Notes under the pieces: model-generated
Seen by the model: the letters and a program-made list of their open reading frames with translations, nothing else
The model's database searches: none
Told to the model about the DNA's origin: nothing
Program-made: the position numbers and the translations under genes
UHGV virus genome: UHGV-0117379
DNA from: a virus
DNA length: 35,783 bases
Strand: one strand, 5' to 3'
Shown: one piece after another, positions 1 through 35,783 of the stretch
Numbering within the stretch: position 1 is the first letter of the stretch
Layout: the number at the start of each line of letters is the position of its first letter

Positions 1-49
1 ACAGTAGCAAGTATGTGTACATTTGTACATAAACCGGAAGAGGAAAATC

Positions 50-613
50 ATGGCCCGTAGACCAAACGATCCGCAGCGCCGCGAGCGCATCCTGCAGGCG
101 ACGCTGGATACCATCGCGGCGCATGGCGTCCATGCGGTAACGCACCGTAAAATCGCCACCTGCGCGAATGTGCCGCTGGGGTCACTGACCTACTATTTTA
201 GCGGCATTGAGGCGTTAATTGAGGAGGCGTTCAGCCTGTTTACTGCCGAGATGTCGGCGCACTACCAGCAAGGCTTCGTCGGGGTAACGAATCAGGAGCA
301 AGCCTGTGATGCCATTGCTGAGCTGATTTTCAGCGCCCAGGTGACCACGGCGCGTAATATGAAGCTGATGTACCAGCTGTATGCTTTTTGCAGCAGTCAG
401 CCGGCGCTGAAGGCGGTGATGCAAAACTGGATGCGGCGCAGCCAGCAGACGCTGGAGCAGTGGTTCGCCCCCGATACCGCCCGCGGTCTCGACGCCTTTA
501 TTGAAGGGATGACCTTGCACTTTGTCACCGACCGCGCGCCGCTGTCGAAGGCGGCAATCCGCATGATGGTCGGGCAGCTGGCGGGGGAGAGGGCGCAGGA
601 AGAGGGGCGCTGA
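50..613 (+). CDS. TetR/AcrR-family transcriptional regulator (host gene flanking the prophage; N-terminus reminiscent of the RcdA/YbjK group)
   Basis: ORF 23..613. The in-frame ATG at 50 follows a GGAAGAGG Shine-Dalgarno sequence. N-terminal TetR-type HTH ([27 protein letters not shown]...GSLTYYF). GC-rich composition contrasts with the AT-rich junction that follows. Confidence 0.8.
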
Positions 614-735
614 AGCGGCGTTTCACCCGGAATGGCTAAACGCAGGCAACAAAAAACCCATTTATGTAAACGGGATAATGAAAACAATAAGTTAGATTAA
701 AAACAATAAGTTAGGTTGGTGGTCAGTGGTGGTTA
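614..735. other. Chromosome-prophage junction (attL region). Contains an A6-CCC..GGG imperfect palindrome (651..679) and two tandem 15-mers AAAACAATAAGTTAG (681..695, 700..714).
   Basis: Non-coding AT-rich gap between a host-type gene and the 3' end of the integrase gene. The palindrome resembles the style of the P2 att core as I remember it (A-run, CCC..GGG). Read on the minus strand it is a hairpin plus T-run, so it could terminate int. The exact core is not determinable from one junction. Confidence 0.4.
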
Positions 736-1788
736 TTACGGGGTAATGCCAACCGCTGCCGCCACTTTGTCGCCACTTGGCAGCGTTGCCAGAGGATTGA
801 AACGGAGCGCCGTTTCCAGATGATCCGGTGCCAGATGTGCGTAACGCATAGTCATTTTTATATCGTGGTGTCCGAGAATTTTTTGTAAGGCCAGAATGTT
901 TCCACCCGACATCATGAAGTGCGCCGCAAACGTATGGCGCAGAACGTGTGTGAGTTGACCGCGAGGGAGCACGATAGACGTTTTTTCCATCACGGATAAA
1001 AATTGAAAATAGCAGTCTGTGAAGAAATTGAACCCATCAAGCGCCATGATCTCTTCGTAAAGCTCTTTACTGATAGGGATGCTTCTGTTTTTCTTCCCCT
1101 TCGTTCTGACAAAGGTAATTCGGTATTTGGTCACCTGTGAGCGGGTAAGATTTACGGCTTCACGCCAGCGTGCGCCTGTGCTTAAGCATATCTTAACTAC
1201 CAGTGCCAGAATTGGGTCCTGACGTTTGCAATCAGCCAGCAATTCAACAATCTGCTCATGGGTAAGCCATGCCATCTCTTTTTCTGCGATGGTGAATTTT
1301 CGCATGTTCTCCAGTGGGTTCGGATACGACCATTCGCCCAGACGGGATAGTTCGCTAAAAACACTACTTAGATAGCTTTGCTCCAGGTTAATGGTGACCG
1401 GGCTTGCTCCTTTCTTCCATTTCTCGCTGAAGTAGATCTCGCCTGTCAGGCGTTTATCTCGATAGTGGGCAAACATTTTAGAGGTGAGATCGGTTGCAAG
1501 AGGATTGCCTAGAGCGTCAACCATCAGCAGCAATTTGTCATAGACATGCTGTCCAGCAGTCAGAGATTTACCATGTAGTTTGAACCATAGCTCAACCACG
1601 TCTTTCAGGGTTCGACGATCCACTGATTCGCCCAGCCAGGGCTTTGATTCGGTTTCTTCCATCGTGTGACGCTCAAAAGCCAGAGCTTCGCCTTTGGTGG
1701 CGAATTGTTTACGCACACGACGCCCACTTCGTCCGGCGGGGTAACATTCGCAAAGCCATTTCCCTGTGGTGAGTTTTCGTACTGCCAT
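736..1788 (-). CDS. int: Tyrosine recombinase / phage integrase (P2 Int family)
   Basis: ORF 736..1944. The likely start is the ATG at 1788 (MAVRKLTTGKW...), giving 350 aa. C-terminal catalytic motifs are present: ARWRE (Arg), HVLRHTFA (His-x-x-Arg) and GHHDIKMTMRYAHL (catalytic Tyr). Positioned at the prophage end and transcribed toward att, as in P2/186. Confidence 0.9.
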   Translation of the reverse strand: MAVRKLTTGKWLCECYPAGRSGRRVRKQFATKGEALAFERHTMEETESKPWLGESVDRRTLKDVVELWFKLHGKSLTAGQHVYDKLLLMVDALGNPLATDLTSKMFAHYRDKRLTGEIYFSEKWKKGASPVTINLEQSYLSSVFSELSRLGEWSYPNPLENMRKFTIAEKEMAWLTHEQIVELLADCKRQDPILALVVKICLSTGARWREAVNLTRSQVTKYRITFVRTKGKKNRSIPISKELYEEIMALDGFNFFTDCYFQFLSVMEKTSIVLPRGQLTHVLRHTFAAHFMMSGGNILALQKILGHHDIKMTMRYAHLAPDHLETALRFNPLATLPSGDKVAAAVGITP

Positions 1789-1976
1789 AAAAAATGCCCT
1801 CCAGTAGAGAGCATTTTTACTGTATGTATAACCAGTGTCAATGTATGAAATCCTACGACCATACATCTCACTGAAGCCATAATGAAGTTGGCTATTCTTT
1901 TTGCTATGTGAGCATGTAACTTTTGCGGTTAACCTGCGGCTCATTTTTATTTTAGACGCAGATATAAAAACAAAAG

Positions 1977-2168
1977 TTATCGTGAGTTTTTAGTACAGAT
2001 TTTTTTGGATTTACTAATAGTTCCATCATTGCAAACGAATTTGCCATCTGAGGTACAGTGAGAAACACCTCCCTTTTTCCCTGAGCAGGGATAATTTCTA
2101 GCATAGGTAGTTAGTGGGTTTAATAACAAAGAACATGACAAAACCACAAAAAATACCTTACCAAGCAT
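1977..2168 (-). CDS. Small exported Cys-rich protein (63 aa; signal peptide or possible lipoprotein signal); non-backbone gene between cI and int
   Basis: A strong GGAGG lies 7 nt upstream of the ATG at 2168. Hydrophobic N-terminus [23 protein letters not shown]. The mature part carries 4 Cys ([31 protein letters not shown]). AT-rich. Same strand as cI, starting 16 nt downstream of it. Confidence 0.65.
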
Positions 2169-2183
2169 AGTTTCCTCCCGGTA

Positions 2184-2840
2184 CTATTTAACATACTTGA
2201 CTGTTAAACTTATAATTTTACCAATTATTTCAATGTCTTCTATCTTGCATTCGAAGGCTCTGTTTCCACCCTCGACGAAGATTCTTCCACCGGGTAAACG
2301 AGTAATGTCACGGATCGTTATTTCGCCATCAATACTTATTACCCATTTACCATCACGTATATCATCAAATTCTTTATCACAAATAAATTCAGAATTGTTA
2401 TCTGTGATGACAAAAGGTTTTTTAAACGTAGAGGGTAGAAATCCCTTATCAAAAATATAAAAACCGTCTTTCTGCAATGCTCCATCAGACAATAAATATT
2501 TTTCTACTTCTATAGTATTTGTATTTGCTGATGCTTGCTTTGAACCATGCCCTGTTGTTAGCCAATTAAGCGAGGTGCCCGTTTCAAGGGCGCACTGGAT
2601 TACCCAATCTGCTGGAAAAATATCACGCATATAGCGCGTTGCCATGGTGCTCTTAGAAACACCTAAATGATCACAGAGAGCCTGACGAGTACCGAACCCA
2701 TATGCTTCAACTAAACGTTCTATGGCTTTCTTACCGCCGCTATTGAAATCCACAAGTCCTCCAAAGAAATCCAAAATTCGTTGACAGATTCCAAAAGCGA
2801 TCTTAAAGTTGAACCAGAAGTGTTCTTTTGGAGCCTTCAC
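2184..2840 (-). CDS. cI: 186-type CI immunity repressor (N-terminal HTH, C-terminal oligomerisation domain)
   Basis: Similar to remembered phage 186 CI (..AYGF...HCALETG..L.WLLTG.G; LSEGALKSDGFYI; TIRE/DLT.LPGG.I.V.GG...FEC). The ORF opens with GTG at 2840. A GTG at 2753, preceded by GGAGGA, would give 189 aa (186 CI is about 192 aa) and would leave room for pR, so the start is ambiguous. Confidence 0.8.
   Translation of the reverse strand: MKAPKEHFWFNFKIAFGICQRILDFFGGLVDFNSGGKKAIERLVEAYGFGTRQALCDHLGVSKSTMATRYMRDIFPADWVIQCALETGTSLNWLTTGHGSKQASANTNTIEVEKYLLSDGALQKDGFYIFDKGFLPSTFKKPFVITDNNSEFICDKEFDDIRDGKWVISIDGEITIRDITRLPGGRIFVEGGNRAFECKIEDIEIIGKIISLTVKYVK
2781..2809 (+). promoter_or_regulatory. 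Candidate early lytic promoter pR (TTGACA-17 nt-TAAAGT) driving the apl-cII-A operon
   Basis: TTGACA at 2781..2786, a 17-nt spacer, then TAAAGT at 2804..2809. Oriented toward the early operon that starts at 2899. Lies in the cI/apl switch region, as in 186. Confidence 0.5.
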
Positions 2841-2898
2841 TACTAATCACGACAAACAACGGCTCGCCACAAGCCATATCTAGAAGGAATGTTGCCTT

Positions 2899-3102
2899 AT
2901 GACACCTAACATTTCAATTACTCTGAATACACCACATGTCACAATCGAACGTTATAGCGAACTGACTGGCCTTTCTATTGATACGATTAACGACATGTTG
3001 GCTGATGGCCGACTACCTCGTCATCGTCTTCGTAAAGACAAAAAACGTGAAAAGGTAATGATTAACCTGGCTGCTCTGACTGTTGATGCTTTGTCTGCTT
3101 AA
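2899..3102 (+). CDS. Apl/Cox-like small HTH excisionase / switch regulator (67 aa)
   Basis: First gene of the rightward early operon, divergent from cI. The helix-turn-helix-like segment ([24 protein letters not shown]) is typical of MerR/excisionase-type HTH proteins. The assignment rests mainly on position. Confidence 0.6.
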
Positions 3103-3166
3103 TAGACGTCTATTTTCGCAATAAGACGCTGAGTTCGATTTTGCGATAAGTTCGGAGTTGAAAACC

Positions 3167-3676
3167 ATGTTTGATTACCAAGTTTCCAAACATCCACATT
3201 TTGATGAAGCCTGTCGTGCATTCGCACTGCGCCACAATCTGGTGCAACTGGCAGAACGTGCGGGCATGAATGTGCAGATTCTGCGGAACAAGCTGAACCC
3301 AGCTCAACCTCATTTATTAACCGCACCAGAAATCTGGCTGCTTACCGATCTGACTGAAGATTCAACGTTGGTAGATGGTTTTCTGGCACAGATTCATTGT
3401 CTGCCATGTGTACCGATTAATGAGGTAGCAAAAGAGAAACTGCCACATTACGTCATGAGTGCAACCGCAGAGATCGGGCGTGTTGCTGCAGGTGCGGTAT
3501 CTGGCGATGTAAAAACCAGTGCAGGTCGTCGTGATGCTATCAGCAGCATTAACTCTGTAACACGACTGATGGCGCTGGCGGCTGTTTCATTGCAGGCCCG
3601 TTTACAGGCTAATCCTGCGATGGCGAGTGCAGTTGATACCGTGACTGGCCTCGGTGCTTCATTCGGTTTGCTGTGA
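3167..3676 (+). CDS. cII: 186-type CII lysogeny-establishment activator
   Basis: Near-colinear with remembered 186 CII ([21 protein letters not shown]...[20 protein letters not shown]...[28 protein letters not shown]...GASFGL). ATG at 3167, 9 nt after GGAG. Confidence 0.85.
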
Positions 3677-3683
3677 GGTGCTT

Positions 3684-3980
3684 ATGCTGACGAAAGAACC
3701 ATCATTTGCATCGCTGCTGGTAAAACAAAGCCCGGCAATGCACTACGGTCACGGCTGGATCATGGGTGAGGATGGTAAACGCTGGCATCCGTGCCGTTCA
3801 CAAGATGAATTGCTGTCTGAATTGACCACGGGGAAACGGAGAAAGTCAAAATGTATGCAGCGGAAAGTGAAGTGGTTTATCAGTTTCGTTACAGAGGGGA
3901 GAGTTATTCAGTACCTGAAGATGATTTGCTCTGTTGTTATCCGTCGTTGTCGGGCGATGGCAGTTACTTTTTCACGCTAA
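3684..3980 (+). CDS. Hypothetical early protein (98 aa as drawn); its 3' third overlaps the next ORF out of frame
   Basis: ATG at 3684 follows GAGGTG. The N-terminal two-thirds look protein-like (MLTKEPSFASLLVKQSPAMHYGHGWIMGEDGKRWHPCRSQDELL). The tail after about 3850 is R/C-rich and overlaps ORF 3851..4075. Confidence 0.45.
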   Translation: MLTKEPSFASLLVKQSPAMHYGHGWIMGEDGKRWHPCRSQDELLSELTTGKRRKSKCMQRKVKWFISFVTEGRVIQYLKMICSVVIRRCRAMAVTFSR

Positions 3981-4075
3981 AGGATGGGACGTTTTTACGG
4001 GGAGAGCAGGTTAAAGAGACGATACGAAAAAATGTATCTCCTCTTGAACGTTACCGTAAGAGCAAAGAACGATAG
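3851..4075 (+). CDS. Hypothetical early protein (74 aa)
   Basis: ATG at 3851 preceded by GGAGAAAG. Plausible globular composition. Located in the early operon. Confidence 0.55.
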   Translation: MYAAESEVVYQFRYRGESYSVPEDDLLCCYPSLSGDGSYFFTLKDGTFLRGEQVKETIRKNVSPLERYRKSKER

Positions 4076-4097
4076 TTGCGTTTTGGGGATATGAATT

Positions 4098-4439
4098 ATG
4101 GCAATTAATGGCGCTGCGGCGACTGTTCCATTAAGCCCCGGTGAACGCCTGAATGGACTTAATCACATTGCGGAGTTAAGGGCGAAAGTTTTTGGCCTGA
4201 ATATTGAGTCAGAGCTTGAGCGGTTTATTAAAGATATGCGTGATCCACGGGATATCAATAGCGAACAAAATAAACGGGCACTGGCTGCCATATTCTTTAT
4301 GGCAAAAATTCCAGCTGAACGTCATAGCATCAGCATTAATGAGCTGACCACTGACGAAAAGCGGGAGTTGATTAAAGCAATGAATCATTTTCGTGCAGTG
4401 GTGAGCTTATTTCCCAGACGGCTAACCATGCCGAATTAA
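4098..4439 (+). CDS. Hypothetical early protein (113 aa)
   Basis: Clean ORF in the early operon with the same strand and composition as its neighbours. No motif recognised. Confidence 0.6.
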   Translation: MAINGAAATVPLSPGERLNGLNHIAELRAKVFGLNIESELERFIKDMRDPRDINSEQNKRALAAIFFMAKIPAERHSISINELTTDEKRELIKAMNHFRAVVSLFPRRLTMPN

Positions 4440-4506
4440 CCAGCTAATGAAATTAATGGCGTAAACCCGCCGGGCATCCCTTTATCTAAATTCAGGAGAA
4501 TTGATT

Positions 4507-4740
4507 ATGCGTAATATTGAAACCCTCACGACTAAAACCGGACCGGATGACGCAGGGCTTAATATTTTACTGACAGAGGCTCGTCTGGAAGAACGCCGGG
4601 CAAGGGCTGAAGCAATGGCTGCCCGCCTTGATAGTCTTGCGTGTCATATCACATCCCGCCAGCTAAACCACGTCGAAGCGGCAGAACTGCTGCGTGTGAC
4701 CGCTGAAGCAATCCAGAACGAAGCGCAGGAGATCCACTAA
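4507..4740 (+). CDS. Hypothetical small early protein (77 aa; coiled-coil/Ala-Arg-rich, like the DUF2732-type ORFs of P2-like phages)
   Basis: ATG at 4507 follows CAGGAGAA. Its stop overlaps the start of the next gene (TAATG at 4738..4742). Confidence 0.6.
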   Translation: MRNIETLTTKTGPDDAGLNILLTEARLEERRARAEAMAARLDSLACHITSRQLNHVEAAELLRVTAEAIQNEAQEIH

Positions 4741-4967
4741 TGGCTGATGCAATGGATCTCGTACAGCAGCGCGTTGAAGAAGAACGCCAGCGCCATATCC
4801 GTGCTGCCCGTGCCAAAACACCGGGCGTGTCTCGCGTGCTTTGCATTGAATGTGAAGCGCCAATTCCGCCAGCACGCCGCCGCGCCATTCCAGGAGTGCA
4901 GCTTTGCATTACCTGTCAGGAAATCGCAGAGCTGAAAGGCAAACATTACAACGGAGGTGCTGTATGA
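4740..4967 (+). CDS. TraR/DksA-family C4 zinc-finger protein (P2 orf82-like)
   Basis: CxxC...CxxC motif ([26 protein letters not shown]) with the spacing typical of the TraR/DksA zinc finger. Position in the early operon matches P2/186 relatives. Confidence 0.8.
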
Positions 4968-5266
4968 CAGGGGCTGTGCGTATCCATCAATTAAAAATTG
5001 CACCTAAGTATTTCAACGCTGTGGTTGCAGGTCAAAAGACGGCTGAACTTCGTAAAGACGATCGTGGCTATAAAGTTGGTGATGTTCTTTCTCTTTGCGA
5101 ATGGAAGCATGGCGTATTTACGGGTAGGGAATGGGCCGCGGTTATCTCTCATGTGCTTCCGGTTAATGACGTCATGGCAGTTTCAGAACAATGGGTGATG
5201 CTATCAATTCGCTCATTAACCCCATTAGAAGCTTTAGGATATGTTATTGCAGGAGGTGCTGTATGA
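4964..5266 (+). CDS. ASCH/DUF3850-like small protein (100 aa)
   Basis: ATGA overlap with the upstream stop. The N-terminus ([33 protein letters not shown]) matches the PUA-like ASCH/DUF3850 pattern (K..P.yF..v..G.KtfE.RkndR.f.vGD). Confidence 0.65.
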
Positions 5267-6120
5267 GCACCATCCTGAAATGGGCGGGTAATAAAACCAC
5301 CATTATGTCCGAACTGAAAAAATACCTTCCTGCTGGCACGCGACTGGTTGAACCTTTCGCGGGTTCTTGTGCTGTGATGATGGAGACGGATTACCCCAGC
5401 TATCTGGTTGCGGATATTAATCCTGATTTAATCAACCTCTATAAAAAGGTTGCTGCTGATTGTGAGGCGTTTATATCTCGTGCCAGAGCTTTATTTGAGG
5501 AAGCAAACAGAGAGGTGGCTTATTACAACATAAGGCAGGAGTTTAATTACTCCACTGAAATTACTGATTTCATGAAAGCGGTATATTTTCTGTATCTCAA
5601 TCGTCATGGTTACCGTGGGCTATGTCGCTATAACAAGAGCGGGTATTTCAACATTCCCTACGGTAATTATAAAAATCCGTATTTCCCTGAAAAAGAAATT
5701 CGCGCATTTGCAGAGAAAGCCCAGCGGGCAACGTTTATCTGCGCCAGCTTTGATGAAACGCTGGCGATGTTGAAGGCGGGGGATGTGGTGTATTGCGATC
5801 CGCCTTATGACGGTACGTTTTCCGGCTATCACACTGATGGCTTCACTGAAGATGACCAGTATCACCTGGCATCCGTTCTTGAACATCGATCATCTGAAGG
5901 TCATCCGGTCATTGTTTCTAACAGTGACACATCCCTGATCCGTTCGCTGTATCGCAATTTTACTCACCACTACATCAAGGCAAAACGCAGCATCGGCGTG
6001 GCAGCTGGTGAGAGTAAATCTGCAACAGAAATCATCGCTGTTTCCGGGCCGCGCTGCTGGGTAGGATTTGATCCTTCGCGTGGCGTGGATTGTTCCGTCG
6101 TGTACGGAGTGCGTGCATGA
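5263..6120 (+). CDS. dam: Dam-type N6-adenine DNA methyltransferase (D12 class)
   Basis: N-terminal LKWAGNK...EPFAGS (SAdoMet binding) and the catalytic DPPY motif ([10 protein letters not shown]). ATGA overlap with the upstream gene. Confidence 0.9.
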
Positions 6121-8531
6121 GCCATGCTGATATGAACAACTGCAGCGGCTTTAACGAGGTCGCCGCAGCATTCTCATGGAACAGCCCGAAAAAGGCCATT
6201 AACCCTTATCTGGACCCGGCGGAAGTTGCGCCGGTTTCTGCGCTTTCAAACCTGATCACTCTGTACGCTGCCGATAACGAGCAGGAACAACTGCGCCGCG
6301 AGGCACTGAGTGATCAGGTCTGGGAGCGTTATTTCTTTAATGAATCCCGTGATCCTGTCCAACGCGAAATGGAGCAGGATAAGCTAATTAGCCGGGCAAA
6401 GCTGGCGCATGAGCAGCAGCGTTTTAATCCAGACATGGCCATTCTGGCGGACGTCAACGCCCAGCCTTCCCATATCAGCAAGCCGCTGATGCAACGTATT
6501 AAATACTTCAGCAGCCTGGGCAGGCCAAAGGCTTATTCCCGCTATTTGCGTGAGACGATTAAGCCATGCCTGGAACGACTGGAGCATGTACGCGACAGTC
6601 AGCTATCCACTTCTTTTCGCTTTATGGCAAGCCATGAAGGGCTGGACGGCCTGCTGATCCTGCCTGAAATGAGTCAGGATCAGGTGAAACGCCTGTCCAC
6701 CTTGGTAGCTGCGCATATGAGCATGTGCCTTGATACAGCTTGTGGCGATTTGTATGCCACCGATGATGTTACGCCAGAAGAAATCCGCAAGACATGGGAA
6801 AAGGTGGCAGCGGAAACCCTGCGTCTGGATGTTATCCCGCCTGCGTTTGAGCAACTCCGTCGGAAAAGAAACCGCCGTAAACCCGTGCCTTATGAACTCA
6901 TTCCTGGTTCGCTGGCGCGTATGTTATGCGCCGACTGGTGGTATCGGAAATTATGGAAGATGCGTTGCGAATGGCGGGAAGAGCAGTTGCGTGCTGTTTG
7001 CCTGGTCAGCAAAAAAGCATCTCCCTATGTCAGCTATGAAGCCGTGATGCATAAACGTGAGCAGCGCCGTAAGTCGCTGGAGTTTTTCCGTTCTCATGAA
7101 CTGGTGAACGAAGACGGCGACACGCTGGATATGGAAGACGTGGTAAACGCCAGCAGCAGCAACCCTGCGCATCGCCGCAATGAGATGATGGCCTGTGTTA
7201 AAGGTCTGGAGCTTATCGCGGAAATGCGCGGTGACTGCGCCGTTTTCTACACCATCACCTGTCCGTCACGTTTCCATTCCACGCTAAATAACGGCAGGCC
7301 CAACCCGACCTGGACAAATGCGACGGTAAGACAAAGCAGTGATTATCTGGTCGGTATGTTTGCTGCATTTCGTAAGGCGATGCACAAAGCCGGATTACGC
7401 TGGTATGGCGTGCGGGTGGCTGAGCCGCATCATGACGGTACAGTTCACTGGCACCTGTTGTGTTTTATGCGCAAAAAAGATCGCCGCGCCATTACTGCTT
7501 TGTTGCGTAAGTTTGCCATTCGTGAAGACCGCGAGGAGCTGGGTAATAACACGGAACCACGCTTTAAGTCTGAGCTGATAAACCCGCGCAAAGGTACGCC
7601 AACAAGCTACATCGCGAAATACATCAGTAAGAACATTGACGGGCGTGGTCTGGCTGGCGAGATCAGCAAGGAAACGGGTAAATCCCTGCGTGATAACGCC
7701 GAATACGTTAATGCCTGGGCGTCTCTGCATCGTGTTCAGCAATTCCGCTTCTTTGGCATTCCGGGGCGTCAGGCTTACCGTGAACTGCGATTGCTGGCTG
7801 GTCAGGCGGCAAGGCAACAGGGGGACAAAAAAGCAGGTGCGCCGGTACTGGATAACCCGCGCCTTGATGCCATCCTGGCTGCCGCTGATGCTGGCTGTTT
7901 TGCCACCTACATCATGAAGCAGGGCGGCGTACTGGTTCCCCGCAAATATCACCTCATCAGAACCGCTTATGAAATCAACGAAGAGCCGACCGCCTATGGC
8001 GATCACGGTATTCGTATTTATGGCATCTGGTCACCCATTGCAGAGGGCAAGATCTGCACTCATGCGGTGAAGTGGAAAATGGTTCGTAAGGCCGTTGACA
8101 TTCAGGAGGCGGCAGCCGACCAGGGCGCTTGCGCCCCTTGGACTCGTGGCAATAACTGTCCCCTTGCTGAAAATTTGAACCAACAAGGGAAAGACAAATC
8201 AGCTGATGGGGATACCAGAACGGAGATCACCCGCATGGATGACAAGGAGTTGCACGATTACCTGCACAGTATGAGCAAAAAAGAGCGCCGGGAACTGGCA
8301 GCAAGGTTACGCCTGGTGAAACCGAAATGGCGTAAAGACTACAAACAGCGAATTACAGAGCATCAGCGTCAGCAGCTCGTCTATGAACTGAAGTCCAGAG
8401 GATTTGATGGCAGCGAGAAAGAGGTCGATCTGCTCCTTCGCGGTGGCAGTATTCCGTCAGGAGCAGGCCTGCGTATCTTCTATCGGAACCAGCGTTTGCA
8501 GGAAGATGATAAGTGGCGGAACCTGTATTAA
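6117..8531 (+). CDS. A: Replication initiation endonuclease gpA (rolling-circle HUH nickase)
   Basis: 804 aa. HUH-type motif [13 protein letters not shown] and tyrosine motif [10 protein letters not shown], as in P2/186 gpA. ATGA overlap with dam. Confidence 0.9.
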
Positions 8532-8623
8532 TTACGCGGGTTAACAATTCGTGCTCTTAATAATACCAGGCATATCAGGCTGATGAACGTAAAAAAACGT
8601 TTTACATCAGTAAGATTATTATA

Positions 8624-8643
8624 TACTGTAAATATAAACAGTG
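8624..8643. promoter_or_regulatory. LexA (SOS) box TACTGTAAATATAAACAGTG
   Basis: Matches the CTG-N10-CAG consensus, with TACTG/CAGT flanks and an AT-rich centre. Lies 42 nt upstream of the ATG at 8685, analogous to the LexA-controlled p95/tum promoter of phage 186. Confidence 0.75.
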
Positions 8644-8684
8644 GCTATACATACAGTGTTGCGTGTGGTGTCATAGGAGGAAAG

Positions 8685-8873
8685 ATGCAGGACTATTTTT
8701 TGGAGTCTTTGAAGCTCCAGCGCATTGATTTTTTTCTTAAGCTTGTAGCGGCTAGTGAGTGTAGTGATGAAGAGAAGGGGCTGGCTTTGCAATGGGTTTC
8801 TGAACTGACAGATGAACTCATGGCAAAAATCAGAACCCACGAATACAACCGCTCAATGGATGTCATCAGCTGA
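8685..8873 (+). CDS. Small protein (62 aa) in the Tum (antirepressor) position; candidate N-terminal Tum-like module
   Basis: ATG at 8685 follows AGGAGG. Immediately downstream of the LexA box. Followed after 10 nt by a DinI-like gene. Confidence 0.55.
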   Translation: MQDYFLESLKLQRIDFFLKLVAASECSDEEKGLALQWVSELTDELMAKIRTHEYNRSMDVIS

Positions 8874-8883
8874 GGTGACTTTT

Positions 8884-9117
8884 ATGCGCATTGAAATAAT
8901 GATCGATAAAGAGCAGAAGATTAGCCAGTCTACCCTGGACGCCCTTGAATCCGAGCTTTACCGCAATCTGCGCCCCCTGTATCCCAAGACGGCGATCCGC
9001 ATTCGCAAAGGCAGTGCCAACGGTATCGAGTTGACCGGCTTAAAACTTGATGAGGATAAGCAGCGGGTAATGGAAATTATGCAGCAGGTCTGGGAAGACG
9101 ACAGCTGGCTGCATTAG
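8884..9117 (+). CDS. DinI-family protein (77 aa)
   Basis: MRIEI.I.K...........L..EL.......P......IR.......L.........DKQRV.EI.Q.VWEDD.W matches the remembered DinI/MsgA pattern (MRIEVTIAK...EDKQRISEILQETWESADDWF). Confidence 0.8.
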   Translation: MRIEIMIDKEQKISQSTLDALESELYRNLRPLYPKTAIRIRKGSANGIELTGLKLDEDKQRVMEIMQQVWEDDSWLH

Positions 9118-9403
9118 CGAACGTTGCGGACGATAAAACTGGCTTTTACCGTCCGCAAGGTTGAACAACGAGCCGTGCGAGGCGTTAGAAATTGCCTTTG
9201 TTAGTGCCTGCTTCTCATAAGAGGCACTATATATGCTAAATGCAGTGGTTTAAGGCAGAAACATCTTGCGCGATTAGGGGCAATGAACTTAAGTTAAGTA
9301 ACGCAACCAACAGTTAAAACGGTTGTCTTAGTTATAAGGAACTTGCTGTTGTGGTTGCTGGTGACGAAGTGTACACTTCCGCGCCGTATAAGAAGGAGGG
9401 GTT

Positions 9404-9622
9404 ATGTCAAGTATCGCCGCATTGAAGCTGGGTAATCCAGTTGAACGTTTGGCACGGGTTCTGAAAGAGAACCAGGACAAGCTCAATCTGAGTAAAGATG
9501 GTTTTGTGTCCGTAGATTTGTCCAACGAAGAAGCTATGAAAGCCATCCGAGATCAGATGGATAAGCTTGAAGGCATCAAAACGAGCACTGTTAAAGCAAA
9601 ATATTATTACAGAACCCGATAA
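9404..9622 (+). CDS. Hypothetical soluble 72-aa protein; first gene of a coupled two-gene cargo operon
   Basis: ATG at 9404 follows AAGGAGGGG. Its stop TAA (9620..9622) overlaps the ATG of the next gene (ATAATGG). Confidence 0.65.
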   Translation: MSSIAALKLGNPVERLARVLKENQDKLNLSKDGFVSVDLSNEEAMKAIRDQMDKLEGIKTSTVKAKYYYRTR

Positions 9623-10464
9623 TGGCAACATTACTTTTAGCAGTGATTTTGGTTAGTGGTTTTATATATGTAAACCTATCACTTTCAACACGTTATAGAT
9701 ATAAGCGTTCCAATGGCTGGGACGCTTATTTTTTTGTGGCTGCATGGGGAATTGTCTTTTTCCTCGCTGGCGGCTTCCTTACCTTCGCTCTTAACATCAG
9801 CGGTGGGTTTCGCTGGTTTTCTAATGCGCTGAATCTGACTCCAGACAGCTTTAACGGGATGTTATCCACCACAACCGATAAACCGCAGCGCATCAATGAA
9901 ATTAAGCAAATCGCGTGGGTTGTGATTTCAATAGTTCTCGCGGCGCTGTTCGGTTGGCTAAACAAACGCCGTACTTCAAAAGGGGATCGCCGTTGGGATG
10001 CACTGGCAAAGGCAGTGGGAAACAATGCTTTTGAATCGCTGCTCATGGAAGCATCAGCTCGCCAGTTTCCTATCATTGCTACACTTTCATCACGCAAAAT
10101 CTATGTAGGGCTGGTGACTTGCCCTGCGTTGGAAAATGGATTGTCGGAACACCTTGAAATTCTCCCCTTGCTGAGCGGATATCGTGATAAAGACGACCTA
10201 ACGATAAATATCACGACAAACTATCATCAGCACTATCTTGATAGCGGTGTTATCAATGGGATGTCGCGCCTGAATATCCAGGATTTCCGTGTGCTTCTCC
10301 CTAAAGATGAAGTTGAAACCATCTCGTTTTTTGATACTGAAACGTATAACAAATTTAAAGAAAACGAAGCGCGTGACCGGAAAGACTGCCGCAAGTTGGG
10401 TGGTAAAAAGCCATCCGCACGCAGGAGAAAGACTGCTGGCGACGCAGAGCAGGGTAGTGCATGA
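9622..10464 (+). CDS. Hypothetical inner-membrane protein (280 aa; 3 N-terminal TM helices, cytoplasmic C-terminal domain and basic tail)
   Basis: Hydrophobic segments at about aa 2-21, 35-57 and 97-113. The C-terminal part of about 160 aa has no recognised motif. Followed by an intrinsic terminator. Occupies the tin/old cargo position. Confidence 0.7.
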   Translation: MATLLLAVILVSGFIYVNLSLSTRYRYKRSNGWDAYFFVAAWGIVFFLAGGFLTFALNISGGFRWFSNALNLTPDSFNGMLSTTTDKPQRINEIKQIAWVVISIVLAALFGWLNKRRTSKGDRRWDALAKAVGNNAFESLLMEASARQFPIIATLSSRKIYVGLVTCPALENGLSEHLEILPLLSGYRDKDDLTINITTNYHQHYLDSGVINGMSRLNIQDFRVLLPKDEVETISFFDTETYNKFKENEARDRKDCRKLGGKKPSARRRKTAGDAEQGSA

Positions 10465-10512
10465 CTATGCTGCATGAATTTGCATGATCGTTTGAGGATC
10501 GTTTTAGCTCCG

Positions 10513-10537
10513 GCCCGCCAGTTCAGGCGGGCTTTTT
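10513..10537 (+). terminator. Rho-independent terminator (GCCCGCC-AGTTCA-GGCGGGC-TTTTT)
   Basis: Perfect 7-bp GC stem, 6-nt loop and T5 run, 49 nt after the stop at 10464. Confidence 0.8.
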
Positions 10538-10581
10538 CATATCTCATGCAGGTGCATGAAAACCACTACACAAAGCGGGCA

Positions 10582-10600
10582 GGCGTGGCGGGGATACGAG
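10582..10600. other. cos cohesive-end site (GGCGTGGCGGGGATACGAG)
   Basis: The first 13 nt are identical to the remembered 186 cohesive end (GGCGTGGCGGGGAAAGCAT) and near-identical to P2 (GGCGAGGCGGGGAAAGCAC). The following CGCGCGCT also resembles the P2 left end (..TGCGCGCTGA). Confidence 0.6.
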
Positions 10601-10608
10601 CGCGCGCT

Positions 10609-10637
10609 CATTACTTTTATAATTCTAGGGTTATAAT
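10609..10637 (+). promoter_or_regulatory. Candidate promoter of the KAP NTPase gene (two TATAAT hexamers at 10618..10623 and 10632..10637)
   Basis: Two consensus -10 hexamers lie 29-48 nt upstream of the ATG at 10666. AGGAG SD at 10654..10658. The -35 elements are weak. Confidence 0.4.
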
Positions 10638-10665
10638 ACAGGGCTATCTTTCTAGGAGAAAACAC

Positions 10666-12318
10666 ATGTCCTTAGAGTTTATCAAAGAACAGTTGTCAGA
10701 TTTTATCTCATCTACAGAACCAGAAGTAATGGCTATACAGGGTGAATGGGGAATTGGTAAAACCTATACTTGGAATACGTTCCTAAAAGATAATAAAGAT
10801 AAGGTTGCATTTAATAGATATAGTTATGTCTCTCTTTTTGGTATAAATTCACTAGATTCTTTAAAGTATTCTATTTTTGAGAATGCAATTACAAAGGAAT
10901 ATATTGGAAATAAACCTGATTTGGAGACAGCAACAACAAACGCAAGTGGACTTTTTGAATCGTTTTCTCGAAAAGCCGCAGGTTTGTTAAAAGAAGCTCC
11001 TGTTGTAAAAAACTTCTCTACGACACTTGAAGCAATGTCATTTCTGACCGTTTCTAAAATGATTGTAGTAATAGATGACTTAGAAAGGCGTGGCAAAAAC
11101 TTAGATGTTAAAGATGTTTTAGGGCTAGTATCTCTATTAAAGGAGCAGAAGGATTGTAAGGTGGTTCTATTGCTTAACAATGGCACAGCTAGTATGGAGG
11201 ATTATTCTACTTATAAAGAAAAGGTCATTGATAGAGATATCACTTACAATCCAACACCAGAAGAATGCGCAGATATAGCCTATAAAGGTGATTTTCATGT
11301 TTATAACTTGTTAAGTAAATATTCCATTTCTTTAGGTATCAAGAATATTCGAATCTTAAAAAAGATAGAACGTTTTTTCGTGTCCTTAACACCAAATATT
11401 ATAGGTGATGTTGAGACAATTTCAAATGAAGTTGCGCATTCATTAACTCTGTATTGTTGGAGCCATTACGGATTTTCTCCAGAGGGAGATGTGCCATCAC
11501 TAGAATATATTAGGGGAGTGAGGAATATATATACTTATAATGACAAGGAAGAAGGCCATGAGAAAGTCTGGCTTAATACCTTGCTTAAATATGGATATAG
11601 AAAAACGAATGATCTTGATGAGGTTCTTATTGATATGGTTAGATATGGCTATCTTGATAAGAGCAGTTTCCAAAGACAAATAAGCCTAAGGAATGAGGAG
11701 ATTACGCGTGATAATAAACGAGGTTCCTTATCTGAGGCATGGCAGTTCTTTCATAATTCATTTGATGACAATCAAAATCAGGTTGTTGACAAGCTATATC
11801 AAGCGGTGGTTGATGGGATGAAGTATGTGACTCCAAGTGATTTAGATAATGTTGTCGGACTATATAGGGATTTCGGAGAGAATGCTAAGGCGAGTGAATT
11901 GATTGAACAGTTTATTAATTATGGTAACGATGCTCTAAAGGAATATGTTCAATCTATTTATGTGAATGTTCATCCCGTAAGAGATGCTGAGTTGTTGTCA
12001 AAAATTCAAGCCTATTCTAATATTATAAATATTGATGGTTCAATATATGATGTTCTTAAGAAATTATCAGGTCAGAATGGTTGGTCTGATAGACATGAGG
12101 AAATATTGGATGCTGCTTCAGTAGATGACTACTATCAATTATTTAAAAATGTCATTCTTGATGGTGGTGATTCAATAATAGCTACGGCGCTTAAATTCGG
12201 AAATTATAGTAATGGTTCTGATAGAATGAATCGTATAGGGAAAAAGGCAAGGGATGCCTTGATAAGAATTGGAGATGAATCGGCGATTAATAAAATACGT
12301 GTAAGGCGATTTTTGTGA
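10666..12318 (+). CDS. KAP-family P-loop NTPase (550 aa, no inserted TM helices)
   Basis: Walker A GEWGIGKT (10741..10764), Walker B IVVIDDLER (11062..11088) and a downstream NIRILKKIERFF motif fit KAP NTPase signatures (GxWGxGKS/T; hhhhDDLDR; PRxIKRFxN). Strongly AT-rich (20/60 GC in 11101..11160). The start is taken downstream of the terminator and cos, which lie inside the longer ORF 10474..12318. Confidence 0.8.
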   Translation: MSLEFIKEQLSDFISSTEPEVMAIQGEWGIGKTYTWNTFLKDNKDKVAFNRYSYVSLFGINSLDSLKYSIFENAITKEYIGNKPDLETATTNASGLFESFSRKAAGLLKEAPVVKNFSTTLEAMSFLTVSKMIVVIDDLERRGKNLDVKDVLGLVSLLKEQKDCKVVLLLNNGTASMEDYSTYKEKVIDRDITYNPTPEECADIAYKGDFHVYNLLSKYSISLGIKNIRILKKIERFFVSLTPNIIGDVETISNEVAHSLTLYCWSHYGFSPEGDVPSLEYIRGVRNIYTYNDKEEGHEKVWLNTLLKYGYRKTNDLDEVLIDMVRYGYLDKSSFQRQISLRNEEITRDNKRGSLSEAWQFFHNSFDDNQNQVVDKLYQAVVDGMKYVTPSDLDNVVGLYRDFGENAKASELIEQFINYGNDALKEYVQSIYVNVHPVRDAELLSKIQAYSNIINIDGSIYDVLKKLSGQNGWSDRHEEILDAASVDDYYQLFKNVILDGGDSIIATALKFGNYSNGSDRMNRIGKKARDALIRIGDESAINKIRVRRFL

Positions 12319-12325
12319 TTTTTAT

Positions 12326-12347
12326 AGGGGTGATTAACCCCTTTTTA
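12326..12347 (+). terminator. Short hairpin plus T-run (AGGGG-TGATTAA-CCCCT-TTTTA) after the KAP gene, abutting the convergent Q stop codon
   Basis: 5-bp GC stem at 12326..12330 / 12338..12342 followed by a T-rich run. Confidence 0.5.
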
Positions 12348-12348
12348 T

Positions 12349-13380
12349 CTAATTTAATGAGTAATCATTAAATGCTATGATTTTTTCATTTAGCCAAGTA
12401 TTAATTTCTATAAGCCTTTTTTGTAACGGAATTAATTCATTTCGGACAAAGACTTTACTAGCCTTTTCCACATCCCCAAACCCCCCAACATTATTCGGCA
12501 TTATCCCCATCATTTGCGGCGGCACGCGGTGTGCCGCCATCATGTCGTCCCGGCTCACGTTCTTAATATTCAAAAACTCATCCTTCGCTGCGACCTCTGA
12601 CAACGGGATAATCTGAAGCCCGTCCTTTTTGCCGTTAGGCGAGTACATAAACAGGTTGCGGAAGTTGCCCGGACCTTTGGCGCTTTTCATCGCATTGCGG
12701 AGGTTGTTCACATCTTCCTGGTTCTGCGCGGCATCGGTCATGTACATGATGAAGCCTGCATGACTGCCGTTAATGTAATACTTCCGGCGGAACAGCGTGG
12801 CGGACTCGTTGAGCAGGGCTGACGGAATGGCAGAAAGATAACCTGGCAGGCCGTAGATCTCCTGGTTGATGTCCGGTTCCATCAGATGAAAAATGCTGCC
12901 TTTCGTGAACTGATACTGCTGGGTTGTAATACCATATTGCACAAACCAGTAGGTATCCAGGTCTAATCCGCGTCGGGTGTATTTTGCCAGCGCAGGTTCA
13001 AGGGCGATAACTTCACCGAAGCGGTTCGTGCGTTTCTCCAGGTAGGCGTTACCAAATACCAGATAGTCCTGCACAAAACGTGAAAAAGCCTGCTGGCTGA
13101 GCAGCGGGTGAGGGATATAGGTGCTGGTCAGAATATTGCACTTTACTGCAATCGGTGAGCTGTGATGCACGGCGGCGCGGAAGGCTCGCGCCAGTCCGTC
13201 AAAACTCACTGGCGGCTCATACCAGCGATCTGTCTGTACGCATTCCACATAGTCCAGTCGTTCGCGGCGATCCAGTACTGGAATGGGATCGCCGAAGCTG
13301 AATGCTTCGGCTGAAGTCTGGCTTTTATGCTGGGTCTGGTTCTGCGACGCAGCGCGGTTCTTCTTACTCTTTCCCATCAA
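12349..13380 (-). CDS. Q: Portal (capsid packaging) protein gpQ
   Basis: 343 aa. Position and orientation match P2 Q, upstream of cos and co-transcribed with P. The last ~40 codons are AT-rich, unlike the rest of the gene. Confidence 0.9.
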   Translation of the reverse strand: MMGKSKKNRAASQNQTQHKSQTSAEAFSFGDPIPVLDRRERLDYVECVQTDRWYEPPVSFDGLARAFRAAVHHSSPIAVKCNILTSTYIPHPLLSQQAFSRFVQDYLVFGNAYLEKRTNRFGEVIALEPALAKYTRRGLDLDTYWFVQYGITTQQYQFTKGSIFHLMEPDINQEIYGLPGYLSAIPSALLNESATLFRRKYYINGSHAGFIMYMTDAAQNQEDVNNLRNAMKSAKGPGNFRNLFMYSPNGKKDGLQIIPLSEVAAKDEFLNIKNVSRDDMMAAHRVPPQMMGIMPNNVGGFGDVEKASKVFVRNELIPLQKRLIEINTWLNEKIIAFNDYSLN

Positions 13381-15143
13381 AAAATCTCCACAATATTACT
13401 GGTATTGGCGGACTCGCCCTGCAGTGGTTCGTTAAACAGTGCGTGCATTGTTGCCCACGCCAGATCGGCGTGGCTGGTTTCTTCGCTGCGGCTGGCTTCA
13501 TACGTCGGGCGGTTGCCACTGGCGGTGGTGGCGCGACGGATTGCCATGAATGACTGCGCAATGTCGGTGTGCCCGGCGTCAAACTCCAGACGGCGGTGGC
13601 TGATAATGTCGTAGGCCTTGAGTACCAGAGCGTTTTTAACGTTGGGGTTGTAGACAAACTCCCGGACGGCAGGAAAAAACGCTTTCACGTTCTCGTAAAC
13701 CCCGTGACCGACGCCGGTTGAGTCGATACCGATGTATGTCACGTTGTACTGTTCAGTCAGTTTTTTGATGGCGTCAGCCTGGGCGCGGAAGTCCATCCCG
13801 CGCCACTGGTGACGCTCAAGAATGCGGAACTTACCGCCCGGCACGGCTGGCGGTGCCACCACCACGCACCCGGCGCTGTCGCCGTTTTGCGTACCTTTTG
13901 CCGGGTCATAACCGATCCACACTTCGCGCCAGCCAAACGGGCGCAGGGCCAGTGCATGAAAGTCGGTCCAGACTTCCCAGCTGTCCACCATGCACGCCTG
14001 CAGCTCGCTGAGCGGAAACACGGACGCGAGATCGTCCACAAACTCGCACATCAGCAGGTTCTGGTATTCGTCCGGGCTGTACTCCATGCGCAACTGGTCG
14101 AGATCGAACAGGTTACATCCGCCGCGCACAGCATCTTCCACGGTGACTATCTGGCGGTATTGCCCGTCTGCGCACAGCAGGCCGGGGGCCAGATTGCTGT
14201 GGGACAGGTCGATGTCCACCTTATCGGCTTTGTTGCGCCCACGGTTGAACAGCGCACCGGACCAGAACGGATAAGCACTGTGTGTCAGGCTGGATGGTGT
14301 GGAAAAATAGGTTTGTCGCCATTTTTTGTGAATAGCCATACCGGAAGCCACTTTGCGCAGCTCCTGGAATTTCGGTATCCAGAAATATTCATCCAGATAC
14401 AGGTTGCCGTGGTAACTCTGGGCCGTGCGGGCATTGGTGCCGAGGAAGTAAAGCGTAGCCCCGTTAGGAAGCACCATCGGATCGCCTTTCAGCTCCACTT
14501 CCACTTCTTTGGCGAAGTCGATGATGTACTGTTTAAAGACGTGGGCCTGTGCCTTACTGGCGGAAAGGAAAATCTGGTTACGTCCGGTAAGCAGGGCGTC
14601 AATCAGGGCTTCACGGGCAAAGTAAAAGGTCGCGCCGATCTGGCGTGACTTCAGCAGGTTGCGGATGCGGTTGGTTTTTCCGGCTTCCCACCAGTGGCGC
14701 TGGTAGTTGAACATGGAGGAATGGAAGATTTCTTCCAGCTTCGCAATCTGTTCATCGGTGAAAACGTTCTTTTCCGGCTGACGACGCGGGCCTTTGTTGC
14801 GGTTGGCGACGTTAGGGTTTAAGTCGGCTTCGTTGCCGCCATTGTTAAACTTGCCGATCCGCGCGTGGCGCTCCGACTGGCGCGCCAGCAGGTCAATCTC
14901 TTTGAAATCTTTCCCTTCTTTGTGCTCCTTCATGATGAGCTGGCAGTAGCGTGCGGCGGTGGTGAGCTGCATCTGATCCAGCGGCCCATAGTCACCCCAC
15001 TTGTCGCGTTTCTTCCAGCTGTGAACGGTTGCAACTTTCTCGCCCAGCATTTCAGCAATGCGGGCTACGCGATATCCCTGAAAGTACAGCAGCATGGCCT
15101 GCCGACGGGGATCGAGATCTGCGGATGTCAGTGTGGTGTTCAT
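13377..15143 (-). CDS. P: Terminase large (ATPase) subunit gpP
   Basis: 588 aa. Its stop overlaps the Q start. Carries terminase-type Walker A-like (RQIGATFYF) and nuclease regions. Position matches P2 P. Confidence 0.9.
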   Translation of the reverse strand: MNTTLTSADLDPRRQAMLLYFQGYRVARIAEMLGEKVATVHSWKKRDKWGDYGPLDQMQLTTAARYCQLIMKEHKEGKDFKEIDLLARQSERHARIGKFNNGGNEADLNPNVANRNKGPRRQPEKNVFTDEQIAKLEEIFHSSMFNYQRHWWEAGKTNRIRNLLKSRQIGATFYFAREALIDALLTGRNQIFLSASKAQAHVFKQYIIDFAKEVEVELKGDPMVLPNGATLYFLGTNARTAQSYHGNLYLDEYFWIPKFQELRKVASGMAIHKKWRQTYFSTPSSLTHSAYPFWSGALFNRGRNKADKVDIDLSHSNLAPGLLCADGQYRQIVTVEDAVRGGCNLFDLDQLRMEYSPDEYQNLLMCEFVDDLASVFPLSELQACMVDSWEVWTDFHALALRPFGWREVWIGYDPAKGTQNGDSAGCVVVAPPAVPGGKFRILERHQWRGMDFRAQADAIKKLTEQYNVTYIGIDSTGVGHGVYENVKAFFPAVREFVYNPNVKNALVLKAYDIISHRRLEFDAGHTDIAQSFMAIRRATTASGNRPTYEASRSEETSHADLAWATMHALFNEPLQGESANTSNIVEIF

Positions 15144-15189
15144 GGCACAAACCTACAGCCTTGAATGAAGGCTTTCCCCGCCTGCGGTT

Positions 15190-15207
15190 TGTGTGGTTGT
15201 CGGTACA
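15190..15207. promoter_or_regulatory. Ogr/B activator box TGT-N12-ACA in the P/O divergent late promoter region
   Basis: TGTGTGGTTGTCGGTACA. The dyad centre is about 87 bp upstream of the O start codon, consistent with a -55 position plus a ~30-nt leader, as at P2 late promoters. Confidence 0.6.
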
Positions 15208-15285
15208 AATACCGCGCATTGTTTCACTGCCCTCATCACCGCAACCATAAGGCTCCAGTAAGTTTTTTCTAACGGAGCACGGCTC

Positions 15286-16119
15286 ATGACAGTGAAAGCA
15301 AAGCGTTTTCGCATCGGGGTGGAAGGTGCCACCACCGACGGACGCGAAATCCAGCGTGAATGGCTGGAACAGATGGCAGCCAGCTACAACCCGGCAGTGT
15401 ATACCGCGCTGATTAACCTTGAGCACATCAAGTCTTATCTGCCGGACAGCACCTTTAACCGCTACGGCAAGGTAACGGCGCTGTTTGCTGAAGAAATCAC
15501 GGAAGGTCCGCTGGCAGGCAAGATGGCGCTGTATGCCGACGTTGAGCCAACGGAGTCCCTGGTGGAGCTGGTGAAAAAAGGCCAGAAATTATTCACTTCT
15601 ATGGAAGTCAGCCCGAAGTTCGCTGATACGGGCAAAGCCTACCTGGTTGGCCTGGCTGCCACTGATGATCCAGCCAGTCTGGGTACGGAAATGCTGACAT
15701 TCAGCGCCAGTGCAGCCCATAACCCGCTGGCAAACCGCAAGCAGAATCCCGCCAATCTCTTTACCGCCGCAGAGGAAACGGTGATCGAACTGGAAGAAAT
15801 CCAGGAGGACAAGCCGTCCCTGTTTGCCCGCGTCACGGCGCTGTTCACCAAAAAAGAGCAGTCCGACGATGCCCGGTTCTCTGATGTGCATAAGGCCGTG
15901 GAGCTGGTCGCCACTGAGCAGCAAAACCTGAGCGCACGCACCGAAAAATCCCTGTCTGAGCAGGAAGAACGCCTGTCTGAGCTGGAGACAGCCCTGCAGG
16001 CACAACAGGCCGCCTTTAACGAACTGGTGGACAAGCTGAGCCATGAGGACTGCCGCCAGGACTACCGCCAGCGTGCAACAGGCGGCAACGCCCCCGCTGA
16101 CACTCTGACCAATTGCTGA
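15286..16119 (+). CDS. O: Capsid scaffolding protein gpO
   Basis: The N-terminus FRIGVEGATTDGREI...INLEH matches remembered P2 gpO (FRIGVEGDTCDGRVI...INLEH). Confidence 0.9.
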   Translation: MTVKAKRFRIGVEGATTDGREIQREWLEQMAASYNPAVYTALINLEHIKSYLPDSTFNRYGKVTALFAEEITEGPLAGKMALYADVEPTESLVELVKKGQKLFTSMEVSPKFADTGKAYLVGLAATDDPASLGTEMLTFSASAAHNPLANRKQNPANLFTAAEETVIELEEIQEDKPSLFARVTALFTKKEQSDDARFSDVHKAVELVATEQQNLSARTEKSLSEQEERLSELETALQAQQAAFNELVDKLSHEDCRQDYRQRATGGNAPADTLTNC

Positions 16120-16135
16120 TGGAGCATAAAACCCG

Positions 16136-17191
16136 ATGAAGAAGAATACCCGCTTTGCTTTTAACGCTTACCTGCAGCAGCTGGCGCGTCTGAACGGTGT
16201 GGCAGTTGAAGAACTGTCCAGCAAGTTCACCGTGGAGCCGTCTGTACAGCAGACGCTGGAAGACCAGATCCAGCAGTCCGCCGCTTTCCTGACGCTGATT
16301 AACGTCACGCCAGTGACTGAGCAGTCCGGTCAGCTGCTGGGGCTGGGTGTTGGCAGCACCATTGCCGGAACCACTGACACCACCGCGAAAGAGCGTGAAC
16401 CTGTCGATCCGACGCTGATGGTCGATGTGGAATACAAATGCGAACAGACCAACTTTGACACGGTGCTGACCTACGCGAAGCTGGACCTGTGGGCGAAGTT
16501 TCAGGATTTCCAGGTGCGTATCCGTAACGCCATCGTGAAACGTCAGGCACTGGACCGCATCATGATCGGCTTTAACGGCGTGAAGCGTGCGAAAACCTCC
16601 AACCGTAGCGAAAACCCGCTGCTGCAGGATGTGAACAAAGGCTGGCTGCAGAAAATCCGTGAGGATGCACCGGATCACGTCATGGGCAGCACCACCACGG
16701 GCGGTGAAACCACACCGGGTGCGGTGAAAGTCGGGAAAGGTGGCGAATATGCCAACCTGGACGCCGTGGTGATGGATGCGGTCAATGAGCTTATCGACGT
16801 GGTCTACCAGGACGATGACGATCTGGTGGTGATTTGCGGTCGTGAGCTGCTGTCTGACAAGTATTTCCCGCTGGTCAACAAAGACCAGGAAAACAGTGAA
16901 AAACTGGCTGCCGATATGATCATCAGTCAGAAACGCATGGGTGGCCTGCAGGCCGTGCGTGCGCCGTTCTTCCCGCCGAATGCGCTGCTGATCACCCGTC
17001 TGGATAACCTGTCCATTTACTGGCAGGAGGACACCCGCCGCCGTTCGGTTATCGACAACCCGAAACGTGACCGGATTGAAAACTTTGAATCAGTTAACGA
17101 AGCCTATGTGGTTGAGGACTACCGCTGCGCAGCACTGGTGGAAAACATCCAGATTGGTGACTTCAGCGCCGCCGCAGAAGCCGGAGCATAA
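16136..17191 (+). CDS. N: Major capsid protein gpN
   Basis: Colinear with remembered P2 gpN (TRF.FNAYL...KFTVEPSV.QTL...RIRNAI.KRQ.LD.IM.GFNGVKRA.TS.RS.NP.LQDV..GWLQK). Confidence 0.92.
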   Translation: MKKNTRFAFNAYLQQLARLNGVAVEELSSKFTVEPSVQQTLEDQIQQSAAFLTLINVTPVTEQSGQLLGLGVGSTIAGTTDTTAKEREPVDPTLMVDVEYKCEQTNFDTVLTYAKLDLWAKFQDFQVRIRNAIVKRQALDRIMIGFNGVKRAKTSNRSENPLLQDVNKGWLQKIREDAPDHVMGSTTTGGETTPGAVKVGKGGEYANLDAVVMDAVNELIDVVYQDDDDLVVICGRELLSDKYFPLVNKDQENSEKLAADMIISQKRMGGLQAVRAPFFPPNALLITRLDNLSIYWQEDTRRRSVIDNPKRDRIENFESVNEAYVVEDYRCAALVENIQIGDFSAAAEAGA

Positions 17192-17194
17192 ACC

Positions 17195-17845
17195 ATGAGC
17201 CTGAGTCCCGCACGGCAGCATCGCCTGCGCGTTCAGGCTGAACAGGCCGCCCGCGAGGGCGGCAGTGTTCGCCACGCGTCGGGCTATGACCTGATGCTGC
17301 TGCAACTGGCGGAAGACCGCCGCCGTCTCAAGGGCGTTCAGTCCACGGTGAAAAAAGCGGAAATTAAGGTGGAGCTGCTGCCGAAGTACGCCGCCTGGGC
17401 AGAGGGTGTCCTGACTGCCGGAGGCGCACAGCAGGATGACGTGCTGATGTACGTGATGCTGTGGCGCATTGATGCCGGAGATTATGCCGGGGCGCTGGAG
17501 ATCGGGCGTCATGCCCTGCGTCATGGCTGGGTGATGCCGCTGGGTAACCGCAATGTGCAGACCGTGCTGGCAGAGGAAATGGCAGACGCGGCGCAGAGCG
17601 CAATGCTTGCCGCCACCGGCTTTGATGCCGATCTGTTGTTGCAGACGCTGGAGCTGACAGACGGTCTGGATATGCCGGACCAGTCACGAGCGCGTCTGCA
17701 TAAAGCGATTGGCGCTGTCCTGAGTGAAAGCAATCCGGCTTCTGCCCTTAACCATCTCAACCATGCGTTACAGCTCGATCCCCGCTGTGGCGTGAAAAAA
17801 GACAAACAGCAGCTGGAGCGCAGACTGCGCAATGACAGCCGCTGA
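17195..17845 (+). CDS. M: Terminase small (endonuclease) subunit gpM
   Basis: 216 aa in the P2 M position, directly after N. Confidence 0.85.
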   Translation: MSLSPARQHRLRVQAEQAAREGGSVRHASGYDLMLLQLAEDRRRLKGVQSTVKKAEIKVELLPKYAAWAEGVLTAGGAQQDDVLMYVMLWRIDAGDYAGALEIGRHALRHGWVMPLGNRNVQTVLAEEMADAAQSAMLAATGFDADLLLQTLELTDGLDMPDQSRARLHKAIGAVLSESNPASALNHLNHALQLDPRCGVKKDKQQLERRLRNDSR

Positions 17846-17940
17846 CAGAACGTGCCCCCGCGCACGGGCGGCACGGGGTGGCGAAAGGCATAGCCACATC
17901 AAAATCCCGTCCACCGCCCTCTATTTCAGGAGAAAGCAGC

Positions 17941-18405
17941 ATGAAGTTTGTTGCGCCAGAACAGGCACCGGAACAGGCGGAAATCATCAGAAATACGCCG
18001 TTCTGGCCTGATGTGGACCTGTCGGAGTTTCGCAGCGTGATGCGCACTGACGGCACGGTGACGCAGCCGCGTTTAAAGCAGGTTGCCCTGTCGGCAATTT
18101 CGGAGGTCAACGCAGAGCTGTATGAGTTTCGCAGACGTCAGCAGATGCTGGGATATGTGTCGCTGGCTGAGGTTCCGGCGGAACAGCTGGACGGCAAAAG
18201 TGAGCGCATTCAGCACTATTTCAACGCGGTTTACTGCTGGGCACGCGCCATGCTCAACGAACGATACCAGGACTATGACGCCACGGCATCCGGTGTGAAG
18301 CGAGGCGAGGAACTGGCGGAATCCAGCGGTGATTTGTGGCGTGACGCCCGCTGGGCCATCAGCCGGGTGCAGGATGCGCCGCACTGCACAGTGGAGCTTA
18401 TCTGA
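17941..18405 (+). CDS. L: Head completion/stabilisation protein gpL
   Basis: ATG at 17941 follows CAGGAGAAAG. 154 aa in the P2 L position. Confidence 0.8.
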   Translation: MKFVAPEQAPEQAEIIRNTPFWPDVDLSEFRSVMRTDGTVTQPRLKQVALSAISEVNAELYEFRRRQQMLGYVSLAEVPAEQLDGKSERIQHYFNAVYCWARAMLNERYQDYDATASGVKRGEELAESSGDLWRDARWAISRVQDAPHCTVELI

Positions 18406-18608
18406 TGAAAGTGCGTGCGCATCAGTATGACACGGTGGACGCGCTTTGCTGGCGTCATTACGGGCGCACGCAGGGTGTCACGGAGCAGGTACTGAAGACA
18501 AATCCGGGGCTTGCCGAATACGGCCCCTTTTTACCTCACGGGCTGCAGGTGGAGCTGCCGGACATTCCGACAACCACCACCGTGCAGACCGTCCAGCTAT
18601 GGGACTGA
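18405..18608 (+). CDS. X: Tail protein gpX (LysM-like, 67 aa)
   Basis: Size, position and the TVDALCWRHYGRT motif fit P2 gpX. Confidence 0.8.
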   Translation: MKVRAHQYDTVDALCWRHYGRTQGVTEQVLKTNPGLAEYGPFLPHGLQVELPDIPTTTTVQTVQLWD

Positions 18609-18611
18609 ATT

Positions 18612-18827
18612 ATGACGCTTGAGCGAATCAGCGCCTTTATCACGTATTGCATCGCCGTCGTGCTGGCCTGGCTGGGCGATTTGTCCATCAAGGATGCCTC
18701 AACGCTGGGCGGCCTGATGATCGGTGTGCTGATGCTGGCTATCAACTGGTACTACAAACACAAAGCCTACCAGCTTCTGCGCGACGGACAGATCTCGCGG
18801 GAGGATTATGAATCCATCAATCGTTAA
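18612..18827 (+). CDS. Holin (71 aa, two hydrophobic segments, charged C-terminus)
   Basis: Two TM-like stretches (ISAFITYCIAVVLAWLG; LGGLMIGVLMLAINWYY). Immediately precedes the endolysin gene. Confidence 0.75.
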   Translation: MTLERISAFITYCIAVVLAWLGDLSIKDASTLGGLMIGVLMLAINWYYKHKAYQLLRDGQISREDYESINR

Positions 18828-19323
18828 ACGCTGCCTTGTCGGGGCCGTGCTGGCTATTGCTGCCACGCTGCCGGGTTTTCAGCAGCTTCACACCTCCGTG
18901 GAGGGGCTGAAACTGATTGCCGATTACGAAGGCTGTCGTCTGCAGCCGTATCAGTGCAGCGCGGGTGTATGGACCGATGGCATTGGTAATACGTCGGGCG
19001 TCATTCCCGGCAAAACCATTACGGAACGACAGGCAGCAGAAGGACTGATTTCCAACGTTATACGTGTGGAGCAGGCGCTGGAAAGGTGTGTGAAGCAACA
19101 GCCGCCGCAGAAGGTGTATGACGCGGTGGTGTCGTTTGCCTTCAACGTGGGAACGGGCAATGCCTGCAGTTCCACGCTGGTGAAATTGCTCAACCAGCGG
19201 CGCTGGGCGGATGCGTGCCGACAGTTGCCGCGCTGGGTTTATGTGAAAGGTGTGTTTAATCAGGGGCTGGATAACCGCCGTGTGCGGGAGATGGCCTGGT
19301 GCCTTAAAGGCGCTGGACTATGA
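18808..19323 (+). CDS. K: Endolysin, GH24 lysozyme with an N-terminal signal-anchor-release-like segment
   Basis: Catalytic-region motif EGCRLQPYQCSAGVWTDGIGNT. The N-terminus CLVGAVLAIAATLPG is weakly hydrophobic, like SAR endolysins. Confidence 0.85.
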   Translation: MNPSIVKRCLVGAVLAIAATLPGFQQLHTSVEGLKLIADYEGCRLQPYQCSAGVWTDGIGNTSGVIPGKTITERQAAEGLISNVIRVEQALERCVKQQPPQKVYDAVVSFAFNVGTGNACSSTLVKLLNQRRWADACRQLPRWVYVKGVFNQGLDNRRVREMAWCLKGAGL

Positions 19324-19748
19324 CGCGTGCGCTGGCAGTAGTGGTGGCACTGGCACTCGTTGCGCTGGGCTGGCAGTCGTGGCGGCTTAACAGCGCCAGC
19401 CACACCATCGAAACGCAGCGCGCGGCGCTGAAAAGTAAAGCGCAGGAACTGACGAAGAAAAACAGCCAGCTGATCGGTCTATCCATTCTGGCTGAAACCA
19501 ACAACCGGGAGCAGGCGCGGCTCTACGCCGAAGCAGAACAGACCAGTACACTGCTGAGACAACGACAACGCCGGATCGAGGAACTGAAACGTGAGAACGA
19601 GGATTTACGCCGCTGGGCTGATACTCCTTTGCCTGCTGACATTATCCGGCTGCGGGAACGTCCGGCACTTACCGGAGGTGCAGCTTACCGTCAGTGGTTG
19701 TCCGCGAGTGACGCCGTGTCGGCTGGAGCAGGCTGCGCCGCGCACTAA
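19320..19748 (+). CDS. lysB: i-spanin (Rz / LysB-like)
   Basis: N-terminal TM helix (ALAVVVALALVALGW), then a coiled-coil periplasmic domain. Follows the endolysin gene. Confidence 0.8.
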   Translation: MTRALAVVVALALVALGWQSWRLNSASHTIETQRAALKSKAQELTKKNSQLIGLSILAETNNREQARLYAEAEQTSTLLRQRQRRIEELKRENEDLRRWADTPLPADIIRLRERPALTGGAAYRQWLSASDAVSAGAGCAAH

Positions 19749-19881
19749 CGGTGATCTGAACGCATTGCTGGATGAAACGGAGGCCGCCTGGGCGGTCTGT
19801 GCAGACAAAGTGGACATGATTATTGCGTGTCAGGAGCGAAACAGTGAACAAACCACAGTCCCTGCGCCACGCCATCAATAA
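19591..19881 (+). CDS. lysC: o-spanin lipoprotein (Rz1 / LysC-like), overlapping the 3' part of lysB in another frame
   Basis: GTG start after GAGGA. Lipobox LTLSGC. The overlapped architecture extends past the lysB stop, as in P2 lysB/lysC. Confidence 0.75.
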   Translation: MRTRIYAAGLILLCLLTLSGCGNVRHLPEVQLTVSGCPRVTPCRLEQAAPRTNGDLNALLDETEAAWAVCADKVDMIIACQERNSEQTTVPAPRHQ

Positions 19882-20275
19882 AGCAGTGCCTTATGTCCGC
19901 AATAACCCGGACAAACTGCATCTGTTTGTGGATAACGGTTCGCTGGTTGCCACGGGGGCCAGCTCCATGTCATGGGAGTACCGCTATACCCTGAACGTGG
20001 TGATAGAGGATTTCAGCGGCGACCAAAATTTGCTGATGGCCCCGGTTTTACTGTGGCTGCGGGATAACCAGCCCGATGCCATCAATAACCCGGCGTTACG
20101 GGAAAAGCTATTCACCTTTGAGGTGGATATTCTGCGCAACGATGTCTGTGATATCAGCCTTAACCTGCAACTGACGGAACGTGTGCTGGTCAGCACTAAC
20201 GGCAGTGTGTCGAGCGTTGAAGCTATAGCGGAACCTGATGAACCTGAAGAAATGTGGACGGTGAAACGTGGCTGA
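19844..20275 (+). CDS. R: Tail completion protein gpR
   Basis: GTG at 19844 follows AGGAG. The N-terminus NKPQSLRHAINKAV...NPDKLHLFVDNGS matches remembered P2 gpR (LKPDSLRRALTDAV...NPDMLRIFVDNGS). Confidence 0.85.
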   Translation: MNKPQSLRHAINKAVPYVRNNPDKLHLFVDNGSLVATGASSMSWEYRYTLNVVIEDFSGDQNLLMAPVLLWLRDNQPDAINNPALREKLFTFEVDILRNDVCDISLNLQLTERVLVSTNGSVSSVEAIAEPDEPEEMWTVKRG

Positions 20276-20732
20276 ATTGCAGAAAGTGGACGACTGGCTG
20301 AGTGCCTTGCTGGCGAATCTGGAACCAGCCGCCAGAAGCCGCATGATGCGCCAGCTGGCGCAGGAACTGCGCCGGACACAGCAGCAGAATATCAGGATGC
20401 AACGCAATCCTGATGGCAGCAGCTATGAACCGAGGCGAGTAACAGCACGCAGTAAAAAAGGCCGCATCAAACGGCAGATGTTTACAAAACTTCGCACCAC
20501 AAAATACCTGAAAACCGCCGCCAGCGCGGATTCTGCCAGCGTACAGTTTGAAGGTAAGGTGCAGCGCATCGCCCGCGTTCACCTTTACGGCCTGCGTGAT
20601 CGCGTCAGTCGAAAAGGACCGGAGGTCCGTTATGCAGAGCGTCGTTTGTTAGGCATTGCTGAAAAAGAACAAAGTTTTATATTTTACACATTAATCAGTT
20701 GGTTACAGGAAAAGGGAGGGTTGCATAAGTGA
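20268..20732 (+). CDS. S: Tail completion protein gpS (its 3' end lies in AT-rich island DNA)
   Basis: GTG start overlaps the R stop. 154 aa in the P2 S position. The last ~25 codons (from about 20655) are AT-rich. Confidence 0.85.
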   Translation: MAELQKVDDWLSALLANLEPAARSRMMRQLAQELRRTQQQNIRMQRNPDGSSYEPRRVTARSKKGRIKRQMFTKLRTTKYLKTAASADSASVQFEGKVQRIARVHLYGLRDRVSRKGPEVRYAERRLLGIAEKEQSFIFYTLISWLQEKGGLHK

Positions 20733-20782
20733 GTTTATTTTACTTCAATGAAAATATAAAATCTGCTATATATAAAAACATT

Positions 20783-20791
20783 TGTTATAAT
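20783..20791 (+). promoter_or_regulatory. Extended -10 promoter element TGTTATAAT upstream of the island NTPase gene
   Basis: TGn plus a consensus TATAAT (20786..20791), 28 nt upstream of the ATG at 20820. AAGGA SD at 20806..20810. Confidence 0.5.
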
Positions 20792-20819
20792 GATATGATT
20801 TTCTTAAGGATAGGATGTT

Positions 20820-22331
20820 ATGCGCCCCAAAATTGGTGATTTTGAATTTGGTGAGGTTTATGGAGAGAATGAGGTATTATTTCTCGATAATTACTCGAAA
20901 TATTTTTATGATATAAATAATTCATTAAGTAAACTTGATAGAAAAAATAAAATGCTCGTAATTGGCAGGAAGGGGACGGGTAAGACATTGCTTGTTAATG
21001 TCTACTGTAACGCCAAGCGAAAAAATAATTATATTGCAGTTGTGGAATCATTAAAAGATTTTGTTTTTCATGAACTTACTCACTTTCAGGGGCAGGATGT
21101 GTCTTCCACAAAATATGTACCAATTTTCAAGTGGATGATATTGGTCAATCTTGCTAAGAATATTGTAAGTAATAAAAAAGGATTTAGTGAGGATAAAATA
21201 GTTCATTTGGAAAGTTTTTTACGTTCTTTTGGCCATGTCGCGGGCGAGTTAAGGCCTGAGCAAACAGTTGAAATAACTAGGGAGTACCAAGCGTCGGGTG
21301 AGGTTGGTATCGGATTTAGATTCCCAGTATTACGTGGTGAAGCCAAAGCAAAAGATGGTGAGGTCGAGAAAACAAAAGAAACAAAAAAGAATTATTTGGA
21401 ATGTATGGAATCTTTGCAGTGTTTTATTGTTGACATGCTAAAAGAGAGTAATAAAAAAATATATGTATTTTATGATGAGTTAGATGATAAGTTTGATGCA
21501 ACAGTTGAATATAAAAATGCAATGATAAGTTTTTTAAATGCTGTTGTGTCAATTAATAAAACTCTAATGCAAAATAAAATAGATGCTAAAATTGGTGCAG
21601 TTATTCGTCATGATATAATAAATACTTTTTCATCGCCGAATATTAATAAAATCATTGAAGATAACTCTGTTACACTTGATTGGTGTTCTGCTGGAGAACG
21701 AGCAAGTGATTCTGAGATTTTTGATATGATTGCTTTTAAGATCAAAAACTCCACTGATTATTATAATGATTTAAATGGTTCTAATTTGTTCGGGAAAATT
21801 TTCACTGAGAGAGTTGCAGGTGAGCATAGCTCTATTTATATTTTACATAGAACTCTAGGTCGCCCAAGAGATGCCGTTAGGATGCTAACTTATATTCAAG
21901 ATGAATATGGAGAAAATACTGAAAGATTTGAAAGTTCCATGTTTACAAAGATTTCTAAAAAATACTCATCTTATCTTTTACGTGAAATTAGATCTGAGCT
22001 TGCGGGACATTTAAGTGATTCAGAAATAGATGACAGTTTTTCTCTTTTACGTTCAGTAAAAAAAAGAGGTTTCACTCCACATTTAATCAAGGAAAAATTT
22101 GAAGAATTGAAGTTAGGAGATGGTACATTAACGCTTAATAAAATACTGAGTTGTTTATTTAAAGTCGGTGCTATCGGGAATGTACTCAGGAGATCTAAAA
22201 CAGATGGCGGAGATGTTTATTTGTGGTCATTTAATGATGAAGATTTAGAAATGGACCCAACGTTGAATTTTGAAATACACTGTGGTTTGTGGGATGCACT
22301 AGGAATTATCAAGCCTAAACTTAGGCAATAA
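20820..22331 (+). CDS. 503-aa P-loop NTPase of unassigned family (Walker A, long charged insert, Walker B, RPRD arginine motif, uncharacterised C-terminal domain)
   Basis: Walker A GRKGTGKT (20964..20987). Walker B IYVFYDELDD (21459..21488). RTLGRPRDAVRML (21849..21887) resembles sensor/arginine motifs of AAA+/KAP-like NTPases. Extremely AT-rich (14/60 GC in 21481..21540, versus 37/60 in 20341..20400). Confidence 0.8.
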   Translation: MRPKIGDFEFGEVYGENEVLFLDNYSKYFYDINNSLSKLDRKNKMLVIGRKGTGKTLLVNVYCNAKRKNNYIAVVESLKDFVFHELTHFQGQDVSSTKYVPIFKWMILVNLAKNIVSNKKGFSEDKIVHLESFLRSFGHVAGELRPEQTVEITREYQASGEVGIGFRFPVLRGEAKAKDGEVEKTKETKKNYLECMESLQCFIVDMLKESNKKIYVFYDELDDKFDATVEYKNAMISFLNAVVSINKTLMQNKIDAKIGAVIRHDIINTFSSPNINKIIEDNSVTLDWCSAGERASDSEIFDMIAFKIKNSTDYYNDLNGSNLFGKIFTERVAGEHSSIYILHRTLGRPRDAVRMLTYIQDEYGENTERFESSMFTKISKKYSSYLLREIRSELAGHLSDSEIDDSFSLLRSVKKRGFTPHLIKEKFEELKLGDGTLTLNKILSCLFKVGAIGNVLRRSKTDGGDVYLWSFNDEDLEMDPTLNFEIHCGLWDALGIIKPKLRQ

Positions 22332-22332
22332 T

Positions 22333-22365
22333 AAAAACGCCCTTTAATAGGGCGTTTTTATTTAA
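22333..22365 (+). terminator. Rho-independent terminator (AAAAACGCCC-TTTAATA-GGGCGTTTTT)
   Basis: Perfect 10-bp stem directly after the stop at 22331, followed by a T-rich run. Confidence 0.85.
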
Positions 22366-22393
22366 AGTTGTCATTCTTTCTTTAAATTATCAT

Positions 22394-22411
22394 TGTGCCA
22401 AATCTCTTACA
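22394..22411. promoter_or_regulatory. Candidate Ogr/B box TGT-N12-ACA of late promoter PV
   Basis: TGTGCCAAATCTCTTACA, between the island terminator and V. The dyad centre is only ~55 bp from the V ATG (versus ~86-88 bp at the O and FI promoters), so either the spacing or the V start is atypical. Confidence 0.4.
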
Positions 22412-22457
22412 ATTCTAAATAGATGAATTAGTCTTTGTTCTGTTTGATAATTTGGAA

Positions 22458-23036
22458 ATGAATACACAACTGACAGAAATCATGCGCCTTATCACCAACC
22501 TGATCCGCACTGGTGTAGTCACCGAAGTGGACAGGGAAAACTGGCTTTGCCGGGTGAAAACAGGCGACTTAGAAACCAACTGGATCAGCTGGCTGACCCT
22601 GCGTGCCGGGAATGCCCGGACATGGTGGCGACCATCGGAAGGTGAGCAGGTGGTGCTGCTGAGTCTGGGCGGCAATCTGGAGACCGCCTTTGCGCTGCCC
22701 GCTGTCTATTCGAATCAGTTCGCACCACCGTCGACGTCGGCGGACGCCTGCGTGACAGAACATCCTGACGGTGGCTGGTTTGAATACGAACCCGCCACCG
22801 GGCGCTGGTATGTCAGGGGCATCAAATCCATGGTTATTGAGGCTGCCGACAATATCACCCTGAAAACCAGTGAGTTTGTGCTGGAGGCTGACCGCACGCG
22901 TATTAATAGTGAAGTAGTGATCAATGGCGGCGTTACCCAGGGCGGCGGTGCGATGAGTTCTAACGGAATTGTGGTTGATGCACATCAGCATACTGGCGTC
23001 CTGAAAGGCGGCGACACAACCGGAGGCCCGGTATGA
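22458..23036 (+). CDS. V: Baseplate spike/assembly protein gpV
   Basis: MNT...IRTG...CRV.TG....W..WL..RAG..RTWW.PS.GEQV......G.L.TAF.LP..YS matches remembered P2 gpV. ATG at 22458, within ORF 22452..23036. Confidence 0.88.
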   Translation: MNTQLTEIMRLITNLIRTGVVTEVDRENWLCRVKTGDLETNWISWLTLRAGNARTWWRPSEGEQVVLLSLGGNLETAFALPAVYSNQFAPPSTSADACVTEHPDGGWFEYEPATGRWYVRGIKSMVIEAADNITLKTSEFVLEADRTRINSEVVINGGVTQGGGAMSSNGIVVDAHQHTGVLKGGDTTGGPV

Positions 23037-23392
23037 CGCTTTATAGCGGGATGAACAATACCAGCGGCAAAGCTATTACTGATATTGACCATCTGCGCCA
23101 GTCGGTGCGGGACATTCTGCTGACACCGCAGGGTAGCCGCATTGCCCGCCGGGAATATGGTTCCCTGCTGTCGGCACTGATAGACCAGCCACAAAATCCG
23201 GCGTTACGCCTGCAGGTCATGTCGGCAGTGTATGTGGCGCTGAGTCGCTGGGAGCCACGGCTGACGCTGGATTCCATCACCATCAACAGCAACTTTGACG
23301 GTTCTATGGTGGTGGAGCTGACCGGGCGGCGGAATAACGGTGTGCCTGTGTCCCTTTCCGTATCAACAGGAGCAGAGAATGGCAGTGATTGA
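23033..23392 (+). CDS. W: Baseplate protein gpW (gp25/lysozyme-like fold family)
   Basis: 119 aa. ATGA overlap with V. Carries the LLT.QGSR..RR.YGS motif typical of GPW/gp25. Confidence 0.88.
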   Translation: MTLYSGMNNTSGKAITDIDHLRQSVRDILLTPQGSRIARREYGSLLSALIDQPQNPALRLQVMSAVYVALSRWEPRLTLDSITINSNFDGSMVVELTGRRNNGVPVSLSVSTGAENGSD

Positions 23393-24287
23393 CCTTTCGC
23401 AGTTGCCTGCGCCGCAGATTGTGGATGTGCCGGACTTTGAGACGCTGCTTACCGAACGCAAGGCAGAATTTGTGGCGCTTCATCCGAAAGATGAGCAGGA
23501 AGCAGTGATCCGCACGCTGGAACTGGAATCTGAACCCGTCACCAAATTGTTGCAGGAGAATGCTTACCGTGAGTTGCTTCTGCGCCAGCGCATTAACGAA
23601 GCCGCGCAGGCTGTGATGGTGGCTTACGCGATGGGCGGCGATCTTGACCAGCTCGCTGCCAACTACAACGTGAAACGCCTGACGGTGACGCCTGCTGATA
23701 ATGACGCTGTGCCGCCCGTTGCGGCTGTGATGGAAAGCGATGAAGCGTTACGCCTGCGTGTGCCCGCAGCCTTTGAAGGGCTTTCAGTTGCGGGGCCAAC
23801 TGCAGCTTATGAATTTCATGCACGAAGCGCCGACGGTCGGGTGGCGGATGCCAGTGCAACCAGCCCGGCACCTGCAGAGGTGGTGCTGACTGTTCTTAGC
23901 CGCGAAGGCGATGGAACTGCAGAAAAAGACCTGCTGGACGTGGTGGAAAAAGCTCTGAACAGTGAGAACGTCCGCCCGGTGGCTGACCGTCTGACGGTTC
24001 GCAGCGCAGAAATCATCCCGTACCGCGTGGAAGCCACCATTTTTCTCTATCCGGGACCGGAAGCAGAGCCGGTAATGGCAGCGGCAAAAGCCAGTCTGCA
24101 GAAGTATATCGCCAGTCAGACGCGTCTTGGCCGGGATATTCGCCGTAGCGCCATCTTTGCCGCCCTGCATGTTGAGGGTGTGCAGCGTGTGGAGCTGGCT
24201 TCGCCGCTGGCGGATGTGGTCCTGAACAAAACACAGGCGGCATCATGTACGCAGTGGAGCGTAACCAACGGAGGAACGGATGAATAG
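23379..24287 (+). CDS. J: Baseplate wedge protein gpJ
   Basis: ATG at 23379 follows GGAGCAGAGA. 302 aa in the P2 J position. Confidence 0.88.
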   Translation: MAVIDLSQLPAPQIVDVPDFETLLTERKAEFVALHPKDEQEAVIRTLELESEPVTKLLQENAYRELLLRQRINEAAQAVMVAYAMGGDLDQLAANYNVKRLTVTPADNDAVPPVAAVMESDEALRLRVPAAFEGLSVAGPTAAYEFHARSADGRVADASATSPAPAEVVLTVLSREGDGTAEKDLLDVVEKALNSENVRPVADRLTVRSAEIIPYRVEATIFLYPGPEAEPVMAAAKASLQKYIASQTRLGRDIRRSAIFAALHVEGVQRVELASPLADVVLNKTQAASCTQWSVTNGGTDE

Positions 24288-24885
24288 TCTGCTGCCACCG
24301 GGTTCAACACCACTGGAGCGCCGACTGGCGCAAACCTGCAGCGGGATTTCTGATCTGCAGGTGCCGCTGCGTGACTTGTGGAATCCGGCAACCTGTCCGG
24401 TCAGTTTCCTGCCTTATCTCGCCTGGGCGTTCTCTGTGGATCGCTGGGACGAGGGCTGGACAGAAAGCGTCAAGCGCCAGGTGGTGAAGGATGCTTTTTA
24501 TATTCATCAGCATAAAGGGACCACCAGTGCCGTGCGGCGGGTGGTGGAGCCGTTCGGCTTTCTGATCCGCATTATTGAGTGGTGGCAGACCGGAGAGGCA
24601 CCGGGCACGTTTCGCCTGGATATCGGCGTGCAGGACCAGGGCATCACTGAAGATACCTATCTGGAACTTGAGCGACTGATAAGCGATGCCAAACCATGTA
24701 GCCGTCACATGATCGGCATGTCCATCAATCTGCAGACCAGCGGCCCGCATTGGGTGGGAGCCGCCAGCTATCTTGGCGAAGAAATCACGATCTATCCGTA
24801 TATCAACGAAACAATTATTTCCGGCGGCACCGCGCATGAAGGCGGGGCGGTCCATGTTATTGACACAATGAGAGTGAATCCATGA
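24280..24885 (+). CDS. I: Baseplate/tail protein gpI
   Basis: The N-terminus LLPPGSTPLERR.A........PLRDLWNP..CP...LPYLAWAFSVD.W is the conserved P2 gpI signature. Confidence 0.88.
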   Translation: MNSLLPPGSTPLERRLAQTCSGISDLQVPLRDLWNPATCPVSFLPYLAWAFSVDRWDEGWTESVKRQVVKDAFYIHQHKGTTSAVRRVVEPFGFLIRIIEWWQTGEAPGTFRLDIGVQDQGITEDTYLELERLISDAKPCSRHMIGMSINLQTSGPHWVGAASYLGEEITIYPYINETIISGGTAHEGGAVHVIDTMRVNP

Positions 24886-26435
24886 GCACAAAATTTTATA
24901 CCCTGCTGACGGATATTGGCGCGGCGAAACTTGCCAGCGCCGCCGCGCTCGGTGTGCCTTTAAAAATTACCCATATGGCGGTCGGCGATGGCGGCGGAAC
25001 ATTACCAACGCCGGACGCAAAGCAGACAGCACTGGTAAATGAGAAACGCCGGGCTGCGCTGAATATGCTCTATATCGACCCGCAGAACAGCAGCCAGATT
25101 ATTGCTGAACAGGTGATCCCTGAAAACGAGGGCGGTTGGTGGATACGTGAAGTGGGCCTGTTTGATGAGTCCGGGGCATTGATTGCCGTGGGCAACTGCC
25201 CGGAAAGCTATAAGCCGCAACTGGCTGAAGGCAGCGGGCGTACCCAGACCGTGCGTATGGTGTTGATTACCAGCAGCACGGACAATATCACCCTGAAAAT
25301 CGACCCTGCCGTAGTGCTGGCAACCCGCAAGTATGTGGATGATAAGGTACTGGAGCTGAAGGTGTACGCGGATGATCAGATGGCAAAACATCTTGCCGCA
25401 CCGGACCCGCATTCACAGTATGCACAGAAAGAAAGTCCTACGTTTACCGGGACACCCAAAGCGCCAACGCCAGCGGCGGGGAATAACACCACGCAGGTTG
25501 CGACCACCGCGTTTGTTCAGGAGGCACTGACGGCTCTTATTAATGGTGCGCCAGCCACGCTGGACACGCTGAAAGAAATAGCCGTAGCCATTAACAATGA
25601 TCCGAAATTCAGTACCACCATTAACAATGCGCTGGCACTGAAAGCGCCGCTGTCGAGTCCGGCACTCACCGGAACGCCAACAGCCCCCACGGCGGCGCAG
25701 TCGGTCAACAATACACAGATTGCCACCACGGCTTTTGTGAAATCGGCGATTGCGGCAATGGTGGGTTCTGCACCTGCGGCACTGGATACACTGAACGAAC
25801 TGGCGGCGGCGCTGGGGAATGACCCGAACTTTGCCACGACAATGCTTAATGCACTGGCAGGTAAACAACCGCTGGACAATACGCTGACTAATTTGAGTGG
25901 AAAGGATGTTGCTGGTCTTCTCGCATACCTTGGTTTGGGAGAAGGCTCTGCATTACCTGTTGGTGTCCCTGTTCCGTGGCCTTTAGCAACTCCGCCAACA
26001 GGCTGGTTGAAATGCAACGGTGCGCCATTTATCGCCTCCCAATATCCGAAGCTTGCTCTCGCTTACCCCGGTCTTTTGCTGCCAGACCTGCGCGGTGAAT
26101 TTATTCGTGGATGGGATGATGGGCGAGGGGTTGATCCAGGGCGTTCGATAGGGTCTAGCCAGGGATGGTCTCCAGGATCGCACGTCCACGGCTTGGAAAT
26201 TTGGACATCGGCTAGCGGCAGCATCCCAACTAGTACAACTGTACCATCGCAGAACGGTAGGGAGTTAGGGCCAGCAGCGACAGCAGGCGACGGCGGCGTT
26301 ATCCGATCACTTGGCGGCAGCGGCGGGACAAACAACAACTCTGCTACTTCTGTGACTACGCAGAGCCCCACCTTTGGAAACCAAGAAGGTTACCCGCGCA
26401 ACGTCGCATTTAACTATATCGTGAGGGCAGCCTGA
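24882..26435 (+). CDS. H: Tail fibre protein gpH (constant N-terminal ~354 aa; the currently fused variable C-terminus has a tail-collar-type domain)
   Basis: The N-terminus resembles P2 gpH (F.T..T..GAAKLA.A...G......MAVGDGGG). Two 74-aa tandem fibre repeats (about 25434..25655 and 25656..25877). The C-terminus PVPWP...GWL.CNG......YP.L......LPDLRGEFIRGWDDGRGVD.GR is tail-collar-like. Confidence 0.9.
   Translation: MSTKFYTLLTDIGAAKLASAAALGVPLKITHMAVGDGGGTLPTPDAKQTALVNEKRRAALNMLYIDPQNSSQIIAEQVIPENEGGWWIREVGLFDESGALIAVGNCPESYKPQLAEGSGRTQTVRMVLITSSTDNITLKIDPAVVLATRKYVDDKVLELKVYADDQMAKHLAAPDPHSQYAQKESPTFTGTPKAPTPAAGNNTTQVATTAFVQEALTALINGAPATLDTLKEIAVAINNDPKFSTTINNALALKAPLSSPALTGTPTAPTAAQSVNNTQIATTAFVKSAIAAMVGSAPAALDTLNELAAALGNDPNFATTMLNALAGKQPLDNTLTNLSGKDVAGLLAYLGLGEGSALPVGVPVPWPLATPPTGWLKCNGAPFIASQYPKLALAYPGLLLPDLRGEFIRGWDDGRGVDPGRSIGSSQGWSPGSHVHGLEIWTSASGSIPTSTTVPSQNGRELGPAATAGDGGVIRSLGGSGGTNNNSATSVTTQSPTFGNQEGYPRNVAFNYIVRAA
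25918..25943. promoter_or_regulatory. 26-bp hix/gix-like invertase crossover site (left), inside H
   Basis: TTCTCGCATACC-TT-GGTTTGGGAGAA. The inner half-site is a perfect inverted copy of 27797..27808. The central TT is complementary to the AA of the right site. Confidence 0.75.
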
Positions 26436-27037
26436 TGAATAAAGCCGTATTAAATAGCGAACTCATTACTACAAAGGCAGGAAACATTACCGTTTATAAT
26501 TTTGATGCTGAGACGAAGGAATATCTTTCCACATCAACCGAATACCTTGCTGTGGGTGTCGGTATTCCGGCGTATTCATGCTTAGATGCACCAGGTACAC
26601 ATAAAGCCGGTTATGCAATCTGCCGCTCTGCAGATTTTAACTCATGGGAATATGTGCCAGACCATCGCGGTGAAATCATCTATAGCACCGAAACAGGAGA
26701 ATCGAAAGAAATCACATCTCTGGGTGATTACCCTGAAAATACAACCACTATCGCCCCGTTAACGCCATATGATAAATGGGATGGTGAGAAATGGGTGACG
26801 GATACTGAGGCACAGCATAGCGCCGCAGTAGAAGCGGCAGAAGCACAGCGCCAGTCACTGATTGATGCAGCAATGTCTTCCATCAGTCTGATTCAACTGA
26901 AATTACAGGCCGGACGGAAGCTGACGCAGGCAGAAACAACCCGACTTAACGCTGTGCTGGATTATATTGACGCGGTGACGGCAACAGATACCAGCACCGC
27001 GCCTGATGTCATCTGGCCTGAACTGCCGGAGGCGTAG
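26435..27037 (+). CDS. G: Tail fibre assembly chaperone (gpG/Tfa family), currently expressed orientation
   Basis: ATGA overlap with the H stop. The C-terminus (..WPELPEA) and central coiled region are typical of Tfa proteins. Confidence 0.85.
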   Translation: MNKAVLNSELITTKAGNITVYNFDAETKEYLSTSTEYLAVGVGIPAYSCLDAPGTHKAGYAICRSADFNSWEYVPDHRGEIIYSTETGESKEITSLGDYPENTTTIAPLTPYDKWDGEKWVTDTEAQHSAAVEAAEAQRQSLIDAAMSSISLIQLKLQAGRKLTQAETTRLNAVLDYIDAVTATDTSTAPDVIWPELPEA

Positions 27038-27449
27038 GCCATTCAATATCTGGCGCACCGGAAGTATCGACCAGTTCCAGTGCGTCCAGATAATCCAGCC
27101 ACAAATTATATTGCACCAGTTCCTCACCTTTCAGGCGACCAATCGCCGCTTTACCAGGCCATTGCTTACTGTTTATGTATTCGTTGACCTGATTAATCAA
27201 TTGCTGCTTTTTCAGTTCGGCTGCGGCAATTTGTTCCTCATGAGTTGGCGGTGGAATATCAATCCATGCAGGCATTCCGTCGATGACACCTCTGTATTTT
27301 CCTTCTGGTGCTTCCTTCATAAATTCGGCAGCAACAGTGTCGTCAATTTCGATTCCATCATCGGGCCATTCGCCGGATTCCTGATAAGCGATTTTAAGCT
27401 CCACAGGGAAAAACGCATTTTTATCGGCACTGAAAATATATTTCTGCAT
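27009..27449 (-). CDS. Alternative tail fibre assembly chaperone (Tfa family), silent orientation
   Basis: 146 aa, convergent with G and overlapping it by 29 nt. The MQKYIFSADKNAFFP... N-terminus and ..IEWPTPP C-terminus are typical of the Mu U / P1 U / Tfa family. Confidence 0.85.
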   Translation of the reverse strand: MQKYIFSADKNAFFPVELKIAYQESGEWPDDGIEIDDTVAAEFMKEAPEGKYRGVIDGMPAWIDIPPPTHEEQIAAAELKKQQLINQVNEYINSKQWPGKAAIGRLKGEELVQYNLWLDYLDALELVDTSGAPDIEWPTPPAVQAR

Positions 27450-27451
27450 TT

Positions 27452-27796
27452 CTACCGTCCTATCGAAATATAACTGAATCTGTATTGCTGTGAGATATCA
27501 CTGGTTGCCACACGCCACGCTGAATTACTGATATGTTCAAAATTTACAGACAAAACCTGCGGGGCAGGAATCGACGGGTCTGACTGAACGGCATCAGACA
27601 TAACACTGACTGAAACCATCGGCTGATTAGGGAATGGTATAGGGAAGTGTCCACTGATAAAGCGGGTCGTGTTTCCTGAAAAAGTGCCAAACTGAACAAT
27701 ATATCCACCTGGTAGCCTGAACCATCCCGAACCAGAAGCGAATGCTCCCATATCCGGTATCTGATTATCTCCTGTGCCCACATCCCTTTTCGCCGC
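27452..27796 (-). CDS. Promoterless alternative tail-fibre C-terminal cassette (about 115 codons), fused in frame to H after inversion
   Basis: The reading frame continues across the crossover site (..GLGE|AAKRDVGTGDNQIPDMGAF...GWFRLPGGYIVQFG), like the variable parts of Mu S/S' and P1 S. The apparent start at 27850 has no SD and lies outside the crossover site. Confidence 0.75.
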   Translation of the reverse strand, partial: AAKRDVGTGDNQIPDMGAFASGSGWFRLPGGYIVQFGTFSGNTTRFISGHFPIPFPNQPMVSVSVMSDAVQSDPSIPAPQVLSVNFEHISNSAWRVATSDISQQYRFSYISIGR

Positions 27797-27822
27797 TTCT
27801 CCCAAACCAACGTTTAAGAAAA
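27797..27822. promoter_or_regulatory. 26-bp hix/gix-like invertase crossover site (right)
   Basis: TTCTCCCAAACC-AA-CGTTTAAGAAAA. Compare remembered hixL, TTCTTGAAAACCAAGGTTTTTGATAA. Confidence 0.75.
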
Positions 27823-27877
27823 TGCAGAGGTAACAGCTAACTGGCATCATCTCCGGTTTTTATTCAGGGGGATGATC

Positions 27878-28444
27878 ATGCTTATTGGCTATGTACGCGT
27901 GTCAACAAATGACCAGAACACCGATTTGCAACGTAATGCACTGAACTGCGCGGGATGTGAGCGGATTTTTGAGGACAAAATCAGTGGCACTAAGTCCGAC
28001 AGACCGGGGCTGAAAAAACTACTCAGGACACTATCGGCAGGAGACACGCTGGTTGTCTGGAAGCTGGACAGGTTGGGGCGCAGTATGCGGCATCTTGTTA
28101 CGCTGATAGAAGAGTTGCGCCAGCGTGGTGTGAATTTCAGAAGCCTGACTGACAGTATTGATACCAGTACCCCAATGGGCCGTTTCTTTTTTCATGTCAT
28201 GGGTGCCCTAGCTGAAATGGAACGCGAACTGATAGTTGAACGTACCAGGGCGGGGCTGGCTGCAGCTCGTGATAAAGGCAGAGTAGGTGGACGCCGTCCT
28301 AAGTTGACCACCGAACAGTGGGCACAGATTGGACGCTTACTCGAGGCCGGAGAATCAAGACAGCGTATTGCACTGATTTTTGATGTGGGTGTTTCCACAA
28401 TTTATAGAAAATTTCCGGCAAATAAGAGTAATGAATCCCCCTGA
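27878..28444 (+). CDS. Serine DNA invertase (Hin/Gin/Cin/Pin family)
   Basis: MLIGYVRVSTNDQNTDLQRNAL...DTLVVWKLDRLGRSM.HL......L..RG.NF.SLTDSIDTS.PMGRFFFHVMGALAEMERELI.ERT.AGLAAAR.KGR.GGR is nearly colinear with remembered Gin. Catalytic Ser in YVRVST. C-terminal HTH. An alternative ATG lies at 27872. Confidence 0.92.
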   Translation: MLIGYVRVSTNDQNTDLQRNALNCAGCERIFEDKISGTKSDRPGLKKLLRTLSAGDTLVVWKLDRLGRSMRHLVTLIEELRQRGVNFRSLTDSIDTSTPMGRFFFHVMGALAEMERELIVERTRAGLAAARDKGRVGGRRPKLTTEQWAQIGRLLEAGESRQRIALIFDVGVSTIYRKFPANKSNESP

Positions 28445-28492
28445 ATCAGCATTATGTTGATTATCCCTGCAAGCAGACAAATACCGTTATTT

Positions 28493-28510
28493 TGTGTGAA
28501 TAACGACACA
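28493..28510. promoter_or_regulatory. Ogr/B activator box TGT-N12-ACA of late promoter PF
   Basis: TGTGTGAATAACGACACA. The dyad centre is ~86 bp upstream of the FI ATG. Confidence 0.6.
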
Positions 28511-28586
28511 ACTGCGCTTAGCTGTTTGTCAGGCACAATCACTTCAACATAGGGCGAAGCCTAATCCAATCAGGAGGTTCGCCACT

Positions 28587-29759
28587 ATGGCTCAGGATTA
28601 CCACCACGGGGTGCGCGTTGTTGAAGTCAACGAAGGCACCCGATCTATTACCACGGTGAGCACCGCCATCGTGGGTATGGTCTGCACGGGCGATGATGCC
28701 GATGCAAAAATGTTTCCTCTTAATAAACCCGTGCTGATCACTGATGTGCTGACTGCCAGCGGTAAAGCGGGTGAGTCCGGTACTCTGGCCCGTTCGCTGG
28801 ATGCCATCGCTGACCAGGCAAAACCCGTGACCATTGTTGTGCGTGTGCCGCAGGGTGAAACGGAAGACGAAACCACGACCAATATCATCGGCGCAGTGAC
28901 TGCTGAAGGTAAAAAAACAGGTATGAAAGCCCTGTTATCTGCCCAGTCACAGCTCGGCGTTAAACCGCGCATTCTCGGCGTGCCAGGCCACGACACCAAG
29001 GCGGTAGCTACTGAGTTGCTGAGCGTGGCGCAAAGCCTGCGTGGATTTGCTTACCTGTCAGCGTATGGCTGCAAGACAGTGCAGGAGGCGATCACTTACC
29101 GCGAAAACTTCAGCCAGCGCGAAGGGATGCTGATCTGGCCTGACTTTACTGGCTGGGACACGGTGCTGAATGCCGAAGCAACGGCATATGCCACCGCCCG
29201 TGCGCTTGGTCTGCGCGCCAAAATTGACGAGCAGACCGGATGGCACAAAAGCCTGTCCAATGTGGGCGTGAACGGTGTCACCGGAATTTCTGCAGATGTG
29301 TTCTGGGATCTGCAGGACCCGGCAACCGATGCAGGTCTGCTGAACCAGAACGACGTCACCACGCTTGTGCGTAAAGACGGTTTCCGCTTCTGGGGGTCCC
29401 GCTGCCTGAGTGATGACCCGCTCTTTGCCTTCGAAAACTACACCCGCACGGCGCAGGTGCTGACGGACACGATGGCAGAAGCACACATGTGGGCGGTGGA
29501 TAAACCGCTTAACCCGTCGCTGGCCCGCGACATTATCGAAGGTATCCGCGCCAAAATGCGCAGACTGGTCAGTCAGGGCTATCTCATTGGTGGTGATTGC
29601 TGGCTGGATGAGTCGGTGAACGACAAAGACACGCTGAAAGCCGGAAAACTCACCATCGACTACGACTACACGCCAGTGCCGCCACTTGAAAACCTGATGC
29701 TGCGTCAGCGCATCACCGATCAGTACCTGGTGAATTTCGCCAGCCAGGTCAGCGCGTAA
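28587..29759 (+). CDS. FI: Contractile tail sheath protein gpFI
   Basis: [26 protein letters not shown]...[10 protein letters not shown] matches remembered P2 FI. Confidence 0.92.
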
Positions 29760-29768
29760 GGGGACAAC

Positions 29769-30284
29769 ATGGCTTTACCACGCAAATTAAAACACCTGAA
29801 CCTGTTTAACGACGGGAACAACTGGCAGGGGATCGTTGAGTCGCTGACGCTGCCGAAATTTACCCGCAAATATGAGAAGTATCGCGGCGGCGGAATGCCG
29901 GGTGCGGTGGATGTGGATCTGGGGCTTGATGACAGTGCGCTGGACACAGAATTTTCCATTGGTGGTACTGAATTGCTGCTGTTTAAACAGATGGGTAAAG
30001 CCACGGTGGATGGCATCCAGCTGCGCTTTACCGGCTCTATTCAGCGTGACGATACCGGGGAAGTGCAGGCCGTGGAGCTTGTCGTGCGTGGACGTCACAA
30101 AGAAGTGGATTCCGGCGAGTGGAAGACGGGCGAAAGCAACACCACCAAAGTGACCAGTACCAACAGCTACGCGAAGCTGACCATCAATGGTGAGGTGCTC
30201 TATGAAGTGGACCTTATCAACATGGTGGAAATTGTGGACGGTGTGGACCTGATGGAAGCGCACCGCAACGCCCTCGGCCTCTGA
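29769..30284 (+). CDS. FII: Tail tube protein gpFII
   Basis: The N-terminus MALPRKLKHLNLFNDGNNWQG is typical of P2 FII. 171 aa. Confidence 0.92.
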   Translation: MALPRKLKHLNLFNDGNNWQGIVESLTLPKFTRKYEKYRGGGMPGAVDVDLGLDDSALDTEFSIGGTELLLFKQMGKATVDGIQLRFTGSIQRDDTGEVQAVELVVRGRHKEVDSGEWKTGESNTTKVTSTNSYAKLTINGEVLYEVDLINMVEIVDGVDLMEAHRNALGL

Positions 30285-30338
30285 TATATCTGAACGGCGC
30301 GGGATACCGCGCCAGAACCCAATTGACAGGACAGCAAA

Positions 30339-30641
30339 ATGAGCGATAAGCAGACTGAAAAGACCATTCAACTGGATACCCCCATCAAGCGCGGTAAAAC
30401 AGAAATCACCGAAATTGTGCTGCGTAAACCGCAGTCCGGTGCGCTGCGCGGTACACGCCTGCAGGCCATTATGGATATGGATGTAAACGCGATGATGACC
30501 GTGATCCCCCGCATCTCCAGTCCGGCACTGACTGCACAGGAAATTGCAGAGATGGACCCGGCAGATCTCACTGCCATGTCGGTTGAGGTTGTCACTTTTT
30601 TGTTGAAGAAGTCGGTGCTTGCCGGTTTACCGACAGCCTGA
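30339..30641 (+). CDS. E: Tail assembly chaperone gpE
   Basis: 100 aa in the P2 E position. Contains the TTTTTTG slippery heptamer near its 3' end. Confidence 0.88.
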   Translation: MSDKQTEKTIQLDTPIKRGKTEITEIVLRKPQSGALRGTRLQAIMDMDVNAMMTVIPRISSPALTAQEIAEMDPADLTAMSVEVVTFLLKKSVLAGLPTA

Positions 30642-30775
30642 CGGTTGACGATCTGGTGGCAGATATCGCCACCATTTTTCACTGGCCGCCATCCGTTACT
30701 GACGTTATGCCGCTGACCGAAGTGCTGGAATGGCGGTATAAAGCGATTCAGAGAAGCGGGGCCAACGATGAGTGA
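30339..30775 (+). CDS. E+E': gpE+E' produced by a programmed -1 frameshift at TTTTTTG (30596..30602)
   Basis: Hand translation of the -1 frame after the slip gives VEEVGACRFTDSLTVDDLVADIATIFHWPPS...EWRYKAIQRSGANDE*. It ends at the TGA at 30773..30775, overlapping the T start, as described for P2 E/E'. Confidence 0.8.
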
Positions 30776-33700
30776 TAACAACCTGCGTCTGCAGGTCATT
30801 CTTAATGCGGTTGACAAGCTCACCCGCCCATTTCGATCTGCGCAGGCCAGTTCAAGAGAACTGGCTGCTGCTGTCAAAAAATCCCGCGATGCAATAAAGC
30901 AGCTTGATCAGGCCGGGAGCAGTCTGGACAGCTTCCGAAAGCTGCAGGCAGAAAATCAGAAATTAGGCGACAGGCTGAACTATGCCCGCCAGCGTGCAAA
31001 TTTGCTCAGTCAGGAACTGGGAGCGATGGGGCCGCCTTCGCAACGTCAGGTTGTTGCTCTGGGCCGTCAACGGCTGGCTGTTCAGCGCCTGGAAGAACGC
31101 CAGAAAAAGCTGCAGCAGCAGACGGCGCTTGTGCGTGCTGAACTGTACCGGGCGGGAATTTCTGCGAAAGACGATGCGGGAGCAACTGCCCGTTTAGCCC
31201 GTGAAACATCACGTTATAACCAGGAACTTTCGAAACAGGAGGCGCGGCTGAAGCGACTGGGGGAAGCTCAGCGCAGGATGAATGCAGCGCGTGCCAGTTA
31301 TGCCCGTTCGCTGGAGGTGCGTGATCGTATTGCAGGTGCCGGAGCCACCACCACGGCTGCAGGGCTGGCAATGGGTGCGCCAGTGATGGCGGCAGTAAAA
31401 AGCTATACCAGCATGGAAGATGCCATGAAAGGTGTGGCAAAGCAGGTCAATGGTCTGCGTGACGATAATGGCAACCGCACTGCACGTTTTTATGAAATGC
31501 AGGATGCCATCAAGGCTGCCAGCGAACAGTTGCCGATGGAAAACGGTGCGGTGGACTTCGCTGCACTGGTTGAAGGTGGTGCGCGCATGAACGTCGCAAA
31601 CCCTGACGACAGCTGGGAAGATCAGAAACGTGACCTGCTGGCCTTCGCCAGTACGGCAGCAAAGGCGGCAACAGCCTTTGAGCTGCCAGCGGATGAACTG
31701 TCAGAAAGTCTGGGGAAAATCGCCCAGCTCTACAAAATCCCCACCCGCAATATTGAACAGCTCGGTGATGCGCTGAACTATCTGGATGATAACGCCATGT
31801 CGAAAGGGGCAGACATCATTGATGTGATGCAACGTCTGGGCGGTGTGGCTGACCGTCTGGATTATCGTAAAGCGGCGGCGCTGGGTTCCACCTTCCTGAC
31901 ACTGGGCGCTGCGCCAGAGGTTGCAGCCAGTGCAGCAAACGCGATGGTGCGTGAATTGTCCATTGCCACCATGCAAAGCAAGAGTTTCTTTGAAGGGATG
32001 AATCTGCTGAAACTCAATCCTGAAGTGATTGAAAAGCAGATGACGAAGGATGCGATGGGAACCATCCAGCGCGTGCTGGAGAAGGTAAACGCGCTGCCGC
32101 AGGACAAGCGCCTGTCTGCCATGACTATGTTGTTTGGTAAAGAGTTTGGCGATGACGCGGCGAAACTGGCAAACAACCTGCCGGAACTGCAGCGTCAGTT
32201 AAAACTGACAGCGGGCAATGATGCGCTCGGCTCCATGCAGAAAGAATCCGACATTAACAAGGATTCACTTTCTGCGCAGTGGTTGCTGGTCAAAACCGGA
32301 GCGCAGAACACCTTCAGCAGCCTGGGCGAAACGCTGCGCCAGCCGCTGATGGATATTCTGTACACGGTGAAAAGCGTCACGGGGGCGTTGCGTCGCTGGG
32401 TGGAAGCTAACCCGGAACTGACAGGCACACTGATGAAAGCATCGGCTGTTGTGGCTGCGGTTACCGTCGGCCTCGGCACCTTAGCGGTGGCGCTGGCTGC
32501 AGTGCTGGGGCCGCTGGCAGTGATCCGTCTGGGATTCTCTGTGTTGGGTATCAAAACGTTATCTTCCGTTACGGCAGCAGTAACTCGAACCAGCAGCGCG
32601 TTGTCCTGGCTGGCTGGCGCACCACTGGCACTGCTGCGACGCGGGCTTGCTTCATCGGGCAACGCCGCAGGTTTACTTACTGCGCCGTTGTCGTCTTTGC
32701 GCCGCACGGCATCACTGACGGGAAATGTCCTGAAAACTGTAGCAGGTGCGCCGGTTGCACTTTTGCGGTCTGGATTATCCGGTTTACGTGCTGTTGCTGT
32801 GATGTTTATGAATCCTCTGGCGGTACTGCGCGGTGGACTGGCCGCCGCAGGCACGGTGCTGCGAGTACTGGCATCTGGTCCACTGGCGATGCTGCGCGTT
32901 GCCCTGTATGCCATATCTGGTCTGTTAGGTGCTCTGCTCAGTCCGATAGGTCTTGTGGTTACTGCACTGGCGGGCGTGGCGCTGGTTGTCTGGAAATACT
33001 GGCAACCCATCACCGCATTTCTCGGTGGCGTGGTGGAAGGATTCAAAGCGGCGGCAGGTCCCATCAGTGCAGCGTTCGAACCGCTTAAGCCCGTGTTCCA
33101 GTGGATTGGCGACAAAGTGCAGGCGCTGTGGGGCTGGTTTACTGATCTGCTGACGCCCGTTAAGTCGACCTCTGCCGAACTGCAGAGCGCAGCGGCAATG
33201 GGGCGGCGATTCGGGGAGGCACTGGCGGAAGGGCTGAATATGGTCATGCATCCGCTGGACTCCCTGAAATCCGGCGTTTCCTGGTTGCTGGAGAAGCTCG
33301 GCATTGTCAGTAAAGAGGCCGCAAAGGCAAAACTGCCGGAAAGCGTGACGCGTCAGCAACCTGCGACGGTGAATGCAGACGGTAAAGTGATGATGCCATC
33401 GGGTGGTTTTCCATCATGGGGATATGGCTTTGCGGGGATGTATGACAGCGGCGGGTATATCCCGCGCGGGCAGTTTGGCATCGTCGGTGAAAACGGGCCG
33501 GAAATTGTTAACGGCCCGGCAAATGTGACCAGCCGGAGAAATACAGCTGCACTGGCTGCCGTTGTTGCCGGAATGATGGGCGTTGCTGCCGCGCCAGCAG
33601 AGCTTCCACCGTTGCACCCTTTGGCACTTCCCGCGAAAGGTGGAGAAGCAATTGTGAGTCGCGCAGCCACTGTGCCGCTCGTTCAACGGATTGAGGCACC

Positions 33701-33845
33701 GACGCAGATCATCATTCAGACGCAGCCAGGACAAAGTGCGCAGGATATTGCGCGGGAGGTGGAACGCCAGCTTGATGAACGTGAACGCAGGCTGAAGGCA
33801 AAAGCCAGGAGTAACTACAGCGATCAGGGGGGATACGACGCATGA
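30768..33845 (+). CDS. T: Tail tape-measure protein gpT (1025 aa)
   Basis: Large, Ala/Leu-rich, with a coiled-coil N-terminus and central hydrophobic repeats. Lies between E/E' and U. Confidence 0.9.
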   Translation: MSDNNLRLQVILNAVDKLTRPFRSAQASSRELAAAVKKSRDAIKQLDQAGSSLDSFRKLQAENQKLGDRLNYARQRANLLSQELGAMGPPSQRQVVALGRQRLAVQRLEERQKKLQQQTALVRAELYRAGISAKDDAGATARLARETSRYNQELSKQEARLKRLGEAQRRMNAARASYARSLEVRDRIAGAGATTTAAGLAMGAPVMAAVKSYTSMEDAMKGVAKQVNGLRDDNGNRTARFYEMQDAIKAASEQLPMENGAVDFAALVEGGARMNVANPDDSWEDQKRDLLAFASTAAKAATAFELPADELSESLGKIAQLYKIPTRNIEQLGDALNYLDDNAMSKGADIIDVMQRLGGVADRLDYRKAAALGSTFLTLGAAPEVAASAANAMVRELSIATMQSKSFFEGMNLLKLNPEVIEKQMTKDAMGTIQRVLEKVNALPQDKRLSAMTMLFGKEFGDDAAKLANNLPELQRQLKLTAGNDALGSMQKESDINKDSLSAQWLLVKTGAQNTFSSLGETLRQPLMDILYTVKSVTGALRRWVEANPELTGTLMKASAVVAAVTVGLGTLAVALAAVLGPLAVIRLGFSVLGIKTLSSVTAAVTRTSSALSWLAGAPLALLRRGLASSGNAAGLLTAPLSSLRRTASLTGNVLKTVAGAPVALLRSGLSGLRAVAVMFMNPLAVLRGGLAAAGTVLRVLASGPLAMLRVALYAISGLLGALLSPIGLVVTALAGVALVVWKYWQPITAFLGGVVEGFKAAAGPISAAFEPLKPVFQWIGDKVQALWGWFTDLLTPVKSTSAELQSAAAMGRRFGEALAEGLNMVMHPLDSLKSGVSWLLEKLGIVSKEAAKAKLPESVTRQQPATVNADGKVMMPSGGFPSWGYGFAGMYDSGGYIPRGQFGIVGENGPEIVNGPANVTSRRNTAALAAVVAGMMGVAAAPAELPPLHPLALPAKGGEAIVSRAATVPLVQRIEAPTQIIIQTQPGQSAQDIAREVERQLDERERRLKAKARSNYSDQGGYDA

Positions 33846-34327
33846 TGATGGTGCTGGGATTGTACGTGTTTATGCTGCGCACCGTTCCGTATCAGGAACT
33901 GCAGTATCAACGCAGCTGGCGACATGCGGCAAACAGTCGGGTAAACCGACGTCCGTCCACGCAGTTTCTGGGACCGGAAAACGACATGCTGACGCTTTCC
34001 GGTGTTCTTATGCCGGAAATAACAGGCGGCAGGCTGTCGTTGCTGGCACTGGAGCAGATGGCAGAACAGGGGAAAGCATGGCCCCTGATTGAAGGCAGCG
34101 GCACGATTTACGGCATGTATGTGATTGAGGGACTGAATCAGACTAAAACGGAGTTTTTCCGCGATGGTATGCCGCGCCGGATTGAGTTCACCCTGTCGCT
34201 CAAACGGGTGGATGAATCCCTGTCCGATATGTTCGGTGATCTCAGTGCGCAGCTGAATAATTTGCAGGATACGACAACGTCTGCCTTAAGCGATATCAGT
34301 AAAACGGTGGGAGGGCTGCTGTCGTGA
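33842..34327 (+). CDS. U: Tail protein gpU
   Basis: 161 aa. ATGA overlap with T. P2 U position and N-terminal motif (VLGLYVF...VPYQ.L....W.H). Confidence 0.88.
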   Translation: MMMVLGLYVFMLRTVPYQELQYQRSWRHAANSRVNRRPSTQFLGPENDMLTLSGVLMPEITGGRLSLLALEQMAEQGKAWPLIEGSGTIYGMYVIEGLNQTKTEFFRDGMPRRIEFTLSLKRVDESLSDMFGDLSAQLNNLQDTTTSALSDISKTVGGLLS

Positions 34328-35424
34328 ATTTCAGCTCTGAACTGCTTAACAAAGGCAACAAAACTCCGGCATTCAGCATCAGTATTGAGGGTAAGGATAT
34401 CACCACTGTGCTGGATAATCGCCTGATGAGTCTGACGCTGACGGACAATCGGGGCTTTGAAGCGGACCAGCTTGATCTGGAGCTGGACGACGCCGACGGA
34501 AAAATCGTGCTGCCGCGCCGTGGTGCGGTCATTACGCTGGCGTTGGGCTGGAAGGGGCAGTCGCTTTTCCCGAAAGGAGCATTCACGGTGGACGAGATTG
34601 AACACACTGGCGCACCGGACCGCCTGACTATCCGGGCGCGAAGTGCTGATTTTCGTGAAACCCTGAATACCCGCCGTGAAAAATCGTGGCACAAGACCAC
34701 CGTTGGGGAAGTGGTGAAGGAAATAGCTGCGCGGCACAAACTGAAGATGGCATTGGGTGAAGACCTGTCGGATAAACCTGTGGAGCATATAGACCAGACC
34801 AATGAGAGTGACGGCAGTTTTCTGATGCGGCTGGCGCGCCAGTACGGTGCTATTGCGTCGGTGAAAAATGGCAATCTGTTATTCATCCGGCAGGGACAGG
34901 GTAAAAGCGCCAGCGGTAAACCACTACCGGTTATCACTATCACACGTAAGGACGGCGACAGTCACCGCTTTACCCTGGCAGATCGCGGAGCCTACACGGG
35001 CGTAATTGCCAGCTGGTTGCATACCCGCGAACCCGCGAAGAAAGAAAGCACCACGGTGAAGCGTAAGCGCAGGACTAAGAAGCAGAAGAAAGAGCCGGAA
35101 GCGAAGCAGTGCGATTACCTGGTGGGTACAGATGAAAACGTGCTGGTACTTAATCACACCTATGCCAACCGGAGCAACGCCGAACGGGCGGCGAAAATGC
35201 AGTGGGAACGCCTGCAACGTGGCGTTGCGTCATTCTCGCTACAACTGGCAGAAGGTCGGGCGGATCTCTACACGGAAATGCCAGTGAAAGTCAGAGGCTT
35301 TAAACAGCCGATAGATGATGCGGAATGGACTATTACCACCCTGACGCATACTGTCAATCCGGATAACGGTTTTACGACCAGTCTGGAGCTTGAAGTGAAG
35401 ATTAATGATTTCGAAATGGAATGA
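34324..35424 (+). CDS. D: Tail/late-control protein gpD
   Basis: GTG start overlaps the U stop. 366 aa. Carries the P2 gpD motif (..LTLTDNRGFEADQLDLELDD.DG). Confidence 0.9.
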   Translation: MNFSSELLNKGNKTPAFSISIEGKDITTVLDNRLMSLTLTDNRGFEADQLDLELDDADGKIVLPRRGAVITLALGWKGQSLFPKGAFTVDEIEHTGAPDRLTIRARSADFRETLNTRREKSWHKTTVGEVVKEIAARHKLKMALGEDLSDKPVEHIDQTNESDGSFLMRLARQYGAIASVKNGNLLFIRQGQGKSASGKPLPVITITRKDGDSHRFTLADRGAYTGVIASWLHTREPAKKESTTVKRKRRTKKQKKEPEAKQCDYLVGTDENVLVLNHTYANRSNAERAAKMQWERLQRGVASFSLQLAEGRADLYTEMPVKVRGFKQPIDDAEWTITTLTHTVNPDNGFTTSLELEVKINDFEME

Positions 35425-35514
35425 TTCTTCGTAATAGAGAACTTTTAAGTTTTCAAAATGGAATAATGCGGTATCATTATTGTGAATTTAGCAAAAATGG
35501 GGAGAACTCGAAAA

Positions 35515-35733
35515 ATGATGATTTGCCCACTGTGTGGAAGTGCCGCCCATACTCGCAGCAGTTTTCAGGTATCTTCATTGACCAAAGAGCGTTACAACCA
35601 GTGCCAGAACATTAACTGCAGCCATACTTTTGTTACCCATGAAACTTTTGTTCGTTCGATTGCAACGCCAAAAGAGTCAAATCCGGTTCAGCCGCATCCA
35701 ATGAAATCAGGACAGGTGGCGCTCTCTCTTTGA
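35515..35733 (+). CDS. ogr: Late gene transcriptional activator, Ogr/Delta/186-B zinc-finger family (72 aa)
   Basis: CPLC-X22-CQNINC zinc-finger spacing and the KERYNQCQNINCSHTF core, as in P2 Ogr (KERYHQCQNVNCSATF). ATG at 35515 follows GGGGAGAA. 72 aa equals the length of Ogr. Confidence 0.9.
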   Translation: MMICPLCGSAAHTRSSFQVSSLTKERYNQCQNINCSHTFVTHETFVRSIATPKESNPVQPHPMKSGQVALSL

Positions 35734-35783
35734 CTCTGCCGCCAATTTGTCGCCATCGTTAAAAAACAGTGCTTCTAACATCA

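What the first reader, a model, noticed from the sequence alone, without database searches (positions are those of the whole stretch)
1945..2183. Small exported Cys-rich protein gene embedded in the lysogenic cI-int transcription unit
Seen in sequence: a 63-aa ORF starts 16 nt downstream of the cI stop on the same strand, with a consensus GGAGG SD, in an AT-rich patch between cI and int. Its N-terminus is a signal peptide. It may be cleaved after TYA, or it may be a short lipoprotein signal (VLSC). The mature ~40-aa part has four cysteines in a C-x9-C-x7-C-x11-C pattern and is lysine-rich. Established knowledge: in 186-type phages cI and int are co-transcribed from pL in the lysogen, so a gene inserted here is expressed whenever repressor is made. 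That is the classic arrangement for lysogenic-conversion or exclusion factors. Inference: a periplasmic or outer-surface peptide altering the cell envelope (receptor masking, exclusion, or host interaction).
Basis: partly seen in the sequence, partly recalled or inferred. Interest (0 to 1): 0.5.

Follow-up and report, generated by a model that had tools for sequence, protein, structure and literature searches.

The report
Prophage-borne exported YdcA-family mini-protein
A real, strongly conserved 63-codon gene sits between the repressor and integrase genes of a 186-like prophage. It encodes a small, secreted, disulfide-bonded, positively charged protein of the widespread but uncharacterised YdcA family, and it probably acts in the cell envelope of the lysogen.

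Summary
Window 1977-2168 (minus strand) is a 63-aa ORF. Its ATG lies 15 nt after the cI stop, with GGAGG 5 nt upstream. It has a signal peptide and a mature C-x9-C-x7-C-x11-C, Lys-rich domain.

The gene is under strong purifying selection: 11-12 synonymous against 1 conservative change between E. coli alleles. It passes the curated NCBIfam YdcA model NF007463, and its homologues carry PF27300. It occurs in 630 of 5426 complete E. coli genomes, including BL21.

YdcA genes recur directly downstream of prophage repressors. Examples are other 186-like prophages, an unannotated ORF in Haemophilus phages HP2/S2, and beta-proteobacterial prophages. In relatives the cI-int slot is empty or holds other cargo, such as the defence gene PD-Lambda-1.

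Conservation points to signal peptidase I cleavage after Ala23, not to a lipoprotein.

Two leads bear on function. The domain resembles the lobes of Dis2 in the Legionella Dot/Icm secretion system. In rare relatives it is fused to secreted nucleases of three or four families.

The function is untested. My best guess is an envelope-acting conversion or exclusion factor, possibly one that binds DNA. It is a member of a known, uncharacterised family and of moderate interest.

The parts
1977..2168 (-). YdcA-family gene (63 codons + TAA stop at 1977-1979)
   Evidence: ORF list. NF007463 scores 115.8 bits, above the cut-off of 93. phrog_6000 E = 1.9e-34. Homologues carry PF27300 'YdcA'. pN/pS is about 0.03.
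2100..2168 (-). Predicted Sec signal peptide (residues 1-23, [23 protein letters not shown]). Inferred signal peptidase I cleavage after Ala23.
   Evidence: Across the family this segment varies in sequence but is always hydrophobic. Ala at -1 is invariant in A1 (31 sequences), and near-invariant sequence starts right after it. The most hydrophobic 9-mer is VVLSCSLLL, mean Kyte-Doolittle 2.72. No SignalP run was possible.
1980..2099 (-). Mature 40-aa domain [40 protein letters not shown] (four Cys, net charge about +7)
   Evidence: In A2 (28 sequences), P27, C28, S29, K32, G33, G34, C38, F44, C46, D48, G49, S52, S54, K55 and C58 are invariant. AF2 pLDDT is 83-91 over residues 31-60. Calculated pI is 9.7.
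2174..2178 (-). Shine-Dalgarno GGAGG, 5 nt upstream of the ATG
   Evidence: Read directly from the sequence. The 15-nt cI-ORF gap is 100% identical in five E. coli alleles whose cI differs by 5-16%.
2184..2753 (-). 186-type CI repressor gene. The GTG start at 2753 follows RefSeq; the open frame extends to 2840.
   Evidence: Pfam Phage_CI_repr 3.3e-31 and Phage_CI_C 4.7e-29. RefSeq annotation of the identical E. coli C51 locus.
1789..1976 (-). Structured 188-nt spacer between the ORF and int. It has a hairpin at 1920-1976 just after the ORF stop and a 13-bp hairpin at 1790-1818 that buries the int Shine-Dalgarno.
   Evidence: RNA fold of -53.9 kcal/mol, z = -4.74, 0/200 shuffles as stable. The proximal ~75 nt are shared with prophages that carry other cargo. 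No terminator-like site on the minus strand.
736..1788 (-). P2/186-type tyrosine integrase gene
   Evidence: Pfam Int_N 3.2e-32 and Phage_integrase 7.2e-22.
2889..2917 (-). Candidate lysogenic promoter pL (TTGAAA-17-CAACAT, 8/12), face to face with a pR-like site at 2781-2809 (+)
   Evidence: Relaxed scan and consensus scan. The inferred start sites are about 65 bp apart, as in the known convergent pR/pL arrangement of 186 (my own knowledge, not tested here).
657..674 (-). Terminator-like hairpin + T-run downstream of int. It is the first such site after the operon on this strand.

Best explanation
The ORF is a translated gene of the YdcA family.

Proposed mechanism:
1. It is transcribed with cI, and probably int, from the lysogenic promoter, so it is made whenever repressor is made.
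2. The 63-aa precursor is exported by Sec.
3. Signal peptidase I cuts it after Ala23 (TYA|R).
4. It is oxidised to a roughly 4.3 kDa, two-disulfide, strongly cationic periplasmic mini-protein.
5. It serves the prophage as an accessory (conversion or exclusion) factor in the envelope of the lysogen.
6. The most likely mode of action is binding a polyanionic ligand that crosses or resides in the periplasm. DNA in transit is my leading candidate, because the same domain is the N-terminal module of secreted nucleases from several unrelated families.

What is shown and what is inferred:
- Shown here: gene reality, family membership, operon position, recurrent repressor linkage.
- Inferred from conservation: export and cleavage site.
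- Inference only: exclusion role and DNA binding.

My sub-probabilities:
- real and translated: 0.97
- exported and cut by signal peptidase I: 0.85
- co-transcribed with cI: 0.8
- anti-MGE or exclusion role: about 0.35
- DNA or polyanion binding: about 0.25
For: Coding constraint:
- There are 12-13 nucleotide differences between the window and the E. coli B allele. Of these, 11-12 are synonymous and 1 is R24K.

Family:
- NF007463 scores above its cut-off.
- PF27300 'YdcA' is recorded on the homologues.
- The family has 442 clusters at 50% identity.

Export:
- The signal peptide is variable. Ala at -1 is invariant in A1, and a near-invariant mature domain follows it.
- E. coli K-12 YdcA, 57% identical, is described as having a signal sequence and as predicted periplasmic (PMC11340327).

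Operon:
- The gap after cI is 15 nt with a GGAGG.
- No promoter-like or terminator-like site lies on that strand between cI and the ORF stop.
- In HP2 the homologous ATG overlaps the cI stop, downstream of the annotated pL.
- In Enterobacter prophages the YdcA gene ends 2 nt before int.

Repressor linkage:
- 12 of 71 species-level loci have a phage repressor within two genes upstream.
- 35 of 63 non-redundant viral contexts have a phrog_4 repressor immediately upstream.

Accessory slot:
- Relatives with the same int carry PD-Lambda-1 or other cargo there, or nothing.
- NAR 2026 (PMC13586616) counts the integrase-primase region as a minor defence hotspot of P2-like phages.

Ligand lead:
- The N-terminal YdcA domain is fused to Endonuclease_NS (P0168, P0215, P0157, P0170), SNase (P0128), PLD-type nuclease (P0192) and weakly HNH (P0211).
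- An SNase gene lies just upstream of a YdcA gene in L154.
- The domain has a mean net charge of +4.3 over 55 variants, and K32 and K55 are invariant.
Against: - There is no experimental evidence for expression, export or any phenotype.
- PADLOC has no match.
- The nuclease fusions are rare metagenomic proteins, 1-3 members each. They would equally fit an envelope-anchoring role. One fusion is to a VasL (T6SS) domain, not a nuclease.
- Many family members are chromosomal and not phage-linked, for example K-12 ydcA next to cybB.
- The only published phenotype for a family member is sensitivity of an E. coli W ydcA deletion to 3-hydroxypropionate (PMC7642389). That points to stress physiology rather than exclusion.
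- No SignalP run was possible.
- pL is only an 8/12 consensus match.
Confidence: 0.55

Rival explanations
1. It is a lysogen fitness or stress factor rather than an anti-phage factor. The prophage copy would do what chromosomal YdcA does in the periplasm, for example tolerance to acid or organic acids, and so benefit the host directly.
For: - Deleting ydcA made E. coli W sensitive to 300 mM 3-hydroxypropionate.
- That paper also cites earlier work reporting acid-induced, YdcI-controlled ydcA expression (PMC7642389).
- The prophage and K-12 proteins share 57% identity and all core residues.
- The gene is retained with cI and int in the decayed P2-like prophage of E. coli B/BL21.
Against: - The 3-HP phenotype was suppressed by a yieP deletion, and its mechanism is unclear.
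- This reading does not explain the tight, repeated linkage to phage repressors.
- It does not explain carriage on small plasmids.
- It does not explain the nuclease fusions.
Confidence: 0.2
2. It binds an envelope machine or receptor. Like each lobe of Dis2 in the Dot/Icm outer-membrane cap, the domain would dock onto an outer-membrane-associated protein complex. It would mask or modify that complex.
For: - Dis2 (7muc_AN) is the top hit of the family profile against PDB sequences, E = 7.7e-4.
- It is also the top Foldseek hit: probability 0.97, 38% identity over 39 columns.
- hhalign of the mature domain against Dis2-like proteins gives P = 1.8e-4.
- A Dis2-like protein, P0228, carries PF27300.
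- Dis2 sits near the outer membrane in the T4SS cap (PMC8486379).
Against: - The mature-only profile hit to Dis2 is weak, E = 0.18, and hhalign probability is only 49%.
- The function of Dis2 is itself unknown.
- No T4SS genes lie nearby.
- The extreme sequence conservation from Enterobacterales to Burkholderiales and Rhizobiales fits a universal ligand better than a lineage-specific protein receptor.
Confidence: 0.15
3. It is an outer-membrane or inner-membrane lipoprotein, processed at the VLSC lipobox with Cys12 lipidated.
For: The VLSC motif at residues 9-12 loosely fits a lipobox (sequence). One UniRef entry for a Yersinia relative, P0047, is named 'Lipoprotein'.
Against: - Cys12 is present only in the closest alleles. 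Other members have no Cys there, or have a Cys in a non-lipobox context such as LLFC or LLIC.
- Only seven residues would separate Lys4 from Cys12.
- The conservation boundary and the invariant Ala lie 11 residues further on.
Confidence: 0.04
4. It is a secreted cationic antimicrobial or bacteriocin-like peptide aimed at competitors.
For: It is small, cationic (pI 9.7) and disulfide-stabilised.
Against: - A Sec signal alone delivers only to the periplasm in Gram-negative bacteria.
- No immunity or export genes are adjacent.
- Single-copy chromosomal orthologues are widespread.
Confidence: 0.04
5. It is a chance ORF or an untranslated spacer.
For: The ORF is small and AT-rich. It was not annotated in HP2/S2. 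Its late locus-tag number in BL21 suggests, as an inference, that it was added to that annotation later.
Against: - pN/pS is about 0.03.
- The score is above the curated family threshold.
- Hundreds of homologues share invariant residues.
Confidence: 0.02

Closest known systems
E. coli K-12 YdcA (b1419) and the YdcA family (Pfam PF27300; NCBIfam NF007462/NF007463/NF007464, formerly PRK10040)
   Same: - 57% identity over 53 residues.
- Same size, a signal peptide ending in Ala, the same four-Cys spacing, and the conserved PCSG-KGG-HC...[13 protein letters not shown] core.
- It scores above the curated cut-off of NF007463.
   Different: - K-12 ydcA is a chromosomal gene next to cybB/rydC. This copy is prophage cargo inside the repressor operon.
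- It falls below the cut-off of the K-12-type model NF007462 (68.5 bits against 118), so it is a distinct subfamily.
- The function of the family is unknown.
Unannotated 60-aa ORF of Haemophilus phages HP2 and S2 (NC_003315 complement 2486-2668; L001 2920-3102)
   Same: - 54% identity.
- Same position: immediately after a 186-type cI, on the pL strand, upstream of int.
- P2-like phage.
   Different: - Its start codon overlaps the cI stop (TAATG).
- A second secreted gene, orf1(S), a tRNA_anti-like OB fold, lies between it and int.
- It was never annotated.
Dis2 (Lpg0823), a component of the Legionella pneumophila Dot/Icm T4SS outer-membrane cap (PDB 7MUC/7MUD)
   Same: - It is the only solved structure with a detectable resemblance.
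- It is the top sequence-profile hit and the top Foldseek hit.
- Each Dis2 lobe carries the -GG-x3-C-x4-6-G-x-x-V-C-N-[DN]-G-x-x-S motif.
- A Dis2-like protein is assigned to PF27300.
- It is extracytoplasmic and disulfide-rich (PMC8486379).
   Different: - Dis2 has two lobes and five disulfides and is part of a secretion machine. This protein has one lobe, four Cys and no T4SS context.
- The similarity is marginal without the signal peptide: E = 0.18 and hhalign probability 49%.
Cargo of the cI-int / integrase-primase region of P2/186-like prophages (e.g. PD-Lambda-1 in vB_EcoM-813R9)
   Same: - Same slot, same int family and the same rcdA-adjacent att site.
- The ~75 nt upstream of int are shared.
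- The region is listed as a minor defence hotspot (PMC13586616).
   Different: - PD-Lambda-1 is a 558-aa cytoplasmic DUF4041/T5orf172 protein with demonstrated defence activity. This is a 63-aa exported protein with no match in PADLOC.
- In some prophages YdcA co-occurs with further cargo, as in cI-YdcA-KAP NTPase-int.
Prophage-encoded envelope exclusion proteins (e.g. T5 Llp, phi80 Cor, P22 SieA, HK97 gp15). This is a functional analogy from my own knowledge, not tested here.
   Same: They are small envelope-located proteins. The prophage-encoded examples are expressed in the lysogen and protect against superinfection.
   Different: There is no sequence or fold similarity. Those are lipoproteins or membrane proteins, whereas this is predicted to be soluble and periplasmic. 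No phenotype is known.

Membership tests
YdcA family (NCBIfam NF007463 / Pfam PF27300) | Score above the curated family threshold | tested here: met
   NF007463 scores 115.8 bits against a cut-off of 93, covering residues 5-63 and profile positions 1-58 of 58. PF27300 is precomputed on the homologues and named 'YdcA'. The local Pfam copy lacks PF27300.
YdcA family (NCBIfam NF007463 / Pfam PF27300) | Short precursor (about 55-65 aa) with an N-terminal signal peptide ending in Ala | tested here: met
   The precursor is 63 aa. The hydrophobic N-terminus varies across the family, and Ala23 is invariant in A1 (31 sequences). Cleavage itself is not testable with these tools.
YdcA family (NCBIfam NF007463 / Pfam PF27300) | Conserved four-Cys core PCSGxKGG(V/I)xxC...F(V/I)CxDGxxSxSKxxC | tested here: met
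   In A2, P27, C28, S29, K32, G33, G34, C38, F44, C46, D48, G49, S52, S54, K55 and C58 are all invariant and all present here.
K-12-type YdcA equivalog (NF007462) | Score above the equivalog cut-off | tested here: not met
   68.5 bits against a cut-off of 118. It is a paralogous subfamily, not the K-12 orthologue.
Moron / lysogenic-conversion gene | Present in some but absent from otherwise related prophages at the same backbone position | tested here: met
   - The slot is empty in ESSI2_ev129.
- It holds gp28 in PSP3, PD-Lambda-1 in 813R9, and other cargo in CFT073 and 4LV2017.
- 1112 E. coli genomes match part of the query (the int 5' end). 630 of them carry this ORF.
Moron / lysogenic-conversion gene | Own promoter and terminator flanking the gene (the classical moron definition) | tested here: not met
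   No promoter-like or terminator-like site lies on the minus strand between cI and the ORF stop (2400-1977). It is embedded in the cI operon instead.
Moron / lysogenic-conversion gene | Expression in the lysogen and a host phenotype | not testable with these tools
   This needs transcript or protein detection and phenotyping.
Known anti-phage defence systems (PADLOC-DB 2.0) | Match to a defence protein model | tested here: not met
   No family matches at E <= 0.01. The PD-Lambda-1 cargo of a related prophage was found in the same call, so the search worked.
Bacterial lipoproteins | Conserved lipobox with an invariant Cys at +1, a suitable distance from the N-terminus | tested here: not met
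   Cys12 (VLSC) is confined to the closest alleles. It is absent or in a non-lipobox context elsewhere. No LipoP run was possible.
Dis2 (Lpg0823) of the Dot/Icm T4SS | Two homologous lobes pinned by five disulfides, and association with T4BSS genes | tested here: not met
   There is a single lobe with four Cys and no T4SS genes in the neighbourhood. Only domain-level similarity is seen.

The most novel reading that the evidence does not exclude
The YdcA domain would be a previously unrecognised extracytoplasmic DNA-binding (polyanion-binding) mini-fold. Stand-alone copies wired into prophage repressor operons, and carried on plasmids, would intercept foreign DNA in the periplasm. That would be a new, very widespread class of superinfection or entry exclusion acting on DNA in transit. 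The same module would target secreted nucleases to their substrate and would form the Dis2 lobes of a DNA-transfer-derived T4SS.
Probability: 0.15. Interest if true: 0.75.

Novelty: new member of a known kind. Interest (0 to 1): 0.42.

Why it matters
- **Abundance.** The exact protein is indexed in about 30,000 blocks of the public assembly collection. It is present in 630 of 5426 complete E. coli genomes (11.6%), including the laboratory workhorse BL21.
- **No known function.** Nothing is known about what it does.
- **Likely benefit to lysogens.** It is repeatedly placed under prophage repressor promoters in alpha-, beta- and gamma-proteobacterial elements. That implies a function that pays off specifically in lysogens.
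- **Concrete hypotheses.** The links found here to the Dis2 lobes and to the N-termini of secreted nucleases give the YdcA family its first testable mechanistic hypotheses. The experiments are cheap and use standard strains.
- **If it is not an exclusion factor.** It is still a clean example of a conserved small exported protein. It is also one that annotation pipelines missed in classic phage genomes (HP2, S2).

Tried and rejected
- **Local Pfam.** Only a sub-threshold GULLO2-like hit appeared, because this copy lacks PF27300.
- **Remembered motifs.** From memory I suspected similarity to DUF3761 and to the PBCV basic-adaptor GPRGG motif. Neither appeared even at E <= 10 for the mature domain. 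The GPRGG-like motif occurs only in C-terminal extensions of 10 of 149 longer relatives. I dropped both as evidence.
- **Dis2 similarity.** It shrinks to E = 0.18 once the signal peptide is removed from the profile. I therefore treat it as probable, not proven.
- **PADLOC.** No match.
- **Rfam on 600-3200.** Only a chance CRISPR-DR hit at E = 0.62.
- **Literature.** Searches for YdcA, the RefSeq accession and HP2 found no functional study.
- **Deposited phages.** No enterobacterial phage record encodes the protein. All 27 hits are Moraxella, Acinetobacter, Haemophilus or Pseudomonas phages.
- **Conserved partner gene.** I looked among the neighbours and found none beyond repressors and integrases.
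- **Lipoprotein reading.** Rejected on conservation.
- **Hairpin after the ORF.** It is terminator-like only on the opposite strand, so I did not call it a terminator of the operon.

Full report

Yes. The minus strand of window 1977-2168 holds a 63-codon ORF.

- Upstream, 2184-2753 (open to 2840) encodes a 186-type CI repressor (Phage_CI_repr 3.3e-31, Phage_CI_C 4.7e-29).
- Downstream, 736-1788 encodes a P2/186-type integrase.
- The cI stop (TAG, 2184-2186) and the ORF's ATG (2166-2168) are separated by 15 nt, TACCGGGAGGAAACT.
- GGAGG therefore lies 5 nt before the start codon.
- The 40-aa part after TYA has 9 basic and 2 acidic residues and a pI of 9.7.

The AT-rich patch is real. The ORF is 35.4% GC against 50.6% for the prophage. 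However, the patch covers cI (38.2%) and the 188-nt spacer (36.2%) as well. By composition the ORF looks like part of the immunity module rather than a separate island.

**2. Is it a gene?**

Three independent lines say yes.

- It scores 115.8 bits on the curated NCBIfam model NF007463 (cut-off 93) and 1.9e-34 on phrog_6000.
- A search of 5.8 billion proteins returns 64 homologues, nearly all carrying PF27300. A later output names that family 'YdcA'. An exhaustive profile search finds 442 clusters at 50% identity.
- I compared the window with E. coli alleles whose cI differs by up to 16%. The ORF shows 12-13 nucleotide changes. Of these, 11-12 are synonymous and one is the conservative R24K (pS about 0.27, pN 0.007). 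The 15-nt gap with the Shine-Dalgarno is unchanged.

**3. Export, and lipoprotein or not**

In alignments of 28-31 family members the N-terminal about 20 residues vary freely but stay hydrophobic. An Ala (A23 here) is invariant in the 31-sequence alignment. Immediately after it the sequence becomes almost invariant: [14 protein letters not shown]..[17 protein letters not shown]. This holds from Enterobacterales to Pasteurellaceae, Moraxella and Burkholderiales.

That is the signature of a Sec signal peptide cut by signal peptidase I at TYA|R. The Cys of VLSC is found only in the closest alleles, so the lipoprotein alternative is not supported. I could not run SignalP or LipoP.

E. coli K-12 YdcA is 57% identical. 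The literature describes it only as a 57-aa protein with a signal sequence that is predicted to be periplasmic and of unknown function (PMC11340327).

**4. Transcription unit**

- On the minus strand no promoter-like or terminator-like site lies between cI and the ORF stop. The first terminator-like hairpin after the unit is at 674-657, beyond int.
- A pR-like site (2781-2809, +) faces a weak pL-like site (2917-2889, -) about 65 bp away. From my own knowledge, this reproduces the convergent pR/pL layout of 186, where pL transcribes cI and int.
- In Haemophilus phage HP2 the homologous ORF starts at the cI stop (TAATG), downstream of the annotated pL.
- In Enterobacter prophages the YdcA gene ends 2 nt before int.

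Co-transcription with cI is therefore well supported but not demonstrated.

**5. Distribution and context**

- The window's lysogeny module is 100% identical to E. coli C51.
- 630 of 5426 complete E. coli genomes carry the ORF at 90% nucleotide identity or more, including BL21 and other B strains.
- The exact protein is indexed in about 30,000 blocks of the assembly collection.

In relatives with the same integrase and att site, the cI-int slot is variable.

| Relative | Content of the cI-int slot |
|---|---|
| ESSI2_ev129 | empty |
| PSP3 | gp28 |
| vB_EcoM-813R9 | defence gene PD-Lambda-1 (E = 3e-120) |
| CFT073 | unknown 323-aa protein |
| Klebsiella phage 4LV2017 | unknown 349-aa protein |

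The homology shared with these relatives starts about 75 nt upstream of int. A 2026 survey lists the integrase-primase region as a minor defence hotspot of P2-like phages and does not mention YdcA (PMC13586616).

The ORF is nevertheless not a one-off insertion.

- Divergent YdcA paralogues (61-81% identity, with different signal peptides) follow 186-type cI in other E. coli, Klebsiella, Enterobacter and Yersinia prophages. Some have a KAP NTPase between them and int.
- HP2 and S2 have an unannotated copy.
- In beta-proteobacterial prophages YdcA genes follow a different HTH repressor, with zero or one gene in between.

Overall, 12 of 71 species-level loci have a phage repressor within two genes upstream. 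In addition, 35 of 63 non-redundant viral contexts have a phrog_4 repressor immediately upstream. The viral sampling is biased toward P2-like elements.

Other members are chromosomal, such as K-12 ydcA beside cybB. Still others lie on small Acinetobacter and Psychrobacter plasmids or on Rhizobium plasmids.

**6. Leads to mechanism**

The AlphaFold model is confident for the core: pLDDT 83-91 over residues 31-60.

- The family profile's best PDB hit is Dis2/Lpg0823 of the Legionella Dot/Icm T4SS (E = 7.7e-4).
- Dis2 is also the best Foldseek hit (probability 0.97, 38% identity over 39 columns).
- Part of the profile score comes from the signal peptide. With the mature domain alone the hit stays first but at E = 0.18. 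hhalign against Dis2-like proteins gives P = 1.8e-4 and probability 49%.
- A Dis2-like protein carries PF27300.

I rate homology of the YdcA domain to each Dis2 lobe as probable. Dis2 lies near the outer membrane and has two similar lobes and five disulfides. Its function is unknown (PMC8486379).

The second lead is domain fusion. Among the 149 best representatives, the recognisable domains fused after an N-terminal signal peptide plus YdcA domain are:

- Endonuclease_NS (P0168, P0215, P0157, P0170; P0201 by eye)
- SNase (P0128)
- a PLD-type nuclease domain (P0192)
- weakly, HNH (P0211)
- one VasL domain (P0126)

An SNase gene also sits just upstream of a YdcA gene in L154. In HP2 the next gene is a secreted OB-fold (tRNA_anti-like) protein. 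The domain is typically cationic, with a mean net charge of +4.3 and invariant K32 and K55.

Several unrelated secreted nuclease families share this module. That suggests it supplies either substrate binding (DNA or another polyanion) or envelope localisation. The fusions are rare metagenomic proteins, so this is a lead, not proof.

**7. Best explanation and rivals**

I commit to the following. The product is a Sec-exported mini-protein, processed by signal peptidase I, with two disulfides and a strong positive charge. It is made from the lysogenic operon and acts in the envelope of the lysogen as an accessory factor. It most likely binds a polyanionic ligand, and DNA in transit is the leading candidate. 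That would make it an exclusion factor.

The rivals are:

- a stress or fitness role like that hinted for chromosomal ydcA (3-hydroxypropionate sensitivity of a deletion, PMC7642389);
- docking onto an outer-membrane machine, as Dis2 does (receptor masking);
- a lipoprotein (disfavoured);
- an antimicrobial peptide (disfavoured);
- a spurious ORF (refuted).

**8. Novelty and verdict**

The protein is a member of a named family. RefSeq already labels identical copies 'YdcA family protein' or 'hypothetical protein'. It is therefore a new member of a known but uncharacterised kind.

What appears unreported in the searched library:

- its systematic placement in prophage repressor operons;
- the missed ORF in HP2/S2;
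- the Dis2 and nuclease-fusion connections.

Interest is moderate. The item is ordinary as annotation, but it gives an abundant uncharacterised family a testable function.

Noticed in passing
window 1-642 against 643 onward: The left flank is a TetR/rcdA-like gene at 59% GC. It has no megablast match in 5426 E. coli genomes, yet the prophage lysogeny module is 100% identical to E. coli C51. The host is therefore probably another enterobacterium (Klebsiella-like), and the prophage is shared across genera. The att core lies around 642-661, by comparison with the annotated attL of Klebsiella phage 4LV2017.
   Followed up: partly
window 681-717: There is a tandem 18-nt direct repeat, AAAACAATAAGTTAG(A/G)TT, two copies 19 nt apart. 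It lies between the int stop and the host junction. These are candidate integrase arm-type binding sites.
   Followed up: no
window 1790-1818 (minus strand): The int Shine-Dalgarno (GGAGGG) is buried in a 13-bp hairpin, AAAAAUGCUCUCUACUGGAGGGCAUUUUU. This segment and about 75 nt upstream of int are conserved in prophages carrying different cargo. That suggests translational control of int.
   Followed up: partly
window 1920-1976: A long hairpin directly follows the YdcA stop. It has a T-run, and so looks like a terminator, only on the plus (antisense) strand. Its role is unexplained.
   Followed up: no
window 2188-2216 (+ strand): A near-consensus sigma-70 promoter-like site, TTAACA-17-TATAAT (11/12), points antisense into the 3' end of cI. 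It may be a chance match in AT-rich DNA.
   Followed up: no
[not shown]
   Followed up: yes
L005 2672-4348 (Escherichia phage vB_EcoM-813R9); L169-L173 4198-5529: The same cI-int slot carries the defence gene PD-Lambda-1, annotated there as 'chromosome segregation ATPase'. In other prophages a KAP-family NTPase sits between YdcA and int.
   Followed up: partly
L353 (E. coli BL21-Gold(DE3)) and L181/L182: In the decayed P2-like prophage of E. coli B, cI, YdcA and int are intact, while cII and the replication gene are truncated pseudogenes. The lysogeny module including YdcA may be retained by selection.
   Followed up: no
window 9622-10464 and 10474-12318 (+ strand): Two ORFs of 280 and 614 aa lie between the replication gene and the portal gene. 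This is the main defence hotspot of P2-like phages. Related prophages carry DarT/DarG-like, AIPR or HIRAN genes there. I did not analyse them.
   Followed up: no
L089 (JAEWTL010000113.1, labelled 'MAG: Bacillota bacterium'): This 3-kb contig carries a cI-YdcA-int module whose YdcA protein is 100% identical to the enterobacterial one. It is probably a mis-binned contig.
   Followed up: no

Follow-up and report, generated by a model that had tools for sequence, protein, structure and literature searches.

A P2-like prophage in which a membrane-protein cassette and a KAP NTPase on either side of cos are probably independently exchanged cargo modules

When two cargo units face each other across a phage cos site, do they form one system or two? 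The question is raised by the stretch of DNA analyzed here (virus genome UHGV-0117379, 35,783 nucleotides in full; hereafter "the window"), which is a P2-like (Peduoviridae) prophage. To the left of its cos site lie two genes, encoding a small soluble protein (p72) and a membrane protein (TM280), and to the right lies a gene encoding a soluble KAP-family P-loop NTPase (KAP). The first-pass annotation of this DNA suggested that the membrane protein and the soluble NTPase could be the two halves of a split, membrane-associated KAP system and offered, as a fallback, that each is a cargo of its own and that the two accumulated independently on opposite sides of cos. We found that the fallback matches the data and that the split system fails on several counts, set out below. 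We conclude with considerable confidence that the hotspot is bipartite and that the pair and KAP are unrelated, independently swapped cargo modules, each a candidate defense.

The predicted gene order was borne out, running from the 72-aa gene through the 280-aa TM gene, a terminator hairpin, cos and the KAP NTPase to Q. The pair and KAP had been placed about 200 bp apart in the prophage, and we measured 201 bp from the stop of the 280-aa gene to the KAP start. An Rfam scan of the whole window gave no RNA family matches. The features of the locus are as follows, with coordinates in the window.

8884..9117, + strand: DinI-family gene, conserved, anchoring the hotspot on the left (Pfam DinI, 2.7e-24; RefSeq annotation in comparison locus L001)
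9189..10453, no strand: left cargo bay insert of 1,265 bp, comprising the two-gene cassette preceded by 215 nt (defined by empty-left-bay loci)
9404..9622, + strand: p72, a 72-aa soluble protein (phrog_9843, 4.9e-36)
9622..10464, + strand: TM280, a 280-aa membrane protein with three N-terminal TM helices and a C-terminal Sm/Hfq-like domain
10454..10608, no strand: cos block of 155 bp, common to all related loci whatever their cargo and dividing the bays (anchored comparison, blastn break points)
10512..10533, + strand: intrinsic-terminator-like hairpin with a T-run, inside the cos block
10582..10600, + strand: 19-nt cohesive-end sequence, cos (alignment to annotated cosR/cosL of P2, NC_001895)
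10609..12360, no strand: right cargo bay, which extends into the last codons of Q and holds the KAP module together with the upstream region and terminator belonging to it (homology break points)
10618..10637, + strand: two TATAAT hexamers 5' of KAP, a possible promoter (sequence reading)
10666..12318, + strand: KAP-family P-loop NTPase, 550 aa, soluble, with a helical C-terminal half (Pfam PF07693)
12326..12342, + strand: terminator-like hairpin between the KAP and Q genes
12349..13380, - strand: portal gene Q, conserved, anchoring the hotspot on the right (Pfam Phage_portal; RefSeq annotation)

The reading of positions 10582-10600, GGCGTGGCGGGGATACGAG, as a cos-like 19-mer is supported by homology to the annotated cos of P2. 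In the alignment to NC_001895 cosR/cosL, 14 of the 19 positions are identical, and the flanking stretches GGTGCAT.AAAACC, AAGCGGGC and GCGCGCT are kept. A 58-nt pattern common to the P2 cosR/cosL junction contains the 19-mer; this pattern is unique in the window, and 0 of 100 shuffles matched it. The record of Salmonella phage SEN5 begins at cos, and its first 19 bases agree with the 19-mer at 16/19 positions. The site lies between the gpA-side accessory region and the portal gene Q. It follows, from homology to the cos of the P2 record, that the pair and KAP would occupy opposite termini of the virion DNA.

In over 130 related loci, two sharp-edged cargo bays are kept apart by the conserved cos block of 155 bp. 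Break points in blastn alignments place its left edge at 10454-10459 and its right edge at 10607-10608. Where the left bay is empty, as in loci L003 and L049, just 4 nt separate the counterparts of window positions 9188 and 10454. On the other side, homology to loci with other cargo ends at 10607/10608 and resumes at 12360-12419. These comparisons also bear on two regulatory elements proposed from the sequence. The hairpin read as a terminator behind the membrane pair is present, but it is part of the conserved cos block and not of the membrane-pair cassette; we assign it to the block because it is present whatever the left cargo, being kept also where the left cargo is different or missing (anchored comparison, 26 loci and P2). 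The promoter suggested upstream of KAP holds up only in its -10 elements: two perfect TATAAT hexamers (10618-10623 and 10632-10637) are found there, but a good -35 box is absent, and a scan for consensus promoters did not call the hexamers. In the anchored comparison, the hexamers are kept among KAP alleles only. KAP has its own -10-like boxes, along with its own ribosome-binding site, and is separated from the pair by a terminator-like hairpin and the cos block.

The KAP gene starts at the ATG at 10666, giving 550 aa as in RefSeq WP_038431152.1; a 614-aa ORF from 10474 reads through cos. The protein scores 29.6 bits against Pfam KAP_NTPase (PF07693; cut-off, 20) and contains a Walker A motif, GEWGIGKT (residues 26-33), and a Walker B motif, MIVVIDD (residues 132-138). 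Its AlphaFold2 model (pLDDT 83) matches Orc/Cdc6 and STAND NTPases. It also matches PADLOC PDC-S49 at 4.5e-28, with model positions 9-441 of 624 covered; PDC-S49 is a single-gene entry and has candidate status only. We detected no TM segment in KAP (maximum 19-residue hydropathy, 1.35), and an insert at residues 92-119 is modeled as low-confidence amphipathic helices. It falls into a subfamily of its own, tightly conserved and about 555 aa long. KAP homologues in Shewanella, Pseudomonas and Cronobacter occur without the pair.

The split-system proposal started from the premise that a KAP NTPase without TM helices is missing something. This premise appears weak, both because 117 of 120 KAP homologues are without any TM-like segment and because PifA, the classic defense KAP and the P-loop NTPase by which the F plasmid excludes T7, acts as a single-protein abortive-infection defense and is likewise described as having no TM helices (PMC13001434). 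The precedent of PifA means that a lack of TM helices does not exclude a protein from the KAP family. KAP is likened to PifA by description only, and it differs in belonging to its own subfamily of about 555 aa. KAP also resembles Reve, from the P4 hotspot, and EF_KAP in being a single-gene KAP; these reported single-protein defenses combine a KAP NTPase with a C-terminal region of unknown function and are antiphage by experiment (PMC13586616, PMC13552941). Here too, the likeness to Reve is by description only, and EF_KAP has two TM helices whereas the window KAP has none.

In the membrane pair, the p72 and TM280 ORFs overlap by 1 nt (TAATG). In TM280, three hydrophobic segments (residues 1-23, 34-63, and 93-115) precede a C-terminal domain, which consists of an N-terminal helix and a strongly bent five-stranded sheet and superposes on Sm/Hfq proteins. 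Compared with other small beta-barrels of the Sm/LSm/Hfq-like (and WYL-like) type, the TM280 version is fused to three TM helices and has no sequence similarity to them. MscS-like channels resemble TM280 in combining three TM helices with an Sm-like domain. MscS is absent among the top fold matches listed for TM280, and Pfam MS_channel gave no match; we regard an MscS-like channel only as a lead. Neither p72 nor TM280 has a match in PADLOC or Pfam, and the searches of Pfam, NCBIfam and PADLOC returned only sub-threshold noise (DUF2207_C, 0.0099; a pilin-like model, 0.008). A sequence search of solved structures yielded nothing significant for either protein. Some RefSeq homologues carry the names "DUF2207 domain-containing" and "multidrug ABC transporter ATPase," neither of which is supported.

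Adjacency of the two genes is kept in 39 of 41 IMG/VR loci (in one of the other two, the upstream sequence is absent), and in P2-like, Pectobacterium, Vibrio and Aeromonas settings alike, the ORF directly 5' of the TM280 homologue is a small p72-like one. Among GTDB species, p72 is beside the TM280 homologue in 17/36 loci, made up of 15 of the 16 loci in which TM280 identity is at least 38% and two others at 26-30%. KAP is absent in every case in which p72 accompanies a TM280 homologue in Pectobacterium, Vibrio, Aeromonas and SEN5. We conclude that p72 and TM280 are an autonomous, translationally coupled two-gene cassette that is mobile across four unrelated prophage contexts.

Whether this cassette is a defense is a separate matter. 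The pair might instead have another accessory or life-cycle role, for example in lysogenic conversion or in a membrane function during the phage's own infection or assembly. Such a role would be consistent with the lack of PADLOC and Pfam matches, with the location of the pair in Aeromonas prophages, where it lies inside the tail gene cluster between tail-tube-like and tape-measure genes, and with a Pectobacterium copy that is kept with DinI but without other phage genes. We nevertheless consider a non-defense role unlikely, if worth keeping in mind, as the bay that holds the pair otherwise contains known or candidate defense genes and the cassette moves between unrelated prophages. Moreover, the pair is dispensable, because many near-identical phages go without it.

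The contents of the two bays support two independent modules. The cargo between gpA and gpQ varies among otherwise near-identical phages. Our locus searches relied on short peptide patterns and are biased to close relatives; within this scope, 41 IMG/VR loci carry the pair, and KAP is present in 2 of the 39 that could be assessed, both of them identical to the window. The right bay is empty (157-189 nt) in at least 7 of the pair loci. In the remaining pair loci, it holds at least 20 mutually unrelated main proteins, including Septu PtuA, a PD-Lambda-3_B-like protein, PDC-S15, PDC-S33, PDC-S59, PDC-M55C/DUF262 and SEFIR/TIR proteins. The same pattern is seen from the side of KAP, which we found in 23 IMG/VR loci at identities of 99, 78, 40, and 35%. 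It lies to the right of cos beside Q in 22/22 loci where cos could be located, and the left bay of these loci is either empty (208 nt) or contains an insert of one of about 12 other sizes. Of 71 loci sampled by anchoring on Q, all 71 have a filled right bay, 21 have an empty left bay, and 50 have both bays filled. Each unit is also seen alone beside an empty opposite bay (L003, L009, and SEN5), and in SEN5 the pair homologue is 48.5% identical and accompanied by no right-bay cargo.

Consistent with this picture, homologues of the pair and of KAP occur together no more often than expected by chance. Among approximately 1,246 complete E. coli genomes with the locus, which are not phylogenetically independent, 52 have the pair, 128 have KAP, and 4 have both, compared with 5.3 expected (odds ratio, 0.72; p = 0.81). 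In IMG/VR, 2 joint occurrences were observed against at most 1.6 expected (2/39 pair loci, 2/22 KAP loci). In a set of phage GenBank records, the 12 with the pair and the 12 with KAP do not overlap. A KAP-family gene was found within 5 kb of the TM280 homologue in 0 of 36 GTDB species representatives; only one P-loop ORF is nearby in these neighborhoods, and it is ParA-like. Where the two units do co-occur, their divergence is not matched: the amino acid identities of pair and KAP are 100/100, 90/78, and 94/41%, the last of these at Salmonella locus L079. Their G+C contents also differ, at 34% for KAP and 42 to 46% for the pair, in a backbone of 50 to 56%. Taken together, the pair and KAP are probably separate transcription units, they differ in origin, and that they meet across cos in the window is one chance combination out of many.

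The pair is nonetheless found beside three KAP-family alleles, namely the window type, an E. coli type (78%) and a Salmonella type (41%), and this recurrence could hint at a beneficial combination. The modules might be independent and yet protect more broadly or strongly when present jointly, for instance if KAP signaled to the membrane effector, and selection might then keep the combination. A synergy of this kind has been reported for the membrane NTPase Tmn with other defenses (PMC13001434), and the combination arose or was kept with each of the three alleles, in lineages of Klebsiella/E. coli, E. coli and Salmonella. We judge it improbable, however, as there is no enrichment over chance and shared regulation is absent. 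Furthermore, the recurrence of any pairing is to be expected, because both bays are usually filled (50/71 loci). The split system itself, in which TM280 with p72 would give KAP a membrane anchor in trans and the three proteins would form an obligate system assembled once cos is ligated, can call on the proximity of the units in the prophage, the TM helices carried by many KAP-family proteins (PMC13001434, PMC13552941) and the three alleles, but it is largely refuted by co-occurrence at or below chance in four collections and is made barely tenable by the existence of either unit beside an empty bay, by the unmatched identities and unlike G+C, by the terminator and cos block between the units, by a KAP subfamily that is TM-less and mostly far from any TM280, and by the PADLOC listing of KAP relatives as a single-gene candidate.

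The two unrelated modules lie in a bipartite, cos-adjacent accessory-gene hotspot between replication gene A/DinI and Q, composed of a left bay (9189-10453), the cos block and a right bay (10609 to about 12360). Each bay is refilled independently, probably by recombination in which homology is supplied by the core genes on the outside and by the cos block. As for the cargo, we infer an antiviral function for both modules. TM280 might oligomerize via a ring of its cytoplasmic Sm-like domain and work from the inner membrane as an effector of exclusion or abortive infection; p72 would then be its regulator or its sensor. By analogy with PifA and other single-protein KAP or STAND-like defenses, the helical C-terminal half of KAP could sense a phage product, upon which the NTPase would switch KAP on.

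A bolder version of this proposal, which we offer only tentatively, is that the cos block serves as the engine of a two-sided cargo exchanger, in which recombination on both sides is stimulated by the double-strand ends that terminase makes at cos and by the short shared block, and that p72 and TM280 make up a novel membrane-anchored module of two genes, working by exclusion or abortive infection and hopping between unrelated prophage types. If true, the exchanger would explain why defense hotspots lie at cos in both P2-like phages and P4 satellites, as well as the independent reshuffling of the two bays.

The gpA-gpQ hotspot and the very arrangement seen in the window are already known, as they are tabulated by Rousset et al. 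in 2022 (PMC9122126). In an excerpt of Table S5A of that study, the window arrangement is listed, as are KAP by itself and the pair in combination with SieB, RVT_1 and PIN_12. KAP_NTPase proteins rank with the most frequent cargos of the hotspot, with 69 KAP mentions in this excerpt versus 495 mentions of DinI. We found no report of a published antiphage test of the pair or of this KAP. We asked whether AC1, a system with TIR and TM proteins tested by Rousset et al., is the same membrane pair acting across cos; it is not, being annotated as "2TM + 1TM + TIR" and consisting of different proteins. The published hotspot (PMC9122126; NAR 2026, PMC13586616) is the same locus, with the same gpA/DinI and gpQ anchors and the same adjacency to cos, but it was scored as one unit by gene arrangement, whereas we resolve two bays around cos that assort independently and have junctions sharp to the base pair. 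These edges help delimit candidate defense systems, giving a left module at 9189-10464 and a right module at 10609-12345. The analysis also flags two candidates: a widespread TM-less KAP subfamily and a small mobile cassette with an Sm-like-domain membrane protein. It further helps avoid a false lead: in P2-like prophages, facing positions across cos are no ground for presuming that genes form one system, even where a soluble NTPase and a membrane protein seem complementary.

Two further comparisons concern individual relatives of the window. At E. coli locus L002, the pair, cos and KAP are 80% identical and might suggest co-divergence; we rejected this, because in Salmonella a pair at 94% identity stands beside a KAP at 41% and because both E. 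coli "B" alleles are mostly found with other partners. In P2 itself, the lysogenic-conversion exclusion genes old and tin are also non-essential accessory genes in the left bay beside cos. Their proteins are unrelated to the pair, and the two genes are read from the opposite strand, in the direction leading away from cos. The right bay of P2 is empty, with 167 nt from cos to the Q stop codon.

The window is a P2-like prophage, in which the genes around cos are ordered as follows:

6090-8531, plus strand, replication gene A (Pfam Phage_GPA, 3e-128)
ending at 9117, plus strand, DinI-family gene
9404-9622, plus strand, 72-aa ORF (p72)
9622-10464, plus strand, 280-aa membrane-protein ORF (TM280), overlapping the 72-aa ORF by one base
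10512-10533, terminator-like hairpin inside the conserved cos block
10666-12318, plus strand, KAP-family NTPase gene (550 aa; real start, ATG 10666)
12349-13380, minus strand, portal gene Q
on the minus strand, as is Q, terminase gene

The RefSeq annotation of L001, an E. coli prophage 99.9% identical to the window, contains the same gene calls. The gene order and the cos-like 19-mer proposed in the first-pass annotation were confirmed, with the KAP start corrected. A mechanical 614-aa ORF (10474-10665 plus the KAP gene) runs through the cos block into KAP, and the length of some database entries (e.g., P0076, 615 aa) suggests this long start. Inside 3 kb (9404-12318), G+C content is 34% in KAP, 42-46% in the membrane pair (p72 and TM280), and 50-56% in the flanking phage backbone, a contrast that points to different sources.

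In phage P2, the point where the annotated cosR and cosL meet aligns with the 19-mer (10582-10600) together with its flanks (GGTGCATTAAAACC...AAGCGGGCGGGCGAGGCGGGGAAAGCACTGCGCGCT in P2; GGTGCATGAAAACC...AAGCGGGCAGGCGTGGCGGGGATACGAGCGCGCGCT in the window). The pattern common to both has a single match in the window and none in 100 shuffles, and the record of Salmonella phage SEN5 begins with GGCGAGGCGGGGGAACGAGCGCGCGCT, identical to the window 19-mer at 16/19 positions. A promoter had also been proposed before KAP. Two perfect TATAAT boxes are present there, as is an AGGAGA ribosome-binding site; a -35 box of the consensus type is missing, and a promoter scan made no call. In Klebsiella phage ST15-OXA48phi14.1 (L004, 3475-3684), an annotated 69-aa hypothetical protein, QBQ71992.1, spans cos (at 3583) and is probably not a real gene.

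The stretch between gpA and gpQ beside cos has been described as a P2 defence hotspot, for which 1,650 arrangements are recorded in E. coli (PMC9122126); PMC13586616 re-analysed it. Table S5A of PMC9122126 lists the arrangement found in the window, KAP by itself, and combinations of the pair and SieB, RVT_1 or PIN_12. Both the hotspot and the pair/KAP arrangement are already known. We lined up 26 related loci and P2 at cos, and located blastn break points, to compare the cargo inserts, or bays, on either side of it. A block at 10454-10608, reaching approximately 125 nt beyond the 19-mer on its left side and 8 nt on its right, is conserved regardless of the neighbouring genes. In two loci with an empty left bay (L003 and L049), window position 9188 meets 10454 with 4 nt between, which defines the left insert as 9189-10453. 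At the other side, loci with different cargo lose similarity to the window at 10607/10608 and regain it only at 12360-12419, within the last Q codons, which places the right-bay junction inside the Q coding sequence. The final 4 to 23 codons of Q (12349-12419) vary with right-bay cargo. In a Q-anchored sample, the right bay is filled in 71/71 assessable loci, with about 50 different sizes, and the left bay is empty in 21/71. The hotspot is made up of two bays that assort independently and have sharp junctions, with a 155-bp cos block between them. This structure, which the published accounts consulted do not spell out, is our only refinement of them.

The first-pass annotation had speculated that TM280 and the soluble KAP NTPase form one split, membrane-associated KAP system. 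Co-occurrence near chance does not support this reading, although the counts below are uncorrected for shared ancestry and pattern-based retrieval of loci favours close relatives. IMG/VR contains 41 loci encoding the membrane protein (at 78-100% identity); in 39, p72 is matched immediately upstream, and one of the remaining two lacks that upstream sequence. A KAP homologue is present in only 2/39 assessable pair loci, both identical to the window. Elsewhere the right bay is empty (157-189 nt, as in P2) in at least 7 pair loci or holds inserts of about 20 sizes, and the largest right-bay proteins of 20 pair loci fall into 20 unrelated clusters. Proteins opposite the pair include Septu PtuA, a PD-Lambda-3_B/HEPN-like protein, a SEFIR/TIR protein, the PADLOC candidates PDC-S15, PDC-S33 and PDC-S59, and a DUF262 protein (PDC-M55C/HEC-05). 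Conversely, 23 IMG/VR loci carry a KAP homologue (99, 78-80, 40 or 35% identity), which lies right of cos and adjoins Q in all 22 where cos was located; their left bays are empty (208 nt) or of about a dozen other insert sizes, and only the same two window-identical contigs carry the pair. Given a background of at least 600 Q-bearing loci, at most 1.6 double carriers are expected, against 2 observed.

Other collections gave similar results. In 5,426 complete E. coli genomes (approximately 1,246 with the locus), the pair occurs in 52, KAP in 128, and both in 4, against 5.3 expected (odds ratio 0.72; Fisher p 0.81). The Q-anchored sample contains four KAP-family genes, three pairs, and one locus with both, a twin of the window. 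In the GenBank phage set, pair and KAP each match 12 records, with no overlap. In the SEN5 phage genome, a homologue of the pair (48.5% identical) lies 170 nt short of the right end, and just 230 nt separate the left end from the portal gene. TM280 homologues (23-91% identity) occur in 36 GTDB representative species, and the p72 profile matches the ORF directly upstream in 17; the KAP-subfamily profile matched within 5 kb in 0/36, and the single P-loop ORF nearby is ParA-like. Independent bay filling instead supports the alternative also raised in that annotation, namely, two independent cargos beside cos.

We also considered a non-obligate synergy between pair and KAP, since the pair recurs beside three kinds of KAP-family genes: the window type (both 100% identical), an E. 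coli type (pair 85-90%, KAP 78%, with one blastn segment of 80% identity spanning pair, cos and KAP), and a Salmonella type (pair 94%, KAP 41%). However, KAP_NTPase proteins are very common in the hotspot, so chance combinations are expected: the available portion of Table S5A (PMC9122126) has at least 69 KAP mentions and at least 21 of the 72-aa protein versus at least 495 of DinI, from which about three are predicted. The unmatched divergences of pair and KAP also argue against joint inheritance. We consider such synergy improbable.

Walker A (GEWGIGKT) and Walker B (MIVVIDD) motifs lie at residues 26-33 and 132-138 of the KAP protein, which matches Pfam KAP_NTPase at 29.6 bits (cut-off, 20) and PADLOC single-gene candidate PDC-S49 at 4.5e-28, and contains no hydrophobic segment. 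More than 1,000 proteins of approximately 555 aa make up its tightly conserved subfamily (mean column identity 62%, invariant residues along the whole length); TM-like segments are absent from 117 of the 120 best homologues, and members unaccompanied by the pair are found in islands or prophages of Shewanella, Pseudomonas and Cronobacter. PifA, the classic defence protein of the KAP family, has no TM helices according to PMC13001434, and validated single-protein KAP defences include EF_KAP, three metagenomic proteins (PMC13552941) and Reve from P4 (PMC13586616). A structure model (pLDDT 83) predicts an AAA+/STAND-like NTPase core and a helical C-terminal half. Between the Walker motifs, residues 92-119 (10939-11022) form an amphipathic, low-confidence insert (pLDDT below 50). 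Other membrane P-loop NTPases carry TM helices inserted within the P-loop domain (YobI family, PMC13001434; EF_KAP, PMC13552941). One purely speculative possibility is that our insert binds membranes, as a vestigial or peripheral element.

The 72-aa and membrane genes constitute a mobile cassette, found in three settings outside the P2-like left bay. In Pectobacterium chromosomes, DinI and the pair occur with other phage genes absent; there (L071-L074, 5372-6819), DinI, a 65-aa ORF and a 272-aa membrane protein lie amid housekeeping genes, as either a P2-like hotspot remnant or a domesticated cassette. The pair is also inside a lambdoid-type Vibrio parahaemolyticus prophage. In Aeromonas prophages (L076-L078, 5785-6771), a 70-aa ORF and a 256-aa membrane protein (58% identical) lie between tail-tube-like and tape-measure genes, the usual place of tail assembly chaperone genes. 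TM280 has three hydrophobic helices (residues 1-23, 34-63 and 93-115) and could plausibly be anchored in the membrane as an oligomer, its Sm-like cytoplasmic domain forming a ring; it would act as an exclusion or abortive-infection effector with p72 as its putative regulator. It is conceivable, though we think it unlikely, that cos ends stimulate recombination and so power an exchange of cargo on both sides, and that the pair is a new Sm-like defence cassette with a membrane anchor. Lastly, the 1,327-nt left bay of three IMG/VR loci (L105, L106 and L157) gave no p72 match by tblastn and holds a distant TM280-like ORF (33% identical) that may be a diverged form of the cassette.

Follow-up and report, generated by a model that had tools for sequence, protein, structure and literature searches.

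The window analysed here, the 35,783-nucleotide UHGV virus genome UHGV-0117379, is a P2/186-like prophage and carries a single AT-rich gene between a P2-family cos and the portal gene Q. This interval has 34.0% GC (10609-12348), against 50% in Q, 56.5% in P and 50.8% across the whole window, and the GC counts given by an earlier sequence-only reading (20/60 at 11101-11160 and 31/60 at 13081-13140) are exact. The features of the locus are as follows.

6090..8531: replication gene A
9404..9622: gene for a 72-aa protein
9622..10464: gene for a 280-aa protein with three hydrophobic segments (three-TM)
10492..10608, plus strand: conserved P2-family cos block, the left boundary of the cassette (P2 cosL alignment, terminator scan, column conservation)
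10609..12348, plus strand: AT-rich one-gene cargo cassette in the cos-Q sub-slot (composition, loss of conservation at 10609, Q stop)
10618-10623 and 10632-10637, plus strand: two -10-like TATAAT hexamers (sequence, allele comparison)
10654-10658, plus strand: Shine-Dalgarno AGGAG, 7 nt 5' of the ATG (sequence)
10666..12318, plus strand: coding sequence, 550 aa, ATG start; RefSeq WP_038431152.1, 'P-loop NTPase fold protein'; predicted soluble KAP-family P-loop NTPase
12326..12347, plus strand: intrinsic terminator, with a hairpin at 12326-12342 (6-bp GC-rich stem, AGGGG...CCCCT) followed by a T-run
12349..13380, minus strand: portal gene Q, the right boundary, outside the cassette

A 19-nt cohesive sequence, GGCGTGGCGGGGATACGAG, lies at 10582-10600 and aligns to P2 cosL (GGCGAGGCGGGGAAAGCAC plus the following GCGCGCT); 65 nt separate the cos end from the ATG of the KAP gene, in line with the roughly 65 bp estimated earlier. 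Inside the same block, the A-side cargo operon ends in a terminator hairpin (10512-10533), as judged by a terminator scan. Across 86 unique P2-like cos regions, column conservation is mostly 0.6-0.99 up to 10608, with a few hairpin-loop columns dipping to about 0.4-0.5, and falls to about 0.3 from 10609 on. Q-side cargo starts exactly 8 nt past the cohesive end. Phage P2 itself has only 167 bp in the cos-Q interval, and at the DNA level the only relatives found among deposited phages were 50-nt matches in the cos region.

The KAP gene is real and under purifying selection, with dN/dS of 0.09-0.17 in both of its halves when compared with alleles of 77-79% identity. The 550-aa open reading frame, paired TATAAT hexamers, AGGAG and hairpin abutting the Q stop that the sequence-only reading had described are all present. 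The terminator ends 1 nt short of the convergent Q stop codon (12349-12351, minus strand; terminator scan), and the stop codons of the two genes are 30 nt apart. In the diverged alleles the second hexamer is kept as TATAAT or TACAAT and the first is not kept; the second (10632-10637) is the likelier promoter element by this comparison. CGGAG stands at the Shine-Dalgarno position in these alleles, and each has its own, different hairpin at the terminator position. A consensus scan called no sigma-70 promoter for the gene, neither TATAAT having a recognisable -35, so that expression in the lysogen is an assumption.

The encoded protein has the layout of the KAP family, which is named after Kidins220/ARMS and PifA. 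The following parts can be delimited, all on the plus strand.

10666..11475 (aa 1-270): NTPase module, consisting of a P-loop core (aa 1-195) and a helical lid
10741-10764 (aa 26-33): Walker A motif GEWGIGKT
aa 63-127: hydrophilic helical insert, at the position of the TM hairpins in membrane KAPs
11062-11088 (aa 133-141): Walker B motif IVVIDDLER
11338-11379 (from aa 225): lid N-I-R motif, IKNIRILKKIERFF
11536..12315 (aa 291-550): predicted all-alpha C-terminal domain of helical-repeat type

The Walker A, Walker B and lid motifs are the three by which the gene had originally been read as a KAP NTPase, and profile searches agree. Pfam PF07693 (KAP_NTPase) reaches 29.6 bits, above its gathering score of 20, aligning aa 8-193 to profile positions 6-224 of 293, and is matched at E<=0.01 by 44 of 47 relatives. 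Beyond the stretch aligned by PF07693, an N-I-R-x-x-K-K signature at aa 227-233 varies little or not at all; Walker A, Walker B, N171 and R229 are invariant across the family. By profile and motifs, then, the 550-aa protein is classed as a KAP-family P-loop NTPase. Pfam also returned weak NB-ARC and AAA_16 matches, all STAND matches lying below their gathering scores. An NCBIfam search gave nothing meaningful, and a PDB profile search gave nothing below E 0.1.

KAP NTPases typically combine the NTPase domain with two or four TM helices (Aravind et al. 2004). Hydropathy predicts that the 550-aa protein is soluble, as had been proposed: over 19-residue windows its Kyte-Doolittle mean peaks at 1.35, on the Walker B strand. 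The same holds across the family, where only 11 of 268 relatives have a window of at least 1.6, mostly at the buried Walker B strand. The remaining such windows lie outside the Walker A-B interval, in a probable start-codon extension (P0085) and a lid helix (P0241), and in none of the 268 relatives does a TM-like segment separate Walker A from Walker B.

The C-terminal part, already noted to lack a recognisable motif, has a predicted helical-repeat type fold resembling STAND sensor domains. No enzymatic fold or motif was recognised in aa 291-550, no winged-helix or other DNA-binding domain C-terminal to the lid, and no nuclease, protease, TIR/SIR2 or pore domain anywhere in the protein. We infer that aa 291-550 is probably a sensor or interaction domain.

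The interval in which the gene lies is a site of recurrent cargo. We surveyed 60 P2-like prophages with a detectable cos, one genome per species, and found cargo of at least 600 bp between cos and Q in 50 (range 600-3500 bp, median 1605 bp); the slot was empty in 10 and filled with genes unrelated to KAP in 46. This cargo amounts to about 56 protein families, nearly all in the same orientation as the KAP gene. Its 55 representative proteins include AbiLi, AriA (PARIS), Old and GajA/PtuA-type (Septu/Gabija-like) ATPases, together with TIR, SIR2, Schlafen, RES, AbiC and DndB proteins.

The gpA-gpQ interval of P2 is a validated defence hotspot (PMC9122126; PMC13586616), whose published definition already spans both sides of cos and whose cargo also includes partition systems and toxins (PMC9122126). 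The KAP gene sits between A and Q in a slot of variable content, as hotspot cargo does, and the hotspot location assigned by the sequence-only reading is borne out in print: Table S5A of Rousset et al. 2022 (PMC9122126) gives WP_023147874 and WP_053891075, which are 98.5-99% identical to the 550-aa protein, under the name KAP_NTPase. That entry was listed there and was not among the assayed systems. The suggestion that lying on the Q side of cos is unusual fails: 50 of the 60 prophages carry cargo there, and about 43 of 47 homologues occupy this very slot. Both gene and position are common and already catalogued. What the survey adds is that a conserved cos block of about 115 bp splits the P2 hotspot into two separate sub-slots. 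This conserved block and the fixed start of Q-side cargo explain how cassettes are exchanged, by recombination with cos at one end and the 3' end of Q at the other.

The family extends well beyond this slot. About 43 of 47 full-length homologues on IMG/VR viral contigs (36-100% identity) have the order cos, gene, Q, and locus L126 has a family member on the opposite side of cos. Members also occur in the nin-type region of lambdoid prophages of Cronobacter and Klebsiella (with an AbiJ-like gene alongside in one case), and in a Pseudomonas integrative element; overall the range runs from Enterobacterales to phages of Pseudomonas, Shewanella and Burkholderia. About 2% of complete E. coli genomes carry the family, and several E. 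coli genomes keep the gene in a decayed P2 remnant. At E<=1e-30 we found 1062 clusters (50% identity), with the 550-570 aa architecture maintained throughout the best 150 of the 1062. No protein-level match among deposited phages exceeds 30% identity, and PHROG 4740, annotated as 'unknown function', matches at full length (E 4.9e-124).

Among known proteins, one precedent is PifA of the F plasmid, a founding KAP member that lacks TM helices and excludes T7 (2026 preprint). Like the 550-aa protein, PifA is a single polypeptide from a mobile element with an N-terminal KAP-type P-loop and no TM helices. Both show GxWGxGKT, hhhhDDL(D/E)R and, following strand 4, Y-x-(E/Q)-K-h-I. Each continues into a long C-terminal region whose fold is unknown and, presumably in our case, excludes other phages. 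Full-length homology, though, is not seen. An hhalign comparison covers the NTPase core only (aa 16-199 against PifA 43-271, E 1e-3, probability 20%), and the PADLOC PifA model gave no match to the 550-aa protein and matched 2 of 47 relatives, at 2e-3. PifA is also larger (741 aa), with an unrelated C-terminal part, and belongs to a repressor-controlled pifCAB operon, whereas the KAP gene here stands alone. The example of PifA means that TM helices do not strictly define the KAP family, and that a TM-less defensive KAP NTPase would be the classical case rather than a departure from it.

PADLOC returned no named, validated defence system matching the protein at full length. Its principal match was the candidate PDC-S49 (PDLC05031; E 4.5e-28, aligning aa 6-429 to positions 9-441 of a 624-position profile), which all 47 relatives also match; the only other was a marginal PDC-S20. 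PDC-S49 and PHROG 4740 are, like the KAP gene, single-gene phage-borne proteins of the same architecture. PDC-S49 is itself a computational candidate, and the last 120 aa of the 550-aa protein differ from it. In the papers searched we found no mention or published test of PDC-S49, and no experiment on the 550-aa protein or a close relative.

The sequence-only reading had set the protein against Tmn (Gao_Tmn), a single-gene P-loop NTPase defence system and in that respect similar to the role proposed here. The dissimilarity stands: Tmn has two TM helices inside its P-loop domain, the 550-aa protein has no TM segment, and no Tmn family appears among its PADLOC matches at E<=0.1. A Tmn-like or other named system is accordingly rejected, given only PDC-S49 and the marginal PDC-S20. 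The choice of Tmn as the reference KAP does not stand, since Tmn has been placed in a distinct YobI family and PifA is TM-less. Tmn is a membrane decamer that exports Mg2+, its ATP turnover being triggered by a phage protein; this and the YobI placement are from a 2026 preprint.

Two further systems are likened to the 550-aa protein by their descriptions, not by sequence. Reve, a protective single-gene KAP system, was found in P4 satellites, in a hotspot next to the cos that these have in common with P2 (PMC13586616). EF_KAP and Reve both consist of one gene encoding a KAP P-loop and a C-terminal region of about 300 aa without a known domain, and both are experimentally protective; in EF_KAP, Walker B and the C-terminal region are each required for protection. 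EF_KAP comes from Firmicutes and has two TM helices, one inside the NTPase domain, unlike the TM-less protein here. No P4-like context (cos-positive and Q-negative) was found among the full-length IMG/VR homologues of at least 36% identity, as judged by cos and Q. Compared with STAND sensors (Avs/NLR-like), the 550-aa protein lacks an N- or C-terminal effector domain and a clear TPR array.

Combining these observations, we consider it reasonably likely that 10609..12348 is an autonomous one-gene cassette whose product, a soluble PifA-like NTPase, serves as a single-gene anti-phage factor. Several lines of evidence favour a defensive role: the family assignment, with all 47 relatives matching the defence candidate PDC-S49, the other occupants of the slot (AbiLi, PARIS, Old, TIR, SIR2 and others), recurrent prophage carriage as a lone gene independent of its neighbours, its survival in a decayed P2 remnant, the sensor-like helical-repeat fold of the C-terminal part, and the precedents of PifA, a TM-less KAP that excludes T7, and the protective Reve. 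The invariant Walker A, Walker B, N171 and R229, a dN/dS of about 0.1 and the fixed 550-570 aa architecture point to a functional enzyme. Set against a defensive role are the non-defence cargo that such hotspots also carry, the end of the PDC-S49 match at aa 429, and the weakness of the PifA similarity, confined as it is to the NTPase core.

How might such a protein work? We envisage that it would be expressed from the prophage and act alone, in a superinfection-exclusion or abortive-infection type of response in the manner of PifA. In this model aa 1-270 form an AAA+/STAND-like nucleotide switch and aa 291-550 an all-helical domain specific to the family, and the helical domain would recognise a protein or structure of the infecting phage. 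Recognition would license NTP binding and hydrolysis, the NTPase module would change its conformation or oligomeric state, and infection would thereby be stopped. Because the protein has no nuclease, protease, TIR/SIR2 or pore domain, the output may be the NTPase itself, which would consume nucleotides, or else a target may be sequestered or remodelled; with no recognisable effector domain, this output step is speculative.

A bolder version, which we regard as unlikely, starts from the lack of a recognisable effector domain, the fixed 550-570 aa length and the repeated placement at the cos end of P2-family genomes. TM-less KAPs could then be a mechanistically new form of immunity in which the NTPase is itself the effector, acting by trigger-activated nucleotide depletion or by ORC/Cdc6-like loading onto DNA. 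The DNA loaded in the second case would be that of a phage or P4-type satellite in competition, whose replication or cos-dependent packaging would be blocked. Were this true, the cos-adjacent position would have functional meaning and not be a by-product of cassette exchange.

More doubtful is a reading in which the protein is only the sensor, a STAND-like NTPase with its effector in trans, or else a selfish module, addictive or toxic, that plays no part against phages. The lack of an effector domain and the weak NB-ARC and AAA_16 matches suit a sensor; however, the family occurs as a lone gene across Enterobacterales and the Pseudomonas, Shewanella and Burkholderia phages, and travel through such different hosts and elements argues against a specific trans partner. 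No antitoxin-like small ORF was conserved beside the KAP gene at the loci examined, which speaks against a selfish module.

Service to the phage itself is improbable, whether through an ORC/Cdc6-like ATPase activity at phage DNA ends, in replication or in packaging, or through counter-defence. The gene is absent from P2 and most P2-like phages, whose slot is empty or holds unrelated genes; family members lie far from any cos in lambdoid prophages and the integrative element, and L126 has its member on the opposite side of cos. Moreover, no DNA-binding domain follows the lid, and 34% GC marks the gene as exchangeable cargo.

Weakest of all is the idea that the KAP protein joins the 72-aa and 280-aa proteins encoded at 9404..10464 in a multi-gene system, a partnership that the sequence-only reading had raised and that we reject because pair and KAP gene assort independently. 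The genes are adjacent in this prophage, the three hydrophobic segments of the 280-aa protein would supply, as effector or anchor, a membrane link absent from KAP, and the trio recurs in Salmonella and at IMG/VR locus L136, where the membrane protein is 27% identical and all three genes are on the Q side of cos. However, the strong terminator at 10512-10533 and cos separate pair from KAP, placing them at opposite ends of virion DNA. The Q-side slot of genomes with the pair may hold AAA+HNH or SieB or be empty, and L016, L020 and L025 have the pair and no KAP. On the A side, the KAP gene may be accompanied by DinI alone or by an HsdR_N protein. The pair is missing from about 44 of 47 viral KAP loci, and its frequency there (about 6%) does not exceed that in P2-like prophages generally (about 8%). 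In the Salmonella trio the pair is 94% identical and the KAP allele 41%, which points to modular recombination, not co-inheritance.

If the KAP gene does protect, a widespread soluble branch would join the small set of anti-phage KAP-type NTPases. Compact at 550 aa, membrane-free and without a recognisable effector domain, the protein would then be a tractable model for how a KAP NTPase turns recognition into arrest, a question that dates from PifA. The survey, for its part, refines the map of the P2 hotspot into A-side and Q-side sub-slots on either side of the cos block.

The KAP gene lies between cos and portal gene Q of an integrated 186-like prophage from the P2 family, whose capsid and tail genes follow terminase P.

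Elements framing the KAP gene in the window
736..1944, minus strand, integrase
2184..2840, minus strand, CI repressor
3158..3676, CII/CP76
6090..8531, replication gene A
9404..10464, plus strand, the upstream pair: a 72-aa protein (PHROG 9843) whose gene overlaps that of a 280-aa protein (PHROG 3630) with three hydrophobic segments and a weak DUF2207_C match
10582..10600, 19-nt cohesive sequence GGCGTGGCGGGGATACGAG, aligning to the annotated cosL of phage P2
12349..13380, minus strand, portal Q
13377..15143, minus strand, terminase P

The alignment to P2 cosL extends into the following GCGCGCT. In an alignment of 86 unique P2-like cos regions, columns stay highly conserved from 10492 or earlier through 10608, and conservation is at background level from 10609 on. 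On its A side, cos is therefore bordered by a conserved block of ~90 nt, which includes the strong terminator hairpin (10512..10533) that closes the upstream pair before cos, whereas on the Q side only 8 nt past the 19-nt cohesive end are conserved. Q-side cargo begins at exactly this point, directly after GCGCGCT. In the cloned sequences that Rousset Table S2A (PMC9122126) gives for P4 satellites, cos and GCGCGC are likewise followed by cargo.

Re-analysis of the gene recovered the features described in the sequence-only reading. ORF 10666..12318 (plus strand) encodes 550 aa and starts 65 nt from cos, with TATAAT hexamers at 10618 and 10632 and AGGAG at 10654. Its three motifs fall at aa 26, 133 and 225, and a hairpin (12326..12342) with a T-run ends 1 base short of the Q stop codon. 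The GC counts of 20/60 in the gene and 31/60 in Q were also reproduced, and the whole island (10609..12348) has 34% GC versus 50–56% in flanking phage genes. A consensus promoter scan calls no promoter at the gene because neither TATAAT has a -35 element beside it; diverged alleles keep only the second hexamer. Against alleles 77–79% identical, dN/dS is 0.09–0.17 in both the N-terminal and the C-terminal half.

A second AT-rich stretch of the window (20750..22450, 31.7% GC) carries a 503-aa ORF (20820..22331, plus strand) between a tail-completion gene (20268..20732) and a baseplate V-like gene (22452..23036), where P2 has the non-essential orf30. This ORF matched nothing in Pfam or PADLOC; it is probably a further cargo gene or defence candidate that lacks annotation. 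At the tail-fibre end, a Hin/resolvase-type invertase (27872..28444; Resolvase + HTH_7, E 7e-53) adjoins opposed short ORFs (27006..27850); this region (27006..28444) is presumably a host-range inversion switch.

Profile searches placed the protein in the KAP family, as had been proposed from its motifs. Pfam KAP_NTPase scored 29.6 bits (gathering score 20) over aa 8–193, followed by ATPase_2, AAA_16 and NB-ARC, all sub-threshold. The nearest models are PHROG 4740 ("unknown function"), matched end to end (E 4.9e-124), and the phage-defence candidate PDC-S49, the sole match in PADLOC (E 4.5e-28; aa 6–429 on profile positions 9–441 of 624). The PADLOC search returned no match to Tmn, PifA or any validated system. 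The predicted solubility also held: over 19-residue windows, hydropathy peaks at 1.35 on the Walker B strand, and no TM-like window was found in the protein or in 268 relatives. The family is large, with 4013 clusters at 50% identity reaching E≤1e-3 and 1062 reaching E≤1e-30; of the best 150, nearly all have a length of 550–570 aa and align over residues 1 to 549. Invariant positions include Walker A GxWGxGKT, Walker B DD-L-ER, N171 at the end of strand 4 and R229 in the N-I-R motif of the lid. By these sequence criteria, the protein is a functional enzyme whose C-terminal domain is under constraint.

An AlphaFold2 model built from 47 homologues (mean pLDDT 83) divides the protein into four elements.

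Elements of the modelled KAP protein
aa 1–195, five-stranded P-loop core
aa 63–127, helical insert between strands 2 and 3, partly of low confidence, at the site of the TM hairpins in membrane KAP NTPases
aa 198–270, helical lid
aa 298–550, all-alpha domain

The modelled protein can therefore be described as a nucleotide switch joined to a probable binding domain, without a recognisable effector.

The sequence-only reading had considered the Q side of cos an unusual position, but a survey of P2-like prophages shows it to be an ordinary one. We fetched 80 loci via the portal protein, one genome per species, of which 60 yielded a position for both cos and the Q stop. Only 10 of these have the short spacing of P2 (150–270 bp; 167 bp in P2), while 50 have 600–3500 bp, for a median of 1605 bp over all 60. 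Occupied slots carry ~56 unrelated protein families of at least 150 aa, and in nearly all cases the cargo reads from cos towards Q, as the KAP gene does. Defence genes dominate the slot: representatives of the 55 non-KAP families include AbiLi, AriA (PARIS), Old and GajA/PtuA-type ATPases, as well as TIR, SIR2, Schlafen, RES, AbiC, DndB and HNH proteins. Examples in E. coli are an AAA ATPase + HNH pair and SieB. The literature defines the hotspot as gpA to gpQ (PMC9122126; PMC13586616) and thus already includes the Q side. Because the conserved cos block has cargo on both sides, this hotspot consists of two sub-slots with the block between them. Recombination between cos and the 3' end of Q would be the simplest account of cassette exchange.

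The KAP gene is a regular, already catalogued tenant of the cos-Q slot. It occurs in 128 of 5426 complete E. coli genomes (≥80% coverage), annotated as "P-loop NTPase fold protein", and in the species survey members of its family occupy the slot in Citrobacter (79% identity), in an Enterobacteriaceae isolate and in two Pantoea (40–41%). In IMG/VR, ~43 of 47 full-length homologues (36–100% identity) keep the order cos, gene, Q, with portals diverging down to 61–64% identity. Two proteins 98.5–99% identical to ours, WP_023147874 and WP_053891075, are entered as "KAP_NTPase" in Table S5A of Rousset et al. 2022 (PMC9122126); the table of systems evaluated for defence in that study has no KAP entry.

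Other settings were also observed. In two IMG/VR loci from distant P2-like phages (L126, cos at 7983..8001, and L142; portal 61% identical), the A side of cos, which is a perfect P2-type site (GGCGAGGCGGGGAAAGCAC), holds a homologue 43% identical, so the family is placed on both sides of cos. Lambdoid prophages of Cronobacter and Klebsiella aerogenes also have members in their nin-type region, one adjoining an AbiJ-like gene, and another member lies inside a Pseudomonas integrative element; Burkholderia phages and an E. coli phage-plasmid carry members 25–27% identical. E. coli WCHEC020031 (NZ_CP033401.1) and related genomes keep the gene, together with that of an 883-aa HsdR_N-domain protein, in a decayed P2 remnant beside ybjL, in which the terminase is truncated and gene D fragmentary. 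In the NZ_CP033401.1 record the CDS is given as 614 aa from an upstream ATG (window 10474); as this ORF would cross cos, it is probably a start-codon mis-call. Gene loss is exemplified by E. coli W137 (NZ_CP163067.1), where an IS2 insertion splits the match into two pieces over 3.1 kb.

The suggestion that the KAP protein might act with partners did not hold for the upstream pair, which assorts separately from it. The pair is widespread in E. coli and Salmonella P2-like prophages and in E. coli accompanies AAA+HNH, SieB or an empty Q-side slot; three survey loci have it without KAP. Conversely, the A-side cargo that accompanies the KAP gene can be DinI and nothing else, or else an HsdR_N-domain protein, and ~44 of 47 viral KAP loci lack the pair. 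Co-occurrence (~6%) is no higher than the background frequency of the pair (~8%). In Salmonella loci with both, the pair is 94% identical to the window version but KAP only 41%, a pattern that marks modular reassortment. One IMG/VR locus (L136, 2230..5413) has three ORFs in a row, all on the Q side: one of 79 aa, one of 269 aa that shares 27% identity with the 280-aa membrane protein, and a KAP homologue (41%). This locus alone hints that the three genes might form a unit, and it runs against the general independence.

The KAP protein is best viewed beside single-gene KAP defences. It is distinct from Tmn, as had been proposed, Tmn being a YobI-family transmembrane protein (PMC13001434). The lack of TM helices, which had seemed unusual, is shared with PifA, a founding KAP member, which excludes T7 by an abortive mechanism (summarised in PMC13001434). 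A PifA orthologue is ruled out: only the core aligns (hhalign probability 20%). KAP NTPases carrying fused C-terminal regions of unknown function defend Enterococcus against phages, and EF_KAP needs both its Walker B motif and its C-terminal region (PMC13552941). Reve is a protective single-gene KAP system from the cos-adjacent P4 hotspot (PMC13586616). Our protein probably acts as PifA and these newly described KAP-plus-unknown-region defences do.

Prophages recurrently carry the gene alone, as an autonomous cassette, and its product is a KAP-type NTPase that is soluble, keeps its catalytic residues intact and has a constrained helical C-terminal domain. We rather favour a stand-alone anti-phage factor. 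The protein would be made in the lysogen, its C-terminal domain would recognise a component of an incoming phage, and the N-terminal module would then switch nucleotide-dependently or oligomerise, arresting infection. As there is no effector domain, the output would be either nucleotide consumption or sequestration/remodelling of a target; we hold any particular output to be much less probable than the anti-phage role itself. This KAP branch is very widespread, compact and effector-less, and would be a convenient model for how such NTPases, from PifA onwards, work.

Follow-up and report, generated by a model that had tools for sequence, protein, structure and literature searches.

A stand-alone Sll1717-family ATPase as S/V cargo of a P2-like prophage and its candidate role in anti-phage defence

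The S/V island and its slot

The window analyzed here, the whole 35,783-nt stretch of the virus genome UHGV-0117379, carries an AT-rich island between two tail genes of a P2-like prophage. The left flank of the island is S (20268..20732, + strand), coding for a 154-aa protein of tail completion and virion morphogenesis (Pfam PF05069 Phage_tail_S, E=1.5e-39; RefSeq WP_000829124.1); gene R, on the upstream side, was identified by Pfam PF06891. The right flank is V (22458..23036, + strand), the baseplate spike gene, whose product starts with MNT, matches Pfam PF04717 and PF18946 (Apex) and has the same ATG as RefSeq WP_001096010.1. The RefSeq coordinates for E. coli ATCC 8739 were consistent with this locus.

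The composition drops abruptly along the locus. Our recount reproduced the values given by an earlier sequence-only reading, with a GC content of 37/60 at 20341..20400 and 14/60 at 21481..21540. The GC content of positions 20650..22451 was 31.6%, whereas the adjoining 2 kb had 56.7% on one side and 57.6% on the other. GC3 was 0.25 in the gene of the island, 0.59 in codons 1-128 of S, 0.35 in the 3' end of S and 0.62 in V. The island has a sole ORF (20820..22331, + strand, 503 aa), as that reading had also claimed; no other ORF longer than 56 aa was found on either strand of the island, and an Rfam scan of the island gave nothing near any gathering score.

The low-GC tract was said to begin inside S. 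We found that alignment with all other P2-like S genes is indeed lost at ~20650, which corresponds to S codon ~129, and that similarity is back only from the V start codon at 22458. The last ~26 codons of S (20650..20732, + strand) form a cassette-specific, low-GC, recoded 3' end, and mark the left recombination border, since the alignment with empty loci and with loci carrying other cargo breaks there. The S C-terminus differs by cassette type, and each type encodes its own version ending in WL(x)n*. In these alignments the cassette extends from S codon ~129 up to the V start codon; besides a single cargo gene, it includes a terminator, its own S C-terminus and a copy of the predicted late promoter pV. 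As the cassette supplies both the S C-terminus and pV, it could be swapped through homologous recombination in S and V with the expression of the tail genes left intact. A 13-nt inverted repeat present at both borders was considered as a general recombination site and rejected, as eight other cassette types lack it; an equivalent repeat was seen in 2 of 200 shuffles.

Three variable regions have been described in P2-like phages: the TO-region (old/tin), the Z-region (fun) and orf30 (PMC3091744). Thus, the claim that the island occupies a third cargo locus not described before is overstated: the orf30 site has long been known as a variable region. In the literature on P2-like variable regions and defence, we did not find the S/V junction designated by name as such a hotspot. 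A 2026 survey reported defence systems within P2 tail genes (PMC13586616).

The alignment of S-V junctions showed that the slot is variable. Among the 77 sites compared, 50 were empty and 27 were filled with differing cargo of nine insert-size classes; in a species-level sample with P2 added, 14 of 25 sites were empty and 11 of 25 occupied. Several cargo types have no known function (a 304-aa protein, a 271-aa HNH-like protein, a 481-487-aa protein and several membrane proteins); other types are a methyltransferase and an ApeA-like protein. One copy of the ApeA-like type (L079) is frameshifted. The gene of the present island was found in 9 of the 999 E. coli genomes that have this S type (~1%); hence, it is not a core phage gene. 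These observations support the view that the island is a self-contained unit, acquired horizontally, with a single gene as the cargo of a variable slot.

Expression signals around the ATPase gene

The best-conserved candidate promoter element 5' of the gene is an extended -10-like block, TCTGCTATA (20762..20770, + strand). Its pattern TCTG(C/T)TATA is common to four lineages (100, 88, 83 and 69% amino acid identity) amid otherwise diverging sequence. A different extended -10, TGTTATAAT, had been proposed from the sequence; it is present at 20783..20791 (+ strand), but it is not conserved in the relatives with 88% and 83% identity, where its position is taken by CATAGT or by TATAAA without TG. 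The Shine-Dalgarno sequence AAGGATAGGA was found at 20806..20815 (+ strand), 4 nt 5' of the ATG, as had been noted, and GGA(T/G)GGA is kept in relatives.

The intrinsic terminator (22330..22365, + strand) turned out to be stronger than claimed. Folding and repeat analysis showed a perfect 14-bp stem, rather than a 10-bp one, with arms at 22330..22343 and 22349..22362, a 5-nt loop and a T-run (dG -24.1 kcal/mol, z=-8.64 vs shuffles). In the 88% and 83% relatives, the changes in the hairpin are confined to the loop, and the 69% relative has a different GC hairpin at this position. Besides the transcript of the ATPase gene, the terminator also ends any transcript that reads through from S, the last gene of its late operon. 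Both this terminator and the proposed promoter escaped a generic promoter and terminator scan, the promoter owing to its weak -35 and the terminator owing to a T-run that belongs to the stem.

Downstream of the terminator lies a TGT-N12-ACA dyad (22394..22411, + strand), presumably the Ogr-type activator site of pV. The center of the dyad is 55.5 bp 5' of the V start, and P2 has its annotated pV activator site at exactly this spacing; in that phage, transcription of V begins at the first base of the gene. We observed TGT-N12-ACA 46 nt 5' of the V ATG in every cassette type, as well as in empty sites, with diverged surroundings.

The 503-aa ATPase and its family

The protein had been described as unassigned. 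It is, instead, a full-length member of a curated NCBIfam family, NF047389 (P-loop ATPase, Sll1717 family). Membership is defined by a score at or above the curated cut-off of 75 bits together with a match to the full model; the protein scored 271.8 bits (E=1.2e-80), with residues 10-494 aligned to positions 1-454 of the 454-position model. RefSeq names the identical protein, WP_001247533.1, as a member of the Sll1717 family. The family ranges over Proteobacteria, Firmicutes and cyanobacteria and comprises 6,514 clusters at 50% identity, with full-length conservation reaching down to 20% identity. The best 150 of these clusters have lengths of ~475-530 aa and no fusions.

Other sequence searches, made with the protein and with the family profile against Pfam, PADLOC and PDB, produced sub-threshold P-loop matches alone, so that no family could be assigned from them. 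The Pfam scores were below the gathering scores for the ORC-CDC6-like model PF24389 (15.2 vs 27), AAA_16 PF13191 (16.7 vs 32.6) and ATPase_2 PF01637 (11.7 vs 33.2), and likewise for the STAND models nSTAND3 (15.1 vs 27.2), nSTAND6 (14.3 vs 27.7), NB-ARC (13 vs 23.5) and NACHT. PADLOC-DB v2.0.0 gave no significant system match, with PDC-M28C at the top (E=0.0065, 13.4 bits); across 39 family members there were just weak matches to PDC-M28C, mad8 and IetA. In the literature, no entry was found under Sll1717, the RefSeq accession, the locus tag or the PHROG number, and both the protein and the family name were absent from the searchable text of the DefensePredictor supplementary tables. A parallel in motif grammar had been drawn with the 614-aa KAP NTPase of the A-Q island of the same prophage. 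We rejected this kinship: the protein has no PF07693 match, and hhalign aligned the P-loop only (27 columns, probability 0.3%).

In the AlphaFold2 (AF2) model, the protein has an AAA+ alpha/beta core with a helical lid, and its nearest structural similarity is to Cdc6/Orc1-type proteins. The Walker A, Walker B, K/E-rich and LGRPRDAVRML motifs listed in the sequence-only reading were all located, and conservation was assessed in 39 family members. In Walker A (GRKGTGKT, aa 49-56, 20964..20987, + strand), residues G49, K51, G52, G54 and K55 are invariant. A helical insert between beta2 and beta3 (aa ~83-191, 21066..21392, + strand, from AF2 secondary structure) varies within the family, with gaps in the alignment; its loop at aa 158-189 is predicted to be disordered (pLDDT <50) and is K/E-rich, with GEAKAKDGEVEKTKETKK at aa 173-190. 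Walker B (IYVFYDELDD, aa 214-223, 21459..21488, + strand) has invariant D219 and D222.

At the tip of beta4, the strand modeled at residues 256-263, R263-H-D265 (21606..21614, + strand) occupies the sensor-1 position, with R263 and D265 invariant; it may be comparable to the sensor-1 arginine of STAND proteins. The lid domain carries the GxP/sensor-2-like motif LGRPRDAVRML (aa 346-356, 21855..21887, + strand), in which P349, R350 and D351 are invariant. The C-terminal region (aa ~371-503, 21930..22328, + strand) is modeled as a long helix and a winged helix (helices at 400-413, 420-429 and 439-448, strands at 452-456 and 466-468), and ends with a conserved FEIHxGLW. Here S383 and E389 are invariant, and H487, G489 and L490 nearly so.

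In alignment and model together, the predicted architecture begins with an N-terminal helix; the P-loop core, which houses the long helical insert, comes next, then the lid with its GxP/arginine motif and, at the C-terminus, the winged helix. No enzymatic effector is fused to it. Profile and model searches also agreed with the earlier statement that no nuclease, protease, TIR, Sir2 or TM module is present.

Proposed function and comparison with known systems

We consider it probable, on the analyses above, that the island is an S/V cargo allele whose stand-alone Sll1717 ATPase, expressed from the prophage, defends against phages as a single gene, in the manner of DS-41. The latter ('AAA2', WP_033812887.1) is a single-gene anti-phage system from DefensePredictor that protects E. 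coli MG1655 (PMC13092281, Table S7). Given the family, the hotspot neighbors and the contexts of the homologs, an anti-phage role is the best reading, and the ATPase is credible as a candidate defence gene, not as an unknown kind of system. Guilt by association at the hotspot is merely suggestive, because the S/V cargo includes membrane proteins and a methyltransferase. The predicted promoter is poorly conserved in relatives with 70-73% identity, which counts against the defence reading.

In the proposed mechanism, the ATPase would rest as an inactive monomer. An infection cue, either a phage protein or the DNA of phage replication or packaging, would free it for ATP binding and for oligomerization of the kind known from its structural relatives Cdc6/ORC, TnsC, MuB and the STAND proteins. 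The oligomer itself may be the effector: by coating or clamping DNA, or by sequestering a factor essential to the phage, it would block the replication or the late development of the phage. The winged helix carries almost no net charge (pI 8.9 in this protein, 8.05 as the family median), and together with the insert it is only mildly basic (median pI ~8.0-8.7); the idea of DNA binding gains no support from these values.

It is unlikely, in our view, that the ATPase is instead a defence sensor which needs an unlinked effector (a nuclease, protease or membrane protein) encoded by the host or the prophage. BrxC and RdrA, which act only inside multi-protein systems, would be the model for such dependence. 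Still, no conserved neighboring gene was seen in 13 independent homolog contexts from Proteobacteria and Bacillus, the stand-alone architecture of ~500 aa is uniform throughout the family, and DS-41 protected E. coli MG1655 as a single cloned gene, though a conserved host partner may have taken part.

Alone among the S/V cargo compared, the ATPase gene lies on the + strand, co-oriented with S, and there is no terminator between S and this gene; the ATPase would therefore be produced in the late phase of lytic growth of the phage itself as well. Such production is compatible with a function other than defence that benefits the phage, for example as a DNA-bound ATPase switch that assists replication, partition, packaging or control of lysogeny, or that acts against P4-type satellites. 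The retention of the lineage in the same slot and orientation from 100% down to 69% identity favors this explanation too, as does the fold, whose relatives are replication initiators and selectors of transposition targets. We find it improbable all the same: with the gene in ~1% of E. coli prophages of this S type and the slot empty in most relatives, the gene is dispensable, close homologs occur in unrelated prophages and in a DarTG island, the family includes a validated defence, and low GC and the slot-mates are typical for defence cargo. We rate it as very improbable that the gene is a neutral or decaying passenger, left over from horizontally acquired DNA and now inactive. The rarity of the gene and the exposure of an AT-rich island to H-NS silencing, common for low-GC DNA in E. 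coli, might suggest such a passenger, but it disagrees with the intact ORF, the catalytic motifs invariant across 39 diverse members, the undisrupted copies in nine E. coli genomes and a Klebsiella phage (98.5-99.9% identity) and the full-length conservation across the family, in contrast to the frameshift in the ApeA-like cargo.

A wider proposal, distinctly tentative, builds on the single-gene defence reading. The Sll1717 family (the clade of this ATPase and DS-41) might be a minimal effector-less immune switch, a bare module of nucleotide-binding core, lid and winged helix in which the ATP-driven oligomer is the weapon. The oligomer could, for instance, form a filament on the DNA of the phage, as TnsC and MuB do, or a cage that encloses a phage protein of replication or packaging. 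If so, the principle would stand apart from the sensor-plus-enzyme logic of Avs, PARIS and CBASS, and could be a model for the ancestral state of STAND/NLR receptors. Separately, the S/V slot would be a self-contained exchange cassette.

If the clade protects, the role of DS-41 extends to a far larger and very uniform family, and a second, highly diverged member becomes available for comparing the mechanism of an effector-less immune ATPase. The S/V (orf30) junction would then be a usable site for defence discovery in P2-like prophages, with about a third of relatives carrying cargo, several types so far without a known function and the cassette borders now defined to the nucleotide. The lack of a PADLOC v2 match means that the Sll1717 family is missed by current defence finders. 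If the clade does not protect, the ATPase is an ordinary prophage moron.

Among known elements, P2 orf30 lies at the same S-V position, and the agreement in position and in properties (low-GC, non-essential, horizontally acquired cargo) bears out the parallel drawn in the sequence-only reading. On the other hand, Orf30 of P2 is a predicted membrane protein of 261 aa, unrelated to the ATPase and encoded on the opposite strand, and P2 has a terminator directly 3' of S. The archaeal AAA+ ATPases SSO1545 (2fna) and PABY2304 (2qen) and the Cdc6/Orc1 initiators show 12-17% identity to the ATPase, which differs from them by its insert of ~110 aa between beta2 and beta3; unlike Cdc6/Orc1, it is mobile-element cargo with no link to replication origins. 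The target selectors TnsC and MuB belong to a different family, and no transposase partner genes are nearby. Compared to STAND, Avs and NLR proteins, the ATPase has neither a C-terminal repeat sensor nor an N-terminal effector domain; NTPase, lid and winged helix account for all 503 aa, which is not the tripartite STAND architecture. A 2026 STAND survey left out clades without long sensors (PMC13581612).

The ATPase is not a DS-41 equivalog: it scored 26 bits (E=4e-6, residues 12-258) on the equivalog model NF053860, with a cut-off of 370 bits, compared to 414 bits for DS-41 itself. DS-41 covers positions 1-353 of the 454-position family model, so that its C-terminal third differs, and it has no R-x-D at the beta4 tip. 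Its role is experimental, whereas the clade of the ATPase is known from sequence and models alone. Pairwise BLASTP between the two proteins was not significant and hhalign weakly so (E=3.7e-4, probability 36%); it is thus the NCBIfam model common to both, the order of motifs and the fold that link them. DS-41 has a multi-helix insert at the equivalent place, its DKLDE aligns with Walker B IYVFYDELDD, and SPRE of the DS-41 clade aligns with LGRPRDAVRML. DS-41 is a distant member of the same Sll1717 family as the ATPase.

The island and its ATPase gene

The window is a complete P2-like prophage, in which the genes flanking the island were identified with Pfam as R, S and V. The sequence-only reading had described a low-GC island between S and V. 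All its figures were reproduced, and a recount at the two spots gave exactly 37/60 and 14/60 GC; the GC content is 0.316 over 20650..22451 as against ~0.57 in each flank. The island holds a single ORF (20820..22331, plus strand, 503 aa), the ATPase gene, with no overlapping ORF longer than 56 aa on either strand and no match to RNA families in the island. The motifs reported for the protein were present at aa 49-56, 173-190, 214-223 and 346-356. The compared stretch from S to V (20733..22451) shared 99.9% identity with the E. coli ATCC 8739 chromosome; the protein encoded there is WP_001247533.1.

The protein had been called unassigned, which was wrong: it matched end to end the NCBIfam model NF047389 "P-loop ATPase, Sll1717 family" with 271.8 bits (cut-off 75), as well as PHROG 13260, labelled as of unknown function (E=2e-71). 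Searches of Pfam, PADLOC v2 and PDB sequences produced sub-threshold P-loop matches only. The identity of homologs to the ATPase was 88% in enterobacteria, ~50% in Vibrio/Shewanella, ~31% in Bacillus and ~20% in cyanobacteria. An exhaustive profile search with the family yielded 6,514 clusters (50% identity), of which 1,493 reached E<=1e-30; the best 150 were all stand-alone proteins of ~475-530 aa. Invariant in the family were Walker A and Walker B, R263/D265 at the beta4 tip, W288, P349-R350-D351 in the lid and S383/E389, while H487/G489/L490 were nearly so. The ATPase belongs to a divergent clade of a large family that PADLOC v2 does not detect and in which one defence has been validated, the distant single-gene system DS-41.

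A proposed kinship with the prophage's own KAP NTPase found no support on direct comparison. That protein (614 aa; Pfam PF07693, E=6e-7; PADLOC candidate system PDC-S49, E=6e-28) is encoded in a second low-GC island (9622..12318, GC 0.32-0.37) at the cos-proximal hotspot in the A-Q gap, together with a 280-aa ORF that had no family match, and is a candidate for defence cargo in the place where old/tin classically lie. Between the tail-fibre gene H and the sheath gene FI (26435..28444) we observed a Caudo_TAP tail-fibre assembly gene, a 155-aa ORF and a serine invertase of the Hin/Gin type (Resolvase + HTH_7, E=7e-53). This set of genes, at the Z/fun position, points to an invertible switch of tail-fibre host range rather than to a defence gene; a Kluyvera relative (L118) had the same arrangement with the TAP genes inverted.

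Cargo of the S/V slot

The junction of S and V is a variable slot already known: as the orf30 site, it has long been listed beside the TO-region and Z-region among the sites at which P2-like phages carry horizontally acquired genes (PMC3091744). Rousset et al. studied the A-Q hotspot alone, Egorov et al. listed old/tin, Z/fun and tail-CI, and a 2026 NAR survey placed defence systems "within the tail genes" and "downstream of GpL" with S/V not named (PMC13586616).

Of the closest S relatives in IMG/VR, 77 could be evaluated: 50 of their junctions were empty (66-78 bp) and 27 were occupied, with nine insert-size classes (1723/1724 bp counted as one, 1900/1902 bp likewise). Besides the ATPase (5 loci, plus strand), the cargo included complete PARIS (AriA 419 aa and AriB 311 aa, minus strand) in 5 P2-like contigs (L008-L012), a 584-aa ApeA-like protein (L065, L079; PADLOC ApeA, E=1e-13) and a PDC-S15/FRG protein. 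The slot therefore carries bona fide defence systems. PARIS was first described from the P4 hotspot. In L079 a frameshift divides the ApeA-like gene into ORFs of 195 and 372 aa, a rare case of decaying cargo in this slot.

Several recurrent cargos had no PADLOC or Pfam assignment beyond a weak HNH_5 match: a 304-aa protein (L006/L007/L013/L021/L031) with a split relative, a 271-aa HNH-like protein, the one with that match (L014/L015/L017/L047), a 481-487-aa protein (L033, L100), and membrane proteins of 231-252 aa (L020/L094/L099/L101) or of 185 and 268 aa (L095-L097); the 304-aa (with its split relative), 271-aa, 231-aa and 481-aa types were seen in the IMG/VR survey. All are low-GC and on the minus strand and may represent additional defence or exclusion genes, and the 261-aa Orf30 of P2 seems to be another such membrane-protein cargo. 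A sample of one genome per species plus P2 (14 junctions empty, 11 occupied) added other membrane proteins, DUF5677+DUF2971, an EEP-nuclease pair and a DNA methyltransferase. Cargo GC was low throughout the enterobacterial prophages (0.31-0.39); the methyltransferase, in a Pseudoduganella prophage, had a GC of 0.64, like its GC-rich host. Every cargo was on the minus strand except the ATPase gene.

Distribution, expression and possible function of the ATPase

The ATPase gene is rare, being found in 9 of 5,426 complete E. coli genomes, while the S type of this prophage occurred in 999. A Klebsiella phage had the same cassette at 98.5% identity, and copies at 88, 83, 73, 70 and 69% protein identity occupied the same slot in the same orientation in other P2-like prophages, including those of Citrobacter and Kluyvera. 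Outside the slot, homologs were single genes at other cargo sites. In Enterobacter sp. Bisph1 (L115, 5391..13773) an 82% homolog lies directly beside DarT and NADAR (DarG) in an integrase island adjoining smpB, along with a phospholipase-like/DUF8093 protein with an ankyrin-repeat neighbour; a chromosomal defence island and P2-like phages therefore share this gene. Other homologs adjoined the integrase of a Providencia prophage, stood upstream of the lysis genes in a Shewanella lambdoid prophage, or were located in a Vibrio region with filamentous-phage genes and in a Bacillus islet with Schlafen-like and DNA2-like helicases. No neighbour was conserved across these contexts.

The ATPase is a single-gene P-loop protein in a cargo context, with intact nucleotide-binding motifs and no effector domain. 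The idea of an undescribed defence module held in part: one family member is a validated defence and the slot holds bona fide systems, but the family was already known. With moderate confidence we favour an anti-phage role. The ATPase would then undergo nucleotide-gated oligomerisation, with the oligomer itself as the effector. It might act on DNA, in the manner of Cdc6/ORC, TnsC and MuB, or sequester a phage factor; an analysis of domain charge spoke neither for nor against DNA binding. A rival reading is a sensor requiring an unlinked partner.

Predicted signals make expression in the lysogen plausible. The extended -10 proposed earlier, TGTTATAAT, is present at 20783..20791 but was not kept in the relatives at 88% and 83% identity; an extended -10-like TCTG(C/T)TATA block (20762..20770) was kept in four lineages. 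The intrinsic terminator (22330..22365) is a perfect hairpin with a 5-nt loop and a T-run, its stem being 14 bp and not 10 bp as first stated (dG -24.1 kcal/mol, z = -8.6). The hairpin was kept in three lineages with changes only in its loop, and a fourth had a different GC hairpin instead. Since no terminator was found between S and the ATPase gene, late read-through is also expected, and a late function of benefit to the phage is a second rival. The last, a neutral passenger, has to be weighed against the intact motifs.

Cassette structure in comparison with P2

Homology among S/V loci breaks at S codon ~129 and returns at the V ATG. Each cassette type has its own diverged last ~20-26 S codons, all ending ...WL... 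(window 20650..20732; loci L006-L065), and its own pV region (22366..22457), the late promoter of V, in which a TGT-N12-ACA dyad precedes the V ATG by exactly 46 nt. What is exchanged therefore includes the S end and the pV promoter, and is bounded by elements conserved functionally, not in sequence. A swap of the cassette through recombination in the conserved parts of S and V would leave tail-gene expression undisturbed, and the cassette structure is worth exploiting.

A 13-nt inverted repeat at both borders (AAAAAGAACAAAG at 20662..20674 and CTTTGTTCTGTTT at 22433..22445, 12/13 complementary) was matched by 2 of 200 shuffles. No comparable repeat was found in eight other cassette types; it was rejected as a general feature and may be chance.

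In P2 the order is S, a terminator, orf30 on the minus strand, the pV activator site and V, and the V transcript begins at the first base of V. At 22446..22458 of the window, the -10-like GATAAT of pV ends 7 nt before the V ATG; given the P2 start, these phages would translate V from an mRNA with no leader or almost none. The dyad centre lies 55.5 bp upstream of V, as in P2. The strong terminator after the ATPase gene replaces the one that P2 has after S.
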